A DNA stretch of 64,000 nucleotides from Raja brachyura (lineage: Eukaryota), in NCBI GenBank assembly GCA_963514005.1, contig OY740795.1, positions 124,001 to 188,000 on the forward strand, read 5' to 3'. Positions 1-64,000 of the stretch are shown here, one piece after another. The number at the start of each line of letters is the position of its first letter. Positions within the stretch are counted from its first letter, which is position 1. The notes under the pieces are model-generated. The model did no database searches. It was not told the origin of the DNA and was given only the letters and a program-made list of their open reading frames with translations. Made by a program: the position numbers and the translations under genes.

Positions 1-704
1 GTTTCCGCGCTGAATCTCTAAACTAAATTCAAAGGGAATCGCTGCAAGGCGAACCGGGCGAACGTGATTGGTGCAGAAGGTAAAAATATCGACATGGACG
101 TCGTGGATTGAATAGACCTATTTTGTGTTGTATGAACATGTTTTACTATGTCGTGGTTGATTTAACCATGCTTTTTCAGACGCCTGTGTCATAAATAGTG
201 TAAAATTTGTTCCCTGTATTGTTACGACGTTGTCGATGTCTCCAAACTACACGATTATAACGAAGATCGTGCAACGCACCTATTTCGGACATAACCCTTT
301 TTCTGAGATTCGATGACTCTCGAAGAGTTCCTCAGACATCATGATTCAACGGGCATTCGGTAAACTCGCTCATGTCTATTTAGATCGAGTACTCGTTGCT
401 CCGTAATGCCTGTCAGGTCTATCCCTTCCCTGTACAAGGATAAGGATGTTTTCTTCCCCACCGGGATCTCTGCAAGCGGAACCACTTCCCTGGAAGGACG
501 CAGACGTGTCGTGTCTTGGGAAGTTGACGAGGACGGGGTATGGAGGGCGGAGCGATTCGGCACAGGGGTTCCCATTCGTTGTCCGTCACTGCCCGCTCAC
601 CCTCGTCACAGCCTCATCAGCGCAAGCAGGAGAGACGATCAAACCCGAAAGCCCCACAGCACCCGATCGAGCAGGTTATTTATCAAACCATCCTTCATTA
701 GAAA

Positions 705-2642
705 ATGCGATACTTCGCCATCTGGATTGTGTGTGGAGCATGTCTGACAGGTAAAACAATAGCAACAGTTGAGATGTGAAAGGGAATGCATTTGGAGTGG
801 CGACTGGAACCAGACTAAGTTGCCCGTATAAAAATATATATTGGGTAATGTGCGTTACACCACCATAGAAAACATAGAAAATAGGTGCAGGAGGAGGCCA
901 TTAAGCTCTTCAAGCCAGTTCCATGATTCATTGTGATCATGCCTGATCATCCACAATCTGCCATCCGTGCCTGCCTTCTCTCCATATCCCTTGATCCCGC
1001 TAGCCCTCACAACTATATCTAACGGTTATATTCATCCAGTGAATTGGCCGCTGCTGCGTTCTGTGGCAGAGAATTCCACAAATTCACAACTCTCTCGGTG
1101 AAAATGTTGTTTCTCATCTAATTTCTCATCTCAGCCATGATCACATTGAATGGCGGTGCAGCTCGAAGGGCCGAATGGCCTAATCCTGCACCTATTTTTC
1201 CATGTTTCTATCTTTCTATTTGTAAATGGCCTCCCTATATTTTTAGACTCAGGCCCATGGTTCTGGACTCCCGCAACATTGGGAGCATGTTTCCTGCATC
1301 TGGCTTGTCCAGTCGTTTCATAATGTTATATGTTTCTATAAGATCCCTCTCGTCCTTCTAAATTCCACTGAATACAAGCCCAATCTTTCCAATCTTCCCT
1401 ACACTGCCGCCATCCCGGGGATTAACCTCGTGAACCTACGCTGCACTGCCTCAATAGCAATGATCTCCTTCCTCAAATTAGGAGACCAAAACTGCGCACA
1501 ATTCTCTGGATGTGGTCTCACCAGGGCCCTGTAGAACTTTACTCCTATACTCTCATTATGAAAGCCGACATGCCATTAGCTATATTCTCCGGCTGCTGAA
1601 CCTGCATGTTTACTTTCAGTGACTGGTGTACAAGGCCACCCAGGTCTCGTTGCACTTCCCTTTCTTCCTAATCTGATACCATTGCGATTATAATCTGCCT
1701 CATTGTTCTTGGCGCCAAAGTGGAGAACCTCACATTTATCTACATTATTCTGCATATGACATGCACCTGCCCACTCACTGAACCTGTCCGAGCCACACTG
1801 CAACCTCCTCGCATCCTCTTCGCAGTTCACTCTGCCGCCCAGTTTTGCGCCATCTGCAAATTTGCTCGTGTTACTTTTCATTCCATCGTCTAAATCATTA
1901 ATATATATTATTAAAAATCGCGGCTCTGGCACCGAGCCTTGCGGCACTCCTCTGACCACTGCCTGCCATTCAGACAGGGGCATGTTTATTCCTGCTCTTT
2001 ATTTCCGGTCTGCCAACCAATTATCTGTCCATGTCAATACCTTACCCTGGGTTACTGTGCCATTCATTTCCATAAGGTGGGGTACTGTCCGAATCAATTT
2101 CCTTCTAATGTGATCATTGGGCTTTGTACATGGAACTGGTTAACTTAAATAATGACTATAATCTTTATTCTCTATCTTCCCTTTTGCTCTGCCTATTGCA
2201 CATGCGTTTGATTTGATTGTTTGTTTGTATTGTATTAGCTGCTCCGTTTGGATAGCATGTAATGCAAAACACTTCCGCGTATCTCGTTGCAAGTATGAGA
2301 ATAATAAAACCAAACCGAATCCATATTGTCTTCAGATCCCAGTCATGGAGATTCCGTCACACAGTCGCTGCCTTCTGCACAGAAAGAAGATGGAGAGTCG
2401 GTGACTTTCAGCTGCGCCTACGCTACCGCCGAGCTGTATTACATCTTATATTGGTACCGGCATATTCCACACTCAGGGCCCGAGTTCATACTGTGGGAAG
2501 ATTCACAAGGAAGTGTGAGATAAGCAGATTTTGCCCGTGCTCGCTTCTATGGCCGGCTCCACACCGAAACAAAATTCACTAGCTTAACCCTTTCGGGGCT
2601 GCAGTTGAGCGATTCCGCAGTTTATTACTGCGCTCTGAGGAG
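705..2642 (+). pseudogene. TRDV: TCR delta-like V segment (V1), pseudogene: leader 705-750, V exon 2336-2642, in-frame TAA at 2521-2523
   Basis: Leader MRYFAIWIVCGACLT + G|gtaaaa. Acceptor ttcag| then DPSHG-DSVTQ..FSC..LYWYRH..PEFILW..GSVR*ADFARARF..TSLTLSGLQLSDSAVYYCALR. Canonical Cys/Trp/YYC; RSS follows. Delta versus alpha is inferred from framework resemblance to shark V-delta. Confidence 0.85.
865..2045 (-). mobile_element. 5'-truncated CR1/HER1-type LINE in the V1 leader intron, with a short plus-strand CR1 3' tail nested at ~1133-1218
   Basis: GVPQGSV, YINDLD, KFAD and RT C-terminal motifs (ORF 1576-1983); catagaaa 3' tail repeats. Confidence 0.85.
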
Positions 2643-2680
2643 CACAGTGATGAAACCAGTTAAATCTTCCCACAAAAACA
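2643..2680 (+). promoter_or_regulatory. Recombination signal sequence of V1: CACAGTG, 22-bp spacer, ACAAAAACA
   Basis: Read directly after YYCALR: heptamer 2643-2649, nonamer 2672-2680. Confidence 0.93.
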
Positions 2681-2960
2681 TCAGCTTCTGCTTTGCTTTC
2701 TGAGCCGATATATGCCTGTAGCGCGCTTGCTGTTAGTGGTTTCCTGCCGCCATGAAAATTCATCCCTCATCACTCGGTTTCTCTTGCCCTCTGCGCCTTC
2801 TGCAGTTACCGCCGTTCATTCGCTATAACTGGCTTAATTTCCAGCGATTGTCCTCATCAACGTTGGCCTTATCAACAGCCTAGCTCTCTAAATATATATA
2901 TATGCATCTAGTTTCCCCTTTCTCTCTTCGTCAATCTCACTTATTTCATCCCTGTCAAAC

Positions 2961-3179
2961 NNNNNNNNNNNNNNNNNNNNNNNNNNNNNNNNNNNNNNNN
3001 NNNNNNNNNNNNNNNNNNNNNNNNNNNNNNNNNNNNNNNNNNNNNNNNNNNNNNNNNNNNNNNNNNNNNNNNNNNNNNNNNNNNNNNNNNNNNNNNNNNN
3101 NNNNNNNNNNNNNNNNNNNNNNNNNNNNNNNNNNNNNNNNNNNNNNNNNNNNNNNNNNNNNNNNNNNNNNNNNNNNNNN
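2961..3179. other. Assembly gap
   Basis: Run of N. Confidence 1.
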
Positions 3180-3999
3180 ACATTCCTTATTCTCTCCCTT
3201 CTCTCCCCATGTTTCCCATAAAATTAATAACATTTCTCTATTAAACGGAATATCTGACCTTATGCCTCGCTGACAAGTAGAAAGGTGAAATAGCGCGCAG
3301 TAAAACCGTTACGTATGATGCACAACGACGAATCACCGGCGGAACTGCCGCTATTTTGAAGGAAAATCAACGTTCAACACACAAAACGATGACTTGAACA
3401 GCGTAGAAAATAGTTCATAGAAATGTACTGCACAGAAATGGGCCCTTCGACCCGTCGGTACCGAAGAAAATGCCAAGCGAAACAAATCTCATACCTTACA
3501 ATGTACTAAACGTTCCCCAAAAGGGAATATTTGCAAACGGCATTTCCATAAACGGTGTCAACTAAGGGTGAATGAAATCAGTCAAACTAAAATGAATGCA
3601 ATGCATAACAGTCGAGTAATTCAACGGTCCGTTGTTTTCCTCCAGTGCGTTAAGTTTTGCCCAATGTTCCAATATCTGCAGTTTCCTGTGTCTCTGCATT
3701 CAAATTAATCCAGGGCACGGAATTAATACATTATTTAAGAAATGTCACTTGCTCAGTTCATTGATGTTGCTAGTGATAATAGCAGAAGGCCGAGTTGAAA
3801 AAAAGAATGTTTACTTAAGGGAACAAAACATTCTACCTTCGTTCTACTGCAGAACCGATCTGTAATGCAAACATAAACCAAACAACTGACAGTTCAGACG
3901 TCATCCGTGGAAGGAAATAGACAGTTTCTGGTCGAGATCCTTCCCCTGGAGTGAAGGGGTGGATGGGAGATATCTATCTTCAATATGCTAGCGCAACAG

Positions 4000-6900
4000 A
4001 AACATACAACATAGAAACATAGAAAATAGGTGCAGGAGGAGGCCATTCGGCCCTTCGAGCCAGCAACGCCATTAAATATGATCATGGCTGATCGCCCACT
4101 ATCAACAATCCGTGCCTGCCTGCCTTCTCCCCATATCCCATGACTCCACAAGCCCCGAGAGCTCTATCCAACTCTCTCAAATCCATCCAGTGATTTGGCC
4201 TCCACTGAACTCTGTGGCAGGGAATTCCATAAATTCACAAATCTCTGGGTAAAACAGTTTTTTTCTCAGCTCAGTCTTGAATGACCGCCCCTTTATTCAA
4301 AGACTGCGGCCCCTGGTTCTCGACTCACCCAACATTGGAGCTTGTCCAGTCCTTTTATCGTTTTATATGTTTCTATAAGATCCCCCCTGATCCTCCAGTG
4401 AATACAAGCCTAGTCTTGTCAATATTTCCTCATATGAAAGTCCCGCCATCCCAGGGATCAATCTAGTGAACCCACGCTGCACTGCCTCAACCACAAGGAT
4501 GTCCTTCCTCAAATTAGGAGACCTAAACTGTACACAATACTCCAGATGTGGTCTCGCCAGAGCCCTATACAACTGCAGAAGAACCTTTTTACTCCTGTAC
4601 TGAAATCCTCTTGCTATGAACGCCAGCATTCCATTAGGTTTCTTCAATGCCTGCTGTACCTGCACGCCAGCTTTCAGTGACTGGTGTGCATGGACACCCA
4701 GGTCTCGCTGTACCTCCCCCTTACCTAACCTAACCCCATTGAGATAATAATCTGCCCCCTTGTTTTTGCCGCCAAAGTTGATAACCTCACATTTATTTAT
4801 ATTATACTGCATCTGCCACGCATCTGCCCACTCACTCAAACTGTCCACGCCCCCCTGCAACCTCTTAACACCTTCTTCACAGTTCACACTGCCATGCAGC
4901 TCTGTGTAATCCGCAAGCTTGCTAGTGTTGCTTCTAATTCCCTCTTCCAAATCATTAATATATATGGTAAACAGTTGCGGCCCCAACACCGAGCCTTGCG
5001 GCACTCCACTCGCCACGGCCTGCCATTCTGAAAAGGACCCGTTCACTCCTACTCTTTGCTTCCGCTCTGCCAGCCAATTTTCTATCCATGTCAACACCCT
5101 ACCCCCAATAGCATGTGGTCTAATTTTAGTCACCAATATCCCGTGCGGAACCGTATCAAAGGGTTTCTGAAAGTCGAGATACACTACATCCACTGGCACC
5201 CCTTCATCCATTTTACTTGTCACGTCCTCAAAACATTCCAGAAGATTAATCAAGCATGATTTCCCTTTCAATAAATCCATGTTGACTTGGAGTTATCCTT
5301 TTTACTGCTATCCAAATGCTCCATTATTACCTCTTTAATAATTGACTCCAGCATCTTTCCCACCAAGGAGGTCAGGCTAACTGGTCTGTAATTCCCAGTT
5401 TTCTCTCTCGCTCCTTTATTGAAAAGTGGGATAACATTAGCTATCCTCCAATCCACAGGAACTGATCCTGAATCTATTGAACATTGGAAAATGATCACCA
5501 ATACGTCCACTATTTCTAGAGCCACCTCCCTGTGGACCATGAGATGCAGACCATCAGGCCCAGGGGATTTATCATCCTTCAGTCCCATTAGCCTACCCAA
5601 TACTATTTCTCGCCTAATGAAAATGTATTTAAGTTCCTCTACCCCCTTAGATCCTCTGTCCTCCAGTACATCTGGAGATTGTTTGTGTTCTCCTTAGTGA
5701 AGACAGATCCGAAGTACCTATTCAACTCTACTGCCATTTCCTTGTTGCCCATAATTATTTTACCCGTGTCTGCCTTCAAGGGACCCACATTTGATTTGCT
5801 ACTCTTTTTCCCTTAACCTATCTAAATAAGCTTTTACTGTCCTTCTTTATATTCCTGGCCAGCTTCCCCTCGTACTTCATCTTTTCAGCCCGTATTGCCC
5901 GTTTTGTTTCCTTCTGTTGTCCTATGAAAGTTTCCCAATCCTCCACTTTCGGCTACTCTTTGCTGTGTTATACATTTTTTTCTTTTAATTTTTTTCTATC
6001 CCTAATGTCTCTTGTCAGCCACGGTTGCCTCCTACTCCCCTTAGAATCTTTCTTCCTTTTTGGAAAAAAATGATTTTGCGTCTCCCGGATTATGCCCAGA
6101 AATTCCTGCCATTGCTGTTCCACCGTCATTCCTGCTAGGATCCCAGCTCCCCTCTCACGCCTTCATAGTCCACTTTGTTCAACTGCATCACTGCCACTTC
6201 CGTTCTCCTTCTCAAATTGCAGATTAAAACTAATCATATTATGATCACTACCTCCAAGCGGTTCCTTTACCTCGAGTTCTGTTATCATATCTGGTTCATT
6301 GGACAACACTAAATCCAGAATTGCCTTTTGTCTGGTCGGCTCCATTACAAGCTGCTCTAAGAATCCATCTCGGAGGCATTCTACAAACTCTCTTTCTTGG
6401 GGTCCTGAAACAACCTGATTTTCCCAGTCTACCTCCATATTGAAACCACAGTGGCATTACCTTTGTTACATGCCAGTTTTAACTCCTGCTGCAACTTACA
6501 CCCTACATCCGGGATACTATTTGGGGGTCAGTAAATAACACCAATTAGTGTCTTCTTGCCTTTACAATTCCTCAACTCAATCCAGAGTGACCCTACCTCG
6601 TCAGTCCGTATGTCTTCCCTCGCAAGGGACTGAATTCCATCCCTCACCAGCAGAGCTCCCCCCCCCCCTCCTATGCCCACCAGCCTGTCCTTTCTATGGG
6701 ATGTATAACACTGTATATTAACTTCCCAGGCCCGATCCTCCCGCAGCCACGTCTCAGTAATCCCCACAATATCATATCTACCAACCGCTAACTGAGTCTC
6801 AAGCTCATCTACTTTACTTCTTATACTTCGCGTATTCATATGCAATACATTTAATTCCTTACGCATCTGACCTTTCACATCAATCCCTATTACACTTGGC

Positions 6901-7935
6901 CATACTATCCTGTCCCTCTGTGAACTTCCTTTCCCGTTAATGCTGTGGTCATTAACCATCCCTTTACTCTCTTTCCCTTTAACTCCATCTTCGACTATAC
7001 CATTTGACACCCCACGCCCCCCCCTTATTCAGTTGAAAACCACCAGTGTAGCAGTGGCAAACCTGCCTGCCAGAATGCAAGTCCCCCACCTGTTAAGATG
7101 CAATCCGTCACTTTTGTACAGTTCCCCCTTACTCCAAAACTGATCCCAGTGATCTAAGAATCTAAATCCCTGCCTCCAGCACCAGCAACTCAGCCACACA
7201 TTCAGGTCCCGTACATCTCTGTTCCTGCTCTCGCCAGCACGAGGAACTGGAAGCAAACCGGAGATAACAACCCTGGAGGTCCTGCTTTTCAGCATTTTTC
7301 CGAGCTCTCTAAAGTCACGCTGCAGAATATTAATTCCCTTCTTTCCGACATCGTTTGTGTCGACATGCACTACCACTTCCGGCTGTTCGCCTTCGCCTGT
7401 GAGGGTTTTCTGCAGTCTGTCCGTGACATTCTGGATCCTGGCACCAGGAAGGTAGCACACCATCCTCGAATCCCGTCTGTTGCCGCATAAACCCCTGTCC
7501 GTACCTCTCACAATGGAGTCTCCAACTACAATGGTGTTCCCTGACGTTGGCCTCTTTGGCTTTGGCGCAACAGCCCTTTTTGCAAGCCAGTCCGCCGCTC
7601 AGTGTTTTAACGTCTTCTGTCCTGACAGCTTCTAAGTGGGTGAACCTGTTCACAAAAAGTACAACACCCGGGGACCTTTGCATTCCAAGTTTCCCTCCCT
7701 TTCTCACCGTCACCCACATTTTCGCTTCCAGTGCCTTAGGTGTAACAATCTCGCTGTGGGACATGTCGAGGAACGACTCAGTTTATCGGACGAACCTGAC
7801 GTCATCCACTTGCTTCTCCAATTCCCCAACACGGTCCTTCAGGAGTTGTACATGGACGAGCTTCACATGTTTGTAGCAGCCAGAGGCACCAGCAGTGTCC
7901 TTGATACTCCCACATACTGCAATGATCAAGCTTGG
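4000..7935 (-). mobile_element. Near full-length degenerate CR1 LINE: ORF1 (Zn-finger plus SGNH esterase) and ORF2 (APE endonuclease plus RT)
   Basis: ORF1 LPGA..VVHVDTND..DGLHL (7029-7511). Endonuclease NTRSI..VGITETWL (6528-7010) and [29 protein letters not shown]. Multiple frameshifts; (catagaaa)n tail. Confidence 0.92.
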
Positions 7936-7939
7936 CTTG

Positions 7940-8470
7940 CGACTGGGGGATCAAAGTGAGAAGAGATGGATTGGTGGGTGGAGCCAGCCAGGGGGGAATG
8001 GGGAAGGTAACAAAGGCTGTGCCGTGATTGGTAGCGGTAACCGTGCTGTAGTTGATGAAATCACACGAGAAAGGAAGGTGGAATAAATGCGAAAATTTGC
8101 CTGGGGTGGGGAGGTGGGAATAGTCAGGGTACGGTACCCATTGGAATGAATGTGCAGATGTTGGACAGATGGTGTAGGGGAGGTTGGGTGACAATGAGCG
8201 GGATGTTTTGAGAAGGATTTATATGAGTGAGTGCCTGTGGGTGGATAAAGGGCCCGATGGCGAAGGGTTACCGAGAATTATAGAATCCATTGCCCATACC
8301 GTCCGCCTGCACACTAACAAAGAGGAACGTGAAGTAAAGAACCTATTTTTTCAATTTGGCCTCACGCTGGCAGTGGAGGAAGTGGAGGAAACGGCAGGTT
8401 GGCTGGGGAATGGTGAGACGTATTGAAATAGCAACCGGGAGCGCCGGGTGTCCGTAGCGTACAGAGAAGA
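7940..8470 (-). mobile_element. Penelope-like element remnant (degenerate 3' part)
   Basis: Resembles the reverse complement of the HLIFRLG..GMNID end seen at 23380-23450. Confidence 0.45.
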
Positions 8471-9374
8471 GATGGACATCAAAGCGTCGCTTAGTTTGTG
8501 CTGGCGTTGCCCTCGGATAAGGTGGGACTGCAAATTCAAATGTGCTTCCTGGGGAAGTAGTGCAGCCGACCGCTCGTCACCTGTCACCGCGGTTCCTCGC
8601 ACCCAGGTGGTGAGATTGCCGCTACCAAATAATCCACAGGAGGGCGCTGTACCACGGGCAAGGAAGACGTGAAAAAAAGATAAGATACAAGGAACTGTAC
8701 ATACCAGAATCCTGGGCCAAACTTCAAGTGCTGAAATAACAACGGTTCCGGCACCATTCCTGCATGACATGATCTACACGACCCTGAAGAATTGTCCCGA
8801 CCCGGAACGTCACTTTCCCATGCGCAATAGTGTGGTGCCTGTCGCTATGAGTTACTCCAACACTTTGAGATTTGCTCAACGTTCTGAAGTAATATGTCAA
8901 ATTAAAAGTGAAAGTTTTATGTGCATTTCATTGAATGATCAATTGCGAATGACGGCAAGATGTCCACGCTCAATCATATGCTTGAAGGAATACATATAAA
9001 AATATGTTCATCCTATTATTTAATATGTGTAAATTATGCTTTCCATTAGGTCGTGAGTAGCTGCGATCTGGAATTTGAAGGTCGAGTGGGCAGGGGAGCA
9101 GATTTTCAAAAGGCCTGCTGAAGACCTTTGGATCGACACACAAGGATGACCGTGAAGCCTGTTTAAACAACAATGCATGAATGACATTGCCACTTGCAGC
9201 AGCAATAGAGGCCTGTGGGAGGAGACACACAAAAATCATTAAATCAATAACTCCGATAGTAGTCCAAAAATACAAAGTGCTAAGTACAGCCAAATACATC
9301 GGTGCATCGGTTATCGTTGCACCGTATTGATCAACAGCAGTAAAATCGGAGGGAATTATTGCCTTTCCTTCCAT

Positions 9375-9642
9375 TTCGTACAGCCCCAGAGTCCCGTGTT
9401 CGATCCTTAATACCGGTGTTGCCTATCTGTAGTTTGTACGGTTTTTTTGTGGCCTTGTGGGTTTTCTCCGGATGTTCCGGTTTCCTTCCAAATTCCAAAG
9501 ACGTGCAGGTTTGTAGATTGATTGGCTTATATAAATTATGCCCATGGCATTGAATACAACTAGTGTGCGGGAAATCGCTAGTAGGCGGGCGGAATGGCCT
9601 GTTTCCACCTTTTGCCTCTAAACTACTCCTAAACTTAACTAA
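9375..9642 (+). mobile_element. HE1/V-SINE-like tRNA-derived SINE
   Basis: B-box-like gttcgatcc, central gtgggttttctccggatgttccggtttcc..ccaaagacgtgc domain, (aaact)n tail. Confidence 0.7.
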
Positions 9643-10143
9643 AACGTACGTTTGTTTCAGAGAACGGGTGGTTGTGATCCGGAATACGCTGGTCAAATGA
9701 GCGCAGGATCAGGAATCGTCTGCTGAAGACCATTGGATCAAGCGTCGAAGGACAATGGTCAAGAAAGTATATTGTCATGCGTATAGACAAAGGAACGGTG
9801 GCAACAGCATAACATGACTGTAAGAAAATGTACATAGATAATATATACTAAATGCAATCCGACACATTAATAAACTAATGCCAGTGCATAAAATAATGTG
9901 GTACTCAGTCCAAACAAAAGCAGTTCACAGTTAATCTTGTAGTGTTCTGTAGCGTTCAAGACCCCGATATTTGTTTGTGAGAAGGTATTCTTCAACCCAA
10001 TTGTAGAGTAGTTCTAATATTTTACAATCGGGTGTTAACGACAGCAAACACACTGGCGTTGTGACTGGTACAGCAATCAGTAAGGACACCCCGATGCTGA
10101 TAAAGTTCTACTTCCGCGCTGACACTTGACGGGGTGTTCTGGT

Positions 10144-10182
10144 GGTTTTTGTACAGGGAAATACCAATGCTGCGCCTCCGTG
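10144..10182 (-). promoter_or_regulatory. 23-RSS of V2: CACGGAG, 23 bp, ACAAAAACC
   Basis: Heptamer 10182-10176, nonamer 10152-10144. Confidence 0.85.
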
Positions 10183-10962
10183 GCGTTCAGGGCGCAGTAA
10201 TACATCGCCACGTGTCGGGGCGGCATTTGCGACACAGTCAGCGGGGCTGTTCCTCTCAAATGGTTGAGCTCAGCAGAAACTAAAGGGATCCGCCGGGATA
10301 CTGACGGTACCACATTAGTACAAGATTGTTCGTGCATGTGGCTGTATAGTTGCAGTTCAACTGGGCATCATCCCCTTCGCTCATTGTTACCACTACTGGT
10401 GTCTGGGAAACGGCGTCGCCTCGACAATGCCCTGCAAGAGTCCGGGAACGAAGTTAAAAATCAACATCACTGCATTTTGCTAACGCTCACCTTATCCTGG
10501 TACTGATCTGAGGTAGAACGGCAACAAAGATCTCCCTGCACTAAAAGCTAAATGAAGGTGGGAGAAAACGCGCTTTGAATTACCGAATGAAATTATATTT
10601 AAAAATCATCCACCTGTTTCCATCGCCACCTGCTCGTCATCATTGCATCTCGGGAGGAGCAGAGGAATTGCTGAGCGCACGACCTTAGAACACGGGCGTT
10701 GTCTAATATACCTGGAAACTCAACACAAAATCCTTACAGCACTTTGGTCGGAACTGCATCTACATTATTATTATACTCTTGTGCTCTTCGTTTAGTCCAC
10801 TCATTGATTCCCTTTCTAAAGTCATTCTATTGCATGCAAGGTATTTCATTGATTAAATACCATGCCCTACAGTAATATAATGTACAGGCTTGGAAACGTC
10901 CTGAACTTACGCGTTAAGAGAGCTGCAGCTGCAAGAAGCGAATACATTGTCAAGCTCAGCAT
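10183..10962 (-). pseudogene. TRAV: TRAV-like V segment (V2), pseudogene: leader 10962-10911, V exon 10431-10183 with 58-nt deletion and TAG at 10282-10280
   Basis: Leader MLSLTMYSLLAAAALLT|gtaagt. Exon GHCRGDAVSQT..LNCNYT..WYRQYPGGSL*. Exon is 249 nt versus 307 nt in its paralogs; YYCALN ends in a shifted frame. Confidence 0.88.
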
Positions 10963-11561
10963 GTTGCAATTGCATTGAGCGTGAATATGAACTGAAATGG
11001 TCTCACCCGGAAACAGGTTAATCTGCTATTGTGAAAGAGCTGTGGTCTTGGTTCTTCATTGATTGGCTTATTCGTGACAGCGACACCTCCCGTCGCTGTG
11101 CGGAGCGAATTTGTTCTCCATCTCCTCGAAGGTTCTTAATTCCGCCAATTACTTCACTGCTTTTGCTGCCCAATCATCTCAGATCTCATTTGTTTTCTGT
11201 CCGATTACGTCATGATTGGGGGGGGGGGGGGGGAAGGGACGGAGGCCTGAAGTATAATATACAATAAACAAAATTCAATACATTAACAGCCTGGTCCATG
11301 TCCATAAGATGCATGAAGTGCTTAATGCAACCGAATACATTGCATAGTTCATCTTTTAGTGCTGTGTAGTGTTCAAGAAGCTAGTGTTTGTTTGTCAGAA
11401 GCTATTCCTCAACTCAATTGTCTAGTTTTTTTTTAATATGAAAAATCGAGTATTAATGACTGCAAACATGTTGTCGTTGGGACTGGTGCAGCAATCAACG
11501 AGGACGCGCCGATGCCGACAAAGCTGCGCTTACGCGCTGATACCTGACGGGGTTCTCTGAT

Positions 11562-11600
11562 AGTTTTTGTACAGGCTCAGCCCAATTCTGCGCCTCCGTG
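11562..11600 (-). promoter_or_regulatory. 23-RSS of V3: CACGGAG, 23 bp, ACAAAAACT
   Basis: Heptamer 11600-11594, nonamer 11570-11562. Confidence 0.88.
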
Positions 11601-12453
11601 GGGTTCAGAGCGCAGTAATACATTGCCGAGTCTCGGAGCCTCGTTAGTGACACCGTTAGCGGGACCGTTCCTGTCGAATGTTTGAGCTCCGCTGAAAAAC
11701 GTTCCCCGGCATTGTTCTTCTCACCGCCTTTGAATGTCGTTCTGAGCAGAAGAAACTCAAGGGATCCGCCGGGATACTGACGGTACCAGATTAGTCCAGG
11801 AGTGCTCGTGCTTGTAGCTGTATAATTGCAGCTCAATTTTGTATCATCCCCTTTACTCACTGTAACCGATACCGGTGTCTGAGAAACGGCGTCGCCTCGA
11901 CAATACGCTGCAAGAGTCCGGGGATAAATAACACAACATCGCCTAATTCAGCACATACTTCAGAATACCCCTCATCCTGATACCGATATGAGGTACAATG
12001 ACATCAAACATACCCCTCCCCTAATAGTTAAATAAAAATGGGCCGAAAGGCGCTGGGAATTACCGAAAAAATATATCTTTAAAGATATCCAACCGGATTC
12101 ATCGTACTGGACGTCGTTGTTGCTTCCGGGGATGAAAAGGGGAATCGTAGAGCACTCCGTACGTCCACCTGTGTGTTCTAACCTCGATGCTTCTCGGTCG
12201 GGGATGCTTTCCAACAATTAACCAGGACACTCACCTCAACTTTCCGAACATCAATTACTGTGAAACCACATCTTTTTTACTAATGTGCTCTTCGTTTGCT
12301 GTCCTCATACGGACTCCCTTTCTAAAGTCGTTCTGTTGCTTTCAACATATGTGGTTAATTAAATATCATGCCCTACATTATTGCAAACATCGTGAACTTA
12401 CCGGTTAAAAGAGCTGCAGCTGTAAGAAGCCTATAAATTGTCAAGGCCAGCAT
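11601..12453 (-). CDS. TRAV: TRAV-like V segment (V3), apparently functional: leader 12453-12402, V exon 11907-11601
   Basis: Leader MLALTIYRLLTAAALLT, phase-1 gtaagt..ttgcag intron, open exon AYCRGDAVSQTPVSVTVSKGDDTKLSCNYT..WYRQYPGG..RFSAEL..VPLTVS..DSAMYYCALNP. Confidence 0.92.
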
Positions 12454-12796
12454 GTTGTCATTGCATTGAGAGTGAATATGAACTGAAATGCGCTCACCCG
12501 GAAACAGGTTTAATCTGACATTGTGAAAGAGCTGTGGTCTAGGTTCTTCATTCATTGGCTTATTCGTGACAGCATCACATCCCGTCGGCGCGGAGCTAAT
12601 TTGTTCGCCAATTACCCGAAGTTTCTTAATTCCGCCAATGCCATCACTGCTTTTGTAGGGCAATAATCTCACACCACCTTTGTTTTATGTTCCATCACGT
12701 CATGGGGGGGGGGGGGGGGGCAATGCCTGAAGTATAATATGCAATAAACAATCTTCAATAAATTAACAACCTGATCCATGTGCATAATAGGCATGA

Positions 12797-14985
12797 GACA
12801 TAGAAACATAGAAACATGGGGAATAGGTGCAGGATTAGGTCATTTGGCCCTTCGAGCCTACACCGCCAATCAATTCCTTAAAAAGGGAGGGAGAGAGAAA
12901 ACAGCGAATTGCAGACCGGTTAGTCTAACATCGGTAGTGGGGAAACTGCTAGAGCCAGTTATTAAAGATGGGATAGCAGCGCAATTGGAAAGTGGTGAAA
13001 TCATTGGACAAAAACAGCATGGATTTACCAAAGGTAAATCATGTCTGACGAATCTTATTGAATTTTTTGAGGATGTAACTTATAGAGTGGATAAGGGAGA
13101 ACCTGTGGATGTGTTATATCTGGACTTTCAGAAGGCTTTTTGACAAAGTCCCACACAAGAGATTAGTATACAAACTTAAAGCACACGGTATTGGCGGTTC
13201 ATTATTGATGTGGATGGAGAACTGGCTGGCAGACAGGAAGCAAAGAGTATGAGTGAACGGGTCCTTTTCAGGATAGAACGCAGTGACTAGTGGGGTGCCG
13301 CAAGGCTCAGTGCTGGGACCCTAGCTATTTACAATATATAATAATGATTTGGACGAGGGAATTGAATGCAACATCTCGAAGTTTGCGGATGCCACGAAGC
13401 TGGGGGGAAGTTAGCTGTGAGGAGGATGCTAGGTGGCTGCAAGGTGAATTGGATAGACTGGGGGAGTGGGCAAATGCATGGCAGATGCAGTATAATGTGG
13501 ATAAATGTGAGGTTATCCACTTTGGTGGCAAAAACAAGAAGGTAGACTATTATTTGAATGGTGACCGATTAGGAAAAGGGGAGATGCAACGAGACGTGGG
13601 TGTCATGGTGCACCAGACATTGAAAGTAGGCATGCAGGTGCAGCAGGTTGTGAAGAAAGCGAATGGTATGTTGGCATTCATAGAAAAGGGATTTGAGTAC
13701 AAGAACATGGAGGTTCTACTGCAGTTGTACAGGGTCTTGGTGAGGCCACACCTGGAGTATTGTCTACAGTTTTGGCCTCATAATCTGAGGAAAGACATGC
13801 TTGCCATAGAGGGAGTACAGAGAAGGTTCACCAGACTGATTCCTGGGTGGCAGGACTTCCATATGAAGATAGACTGGATAGACTCGGCTTGTACTCGCTG
13901 GAATTTAGAGGGTTTTGGGGGGATCTCATAGAGACATACAAACCTCTTAAGGGGTTGGACCGGCTAGATGTAGGAAGATTGTTCCCGATGTTGGTGAAGT
14001 CCAGGACAAGGGGTCACAGTTTAAGGATAAGGGGGAAGTCTTTTTGGACCGAGATGAGAAAATCTTTGTTCACGCAGAGAGTGGTGAATCTGTGGAATTA
14101 TCTGCCACAGAAGGTAGTTGAGGCCAGATAGTTGGCTATATTTAAGAGGGAGTTAGGTGTGGCCCTTGTGGCTAAAGGGATCAAGGGGGTATAGAGAGAA
14201 GGCAGGTACAGGATGCTCAGTTGGATGATCAGCCCTGATCACATTGAATGGCGGTGCAGGCTCGAAGGGCCGAATGGCCTACTCCTGCACCTAATTTCTA
14301 TGTTTCTATGTCTGTGTTTCTTTAATCATGGCTGATCATCCAACTCAGTATCCCGTACCTGCCTTCTCTCCATGCCCCCTGATCCCTCTAGCCACAAGTG
14401 CCACATCTAACTCCCTCTTAAATATAGCCAATGAACTGGCCTCAACTACCTTCTGTGGCAGAGACTTCCAGATACTCACAACTCTCTGTGAAAAATGTTT
14501 TCCTCATCTCGGTCCTAAATGATTCCCCCCTTATCTTTAATCTGTGACCCCATGTTCTGGACTTCCCCAACATCGGGAACAATCTTCGTGCATCTAGCCT
14601 GTCCCAGTTTACCCAGTCTTTCTTCATATGAAAGTCCTGACATCCCAAGAATCAGTCTGGTGAACCTTCTCTCTACTCCCTCTATAGCAAGAATGTCTTT
14701 CCTCAGATTTGGATACCAAAACTGTACGCAATACTCCAGGTGTGGTGTTACCCAGACCCTGTACAACTGCAGTAGAACCCCCCTGCTCCTATACTCAAAT
14801 CCTTTTGCTATGCAAGCTATCATACCATTCGCTTGCTTCACTGCCTGCTGTGCCTGCATTCCTACTTTCAATAACTGGTATACCATGACACTCAGCTAAC
14901 ACTTCCCCCTGCTTCGTGTCATCCGCAAACTTGGAGATGTAGCATTCAATTCCCTAGCCGAAATAATTAATATATATTGTAATTG
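12797..14985. mobile_element. CR1 cluster between V3 and V4: inverted 3' tail (12797-12875), plus-strand truncated CR1 (~12875-14315), minus-strand truncated CR1 (~14322-14985)
   Basis: RT motifs QHGF, LDFQKAF, VRPHLEYC on both strands; tails facing each other near 14300-14330. Confidence 0.88.
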
Positions 14986-15286
14986 TATATATATACAATT
15001 GTATATATTACAATATATTGTAATATATTGTATTTATTACATGAACTGATTAATGCAACCAAGGGCAGTTCATAGTTCATCTGTTAGTGCTGTGTGGTGT
15101 TCAAGAAGCTAATGTTTGTTTGTCAGATGCAATTCTTCAACTCAATTGTCTTGTTTTTTAATATTAAAAATCGAGTATTAGTGACTGCAAACATACTGGC
15201 GTTGGGACGGGTGCAGCAATCAACGAGGACGCGCCAATGCTGACAAAGCTGCGCTTACGCGCTGATACCTGACGGGGTTCTCTTTT

Positions 15287-15325
15287 AGTTTTTGTACAGG
15301 CTCAGCATAATTCTGCGGCTCCGTG
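15287..15325 (-). promoter_or_regulatory. 23-RSS of V4: CACGGAG, 23 bp, ACAAAAACT
   Basis: Heptamer 15325-15319, nonamer 15295-15287. Confidence 0.88.
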
Positions 15326-16063
15326 GGGTTCAGAGCGCAGTAATAGATCGCCGAGTCTCGGAGCCGCGTTTGTGACACCGTCAGCGGGACCGTTCCTGTC
15401 GAACGGTTGAGTTCCGCAGAAAAACGTTCCCCGGCATTGTTCTTCTCGCCGCCTTTGAATTTCGTTCTGAGCAGAAGAAACTCAAGGGATCCGCCGGGAT
15501 ACTGACGGTACCAGATTAGTCCAAAGCTATCCGTGCTTGCAGTTGTATAGTTGCAGTTCAACTCGGCTTCGTCCCCTTCATTTACTGTTTCCACTACTGC
15601 TGTCTGAGAAACGGCGTCGCCTAGACAATGCCCTGCAAGATTCAGATGTAGAAATTAAATTATTTTATATTATCCCAATATGTTCATACTGGAGAATGCC
15701 CGATATCTTGATACCGATCTGAGGGACAACGGCAGCAAAGAATACTCTCCCCTAAAACGCGCATCAAGGTGGCGGAAAAGCGCTGGGAATTACTGAATTA
15801 AATTGTCTTTAAAGATCATTTAAACCTTTTCATTTTCCTCTGCTCGTCATCTTTCTGTCTTGGGATGGGGAGAATCTTTCAGCACTCGTCCATAAAACAT
15901 GGGTGTATCTCCCTTTCTTAGGCCATTCTATTGCATTCAACCTAGTTGATTGATTAAATATTATGTCCCGTAGTAATATAATACCCAGGCTCGGAAACGC
16001 CGTGAACCTACCGGTTAAGAGAGCTGCAGCTGCAAGAAGCGAACAAATAATCACGGCCAACAT
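15326..16063 (-). CDS. TRAV: TRAV-like V segment (V4), apparently functional: leader 16063-16012, V exon 15632-15326
   Basis: Leader MLAVIICSLLAAAALLT G|gtaggt, acceptor ttgcag, open exon GHCLGDAVSQT..LNCNYT..WYRQYPGG..DSAIYYCALNP. Confidence 0.92.
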
Positions 16064-16659
16064 GTTGTGATTGCTTTGCGAGTGAATATGAACTGAAATG
16101 CTCTCATCGGGAAATATGTTTAACCAGATATTGTGAAAGAGCTGTGGTCTAGGCTCTCTATTCATTGGTTTATTTTTGTCGAGGGCACATCCCCTCGGCA
16201 CAGAGCGAATGTGTTCTCCAACCCCCCCCCCCCCCCGGAATTAGCTCACTCGTTGAATTCCGCCAATCACCTCACTGCTTCTCAGTTGCCAATCATGTCA
16301 AACCTCCTTTGTTTAATGTTCCATTAAATCACAGGAGAGACAAGGCCTGAAGTATGATAAATAACAAACAAAATTCAATAAATTCATAACGTAATCCATG
16401 TGCATTAAAAAGCACGAATTGCTTAGTGCACACACGGACAGTTGATAGTTGATAGGTTAGTGTTGTGTAGTGTTTGAAAGCCTGGCATTTGATTGGAAGA
16501 AACAGTATTTAAATATTGCTCGCATCTCTCTGGCGTTGGGACGGATGCAGCAATCAGCGAAGACGCGCCAATGCTGACAAAGTTGTGCTTACGCGCTGAT
16601 ACCCGACGGGGTGCTCTGGTAGTTTCAGTACAGGCTCAGCCCAATTATGCGCCTCCGTT

Positions 16660-17553
16660 GGGGTCAGAGCGCAGTAATATATTGCCGAGTCACGAAGCCG
16701 CGTTTGCGACACAGTCAACGGGATCGTTCCTGTCAAATGGTTGAGCTCCGCTGAAAAACGTTCTCCAGCACTGTTCTTCTGGGCGGCTTCGAATTTCGGT
16801 CTGAGCAGCAGAAACTCATCGGATCCCCCTGGATACTGACGGTACCAGATTAGTCCAGGATTGCTCGTGATTGTAGCTGTGTAGTTGCAATTCAACGGTG
16901 CGTCATCGCCTTCACTCACTGTTATCATTGCTGGTGTCTGAGAAATGGCGTCGCCTCGACAATGCCCTGCAAGAGTCCGAGTACGAAGTTAAACAACAGA
17001 ACATCACCTGTGTGTCCACAGTCGAACCCCCCACCCCCCCCCCCCCCCTCCTCTATCCTGGTACTGCTTTGAGGTGCAATGGAATTAATAATACCCATCC
17101 CCCAAAAATTAATAATGGTGGGGGGCAGGCGCTGGCAATTACCAAATGAAATTATCTTTAAAGATCATTCAACCATTTCCACCGGCCTCTGCTCGTCACC
17201 ATTGCGTCCCAGAAGGAAAAGGGGAATCGTAGAGCGCTCGTCCGTAGAACACTGGTGTCTTCCAACTGAAGGACTCCACCCAGCCGGGGCTAGTTTCCAG
17301 CTATTAACCTGGACACACCTCAAATTCCCCCAACATCACTATTGAGGAACTGCATCTATATTCCTCTTTGTACTCTTCATTTACTACCCTTCCATTGAAT
17401 CCCTGTCTAAAGTGATTCCATTGCATTCAATGTATTTGAATGATGAGATTTCATGCCCTGAAGTAACATAATATACATGCTTGGAAACGTCGTGAACATA
17501 TCGGTTAAGAGAGCTGCAGCTGTAAGAAGCGAATACATAGTCAATGCCATCAT
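16660..17553 (-). pseudogene. TRAV: TRAV-like V segment (V5): open V exon 16966-16660, but leader (17553-17502) donor is AT instead of GT and the RSS is defective
   Basis: Leader MMALTMYSLLTAAALLT G|atatgt. Exon GHCRGDAISQT..YYCALTP intact. RSS AACGGAG (16659-16653), 23 bp, ACTGAAACT (16629-16621). Confidence 0.85.
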
Positions 17554-17912
17554 GTTTCAATTGCATGGAGAGTGAATATGAACTGAAATCCGGAAAAAGG
17601 TGTCATGTCATATTGTGAATGAGCTGTGATCTAGGCTCTTTATTCATTGGCCTATTCTTGATGGCGTCGCATCCTCTCAACGCAGGGCCTATATGTCTTT
17701 CAACTCCCAGAAATAGCTCCGTTTCTTAATTCCGCCAATCACTTCACTGCTTCTTTGTTGCCCCATCCTATCAAACCTTCATTGTGTTTTGCTCCGTTTC
17801 GTCGCAGGAGGGGCAAGGTCGACAGTAAATGTAGTGGACAGTGTGTCGAAGCCTCTTCTCCAATCTCCACTGTAAAATAACACAGAACCGGTGAACGCAT
17901 GCGAATCTAAAA

Positions 17913-18080
17913 CTTGAGATCTAGATAGGGCTCTTAAATATAGCTGAGTCAGGGGATATGGGGAGAAGGCTGGAACGGGGTACTGATTGGGGATGATCAG
18001 CCATGATCACAGTCAATGCCGGTGCTGGCACGAAGGGCCGAAAGGCCTACTCCTGCACCTATTGTATAATGTCTATTGTT
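17913..18080 (+). mobile_element. Short CR1 3' tail fragment
   Basis: ggggatatggggagaagg..gatcagccatgatcac..gaagggccga..cctactcctgcacct. Confidence 0.7.
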
Positions 18081-18651
18081 GCATGAAGACTATTTTTGAT
18101 AAGTCATTAAGAACAGCCATAATGATTAGTGAGGAATACGGGCAACACACTGGGCCTGGTATGGTAACGAACGGAGATCAACATGATGATTTCAATATGT
18201 TTACACTTGATACATGATTCAGTAGTGTAAATTTGTTGCGTTGCACCTCAGCGCACAATAATTAGAACATAGAACAGTGCAACAGACTTATCCGCCCACA
18301 ATGTCCGTGTCGAACATGATGTCCAGTTAAACTGATTATCTCTGCTGGCATCTCATGAATATGCCCCCATTCCCCGGATATCTTGTGACTGTCTAAAGAC
18401 CGCTATTACTTTCAACGGATCAAAGGTAACCACACAGAGTCGTGTGGATGGGAAATTGTTTTTTTCATCTAGTACCTAGACCGATAAATGTACTCGATAC
18501 AGCACGTGTGGGGAAACTGTTTGGCGTAATTCTGCCGAGGAGATGGTGTGTTTCACGTGGAACACTATTGGAATATTGTAGATGGTGTGGATCGCTCTAG
18601 AAGTTCGCGATCGCGGTTGCATTAGACACACTGTAGATTTCTCACACAACC

Positions 18652-18665
18652 GCGCCATCTGGTAG
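18652..18665 (-). promoter_or_regulatory. CTCF-like motif CTACCAGATGGCGC ~20 bp beyond the V6 RSS
   Basis: 13/14 match to the CTCF core consensus. Confidence 0.65.
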
Positions 18666-18724
18666 CCTCTCGAAAGTGGTCCATCGTACGGTGTTTGGAC
18701 CCTCTATTTCTCGGCAACAGTGTG

Positions 18725-19161
18725 GGCGCCATGGCGCAGTAATATGTCGCAGCGTCCGAAAGGTGTATCCTGGAGATATTTAACGGGAAGGTCTTACTCT
18801 CCTCGTGTAAAACGGCAAAGAATCTTTTGGAAATATCTGGATCTGGTTGGGATAACCCATCGCGGAATCCCTTCAGCACGTATCTCGCTGCATGGCCGCG
18901 ATACTCGATGTACCAGAAGAAGTTGTTAGAAGAGAACTTTGTGGAGTAGTTGCAGTTTAACGTTACGTCCAGCCCTTCCTCGGCCCTCAGCGCAGCCAGA
19001 CTCTGGGACACTGACTCCTCGCAGACTCCTGTAACAATGAATACGACATGCAATCACTCCAGGAAAGAATCTGACTCCCTTGACGGTCACAAACACCACT
19101 TAAACGCCAACTCACTTGCCCGAACGAGAATAAATATCAGGAAGGAGGATAGGGTAAACAT
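18725..19161 (-). CDS. TRAV: TRAV-like V segment (V6), second family: leader 19161-19116, 87-nt intron, V exon 19028-18725; open frame but degenerate RSS nonamer
   Basis: MFTLSSFLIFILVRA A|gtgagt..ttacag|GA, then VCEESVSQ..TLNCNYS..FFWYIEY..RF..KTFPLNISRI..DAATYYCAMAP. Heptamer CACACTG at 18724-18718; 23 bp on reads ACACCGTAC. Confidence 0.88.
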
Positions 19162-19411
19162 AACTCCTAATTGGGACAACGCGCTAAAAAAATGGAGCGG
19201 CCTTAGTTTATTTCCGTCGTGGATTCTGTGCGAATGAAACGGTCAACAGCGTTTTCATCATTTAATGCGCAAGGGGGCGTTTATTTTAGTTACCGTTGTT
19301 GATTGGCCAATTTCCCATACCGAAGGATATTTTTGCACATTTGAAAACGCGCTGTTGTTTCTAACGTCCGTTATTTCTCTTCCTTCTCCCGTCTCTTTCT
19401 CTCTCTTTCTC

Positions 19412-19417
<6 letters not shown>

Positions 19418-19502
<85 letters not shown>
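19418..19502. repeat. (CT)n microsatellite
   Basis: Direct. Confidence 0.95.
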
Positions 19503-19506
<4 letters not shown>

Positions 19507-20500
19507 CTGCCCCCCACCGTTCCACTACACTTTCCTTTTCGCCTTCGCCACTTTCTTTCCCTCTCGGGCTCTCTGATGTTCGCGCTGTCTCTCGGCTCAT
19601 TTAGCTTTCTTTCCACCAATCCATAACATACCATATCGATCTAGCTCTCTTTCTCTTCATTATCTTTTCACGTATGTATGTAAGTATCTATCTCCCATTT
19701 CCCTCTTGCACTTTTCCCCTTTCTCTCTCTCTCGCGTTCATTCGCCGGAAAATCCATGTGAATTCTGCACCTGCTTTTATACTAAAGATTTTTGACCGCA
19801 GTCACCGCCTCGGGGAAAGTTTCGTGGGAAGAAGGTCACCCCTCGGCATTATCCATCTGTCTGGCGGCGTAATCTGTAACCGCCGGCTGAGATACACACC
19901 TCCGCGAAGTAGAGGTACCACAACGCACAGGCATTAGAAGATGGAACAGTACAACACAGGGGTAGACCTTTACAAGAATAAAAAGATGGAACTCCACAAC
20001 ACAGGGATAGGCCTTTCGGCCTACAATGTCTAATCCGACCATGATACCAAGTTAAACCAATCACCTTTATCTGCATCTCATCAATATGCCGTCATCATTT
20101 GCATATCCTGTGTCCATCTATAGACGTTGTTGGATTCAACAAATCCAATTGATCTTCAGAGGCGTGTCGCTGGAAGATGAGGGAATAAATGTTGTTAGAT
20201 CTAATACCATTGCGATAATTAAATAAATAAATACATACATAAATAGATAAATAGATAAATAAGTGGACTGCTCGGTGCGGACTCGGTGGGCCGAAGGGCC
20301 AGTTTCCGCGCTGTATCTCTACTCTACACTGAACTGAACTAAATTAAATATCAAGGGCAGGAAAGGCACTGCTGGAGGATGTCGCTTAGAATATGATGCA
20401 GTTGACATAGAATATGCTGCTGATATTGCGGATGTTACGGAGCGGTTGGTGGTTCGGGATCCCTGCCGCGTAAGATGTACTTCACATTACTTGCGCAACA

Positions 20501-20514
20501 GCGCCCCCTGGGAC
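20501..20514 (-). promoter_or_regulatory. CTCF-like motif GTCCCAGGGGGCGC ~19 bp beyond the V7 nonamer
   Basis: Matches the CTCF core CCASYAGRKGGCRS over its 3' 11 nt. Confidence 0.6.
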
Positions 20515-20533
20515 GACGGATGTCTAGCGCGTG

Positions 20534-20572
20534 GTTTTTTGTGCGAAGCCTCTATCTCTCTCCAACAGTGTG
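20534..20572 (-). promoter_or_regulatory. 23-RSS of V7: CACACTG, 23 bp, ACAAAAAAC
   Basis: Heptamer 20572-20566, nonamer 20542-20534. Confidence 0.9.
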
Positions 20573-20920
20573 GATTCATGGCGCAGTAATATGTCGCAGA
20601 GTCCGCGAGAATTATCCTGGAGATATTTAAAGGAAATGTCTTACGTCCTTTGTGCAAATAAGCAGAAATTCTGTCAGAAAAATCTGGAGACGGAGAGGCC
20701 AACCCATTGCTGACACCCTTCAGCACATATATTGGCGCATCGCCGGGATACTGGATGTACCAGAACAAAGTTACACTGACGGCTGTGGAATAGTTGCAGG
20801 TTAGTGTTACGTCCTGTCCTTCCTCAACCATCAGTGCACCCGGACTCTGGTAGACGGACTCTGAGTCCGAGTCCGGGTCTGGTAGAGCACAATTAGAAAG
20901 AAGGATCGGAGGGAGAACAT
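20573..20920 (-). pseudogene. TRAV: TRAV-like V segment (V7), paralog of V6, leader fused to V without an intron and out of frame by 2 nt
   Basis: ATG at 20920 gives MFSLRSFFLIVLYQT, homologous to the V6 leader and with a homologous upstream region. It runs straight into SDSESVYQSPG..TLTCNYS..LFWYIQYPG..KTFPLNISRI..DSATYYCAMN in another frame. Confidence 0.82.
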
Positions 20921-21192
20921 GACTGCTGATCCGAAAAACGGGCTGCAATAATGGGGCGCTCTCAGTCTCTTTGCGTCGTCGGCTGTGAAAGATTGGAAAC
21001 CTATTTCTGGGGGTTCAACACATTTTGTGCGGAAAGGGGTAGTTCCCTCGCGCGCGGTTAGCGATTGGTTGACGATTGACGAGCGTTTCTTTGCTAATGT
21101 CTGTCATAATCAACGTCAGATACCCAAAAATCTATGCCGTAGGTCTGTCATGAAGAAAACGTCTGTAATATTTTCTCTCTCGCAATACCGCA

Positions 21193-21392
21193 NNNNNNNN
21201 NNNNNNNNNNNNNNNNNNNNNNNNNNNNNNNNNNNNNNNNNNNNNNNNNNNNNNNNNNNNNNNNNNNNNNNNNNNNNNNNNNNNNNNNNNNNNNNNNNNN
21301 NNNNNNNNNNNNNNNNNNNNNNNNNNNNNNNNNNNNNNNNNNNNNNNNNNNNNNNNNNNNNNNNNNNNNNNNNNNNNNNNNNNNNNNNNNNN
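21193..21392. other. Assembly gap
   Basis: Run of N. Confidence 1.
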
Positions 21393-23340
21393 TTCGCAGA
21401 TCTACCCAGATCGATTCCACATCCTCCAAGCTAATGTCCTTCCTTTTTATTGCGTTAATCTCTAACCAGCAACGCTGCTCCACTTCATTTTCCTTTCTGT
21501 CTATCCCTCCTGAATATTGAATATCCCTGGATGGTCAGCTCCCAGCCTTGCTCAGCCTGGAGTCATGTCACCGTGATCCCAACTATATCATATTCATTAA
21601 TAACTATCTGTACATTCAACTCATCCACCTTATTACGAATGCTCGTTGCATTGAGAAACCAAGCCTTCAGGCTTGTTTTTACGACACTCTTACCCCTTAT
21701 GCAATTATGTTGAAAAGTGGCACTTTTTGATTTTTGCCCTGGATTTTCCTGCCTGCCACTTCTACTTTTCATCTTGCTACCTATTGCTTCTACCCTCATC
21801 TTGCATCCCTCTGTCTCTCTGCTCATGCTCCCATCCCCCTGCCACGTTAGTTTAAATCCTCCCTGACAGCACTAGCAAACACGCTCCCAAGGACATTGGT
21901 TCCATTCAAGCCCAGGTGCAGACCGTTCTGTTCGTACTGGTCCCACCTCCCCCAGAACTGATTCCAATGCCCGGGAAATTTGAATCCCTCCCCTTTGCGC
22001 CATTTTTTAAGCCACGTATTCATCTGCAATATCCTCCTATTTCTACTGTGACCAGCACGTGGAACTGGTAGGAATCCAGAGGTTATTACCTTTGAGGTCC
22101 TACTTTTACGTTTATCTCTTAGCTCCCTAAATTCGCCTTGAAGGACCTCATCCCGTTTTTTACCTATATCGTTGGTGCCAATGTGCACCACGACAGCTGG
22201 CTGTTCACCCACCCCTTCCAGAATGTTCTGCAGCCGTTCAGTGACATCCCTGACCCTTGCATCAGGGAGGCAACATACCATCCTGGACTCTCGTTTGCGG
22301 CCGCAGAAACGCCTATCTATTCCCCTTACTTATGAATCCCCTATTACAATAGCCCTTCCACACTTCTTTCTCCCCTCATGTGCCGCAGAGCCACCAATGG
22401 TGCCATGAACTTGGCTGCTGCTGCCTTCCCCTGATGAGCCATCCCCCCCAACAGTATCCAAAATAGTATATCTGTTTAGGAGGGAGATGACCGCAGGGGA
22501 TTACTGCACCACCTGCCTACTGCTACGCTGGGTAATGGCCACCCGTTCCCTTTCTGGTCGCTTAACCTGCGGTGCGACCAACTCACTGTACGTGCTTTTC
22601 ACGAGCTTCTCAGCACCGAGGATGCTCCAGTATGAATCCAACCGCAACTCCAATCGTTCAATGCGGTCTGCCAGGAGCTGCAGCTGGACACACTTCCTGC
22701 AAATGTAGTCACTAAGGACACCGGCAATATCCCTGATCTCCCACATGTTGCAGGATGATCAAACCATGGGGCCGATCTCAAATGAATTGGCTTGCCCCCA
22801 AATTAAATCATCTCACACTATAAAAATCTTAATCCTTTAAACTAACTTTTACTAAAAAGCACTGAACCCTTTAGCCAACTGAACCCTTTAGCTCACTAAA
22901 CCCTTTAGCTCACTGTACCTTTAACTCACTTTACCTTTAACTCACTTTACCTTTAACTCACGGAACCCTTTAACTCACTTTACCTTTAACTCACTTTACC
23001 CTTAACTCACTGAACCATTTAGTTCACTTTACCTTTAACCCACTTTATCTTTAATGCAAACCAGGGGTTGCACCCAATCAGCTGCTTCCATCAATCAGCG
23101 GCTTCCACCAGAACACTTGTGTGGAACGTTACAGGTTTGGGTTCCTCCTCCGCTTGCTCCAACCGCTCCCGGGCTTCTGTTAAAACAAAGCCCCGCGCTC
23201 GATTTTTAAACTCACCACCCGGAGACTCCTCCTCTTGCTCCAACGTCTCCTCGGTCTCTGTTAAAAAAAAGCCCCGCGCTCGATTTCTAAACTCACCACC
23301 CGGAGACTCCTCCTCTTGCTCCAACGTCTCCTGGGCCTCT
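21393..23340 (-). mobile_element. 5' part of a CR1 LINE (5'UTR with 81-bp and 16-bp tandem repeats, ORF1 Zn-finger/SGNH, start of ORF2), cut by the gap
   Basis: MWEI..YICRKCVQL, VHIGTND, NGLHL, NATSIRNK..VGIT motifs. (ctcactttacctttaa)n at ~22860-23055; 81-bp units at ~23145-23335. Confidence 0.88.
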
Positions 23341-23620
23341 GGCCATGGAGGAGGCCCTGAACATAGTGAGGACCACCGCAAATTGGCACCTCATATTTCG
23401 TTTGGGTAGTTTATACCGCAGCGGTATGAACATTGACGTCTCCAATTTCAGACCATCCTTGCTTTCTCCCTCCACCCCTCCTCTTCCAGGCTCGCCCATA
23501 GCACACTGACTCCGCCTGTTCCATTGTTATTCCCGTCCCGCCCCCCCTCCCCCACCACCACATTAATCTGCAGAAGGGCCTCGTCCCGAAACGTCACCTA
23601 TTCCTTCTCTCCATAGATCA
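23340..23620 (+). mobile_element. Penelope-like element 3' remnant with degenerate hammerhead core (23568-23595)
   Basis: cacctcatatttcgtttgggtagt..ggtatgaacattgac (HLIFRLGS..GMNID, GIY-YIG C-terminus) followed by ctgcagaagggcctcgtcccgaaacgtc. Confidence 0.65.
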
Positions 23621-24490
23621 CCGGTCGCCAGGGTCCACTCCCCCTCCCCCACTCCCCAGGACCTTCATGTAGTCACCCCCAGGACATCCCAGAAAACTCA
23701 ACCGTCAGCCAAACCGGCTGGAGATTTGCCGCTGCACAGTCAGCTCCGCCACTGAAAAGTGGTCATGAAGGAGTTCAAACGTCTCACTATCCACAGTTAG
23801 TAGACCATCCCGCAGGAGCAGATGAGCCTTCCCGCTGCATCCAAGTGGGGGGAACAGAGACATATAAAATGACAGAATTAAAGCACCGATCATCTCTGGA
23901 TCTTTAACAGAGGAGCCGTCAGCCGGGAGCAGCTCTACGAGATGTTCGCGGATTCCCAGCCCTTCAGCCAGAGAGAAAAATAATGGTAATGCACTGTCCG
24001 GATCGTGCAGCATCAGGACCCGCGAACTCACATAAGCTCAAGCTGCAGGTCTCTCCGTGCTTCTTTCCTGTCATGATACTCTCCCCACTCACAGGAGTCC
24101 TCACCAATCCGACACAAGCGAGACTCTGCGTCGAGTAATTCTCTGCGCCCCGCCTTCTGGTCGAACCCGTCGTAAACTTCTGATAAAAGGATGCAAGCCT
24201 TTCCCACATCCCACCACTGCCTAAGGGAAGGGAAACCCCTCCGCCTCTCTCTTCACTTCATCCAAAACCGACTGAATGACTCCTGGAATCGGCTATCCTC
24301 CAGCTGCTGGTTATTAAAGCGCCAGAACGCTGACCAGCTGCTGTGTGCGCTAGGATAAACTCCACTCACACCAGATACTGGTCCGAGCACGGCACCGGCC
24401 GCACAGAGGCCACGAGACACGAGAGAAATAAGCTCCGGAGATGTACATGCGATCGATACGGGAACCACCCCCTTCAGACATGCGCAAAAA
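23620..24490 (-). mobile_element. Tx1/L1-clade LINE ORF2 fragment (end of APE domain and linker)
   Basis: SRIDRMYIS..PCSDQ, WRFNNQQLED.RFQESF.RFW, WWDVGK, AYVSSR..FFSL..DGS..FY.SLF motifs across frameshifts. Confidence 0.75.
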
Positions 24491-24862
24491 AATGTTGGAA
24501 TGAGGCTGGAGCTGAAAGAAAAATATAAAAGATTCATGCAACAAATGTTCACCTTTATTTAGCTGTAAAGAAACTTCCAAATTTGTTTCCCGAGAGTTCA
24601 GCAAGTTTCAAAAATACCACATAGTAAGGCTCCACATTAGAGTTGATCGGCAGAATCATGAATGTTTTTATGGGACATGCAATATACTTTCAATGGGGAC
24701 AACAGCGGAGAAGATAATATTTTAGCAACTGAAATCCGGCCATTTGGACTAAGGAGGCTGCTGCATTCAAAGAAACACACGAGTAGGAAGAGGGGCAATG
24801 GTCTTCGTTGCGATTATCCCTACTAAATGGGGAGAAATATGTTTCACAATTTTCCCCATCAC

Positions 24863-27035
24863 ACATAGAAAAATAGACACATAGAAAATATGTGTAGGAG
24901 TACGCCATTCGGACCTTCGAGCCTGCACCGCCATTCAATATGATCATGGCTGATCATCCAACTCAGTATCCCGCACCTGCCTTATCTCCATACCCCCTGA
25001 TGCCTGTAGCCACAAGGGCCACATCTAACTCCCTCTTAAATATAGCCGATGAACTGGCCTCAACTATCTTCTGTTGCAGAGAATTGCACAGATTCACCAC
25101 TCTTTGTGTGAGAGCACAGAATAATTCCGCTCAGATTTACATTTTACGGAATCCGCGATTAAACATGTACGTTGTAGAAACATGTACATGTAGATATGTG
25201 AAGAGAAAGAGACTAGTTAAAACAAATGTTGGCCCCTTGCAGTCAAAAACAGGTGAATTGGTCATGGGGAACAAGGACATGGCAGACCAATTGAATAACT
25301 ACTTTGGTTCTGTCTTCACTAAGGAAGACATAAATAATCTGCCGGAAATAGCAGTGGAACGGGGGTCAAATAAGATGGAGGAACTGAGTGAAATCCAGGT
25401 TAGCCGGGAGGTGGTGTTGGGTAAATTGAACGGATTGAAGGCCGATAAATCCCCAGGGCCAGATAGTCTGCATCCCAGAGTACTCAAGGAGGTAGCCACA
25501 GAAATAGTGGATGCATTAGTGATAATTTTTCAAAATTCCTTAGATTCTGGAGTAGTTCCTGAGGATTGGAGGGTAGCTAATGTAACCCCACTTTTTAAAA
25601 AAGGAGGGAGAGAGAAAGCGGGGAATTACATACCAGTTAGTCTAACATCGGTACTGGGGAAACTGCTAGAGTCAGTTATTAATGATGGGATAGCAGCGCA
25701 TTTGGAAAGTGGTGAAATCATTGGACAAAGTCAGCATGGATTTACGAAAGGTAAATCATGTCTGACAAATCTGATAGAATTTTTCGAGGATGTAACTAGT
25801 AGAGTGGATAAGGGAGAACCAGTGGATGTGTTATATCTAGACTTTCAGAAGGCTTTCGACAAGGTCCCGCATAAGAGATTAGCATACAAACTTAAAGCAC
25901 ACGGTATTGGGCGTTCAGTATTGATGTGGTTAGAGAACTGGCTAGCAGACAGGAGGCAAAGGGTAGGAGTAAACGGGTCCTTTTCAGAATGGCAGGCAGT
26001 GACTAGTGGGGTGCCGCAAGGCTCAGTGCTGGGACCCCAGCTATTTACAATATATATTAATGATTTGGACGAGGGAATTCAATGCAACATCTCCACATTT
26101 GCAGATGATACCAAGCTGGGGGGTATAGTTAGGTGTGAGGAGGATGCTTGGAGGCTGAAGGGTGATTTGGATAGGCTGAGTGAATGGGCAGATGCATGGC
26201 AGATGCAGTATAATGTGGATAAATGTGAGGTTATCCACTTTGGTGGCAAAAACATGAGGGTAGACTATTATCTGAATGGTGGCAGTTTAGGAAAGGGGGA
26301 CATGCAACGAGACCTGGGTGTCATGGTACACCAGTCATTGAAAGTAGGCATGCAGGTGCAGCAGGCAGTGAAGAAAGCAAATGGTATGTTAGCATTCATA
26401 GCGAAAGGATTTGAGTATAGGAGCAGGGAGGTTCTACTGCAGTTGTACAGGGTTTTGTTGAGGCCACACCTGGAGTATTGCGTACAGTGTTGGTCTCCAA
26501 ATCTGAGGAAAGACATCCTTGCCATAGTGGGGGTACAGAGAAGATTCACCAGACTGATTTCTGGGATGTCAGGACTTTCATATGAGGAAAGATTGGATAG
26601 ACTCGGCTTGTACTCGCTGGAATTTAGAAGATTGAGGGGGGATCTTATAGAAACTTACAAAGTTCTTAAGGGGTTGGACAAGCTAGATGCTGGAAGATTG
26701 TTCCCGATGTTGGGGGAGTCTAGAACAAGGGGTCACAGTCTAAGGATAAGGGGGAATTCCTTTAGGACCGACATGAGGAAAACATTCTTTACACAGAGAG
26801 TGGTGAGTCTCTGGAATTCTCTGCCACAGAAGGTAGTTGAGGCCAGTTCATTGGCTATATTTAAGAGGGCGTTAGATGTGGCACTCGTGGCTAAAGGGAT
26901 CAGGGGGTATGGAGAGAAGGCAGGTATGGGATACTGAGTTGGATGATCAGCCATGATCACATTGAATGGCGGTGCAGGCTCGAAGCGCCGAATGGCCTAC
27001 TCCTGCACCTATTTTCTATGTTTCTATGTTTCTAT
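24863..27035 (+). mobile_element. Young 5'-truncated CR1 (~25191-27035) with uninterrupted RT frame, preceded by an inverted CR1 3' tail (24863-25110)
   Basis: Frame open from RYVKRKR to the stop at 26937 with [32 protein letters not shown]; (tttctatg)n tail. Confidence 0.93.
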
Positions 27036-27301
27036 GTTGTGGGCCGAGGAGCTTTATTCTAATGTTTCGAGACACAGGTCACAGAACTACATGATATATT
27101 CAAATATTGTGTACAAATATTATATAAATCACCGCTGAAACTCGTCAAGAACAGGACTTGCTCATTTCTTATTAAATTAGAGAAAACCCGGAAAATCTTC
27201 GCGTATTTTTGTTCCAATCAAAGCACGTTTAACATTGAATTGTACGCCATTTGGCCAATCGCGCGCTTTGTTTCAGGCTAGCCAGGCAGGCCGCACACAA
27301 C

Positions 27302-27554
27302 ATGGCTGAGAGGACTTCCACAGATGCCCGTTTTACTGGAGATTCTGATGAAGGTTCTTTCTAGTTCTGTGGAATACATGTCGTGGAAACTTGCAGCAGG
27401 GTGATTGAATTTAGTGAGAAAAGCATTAAGAAGTCTGAAGAATGTGCAGCTAAGTGGACAGAAGTGAAAGAAAGTATTGAAAGCAAAGTCCCTGCTGAGA
27501 TGCTGCAACGCAAATTTGAAACCAGTCAAACTTTAGGAATCAACGAACTGCAAG
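27302..27554 (+). pseudogene. Exon-like ORF with one in-frame stop, probably the first exon of a decayed DNA-transposon gene
   Basis: CCAAT at ~27255, caacATGG start, MAERTS..SF*FCGIH..FSEKSIKK.EECAAKW..E, ending at CAAG|gtaaga. Family assignment is inference only. Confidence 0.4.
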
Positions 27555-27651
27555 GTAAGATCTAAAGTCTGAATTTATGAAAATTAATCTGTATGGAGTT
27601 TAATTAATTGCACCCTTTATAATGTGAAAAAAAGAGATTTGGAGGCTGTAC

Positions 27652-27777
27652 ATTCACTCATTCAGTCACTCATTCACTTAGTCATTCAGTCACTCATTCA
27701 CACTCATTCACTCATTCACTCACTCACTCATTCATTCACACGCTCACTCATTCATTGAATCATTCACACTCATTCAT
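27652..27777. repeat. (TCAC/TCAT)n microsatellite running into an assembly gap (27778-27924)
   Basis: Direct. Confidence 0.9.
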
Positions 27778-29584
27778 NNNNNNNNNNNNNNNNNNNNNNN
27801 NNNNNNNNNNNNNNNNNNNNNNNNNNNNNNNNNNNNNNNNNNNNNNNNNNNNNNNNNNNNNNNNNNNNNNNNNNNNNNNNNNNNNNNNNNNNNNNNNNNN
27901 NNNNNNNNNNNNNNNNNNNNNNNNCTACCCGTAACAAGGTAAATGACACATTTTCGCTAATGCCAGTTTGCTGTGGTCTAATAAATCTTGAACATATAAT
28001 CTCGGAGCTGCCTGCAATAACTTACCGAGTACAAGTGCTCCGATCGTGGGGCGTATGTACTTAACATAGTGAAACCGCGGTCTCAATGAAGAAGCTGCCA
28101 ATTCGCGAACGCGAAGCCGCGGAGTGTGTTTGGATCATGTCCGCGGGGGCGGAGGGGGGCGTGGGTGGGGGCTTGGGGGGGGGGGGAGGCCGTACATAGT
28201 GCCGTCCGTAGCGTTCGTTTCCAGGCCCCGACCATGGGAGAAAAACGGACGAATATTCATTGCACCTTATAGGCTTCCATTGGAGTGAGAAATGGTCAGA
28301 AATGGCTGATGTTTATGTATAAATAAATTGGTGCATGTGAACTTGAACTTGAACTAATTTATCTATGGTTGTAACAGTGTTATTCTCATTAACATTAAGA
28401 AGAGGTTGACATTTTATGAATTGAAGTCCATGCAGACTTAATGACTATGAGATGGGTTTTTTTTGTAGCCTTTGCCTGACCCTCCACTTGAACTTGAACT
28501 AACTTATCAATGGACCTATGAAACTTATCAAAAGACTTGGAATCTGATGAAGAATATTCAGATGAAGATCAGATGTAATGTAAACAAATAAATTGGGGGA
28601 TTAAATGAATAGGTAAAGTTTTATTTTAGTGTCAATCGTTTCACTGTTTATTTGGGTAAATTATTTAAACAATGTGTGAATTACTTATGAGAATGGCGTG
28701 CTGGTGAATTACAGTGCGATAGTCCTGTGACAGTGCGACATCCACACATACATCCACACACATATCCATCCGCAGGCAGGCATACATGTACACATGCATC
28801 CACACACATACATCCACACATAGATCCACACACATACAGCCACACTTACATACACACATCCACAAACACATTTGACAGCTATACACAGACACACACACAA
28901 ACTACAGATACTCAAATAATGCAACACATTTAGGGTTATTTTAGGTTAAAGGTAATAGCCCTCATTTGCAAAGGCACCATCGGGGGGGGGGGGGGGGGTC
29001 TCTAACATAAATATAGGCTCATTATAGCTTAAAATGAATACTCATCGAGTAAACATCAGAGCATCAGAAATAAGACAGGTCTCTTACAGGTCTGTCACCC
29101 ATCCTGGCCCTGCCCCAGTCGCACTATGGCAGCTACCCCCACTCTTCCCACTATGGTAGTCAGTGGGGTTCAGTTAAAGTGGGAACCCAGAGGATCTGTC
29201 CCGACCCTTTAATTAGGCAGGTTCATGAGCCCTTAAAACCCGGGACCTCTGCTGCAGTCTCATTACATTTCCTATTAAAGCGACTGGAAGATGCCTTGCA
29301 GGAATGTCCCCCAGCCTGGCACTTCCCCAGTCCCACTCTGGCCGTGATCCCACTCTGCACACTGGCAGTCAGTGGGGTCCAGTAAAGGGAGGACCCCACA
29401 GGAGCTGTCCTCACCCATTATTTAGGCTGGTTCAGGAGCAGGACCTCTGCGACAGTGTCATTAAAAAAAGTCTCAATTATATTCAACATATTATTTTTAT
29501 ATAATATAATTATACTTAATTATATATGATTACAATCATATTTACAAGTCATATATATTATATATAGGTATAATAATATATAGT

Positions 29585-30330
29585 TTACCTGATCCTGAAT
29601 GTCGAAAAAACAAAGGAGGTTATCGTCGACTTCAGGAAAACCCGGCACAGTCCCACACCACTTCACTTCAATGACAGCGATGTGGAGGTGGTCAGTAGCA
29701 CAAAGTTCCTGGGGGTGTAGATCACTAACAGTCTGACCTGGTCGAACAACATCTCATCAACAGTTAATTGAGCGCAGCATCGGTTGCACTTTCTGCGCCG
29801 GATGAGAAGAGTTCATCTCCCCCATCCCATCCTCACTACTTTATACAGGGGCACCATAGAGAGTATTCTGACCAGCTGTATCTTTGTCTGGTTTGGGGAC
29901 TGTAGAGCCTCCGACTGGAAGTCTGTGCAGAGAGTGGTGAGGACAGCGGAAAAAATCATCGGGACCTCTCTCCCCTCAATCGGGGACGTTGCGTGTCTAA
30001 GGCCAGCAGTATTATAAAATACCCCACACATCTCCATCACGGTCTGTTCACTCTGCTGCCCTCGGGAAAAAGATATCGCAGCATAAGGAGCAGAACATCA
30101 AGGTTCTGCAACAGCTTCTTCCCACGAGCCATCAGACTCCTGAATGCCATGTAAAGGGCTGCCATCGTTGTCTATTTATCCTTTTATCCTTTTCATCCAT
30201 GCCTATCCTTCTGTTAATTTATTGTGTTGCACAGGGAGCCAAATGGAACGTAATTTCGTTTGGAACTGCATATATCAATGTATTTCTAAATGACAATAAA
30301 GTTTATTTGACGTTTGACTTTTTGACTTGA
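29585..30330 (+). mobile_element. Rex1/Babar-type LINE 3' fragment
   Basis: LNVEKTKEVIVDFRK..KFLGV..YRGTIESILTSCI.VWFG..LFTLLPSGKRYRS; aatttcgtt..aatgacaataaa end with (ttgac)n tail. Confidence 0.8.
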
Positions 30331-31304
30331 TTTTTAAAAGGACTGCAACACGGAAATAGGCTGCCCATGGTGTAATATGTGCATTGGCCACTTGATGACG
30401 CTTACTTTCCCGCTCTCATTTTCCAATTTGTTTAATTAATTAACGTGCAACTTTTGGCAGTGACATCCTTCTCGATTATATTTCATCTAAATCTGTGGAA
30501 ATGTTCATGTTGTTCTGTGACGTGGGTCACAAAACGGATTTCTAGACACATTTTTGATGCTCGGCCCACAGCCCAATGTCACTGTCAGGGGATGCTGCAT
30601 GATAATATTGGAAGAGTTGACGTATGGACACCTGGAGGAGTGTATTAACACGTAATTTATTAGCCATTGGTGAACGACAGAGTGCTCGAGCAATGATTTA
30701 TTTTAGAACAAGATATCTTCATTTTAATTCATAATTGACAGAATATTTTATTTTCTTCACAGATTGTGAGGGAAGACGAAAAATAGGTAGATACAAAGTT
30801 GACCCTCCACCAGCCCCAACGTTGTAGTATCAGGGAAACAGTATGCGGCTTACTGCCTCTTAGGTGCAAATGAACAGCAGGCAGTAACTCTGCAGGAAAA
30901 TGATAGATAACATTTCTGGTCAGGATCATTCTTCCGTCTGAAAGTAGGGCGAGGCCACTGGATGCAAGAGTAGGCCAGAACAAGGCAGGGAAGGCAACAA
31001 ATGTCTAAGAAAGAAATTAGCCCATAATCACCCATTATTGACTGGGGAACAAGTGATAACAAACAACTACAAAAATGCGAGCAGTACAACTAGTATGATG
31101 ACTTAGCTGGGGGAGAGGGTGAGAGAAAGGGAGACATGTAACATACGATAAGCTGTCCCTCCATTTTTCGCGTGGCCTCGCTCTAACAGTTGAGGAGGAC
31201 AACGACAGAAAGGTTTACATGGGTATGGGAACAGGTGATAAAATGTTTGCCCACCGGAAGAACGTAAAGGCAAATGCGGAAAATAATTTGTTACCGTTCA
31301 TAGG

Positions 31305-31665
31305 ACCATAGAATCACAGAGTCATAGAGTGATACAGTGTGGTATCTGGGCCTTCGGCCCAACTAGCCTCACCGGCCAACTATATCCCAGCTACACCAGT
31401 CCCACTTGCCTGCACTTGGTCCATATCCCTCCAAATCTCTCCAATCCACGTACCTGTCTCATTGTTTCTTAAACGATGGGATAGTCCCAGCCTCGACTAC
31501 CTCCTGTGGCAGCTTGTTCCATACGCCCACTACCCTTTATGTGAAAAAGTTTCCCCACGGATTCCCATTAAATATGTTTCCCTTCTCCATAAACCTATGT
31601 GCTCTGGTAGTCGATTCTCTGGGCAAAGGTTTCTGTGCATCTACCCGATATATTCCTCTCGTGAT
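31305..31665 (-). mobile_element. HER1/CR1-type 3' fragment
   Basis: catagagt tail; reverse strand encodes YKITRGIYRVDAQK..TRAH..FF. Confidence 0.65.
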
Positions 31666-32106
31666 TTTGTATTTCTCACACTGCTCACCTGTAGCTTTAC
31701 ATTCGATAGATGTTTTCCGCATACATAAGGTATTTTAATCACGGCATCTGTATGGAACTTTACACAATCTAGATCATCCGCTGCTAAAACAGCAGATTCT
31801 CTTTGAACCGATGATGAAAGGAAATCATATATACAACACGTTGCACATATATTCACTCATTTTGCAAACAATATGTTCTCGGCATATGTGTACAAATTCT
31901 TGAAAAACAGAAGTGGAATGATTGAACTGAGCACTTGGGAATACGCACATATGGCGCGATTGAGCCCATGAACCCCCGAAGCACTTGCGCGTGCACGACA
32001 GGGCGAATGGACATAGAATGTCCACACATTAAATGTTGTATTTTCATATAAACCCTACAGCATGAAGCCTAGCAGGTCGATCGTTTTTGTTATATTAATT
32101 TAACTA

Positions 32107-34139
32107 TCAGTTTGCCGATTTAAATATCTTTCCAGTGTAACGGATTGGAATGGTTAGCACGCGGAACAGCTCCTCTCTGAACTTTTTCTGTGTCACGATG
32201 TAAATGGCCGTGTTGGTGCAGGAGCTCAGCAGCTGAAGCATATATCCAACCCTTTCCAATTCTTCCAAAGGGTATCCCGAGGACTTGTACATAAACACTT
32301 TCAAACTTCGAACCGCTATAAAGTGTACAACACTTGTGGCCCAGAGCAGGATGAAGCAGCTCGAGATTGCCAGAAGTAAAACGACCGACCGTCTGCGGTT
32401 CACCATCTCCTGGTCTTTCTTTTTCTCCCCACCGCTTAGGTCTCGGAGGTTCCTGCGGACCCGACTGGCCATGAAAATACGCCTGACAGTGAGCGCGTTA
32501 AACAACAAAATCAGGCAGAATGGAATCGCCGGGGTGAACAACTGTTCGATCCAAGAGTACACCATCCATTCGGGACGCATATAAAACTCTAAAGGTTTGA
32601 GGCAGCCGTGCAGCCCACCCGTTCCGGGATAGGAAATGTATGCGAAGGGCAAGGGAAGGTTTTTAAGGCAGACGAACGGGCTCACTGTCAGGATAACAAT
32701 CGACGCGCTTCTCTCGGTGCAATATTTTACTTTCATGTTCTGAGTAGAAATCGCAACAAAGCGATCAAATGTGAAAGCGACTGTGAACCATACAGAAGAA
32801 TCCACCGCCACGGGAGCGAGGTAGAATATAATTTTGCACACAGGAGTGTAGGGCAAGGAAGCAGGCCACAAATAAATATCAGCAATCCGACGAAGTATCA
32901 CGTCAATGAGAAGCACAGGGAGGTCCGCGGTCGCCATGGCTACCATGTAACGAGTGGTGCACTTGGAGAGGCCGCACTTGCCACGGGACAGGATCATAAT
33001 CGCCATCAGATTGACTGGGAAGGAATAAAAACATAAGATGATTAATTGTGTGCGGTATGCGTCGGTAGGTGAGGGTTATTTAAACGTGCGAATATATGGG
33101 ACGATCAAACAACGTTTGCTATAAAGATGTTCAATCGTCAGCAAATTATTAAATAACTGGGTACCAAAATGAGTGAGATTTCCGTTTCTATTTATCTTCA
33201 CATATTTCTGCCAACCGTTTAATATTGAAGCTTTGTTATCCCGGCATAATCTCTGCAGCTACAGTCTATATTATATGTACTTGAAAAACCTATCTTAAAA
33301 TTGCCTCCCGACCGCAGGGGGAGCATGTACGGTTGTTCACAGTGATGTTTTTTGTTGAACAAGTTGTTCATACGATCTTCAAATCTGTCTCTGCGAAATT
33401 ATCCCTGTGAAATTTTAAGAGCTTTACAGATAATGCTGTGGCAAATTACTGGACGGTGTGTTTTTTTTCTTTCTACCGAGTGCACTACGCTCTGCGGAAC
33501 CGGTAGTCTCACACACTGCGATTACGCCGTGTCGCTTGCCCCACCAACAGAGCAGGTGCGGGGCATCGTTTGCAGCCAAAATCAGTGCAGGCTAAATTTG
33601 TATCAGAGTCTGTGAGCCGCCATCCATCAACGAAGCCAACGCGTTCCCTCTCTCCGAAGATGCAAATTGGTTTATTTTAGTGTAGTTTAAATGTACAGCA
33701 TCGAAGCGAGTCCTCCGGTCCATCGGGTCCGCGCACACCAGCGACCCACGCAGAACAACAATATTCGACACACACTAGCGACTTAAAACAAATATATACT
33801 AAATCAATTAACCTACAAACCTGTCTGTCTTGGAGAGTTGGAGGAAACAGAAAATCTCGGAGAAACCCCACGTTGGTCACGAGAAGAACCTACAAATTAT
33901 GTAAAGACAAGCAACCGTAGTGGGGAGCGAGCCCTGCACCATCTATCGCTGCGCCACCGTGCAGCACTTAATCCTGCTGGGTTATTCAGTATGTTCTCTT
34001 AATCTTTACTCCTATGCACTTTTCAAACAGTCTTTGTCAATTCAATGTGATGTACCGAAAATTACCTACCGGGTACTCCAATTGCTGCAAGAATCGGGTA
34101 ATACACAGATTCTATATACACGGTCTCACTGTAATACAT
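32107..34139 (-). CDS. GPR139/GPR142-like class A GPCR, copy 1 ('probable GPR139' type): join(34139-34070, 33014-32107), 325 aa
   Basis: Exon 1 MYYSETVYIESVYYPILAAIGVP G|gtaggt; acceptor cccag|TC. Exon 2 VNLMAIMILSRGKCGLSKCTTRYMVAMATADL..SVWFTVAFTFDRFVAI..PFCLILLFNALT..FILLW..LSSCTNTAIY. Seven hydrophobic segments, no stops. Confidence 0.9.
33676..33965 (-). mobile_element. HE1/V-SINE-like SINE in the intron of GPCR copy 1
   Basis: ggagaaaccccacg..gtcacgagaagaac..cgctgcgccaccgtgc; orthologous copy at 58950-59225. Confidence 0.7.
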
Positions 34140-34799
34140 TTTAATGCGACGGTCTAGGCGATCACTCCTGGTGCTGCCACTCAGCGATTGTCAGCGAAAC
34201 GAACCAATCTCTGGCAAATTTATAAAGTAAATAAAGGAGAAAATAGGCAATTAGATTCCATCCCTGTGGACATTACTTACAGACTTTGGAACAAACATGT
34301 ACTTGTTTTCAATGTAATATTCAGATATCACAATCATGCGGGCGACCGCTCCATACTTTTCCAACAGCAGGCAGTGAAGCATGAATTTAAATAAAAAATC
34401 CAAACTAACGCTAGCGCTGTGAAGTTGCTCGCGAGTGTTCCGAGCAGCGATTTATTTCGTTGAACCTTACGTCCGATGACGGGAGAAGGAAAGCTGTCAA
34501 TTCTGGCCTGTACCTGTGCAACTTGAGTATCCAGACGGCGATAGCAGAGCCAGACCGCAACGCAGTATCGGCACCTGAGCATATCCACTGGGCACTTTGA
34601 GGCAGTTTTCTCAGAAAAGTTACTGATGGGGCGAAAGAGCAGGAAAATAGAGAAGAACCGCAGAGTTTATCAAGCATTAATAAAACACGAACATGTAAGT
34701 TAATTATCATGGCAGCGTCGTTTGTCGGCTCCGTCCCGGGGTTAGCAGCCAGAGGTCGGAAAGGATGGGGGGGGAGGGGGGGGGGGGGGTCATGAGGTC

Positions 34800-37700
34800 A
34801 TCAGGGTTCGGAGTAAAATAAGGCCATTCTGCCTTTTATGTCTCATGCGCCTTTCAATCATGACGTATCTATACCCTATCCTACACCACTCTCTTACTTT
34901 CTGCTCATAACCACTGATACCTGTACTATTCAATCATCGATCTATCTCTGCGTGGAAAATATCCACAGTTATCCCCCACGGCCTTTGTGACAAAGTATCC
35001 CACAGATTGAAAATAGAGGACTAAGAAGGCGTGTTGACCAAAGAGGTCTATGAAGACATGAGAGAGGAGCTCATGCTATTCTGAAAAGGAACCGTTCACA
35101 CCTGCTCTTTGCTTCCTGTCTGCCAACCAATGTTTTATCCATGTCAACACGCTAACCCCACTACTAATATTGTCCGCTATTTGCTTCCAATATTGTCTAT
35201 TGTCTATTGAGTTGGCCAAGGTAAACTGGAAAGGGATCCTAACAGGAAAGACGATGAAACAGCAATGCCTGGAATTTCTGTGCATATTCTGGAAGACGCA
35301 GGATCATTTAATTCCAAAAAGGAAGAAAGATTCTAGTTGAGTAGGAGGCAACCGTGGGTGACAAGAGATGTTAGGGATAGAATAAAACTAAAATAAAAGA
35401 TGTATAACACGGCAAAGAGTAGCCGGAAGCTGGAGGATTGGGAAACTTTCATAACACAACAGAAGGAAACAAACCGGGCTATACGGGCCGAAAAGATGAA
35501 GTACGAGGGGAAGCTAGACAGGAATAGAAGGAAGGACAGTGAAACCTTATTTAGATATGTTAAGGGAAAAAGAATATCCAAGTCAAATGCGGGTCCCTTG
35601 AAGGCAGACACGGGTGAAATTATTATGCGTAACAAGAAATGAAAGAAGAGTTCAACATGTACTTAGGATCTGTCTTCAGTAATGGAGCGAGAGGGAAAAC
35701 GGGGTATTGCAGACCAGTCAGCCTTACGTCGGTGATGGAAAAGATGCTGGAGTCAGGTATTAACGAGGTAACAATGGGGCATTTTGATAGCAGTAAAAGG
35801 ATTAGTCCAATTCAGCATGGATTTATGAAAGTTAAATCATTCTTGTCTCTTTTTTGAGGATGTGACAAGTATAATGGATGAAGGGGAGCCAGTGGATGTA
35901 GTGTATCAAGGCCTTCTTGAAATCCTTTGATGAGGTCCCGCACGGGAGACTGGTGAATACAATTAGAGCATATGGTATTGGGGTAGAGTATTGACATGGA
36001 TAGAAAATTGGTTGGCAGACAGGAAGCCAAGTGTAGGAATGAGCGGGTATTCTTCAGAATGGCAGGCAGTGGCTAGTCGACTGCCGAAAGGATCGGTGTT
36101 GGGGCCGCAACTGTTTACCATATATATTCGTGCTTTGGAAGAGTGAATTAGGGGCAACCGGCAAGTTGGCAGTGTGAATTGGGAAGAGGATGTTAGGAGA
36201 TGGCAGGGTGATCTGGGCAGATGCGTAGCCGATGCAGTATAATATAGATAACATAGAAACATAGAAACAGATAAAATAGGAGCAGGAGCAGGCCGTTCGG
36301 CCCTTCGAGCCAGCACCGCCATTCATTGTGATCATGGCTGATCGACCGCTATCAATAACCCTTGCCTGCCTTCTCCCCATATCCCTTGACCCCACTAGCC
36401 CCCAGAGCTCTATCCAACTGTCTCATAAATCCATCCAGTGATTTGGCATACACTGCCCTCTGTGGCAGGGAATTCCATAACTTCACACCTCTCTAGGTAA
36501 AATAGTTTTTTCTCACCTCAGTCTTAAATGACCTCCCCTTTATTCTAAGACTATGGCTCCTGGTTCCGGACTCACCCAACATTGGGAACATTTTTCCTGC
36601 ATCTAGCTTGTCCACTCATTTTATAATTGTATATGTTTCTATAAGACCCCCCTAAACTCCTTCTAAACTCCAGTGAGTACAAGCCTTGTCTTTTCAATCT
36701 TTCCTCATATGACAGCCCCGCCATCCCAAGGATCAATCTCGTGAACCTATGCTGCACTGTCTGAATCACAAGGATGTCCTTCCTCAAATAAGGAGACTAA
36801 AACTAGACACAATATTCTCGATGTGGTCCCATCAACGTGAGGTTATCCACTTTGATGCAAAAATAAGGGGGCATATTATTATCTCAATGGGGTTATGTTA
36901 GGTAAGGGGGAGGTGGAGCGAGACCTGGGTGTCCTTGTACACCAGTCTCTGAAATATGGTGTGCAGGTACAGCAGGCAGTAAAGAATGCTAATGGAATGT
37001 TGGCCATCATAACAAGAGGATTTCAGTCCAGGAGTAAAGAGGTTCTTCTGCATTTGTACAGGCTCTGATGAGAGCTCATCTGGAGTATTGTGTACAGTTT
37101 TAGTATCCTAATTTAAGGAAGGACATCCTAGTGATTGAGGCAGTGAAGCGTAAATTCACGAGATTGATCCCTGGGATGGCGGGACTGTCGTGTGAGGAAG
37201 GATTGAAAAGACTGGAGTTTAGAAGGATGAGAGGACTCTTAAATAAACATATAAAATTATAAAAGGACTGAACAAGCTAGATGCACATGTAGGGGCCACA
37301 ATTTTAGAATAAAAGGGGAGGGGCATTTAAGCGTGAGGTGAGGAAAAAACCTTTTCACTCTCAGAGTTGAGAATTTGAGGATTCCCTGCCACAGAGGGCG
37401 GTGGGGGCCAAATCACTGGATGGATTTAAGATGGAGTTAGATAGATCTCTCGGGGCAAGTGGAATCATGGGATATGGGGAGAAGGCAGGCACGGGTTATT
37501 GATTAGGGGCGATCAGGCATGATCACAATGAATGGCGGTGCAGGCTCGAAGGGCCGAATGGCCTCCTCCTGCACGTATTTTCTATGTTTATTTGTTTCTA
37601 TTCGCCACGCTCTGACTAAAGCCATTTCTCATCGGCTCCATCCGAAAAGAACGTCCGTTAATTCTGAAGCAATTACCTCTACTCCGAGACCTTCCTACTC

Positions 37701-51410: not shown

Positions 51411-53250
51411 AGACATAGACATAGACATAGAAAATAGGTGCAGGAGTAGGCCATTCGGCCCTTCGAGCCTGCACCGCCATTCAATGTGATCATGGCTGAT
51501 CATCCAACTCAGTATCCCGTACCTGCCTTCTCTCCATACCCCCTGATCCCTTTAGCCACAAGTGCCACATCTAACGCCCTCTTAAATATAGCCAATGAAC
51601 TGGCCTCAACTACCTTCTGTGGCAGAGAATTCCAGAGACTCACCACTCTCTGTGTAAATAATGTTTTCCTCATTTCGGTCCTAAAGGAATTCCCCCTTAT
51701 CCTTAGACTGTGACCCCTTGTTCTGGACTCCCCCAGCATCGGGAACAATCTTCCAGCATCTAGCTTGTCCAACCCCTTAAGAATTTTGTAAGTTTCTATA
51801 AGATCCCCCCTCAATCTTCTAAATTCCAGCGAGTACAAGCCGAGTCTATCCAATCTTTCCTCATATGAAAGTCCTGACATCCCAGGAATCAGTCTGGTGA
51901 ATCTTCTCTGTACCCCCTCTATGGCAAGGATGTCTTTCCTCACATTTGGAGACCAAAACTGTACGCAATACTCCAGGTGTGGCCTCATGAAAACCCTGTA
52001 CAACTGCAGTAGAACCTCCCTGCTCCTATACTCAAATCCTTTCGCTATGAATGTTAACATACCATTTGCTTTCTTCACTGCCTGCTGCACCTGCATGCCT
52101 ACTTTCAATGACTGGTGTACCATGACACCCAGGTCTCGTTGCATCTCCCCCTTTCCTAATCTGCCACCATTCAGATAATAGTCTACCCTCATGTTTTTGC
52201 CACCAAAGTGGATAACCTCACATGTATCCACATTATACTGCATCTGCCATGCATCTGCCCATTCACTCAGCCTATCCAAATCACCCTGCAGCCTCCAAGC
52301 ATCCTCCTCACACCTAACTATACCCCCCAGCTTGGTATCATCTGCAAATTTGGAGATGTTGCATTGAATTCCCTCGTCCAAATCATTAATATATATTGTA
52401 AATAGCTGGGGTCCCAGCACTGAGCCTTGCGGCACCCCACTAGTCACTGCCTGCCATTCTGAAAAGGACCCGTTTACTCCTACCCTTTGCCTCCTGTCTG
52501 CTAGCCAGTTCTCTATCCACATCAATACTGAACCCGCAATACCGTGTGCTTTAAGTTTGTATGCTAATCTCTTATGCGGGACCTTGTCGAAAGCCTTCTG
52601 AAAGTCTAGATATAACACATCCACTGGTTCTCCCTTATCCACTCTACTAGTTACATCCTCGAAAAATTCTATCAGATTTGTCAGACATGATTTTCCTTTC
52701 GTAAATCCATGCTGACTTTGTCCAATGATTTCACCACTTTCCAAATGCGCTGCTATCCCATCTTTAATAACTGACTCTAGCAGTTTCCCCACTACCGATG
52801 TTAGACTAACTGGTCTGTAATTCCCCGCTTTCTCTCTCCCTCCTTTTTTAAAAAGTGGGGTTACATTAGCTACCCTCCAATCCACAGGAACTACTCCAGA
52901 ATGTAAGGAATTTTGAAAAATTCTCACTAATGCATCCACTATTTCTGTGGCTGCCTCCTTGAGTACTCTGTGATGCAGACTATCTTGCCCTGGGGATTTA
53001 TCGGCCTTCAATCCGTTCAATTTACCCAACCTCCCGGTTAACCTGGATTTCACTCAGTTCCTCCATCTTATTTGACCCCCGTTCCACTGCTATTTCCGGC
53101 AGATTATTTATGTCTTCCTTAGTGAAGACAGAACCAAAGTAGTTATTCAATTGGTCTGCCATGTCCTTGTTCCCCATGATCAATTCACCTGTTTCTGACT
53201 GCAAGGGACCAACATTTGTTTTAACTAGTCTCTTTCTCTTCACATATCTA
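51411..53250 (-). mobile_element. Young 5'-truncated CR1, near-identical inverted partner of 25191-27035
   Basis: 514-aa RT ORF 53053-51509; ttctt at both junctions (putative TSD) within an older minus-strand CR1. Confidence 0.92.
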
Positions 53251-55544
53251 TTCTTCACTGCCTGCTGTACCTGCACGCCAACTTTAAGTGAATGGTATAC
53301 CAGGACACCCAGGTCTCGCTGTACCTCCCCCTTACCTAGCGTAACTCCGTTGAGATAATAACCTACCCCCTTGTTTTTGCCGCCAAAGTGGATAACCTCA
53401 CATTTATCTATATTATACTGCATCTGCCACGCGTCTGCCCACTCACTCAACCTGTCCAGGTCGCCCTGTAATCGCCTCACATCCTCTTCACTGCTCACAC
53501 TGCCACCCAGCTTTGTGTCGTCCGCAAATTTGCTAGTGTTGCTCCTAATTCCCTCCTCCAAATCATTTATATATATGGTAAACAATTGTGGTCCCAACAC
53601 CGAGCCTGGCGGCACCCGCCACTGCCTGCCATTCTGAAAAGGACCCGTTCACTCCTACTCTTTGCTTCCGGTTTGCCAACCAATTTCTATCCATGTCAAC
53701 ATCCTACCCCCAATAATATGTGCTCTAATTTTAGTCGTCTTTTTACTTGTCACATCCTCAAAAAGTTCCAGAAGTTTAGTCAAACACGATTTCCCTTTTA
53801 TAAATTAATGTTGAATTGGACTAATCCTTTTACTGCTATCCAAATGCTCCATTATTACCTCTTTAATAATTGACTCCAGCATCATTCCCACCACCGAAAT
53901 CAGGCTAAATGGTCTGTAATACCCCGTTTTCTCTCTCGCTCCTTTCTTGAAAAGTGGGATAACATTAGCTATCCTCCAATCCACAGGAACTGGTCCTGAA
54001 TCTATTGAGCCTTGTAAAATGATCACCAATGCGTCCACTATTTCTAGAGCCACCTCCCTGAGGACCCTGGGTTGCAGACAATCAGGCCAGGAGATTTATC
54101 ATCCTTTAGTCCCTTTAGTCTACCCAATACTATTTCTCGCCTAATGATAATGTATTTTAGTTCATCTACCTCTTTCGTTGCTCTGTCCTCCAGTGAACCT
54201 GAGAGATTGTTTGTGTTCTCCTTAGTGATGACAGATCCGAAGTACCTATTCAACTCTTCTTCCATTTCCTTGTTGCCCATAATTATTTCACCCGTGTCTG
54301 CCTTCAACGGACCCCCATTTGACTTTGCTACTCTTTTCCCCTTAAGATATCTAAAGAAGCTTTTGTTGTCCTTCTTTATATTCCTGGCCAGCTTCCCCTC
54401 GTACTGCATCTTTTCCGCCCGTATTGCCCGTTTTGTTTCCTTCTGTTGTCTTATGAAAGTTTCCCAATCCTCCGGCTACCAGCTACTTTGGAGACATTTG
54501 TGGAGTAGTTTAAGTTAATGGGAAACATTATCTCCAATGACATTAAACGGGGGGCTACCATCAACTCCTCAGTCAAAAAGGCACAATATAGGATGTACAT
54601 CCTACGGCACCTGAGGAAGCACAATCTGCCACAAGCAATGATGGTCCAATTCTACATTGCCATCGTAGAGTCTGTTCTCACCTTCTACATCATGGTCTGG
54701 TTTGGCTCAGCCAACAAGCGCGTCACCTGGAGGGTGCAGCGAATCGTCCAATCAGCAGATAAGTTTATTGGCTGCAACCTTCCCTCCATTGATGAACTGT
54801 ACACTTCAGGGGCCAGGAAGCGAGCGGGCAAGATCATCTCTAACCCCTCTCACACTGGCCACAAACTCTTTGAATCACTCCACTCTGGAAGGCGACTCCG
54901 GATTGTCAAACCTTCCACAGCCATACATTAAAACAGTTTTTATCCACGAGCTGTTGCTCTACTCACCAGTCAAAAATCTGTAGCCTCCCTTTGATCTGGT
55001 ATTTTGTTGGTTCACATGCTTGATCTGTGGTGTTTTATCATTAATGTTTTATTATTATTAATGTTTATTTTTTCTGAGCCATTCGTAACTGTCACAGTAT
55101 GTCATGTTGTTACTTGTGGGCGGAGCACCAAGGCAAATTCCTTGTATGTGACTACTTGACCAATAAACCTACTTACTGTTACCTTTACTTACTGTTCATT
55201 TACACGCTGAATGGCCACATCGCGCTATATCACACGGGTATTGCGCAGACGTTGTTTCACAATCGCTGATTTGCTCATTTTTTCAATTGCACTTTGCGTC
55301 AAACATCAATGCTATCTGCTTGAGACTATAGTTCAGGGCAAAAGTAAATGAATACGGGCATCTCCCTCTCTTTCTGCTGTTTTATTGCTGAAACTAAACA
55401 TAGAACGAAAATAACGCCATGGATACCAGTCATTGTAAAACCTTCTCCTTCGACAAACACCATTACCAATGAGCACAAGCAGATTGGTCGGAAATCGTAT
55501 TTCAATAAAATGCAGCCCTCACAATTGAACAAGCCATCAAATGG

Positions 55545-55770
55545 ATCCTTCGAAGGTAGCCGAATATGCTCGAGAAATTATGCGGGTCAGGCGGCATCTT
55601 TGGAGCGAAGGGTTCCCGCCCGCCCCCCAGCCCCACATCAGTCTGAAGAAGGGTCACGACCCGAAACGTCACCCTTTCCTTCGCTCCACAGATACTGCCT
55701 GACCGGGTGAGATTCTACCGCCTTTTTGTCTAGCTTCGATTTTTTTTCAGCATCTGCAGTTCTTTCTTAA
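55545..55770 (+). mobile_element. Penelope-like terminal remnant: inverted repeat flanking a minimal hammerhead ribozyme core (55643-55670)
   Basis: CTGAAGA-A-GGGTC(AC)GACCC-GAAA-CGTC; 55548-55605 is an imperfect inverted copy of ~55677-55740. Confidence 0.7.
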
Positions 55771-57078
55771 TCAAATGGAACCCGTGCCGTTTATAAATTA
55801 AAGCGGGAATTTTAGGTACAAATTGTTTTGCCAACGTGTTCTTCGTTCCGATTTACAAATTCCCTAATCGTTAATTGGATGTTCGTTGCAACCAACACAG
55901 AAACATTTCATTGGGTTTATGGAAGGAGCAGCCAAAATAGCTGGTTTGGAAAGGAACCGGAGAAACTGGTTTATACTGAAGAATGACGCAAACTGCTGGA
56001 GTGACTCGGCGGGTAACGTAGCATATCTAGAGAAAACGGACATATCATGTTTCTGGTCGGGACCGTTCTTCCACCTGAAAGTAGAGCCGAAGGCAATGGA
56101 TGTCTGTAAAGGCCTCAACAATGCAGGGCCCGCTACAGGTGGCCAAGAAGAATTGAGGCCATAATCAACCATTGTTGGCTGGGGAGAGGTGATACCGAAC
56201 GAATACAAACATGCGAGAAATTCAACTAGTATGATGACTACGTTGGGGGAGAGAGGGAGAGAAATGTAGGGAATCCTGGGGTCATTTGGAATCAGAGCGT
56301 TCAAAGATCAAACCACCGAATTGTAAGATGCACAAGCGAAATGTGAGGTGCTGTTCCTCCATTTTGTGCGTGGCCTCATTCTAACCGTTGAGGAGGAACA
56401 AGGCAGAAAGGTTTATATGGGAATGTGAAATGGAATTAAAATTTGTGCAGCCGGGACATCGCGTTACCCAAGGCGGTATTTGAGCCTTGGGTAACGCGAT
56501 TTAATAACTGCAGATTCTCTTGAAACCAAAGGCCCCGTCAATGCGAAATCAAACGGTTTTTTCCCCATGATGAAATGGAATAACAAATCCAACGTGCTCG
56601 TTTTTAACTGAAAACTAGTCTTTCTGCACTCGTTTTGAAAATAATATGTTCGAGGTATATGAAAACATATTCGTACAAAGAAATGTTGATAGATTCAACT
56701 GAACACTTGGGCATGCGTAGATCTGGTCGGAGTCCATTGAGTCCATGAACGTACTAAGGAGCTGGGCGTAAAATATCCACAACTTAAATGTTAGGTAGAC
56801 AAAAATGCTTGAGAAACTCAAGCGGGCATCTATGGAGCGAAGGAATAGGTTGCTGAAAAAACTCAGCGGGTGAGGCATCGTCTGTGGGGCAAAGGGATAC
56901 CTATTCTTTCACTCCATCGATACTGCCTCACCCTCTGAGTCTCTCCAGCATTTGTCTACCTTCGATTTTTCCAGCAGCTGCAGTTCTTCTGAAACTAATG
57001 TTTCAACTAAATTTGTGTTTATTCATATAAATACGATAACAAAACGACGCACGGGTTGTTGTGATATTATTTTTACTA

Positions 57079-59399
57079 TCACTTTACCGATTTAAATATC
57101 TTTCCAGTGCAACGGATCGGATATGTTAGCACACGGAACAACTCATCTCTGAACTTGCTCTGAGTCACAGTGTAAATGGCCGTGTTGGTGCAGGAGCTCA
57201 GCAGCTGAAGCATAGATCCAACCCTTTCCAATCCTTTCATAGGGTTTGCCCATGACCTGCGTATAAACAAACCCAAACTTCGAACAGCAATAAAATGTGC
57301 GACACTTGTCGCCCAGAGCAGGATGAAGCAGCTCGAAATTGCCAGAAGTAAAACGACCGACCGTCTGCGGTTCACCATCTCCTGGTCTTTCTTTCTCTCC
57401 CCACCGCTGAGGTCTCGGAGGTTCCTGCGGACTCGACTGGCCACGAAAATGCGCCTGATGGTGAGCGCGTTAAACAACAAAATCACGCAGAATGGAATCA
57501 CCGGGGTTAACAACTGATCGGTCCAAGAGAACGCCATCCATTCGCGACGCATATAATAATATACGTCTTTGACACAGCCCAGATTCAGTTCAAATGGGAT
57601 GTAAGAAACGTATGCGAAGGGCAAAGGTAGGTTCTGAAGGAAGATGCATGGGGTCATTGCCATGATAACAATCGACGCGGTTCTCTCGGTGCAATATTTG
57701 GCTTTCATATTCTGAGTAGAAATCGCAACAAAGCGATCAAAGGTGAAAGCGACAGTGAACCATACAGAACATTCCACAGCCACAGGAGCCAGGAAGAGTG
57801 TTATTTTGCACACAGGTGTGTAGGGCAAGGAAGCGGGCCACCAATGAATATCAGCAATCCGATTTAATATCACGTCAATAAGAAGCACAGAGAGGTCTGC
57901 AATTGCCATGGCTACCATGTAACGAGTGGTGCACTTGGAGAGGCCGCACTTGCCACGAAACAAGATCACAATCGCCATCAGATTCACTGGGAAGGAATGA
58001 AAACATAAACTGATTAATTGTGTGTGGTACGGGTTGGTGGGTGAGGGTAATTTAAACATGCGCATATTTTGACGAAATGTTGCCTATTTCCTTCGGATGA
58101 AGAAGGATTTAGACTCGAAACGTTCCCTATTTCCTTCGCTCCATAGATGCTGCCTCACCCGCTGAGTTTCGACAGCATGTGTGTCTACATTTGAGAACAT
58201 GATGTCAAGCAATGGCGTTCCGTGAAGCACTGCAATTATAATTACATACATCCTTCAGCGTTAAACAAGGGTAACAATATAACGAGTAGGATTTGATGCT
58301 GAATAGCGGGCGGGCCTCCGTGTTTTACCTGACAATACAATTGCTGAAGTATCTCAGTGGATCAAGTAGCATCTCTGGATGACATGGGTAGGCGACGTTT
58401 CAGTTCGGGCCCTTTCTTCAGTCTCCGATTGGAGGAAGGATCCCGACACGATACGTCGCCGTCGTCGGTCTTCAGGAGATGCTACAAGACCCGGTGAGTT
58501 ACCCAGTACGTTGTTATCCCGGCATGATCGCTGCAGCTACAGTCTCTGTTATCTGTACTTCTAAAAATATATCTTAAATTTGCCTCCCAATAGAGGGGGA
58601 TCATGTCTGGTTGTTCACACTGACGTTTTTTGTTGAGTAAGTTGTTCATACGATCTTCAAATCTGTCTCTGCGAAACTATCCCTGTGAAATGTTAAGAGT
58701 TTTACAGAAAATGCAGTACCAAATTAATGGACGGGGTGCATTTTTCTTTCTGCCGAGTGCACTACGCTCTGCGGAACAGGTAGTCTCAAACACAGCGAGG
58801 ACGCACTTTCGCTTGCCCTACCAACAGACCAGGTGCGGGGCATCGGTTGTAGACAAAATTCGTGGAGGCTACATTTGTACCAGAGTGTATGAACGGCATC
58901 CGTCAATCAAGCCAACGCGTGTCCTCTCTCCGAAGATGTAAATTGCTTTATTTTAGTGTAGTTTGGATGTACAGCAGCGAAGCGAGTCCTCCGGTCCATC
59001 GAGTCTGCGCAGACCAGCGACCCACGCAGACCAACAATATTCGGCACACACTAACGACTTAAAAAAAGTATATACCAAATCAATTATCCTACATACCTGT
59101 CTGTCGTGGAGATTTGGAGGAAACCGAAGAACTCGGAGAAAACCCATGCTGGTCACGAGAAGACCCTACAATTTCTGTAGTGGGGAGCGAGCCCTGCACC
59201 ATCTACCGCTCCGCCATCGTGCTGCACTAAACCCTGCCGTGTTATTCAGAATGTTCTCTTAATCTTTACTTCTCTGCGCGTTTCAAACATTCTGTGTTTG
59301 TTCAAAGTGATGTGCCGACAATTACCTACCGGGTACACCAATTGCTGCAAGAATCGGATAATACGCAGATTCTGCATCCAAGATAGCAATATTATCCAT
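57079..59399 (-). CDS. GPR139/GPR142-like class A GPCR, copy 2: join(59399-59330, 57986-57079), 325 aa
   Basis: Exon 1 MDNIAILDAESAYYPILAAIGVP G|gtaggt; acceptor cccag|TG. Exon 2 VNLMAIVILFRGKCGLS..FTFDRFVAI..LSSCTNTAIY. Same exon sizes as copy 1 (70 + 908 nt). Confidence 0.9.
58950..59225 (-). mobile_element. HE1/V-SINE-like SINE in the intron of GPCR copy 2
   Basis: Orthologous to 33676-33965. Confidence 0.7.
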
Positions 59400-60039
59400 T
59401 TTGATGCGACGGTCGAGGCGATGACTCCTGGTGCTGCCACTCAGCGATTGTCAGCGAAACAAACCAATCTCTGGCACATTTATAAAGTAAATAAAGGAGA
59501 AAATAGGCAATTAGATAACATCCCTGAGGACATTACTCACAGACTTTGGAACAAACAGGTACTGTTTTCAATGTACTATTCAGAAATCACAATCATGCGG
59601 ACGACCGCTCCATACATTTACAACAGCAGGCAGAGAAACATGAATTTAAATTAAAAATCCAAACTAACGCCAGCGCAGTGAACTTGCTGGCGAATGTTCG
59701 GAGCAGCGATTTATTTGCTTGAACATTACATCCGATGACGTGACAAGGAAAGCTGTCATTTCTGGCTTGTACCTGTGCAACTTGAGTTTCCAGACGGCGA
59801 CAGCAGAGCGTAGCGCAGTATGGGCACCTGAGCATATCAACTGGGCACCTAGCGTCAGTTTTCTCAGAAACGTGGCTAATGGGGCGAAAGAGCAAAAGAA
59901 GAGAGAAGAACCGTAAAGTTTATCAAGCATTAATAAAACACGAACATGTAAATTAATTATCGTGGCAGCGTGGATTGGCGGCTCCGTCCCGGGTTAGCAG
60001 CCAGAAGTCGGAAAGATTGATACGGACACGAGGGGTCAT

Positions 60040-63000
60040 GAGGTCACAAAGGTTCGGAGTAAAATAAGGCCATTCTGTCCATTATGTCTCATCCGCCATT
60101 CAATCATGAATTATATATACCCACTCCTCCACCACTCTCTTACTTTCTGCTCATAACCACTGACACCTGTACTAATCAATATATATATATATATACGTGG
60201 AAAATATCCACAGATTTAGGCCCCACAAAGTATTCCACAGATTGAACACATAGGACTATGAAGGAGTCAGTTGAACAAATGGACTATGAAGACATGAGAG
60301 AGGTGCTCATGCTATTCTGAAAATGACCCGTTCACATCTGCTCTTTGCTTCCTGTCTGCCAACCAATTTTCTATCCATGTCAACATGCTAAACCCCAATA
60401 CCAATATTGTCCGCTATTTGCTTCCAATATTGTCTATTGTCTATTGAGCTGGCCAAGGTAAACTGGAAAGCGATCCTAGCAGGAATGGCGGTGGAACAAC
60501 AATGGCTGGAATTTCTGGGCATGATCCGGAAGACGCAAGATCATTTAATTCCAAAAAGGAAGACAGATTTTACGGGGAGTAGGAGGCAACCGTGGGTGAC
60601 AAGATAAGTTAGGGATAGTATAAAATTAAAAGAAAAGATGTATAACACAGCAAATAGTAGCCGGAAGCCAGAGGATTGGGAAACTTCCACTGGACAACAG
60701 AAGGAAACAAAACGGGCAATACGGGCCGAAAAGATGAAGTACGAGGGAATGCTGGACAGGAATAGAAGGAAGGACAGTAAAAGATTATTTACATATGTTA
60801 AGGGGAAAAGAGTAGCAAAGTCAAATGTAGGTCCCTTGAAGGCAAACACGGGTGAAATTATTATGCAAGGAAATGGAAGAAGAGTTGAACAGGTACATCG
60901 GATCTGTCTTCAGTAAGGAATACATAAACCATCTCCCAGATGTACTGGAGGGCAGAGGCTCTAAGGGGGTAAAGGAACTGAAAGACATTTCCATTGGGTG
61001 ATAAATAGTTTTGGGTAGGCTCATGGGCCTAAAGGATGATAAATCCCCTGGGCTTGATAGTCTGCATCCCAGGGTCCTCGGTGAGGTGGCTCTCGAAACA
61101 GTGAAGGCATTGGTGATTATTTTCCAACGTTCAATAGATTCAGGATCAGTTCCTGTGGATTGGAGGATAGCTAATGTTATCCCACTTTTCAAGAAACGAG
61201 GAGAGAGAAAACGGGGAATTACAGACTAGTTAGCCAGACCTCGGTGGTGGGAAAGATGCTGGAGTCAAGTATTAAAGAGGTAATAATGGATTATTGGTAT
61301 AGCAGTAAAATGATTAGTCCAAGTCAACATGGATTATGAAAGTGAAATCATGCTTGACTATTTTTTGAGGATGTGACAAATACAATGGATGAAGGGGGGC
61401 CAGTGGATGTATTGTATCTGGACTTTGAGACAGCCTTTGGTTAGGTCCCGCACGGCAGACTGGGGAGCAAATTTAGGGCACACGGTATTGAGGTTGCGGT
61501 GTCGATATGGACAGGAAATTGGTTGGCAGACAGTAAGCAAAGAGTAGGAGTGAACGGGTCCTTTTCAGAATGGCAGGCCGTGGCGAGTGGAATGCCCGGT
61601 GTTGGGGCCTCAACTGTTTACCATATATATTAATGATTTTGAAGAGGGGATTATGAGCAACACGGGTAGGTTTGCGGATGACACAAAGCTAGGTGGCAGT
61701 GTGAATTATGAAGAGGATGTTAAGAGGTTGCAGGGTGACCTGGACAGGTTGAGTGACTCGGCAGATGCGTGGCAGATGCAGTATAATATCGATAAATGTG
61801 AAATTATCCACTTTGACGGCAAAAACAAGGGGGCAGATTATTATCTCAATGCGGCTGGTTAGGTTAGGTAAGGTAGAGGTGCAGCGAGACCTGGGTGTCC
61901 TTGTACACCAATCTGAAAGTTGGCGTGCAGGTACAGCAGGCAGTGAAAAAAGCTAACGGAATGTTGTCCTTCATAACAAAAGGATTTCAGTATAGGAAAA
62001 AAGAGGTTCTTCTGCAGATGTATATGTCTCTGGTGAGACCACATCTGGAGTACTGTGTAGAGTGTTGGTCCTAATTTGAGGAAGGACATCCTAGTGATTC
62101 AGGCAGTGTAGCGTAGGTCCACGAGATCGATCCCTGGGGTGGTGGGACTGGCATATGAAGAGAGATTGAACAGACCGGGCTTGTATTCGCTGGACATTAG
62201 AAGGACGAGGGAGGACTTTATAGAAACATATACAGTATAATTATAAAAGGACTAAACAAGCTGGATGCAGGAAAAAAATCCCCATTGTTGCGCGAGTCCA
62301 GAGTAAGGGGTGCACCGTTTTAGAATAAAGGGGTTATTAAGACTGAGGTGAGAGTTGCGAATTTGTGGATTGTCTGCCACAGAGGGCAGTGGAGGCCAAA
62401 TCACTCGAAGGATTTAATATAGAGTTAGAGCTCTTGGGGCTAGTGGAATCAAGGGATAAGGGGAGAAGGCAGACACTGGTTATTGATTGGGGACGATCAG
62501 CCATGATCACAATGAATGGCGGTGCTGGCTCGAAGGGCCGAACGGCTTCCTCCTGTACCTATGTTTCTATATTTCTCCTGTTTTCTATGTTTCTATATTT
62601 CTATGTTCCTATTCTCCACCCTCTGGCTAAATAAGTTTCTCATCGTCTCCATCCGAAAAGAACGTCCTTTTATTCTTAAGCAATTACCTCTATTCCGAGA
62701 CTTTCCCACTCGCAGCAACATCCTCTCCACACCCACTCTATCCAAGCCTTTCACTATTCTGTATGTTTCAATGTGGTCCCCTCCTCATTGTTCAAATCTC
62801 CAGTGTACACAGGCCCAGTGCCGACAAATGCTCATGGTAGGTTAACCTACTAATTCTTGGTAAACTTCCTCTGGACCCTCTCCGGATCCAGCACATCCAT
62901 GCTCAGATATTGTGGCCATAATTGCTCACAATATTCCAAATGCGGCCTTCTCGGCGCCTTATACAGGCTCAGCATTACAACCCTGTTTTGGATACGAAGC

Positions 63001-63965
63001 ATCTTCAAATAGATGCAGGCATTGAATTTGCTTTAATTAGTACCGACTCGACTTGCAGATTAACCTTTTGGGAATCCTGCATCAGCACTCCTAAGTCTAT
63101 TTTCATCTCCGATTTCTGGATTATCTACCTATTGAAAACAAATATTCAACGCCTTTTTGCTCCAAACAAAATGCAAGACTCCACACTTTGCTACACTATA
63201 TTCCATCTTCCACCATCTGCCACTCACCCAACCTGGCCAAGTCCTTCTGCAGAGTCCCTGCCCTCTCTGCAGCACCTGACCCTCCTCCTATATTCGTATC
63301 ATTCGCAAACTTGGCCACACATCCTTCAATGCCCTCATACAAAACATTAATATACAACATATCACTCGTCACTGGCAGCCAACCGGATAAAGCCCCCTTT
63401 AGTGCCACGTTTTGTCTTCCACCCAGCCAACCTGCTCTCCATGCTAGTTAGTATCTGCCCTTTCCTTCCGTGGGTTTTCATCTTCCTTAGCAGCCTCACG
63501 TGTTGCCCATTATCAAAGTATTTCTAGAAATCTGAGTAAACAACATTTACTGACCACCGTTGTCTTGAGTATTTACCTTTTAAAAGGATCACAGAAACAT
63601 TGTAAAGCAAGACCTCCCCTTCACAATGCCATGCTGACTTCGACCAATTTTATTGTGAACTTCTAAGTACTCCACAACCTTATCCTTTATCGTGGACGCT
63701 AAAACCTTACCAATCACCGAAGTCAGACAAACCAGCGTCTGGTTCCCACTATTCTGCCTTGCTCGCTTCTTGTGCATCGGGGTAATATTGCCAATTTTCC
63801 AATCATCTGGGACCACTCCAGCCTCCACTGATTCTTGAAATATCACTTTGAACGCCTGCAAAACTCTGGAGCCACCTCTTTCAGAACACTCGGGTGTGGT
63901 CCATCTGGTCAGGATGCGCATGCACCTTCAGCACGTTCAGCATCCCAAGCACCTTCTCCAGAGTT
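60040..63965. mobile_element. Degenerate CR1 fragments on both strands upstream of GPCR copy 2
   Basis: KSPGLD, FADDTKL and 3' tail motifs; colinear with 34800-40200. Confidence 0.8.
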
Positions 63966-64000
63966 GGGGTCAGATGGCCGCGCATCGCGGTCAGTGACCG

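Follow-up and report, generated by a model that had tools for sequence, protein, structure and literature searches.

GPR139 and GPR142 are class A G protein-coupled receptors (GPCRs) that occur as single copies in mammals. The vertebrate chemosensory families (OR, TAAR, V1R/ORA as well as V2R/OlfC) combine lineage-specific tandem expansion with a variable ligand face and a constant signalling face. In GPR139, the residues F109, H187, W241 and N271 are critical for agonists (PMC5430874). The orphan receptors GPR210A/B of coelacanth, gar and teleosts have been placed beside GPR139/142 (Rinne et al. 2019, PMC6504862), and sharks go unmentioned in that text. According to another study, the odorant, TAAR and V1R repertoires of sharks and rays are very small, the catshark has 34 V2R genes and 4–9 genes in each other chemosensory family, and the effect on the sensing range is posed as open (PMC10116579). 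Here we describe two receptor genes, A and B, in a 64,000-nucleotide stretch of Raja brachyura DNA, which is called the window below. They form a tandem pair of class A GPCRs from an expanded GPR139/142-related orphan family, with a near-identical inner face and a diverged outer face, and we regard it as fairly probable that they act as ligand-diversified sensors.

Gene structure and family of the receptor pair

Both genes lie on the minus strand and encode 325 amino acids each in two exons, without stop or frameshift. Exon 1 of gene A (34070–34139, 70 nt; codons 1–23 plus 1 nt) encodes the N-terminus, which matches those of the skate relatives P0001, P0003 and P0004, and the first half of TM1. 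It is followed by a phase 1 GT-AG intron of 1055 bp (33015–34069) and by exon 2 (32107–33014, 908 nt), which holds the remaining seven-transmembrane receptor including the stop. Gene B consists of exon 1 (59330–59399), a phase 1 GT-AG intron of 1343 bp (57987–59329), of which about 440 bp near the 3′ end could not be aligned with A, and exon 2 (57079–57986). With exons of 70 and 908 nt in both genes, the original prediction of two intact paralogs of equal exon sizes was borne out. The two align without gaps at 76.9% amino acid and 85.6% nucleotide identity. They are embedded in a tandem duplication unit, whose copies at 30913–40200 and 56050–63965 (the second extending to the window end) form collinear blocks of 74–89% identity that include LINE remnants. 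The introns differ by 13% over 818 aligned bases and the 5′ flanks by 10–12%, and both are easily alignable, as had been stated.

Pfam 7tm_1 matched exon 2 of both genes (61.2 and 60.9 bits; curated cut-off 30.5), which identifies them as class A GPCRs; Pfam gave only this domain at E ≤ 0.01, and profiles for OR, TAAR, V1R and V2R had no match in the pair. The AlphaFold model (pLDDT 84.6) displays seven helices, helix 8 and an ECL2 hairpin. Its Foldseek matches are peptide and chemokine receptors with a TM of about 0.65–0.7, and no single ligand class stands out among them. In the residue numbering scheme for class A receptors, the anchors N1.50, D2.50, R3.50, P5.50, W6.48, N7.49 and Y7.53 are present, together with C3.25 and the ECL2 cysteine. 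A and B carry DRF for DRY and NTAIY for NPxxY, as claimed; DRF (118 of 131 sequences) and NTxIY-type motifs are family-wide and not peculiar to the pair.

Our search for relatives yielded 1311 family matches at E ≤ 1e-10. Among the best 120, all 117 named matches were chondrichthyan and came from 13 species, 49 of the 120 being from one shark, Heptranchias, on at least 24 contigs; across the 13 species of this set, many copies that look intact have been retained. Tandem expansions of the A/B subfamily itself occur in Heptranchias, Pristiophorus and catsharks, and another Amblyraja contig carries a sister pair belonging to it. These numbers agree with the expected lineage-expanded receptor family, and the comparisons place the pair in a GPR139/142-related family with a strong expansion in cartilaginous fishes. 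RefSeq proteins of sharks, rays and chimaera automatically named ‘probable G-protein coupled receptor 139’ belong to the same family. Our literature search found no paper on its expansion, evolution or expression in cartilaginous fishes.

The receptors differ outside and agree inside

Domain limits for the comparison of A and B were taken from the AlphaFold model. Residues differ at 36 of 68 extracellular positions and at 39 of 257 in the remainder (Fisher P = 7e-10). ECL3 (codons 258–276; 32257–32313 in A and 57229–57285 in B, both minus strand) differs at 11 of 19 residues. For ICL3 and TM6 (codons 199–257; 32314–32490 in A, minus strand), which show normal silent divergence, the count is 4 of 59. 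The heavy substitution of N-terminus, ECL2 and ECL3 against a near-invariant ICL3/TM6 had been proposed from reading the sequence, and both the pattern and the strings quoted for it are correct. ECL1 is not divergent in the pair (2 of 14 residues), and TM4 is divergent (9 of 25).

dS in ICL3/TM6 was 0.19 and 0.40, silent changes were unclustered (permutation P = 0.43), and dS was even along the gene. The normal dS and the unclustered silent changes rule out recent gene conversion behind the ICL3/TM6 identity, which would have counted against the original prediction. Because silent divergence is normal in this region, its constancy reflects purifying selection. An origin of the ECL2 difference by frameshift compensation was also considered and is unneeded, since the ungapped alignment preserves the frame and the cysteine. 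With the inner face near-identical and the outer face different, A and B probably bind different ligands and share a G protein.

We extended the comparison to 51 disjoint close pairs drawn from 131 sequences, a set in which orthologues and paralogues occur together, along with at least one isoform pair. Loops differ by 20–26%, helices by 6–12% and inner loops by 3–10%; loops exceed helices in 46 of the 51 pairs and inner loops in 42. Positions 3.29, 3.32, 2.65 and 7.39 change in 32–38% of close pairs, compared with 5% for inner-half positions. Enrichment specific to the pocket was not found (canonical pocket 17.6% vs 13.5% for other outer-helix positions, P = 0.12), so that part of the signal could come from a relaxation of constraint on the outer half.

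In a maximum likelihood codon model of A against B, omega was 2.08 for extracellular codons and 0.34 elsewhere (p = 7e-15 for the difference). The diversifying selection that had been proposed stands insofar as extracellular dN/dS is far above background. An omega above 1 was significant with a shared clock (p = 0.0018) but not once the loops were given a clock of their own (omega 1.8, p = 0.15; ECL2 alone p = 0.50, ECL3 alone p = 0.058), and counting tests were borderline (Fisher 0.05–0.11). Positive selection is thus supported in part only, because significance goes if the loops may predate the rest, and ECL2 is indeed older (see below). ECL3 has 13.7 replacement and 1.3 silent changes, and extracellular dN, at 0.42, is roughly threefold the intron divergence of 0.14. 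We infer that selection favoured new residues in the loops and outer helices.

Trees conflict along the receptor genes

ECL2 (codons 149–171, minus strand) comes in two types. The A type (32572–32640 in gene A) is common to P0001 and P0002, and the B type (57544–57612 in gene B) to P0003 and P0004. Four skate RefSeq models are 75–81% identical to the pair and fall into the same A and B types. Both ECL2 types occur in two other skates, Amblyraja and Leucoraja, whereas the helices on either side cluster by species, and the genes are therefore mosaics. Residues 135–171 gave the paralogue tree and rejected five alternatives (AU p ≤ 0.0104), whereas residues 27–134 and 172–257 each rejected the paralogue tree (AU p = 0.006); these regions were picked after the site pattern was seen, and the other skates were represented by proteins only. 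MaxChi supported mosaicism with P = 0.0006 for A and 0.03 for B, although further paralogues could mimic part of the A/B mosaic. In gene A, codons 58–93 (32806–32913, minus strand) are B-type at 8 of 9 informative sites within an otherwise A-type gene (MaxChi permutation P = 0.0006), and are likely an old conversion tract. What is new here is that ECL2 types are shared across skates on species-grouped scaffolds.

According to the regional trees, the ECL2 divergence predates the split of the skate species. Duplication of an ancestor would have produced the A/B pair before the separation from Amblyraja and Leucoraja, and gene conversion would later have swapped parts of the helical scaffold between the copies. 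As judged from these alignments, gene conversion is the likely cause of the mosaics, with the two ECL2 types persisting.

The same data can be read as the outcome of ordinary birth-and-death duplication: the receptor would have a single endogenous ligand, and its copies would have unconstrained loops that escaped conversion and so became older than the scaffold, with the ligand unchanged. This reading, which we consider unlikely, fits the age of ECL2, the free-clock omega and the missing pocket enrichment, and an insertion after the start codon and internal deletions, each seen on single contigs of related runs, hint at dead copies. It is at odds with the replacement excess in ECL3, with an extracellular dN well beyond the intron divergence, with the frequent changes at 3.29, 3.32, 2.65 and 7.39, and with the many intact-looking copies across 13 species. 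We prefer ligand-diversified sensors.

The TCR neighbourhood and the meaning of the family

Six T cell receptor (TCR) alpha/delta-type V segments, V2–V7, lie at 10083–20861 on the minus strand: V2 (10444–10083, broken), V3 (11893–11597; 80% identical to the rearranged V-J record P0121), V4 (15618–15322), V5 (16952–16656), V6 (19017–18721) and V7 (20861–20571). Their recombination signals point away from the GPCRs. V1 (2344–2646, plus strand) is inverted; it contains an internal stop, and its recombination signal is near-consensus. No V segment was found by tblastn between 20861 and 64000, and no recombination signal match at the GPCR genes within the 64-kb window. The last V segment is 11,246 bp from gene A and 36,218 bp from gene B, all on the minus strand, in accordance with the predicted 11 and 36 kb.

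An immune-sensing pair tied functionally to the TCR alpha/delta locus, with thymocyte or T-cell expression and shared regulation, is improbable in our view. V7 is only 11 kb away on the same strand. In addition, the sawfish TCR delta locus is given at chr12:55.6 Mb in a supplement (PMC10751288), and the closest sawfish relative of the pair is on a 57.8-Mb contig that is compatible with TCR linkage but not tied to chr12. Against this, within the window both genes fall outside the V array, the family is dispersed over at least 24 contigs in Heptranchias, with the sister pair on a different Amblyraja contig, and among the V-segment matches listed (2, and the best 120 of 169) none was a cartilaginous-fish protein assigned to a contig. 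Since both genes sit past the distal limit of the V array and their relatives are scattered, the proximity to TCR genes is probably a matter of position.

The proposed likeness to GPR139 was upheld as nearness and, by sequence or pocket residues, not as orthology. GPR139 is the nearest human receptor by family profile (82.4 bits vs 60.5 for the next, PDB chains only), and the first atlas match is named GPR139. Human GPR139 (PDB 7vug, 9m42), the nearest relative with a solved structure, and GPR142 share the class A fold with the pair. Gene A alone reached 27.7 bits against GPR139, at rank 9, below prolactin-releasing peptide and ghrelin receptors. At the positions of GPR139 F109, H187 and N271 stand P91, E/D180 and Y/S281, and only the tryptophan is retained (W6.48 in 131 of 131 sequences), which makes the suggested ligand analogy weak. 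The family also differs from GPR139 in a longer ECL2 bearing a cysteine pair, in a longer basic ICL3 and in a TM3 cysteine without counterpart in the aligned GPR139, and from both GPR139 and GPR142 in having many copies rather than one.

Far closer, at 114–115 bits, are orphans of salamander and coelacanth. In a quick tree without true GPR139 or GPR142 sequences, the shark family and the salamander relative form one clade (support 99), outside which the coelacanth and teleost sequences fall as separate lineages at an open fork. Coelacanth P0235 and teleost P0253 and P0259 are near relatives. That A and B are true GPR139/GPR142 orthologues sensing tryptophan and phenylalanine is very improbable: 114 of the 117 named matches among the best 120 bear the GPR139 name and human GPR139 leads the PDB matches of the family profile, but the score of gene A alone, the three replaced pocket residues, the TM3 cysteine and the much closer salamander and coelacanth orphans speak against it.

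At the level of sequence, the family shows expansion and a diversified ligand face, as chemosensory repertoires do, including their tandem copies. We predict that the family serves as a sensory-type repertoire whose cues are diverse peptides or small molecules resembling amino acids, with chemosensory or barrier cells as its most likely site of action. More tentatively, and with more doubt than confidence, the family may be an overlooked chondrichthyan chemosensory family of GPR139/142 descent, with tens to hundreds of genes in each genome, more than the known olfactory families. Its ligand face would have been diversified by selection and its ECL2 types recombined onto conversion-homogenised scaffolds, the TCR-flanking pair being one cluster. 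If expression proves dull, it would be an ordinary expanded orphan family. Human members of this receptor clade are orphan drug targets, and the A/B pair, alike inside and unlike in ECL2 and ECL3, offers a natural swap experiment for ligand finding. For sharks and rays, this family of orphan GPCRs, large, fast-changing on its outer face and masked as ‘probable GPR139’, is a direct candidate for the missing sensory or surveillance capacity.

Receptor pair and neighbouring V segments

Genes A (exon 1 at 34139–34070, exon 2 at 33014–32107) and B (59399–59330 and 57986–57079) are neighbouring class A GPCR genes on the minus strand. Both are intact and encode 325 amino acids, with 76.9% protein and 85.6% DNA identity in a gap-free alignment, in agreement with the original prediction. 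Their only Pfam match was 7tm_1, and the predicted structure of gene A (pLDDT 84.6) is that of a seven-helix receptor whose ECL2 forms a hairpin. The two genes belong to a tandem duplication spanning 9 kb or more (30913–40200 versus 56050–63965). Two young LINE reverse-transcriptase copies, whose open frames span 679 and 514 codons, lie on either side of gene A (24898–26937 and 51509–53053), in opposite orientations and with 97.5% identity over 1847 bases. Contigs of four coded runs (three organisms, run kind unrecorded) cover the locus; some pieces are 99% identical, and most are only 90–95% alike, which hints at further copies. Single contigs of runs X1 and X3 lack 442 or 1370 bases (window 32388–32831, 32680–34051) or carry an extra base right behind the start codon (34138), and are possibly dead copies in related animals.

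Seven T-cell receptor (TCR) alpha/delta-type V segments (V1–V7) lie at 2.3–20.9 kb, and none was found between 20861 and the window end. V2–V7 share the strand of the GPCR genes and point away from them. Assembly gaps occur at 2961–3179, 21193–21392 and 27778–27924; since two of them fall between V7 and gene A, the distance of 11 kb is approximate. A rearranged V-J record, carrying a J motif, is 80% identical to V3. Thus, the array fits a TCR alpha type and the V family of V3 is in use. V1 (2344–2690) is inverted relative to V2–V7 and has an internal stop; its recombination signal is the best of the seven, with a consensus heptamer. It is reminiscent of the inverted V segment near the mammalian delta constant gene. 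V2, V3 and V4 (10182, 11600 and 15325, minus strand) share a non-consensus heptamer with two mismatches and a 23-base spacer, while no V5 signal matched within the two-mismatch limit.

Mammalian TRA/TRD is flanked by olfactory receptors. The predicted linkage of the GPCRs to the TCR locus is real within the window and unproven in other species. V-segment searches returned no usable shark or ray records among the matches listed. The nearest sawfish relative lies on a 57.8-Mb contig, compatible with the TCR delta chromosome though not identified as such; sawfish TCR delta is reported at chr12:55.6 Mb (PMC10751288). The receptor family is dispersed, and a sister pair in the same subfamily sits on a different Amblyraja contig.

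Divergence and selection on the outer face

With domain limits taken from the predicted structure of gene A, the two proteins differ at 36 of 68 extracellular residues and 39 of 257 elsewhere (P 7e-10). Differences affect 9/12 residues of the N-terminus, 2/14 of ECL1, 14/23 of ECL2, 11/19 of ECL3 and 9/25 of TM4, as against 3/34 in ICL3 and 1/25 in TM6. Mainly extracellular divergence with a near-invariant ICL3/TM6 was therefore correctly predicted. Silent divergence rules out a fresh conversion tract behind this constancy: ICL3 shows 0.19 and TM6 0.40, next to 0.21–0.24 for the whole gene, and silent changes do not cluster (permutation P 0.43). This ordinary silent divergence indicates purifying selection on the inner face.

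Counting methods gave dN/dS of 1.67–1.95 for the extracellular parts (bootstrap P 0.053 and 0.018; Fisher 0.106 and 0.050) and 0.34–0.38 for the rest. A pairwise maximum-likelihood codon model with one clock gave 2.08 versus 0.34 (difference p 7e-15), the extracellular value exceeding 1 with p 0.0018. However, with a separate clock for the loops it was 1.80 and significance was lost (p 0.15). The proposed diversifying selection thus holds as an excess over background; as positive selection, significantly above 1 only under one clock, it is likely but not established. Fourfold sites differ at 28/124 (22.6%) and intron sites at 106/818 (P 0.008). The 10–13% divergence of the introns (33233–34069, 58511–59329) and 5′ flank suggests younger or constrained non-coding parts, and the 200 bases upstream of the start codons are especially similar.

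Variability of the outer face extends across the family. In 51 disjoint close pairs (at most 25% different, picked greedily from 131 aligned sequences), 19.5, 22.7 and 26.0% of sites differed in ECL1, ECL2 and ECL3, compared with 6–12% in helices and 3–10% in inner loops; extracellular loops were more variable than helices in 46 pairs and than inner loops in 42. Excluding A/B, 30 presumed pocket positions changed in 17.6% of cases across 50 pairs. The remaining positions of the outer half did so in 13.5% (P 0.12), and those of the inner half in 5.2% (P 2e-9). Variability therefore spans the whole outer half rather than the pocket alone.

Mosaic history of the pair

The original prediction did not include a mosaic history, which is new in this analysis. 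Two ECL2 types, A and B, each occur in the window, Amblyraja and Leucoraja. The whole protein favours the paralogue tree, and so do residues 135–171, where the sequences cluster by type, A or B, and five alternatives were rejected (AU p<=0.0104). Residues 27–134 and 172–257 reject that tree (AU p 0.006 each), favouring the window pair together, and residues 258–276 decide no tree. These regions were picked after the site pattern was seen; the MaxChi test accounts for break choice. Gene A is B-like at 8/9 informative sites from residue 58 to 93 and A-like at 20/24 thereafter (MaxChi P 0.0006), and gene B becomes A-like past residue 171 (P 0.03). The simplest reading is that gene conversion acted on the scaffold long ago while two ECL2 types persisted, which also makes part of the ECL2 excess a matter of age.

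Placement of the receptor family

Of 4125 candidates in a search with exon 2, 1311 proteins passed a threshold of E<=1e-10. All 117 with a source name among the best 120 of these came from cartilaginous fishes (13 species), as expected for a lineage-expanded family, and 114 were named probable or putative GPR139. Heptranchias contributed 49 of the best 120, spread over 24 contigs, and Heterodontus 28. The closest relatives among the matches listed were two Amblyraja proteins (one contig) and two Leucoraja proteins (one 208-kb contig). Many database models are fusions of adjacent copies or carry unrelated first exons (P0013, P0022, P0028, P0030, P0032, P0038 and others), and the usual exon junction motif is visible in just 50 of 120; family annotation is accordingly poor.

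An unindexed search gave 99 clusters (50% identity) at E<=1e-30; the relatives that followed, at 25–33% identity, came from coelacanth, salamanders, teleosts and amphioxus. In a quick maximum-likelihood tree of 79 rows, none of them a true GPR139 or GPR142, the A/B subfamily is common to skates, rays and sharks, with Callorhinchus as sister. Salamander proteins (P0236, P0280; 32% identity) join the shark clade on a long branch with support of 99, and coelacanth and teleost rows fall outside. This grouping implies a lineage older than the cartilaginous/bony fish split.

Among solved structures the family profile best matched human GPR139 (82 bits versus 60 for the next). Gene A alone scored 27.7 bits, and of four residues named as critical for GPR139 in PMC5430874 the family keeps only W6.48. 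Orthology is thus improbable on these grounds, and the family, though related, should not be classed as orthologous to GPR139. PMC6504862 places GPR210A/B of bony fishes beside GPR139/142, and its text leaves sharks unmentioned. GPR139/142 were absent from the 12 of 24 supplementary files searched for PMC8455134 and from the readable ones of PMC10115646. No paper on the expansion was found in full-text literature, a coverage that mostly omits subscription papers and bioRxiv supplements.

The pair formed by genes A and B is real and comes from a large orphan family, apparently unstudied, in which the outer face diversifies and the history is mosaic. The two receptors are predicted, with somewhat better than even confidence, to recognize different ligands and signal alike; that the family forms a further, putative chemosensory repertoire is a tentative and rather doubtful extension.
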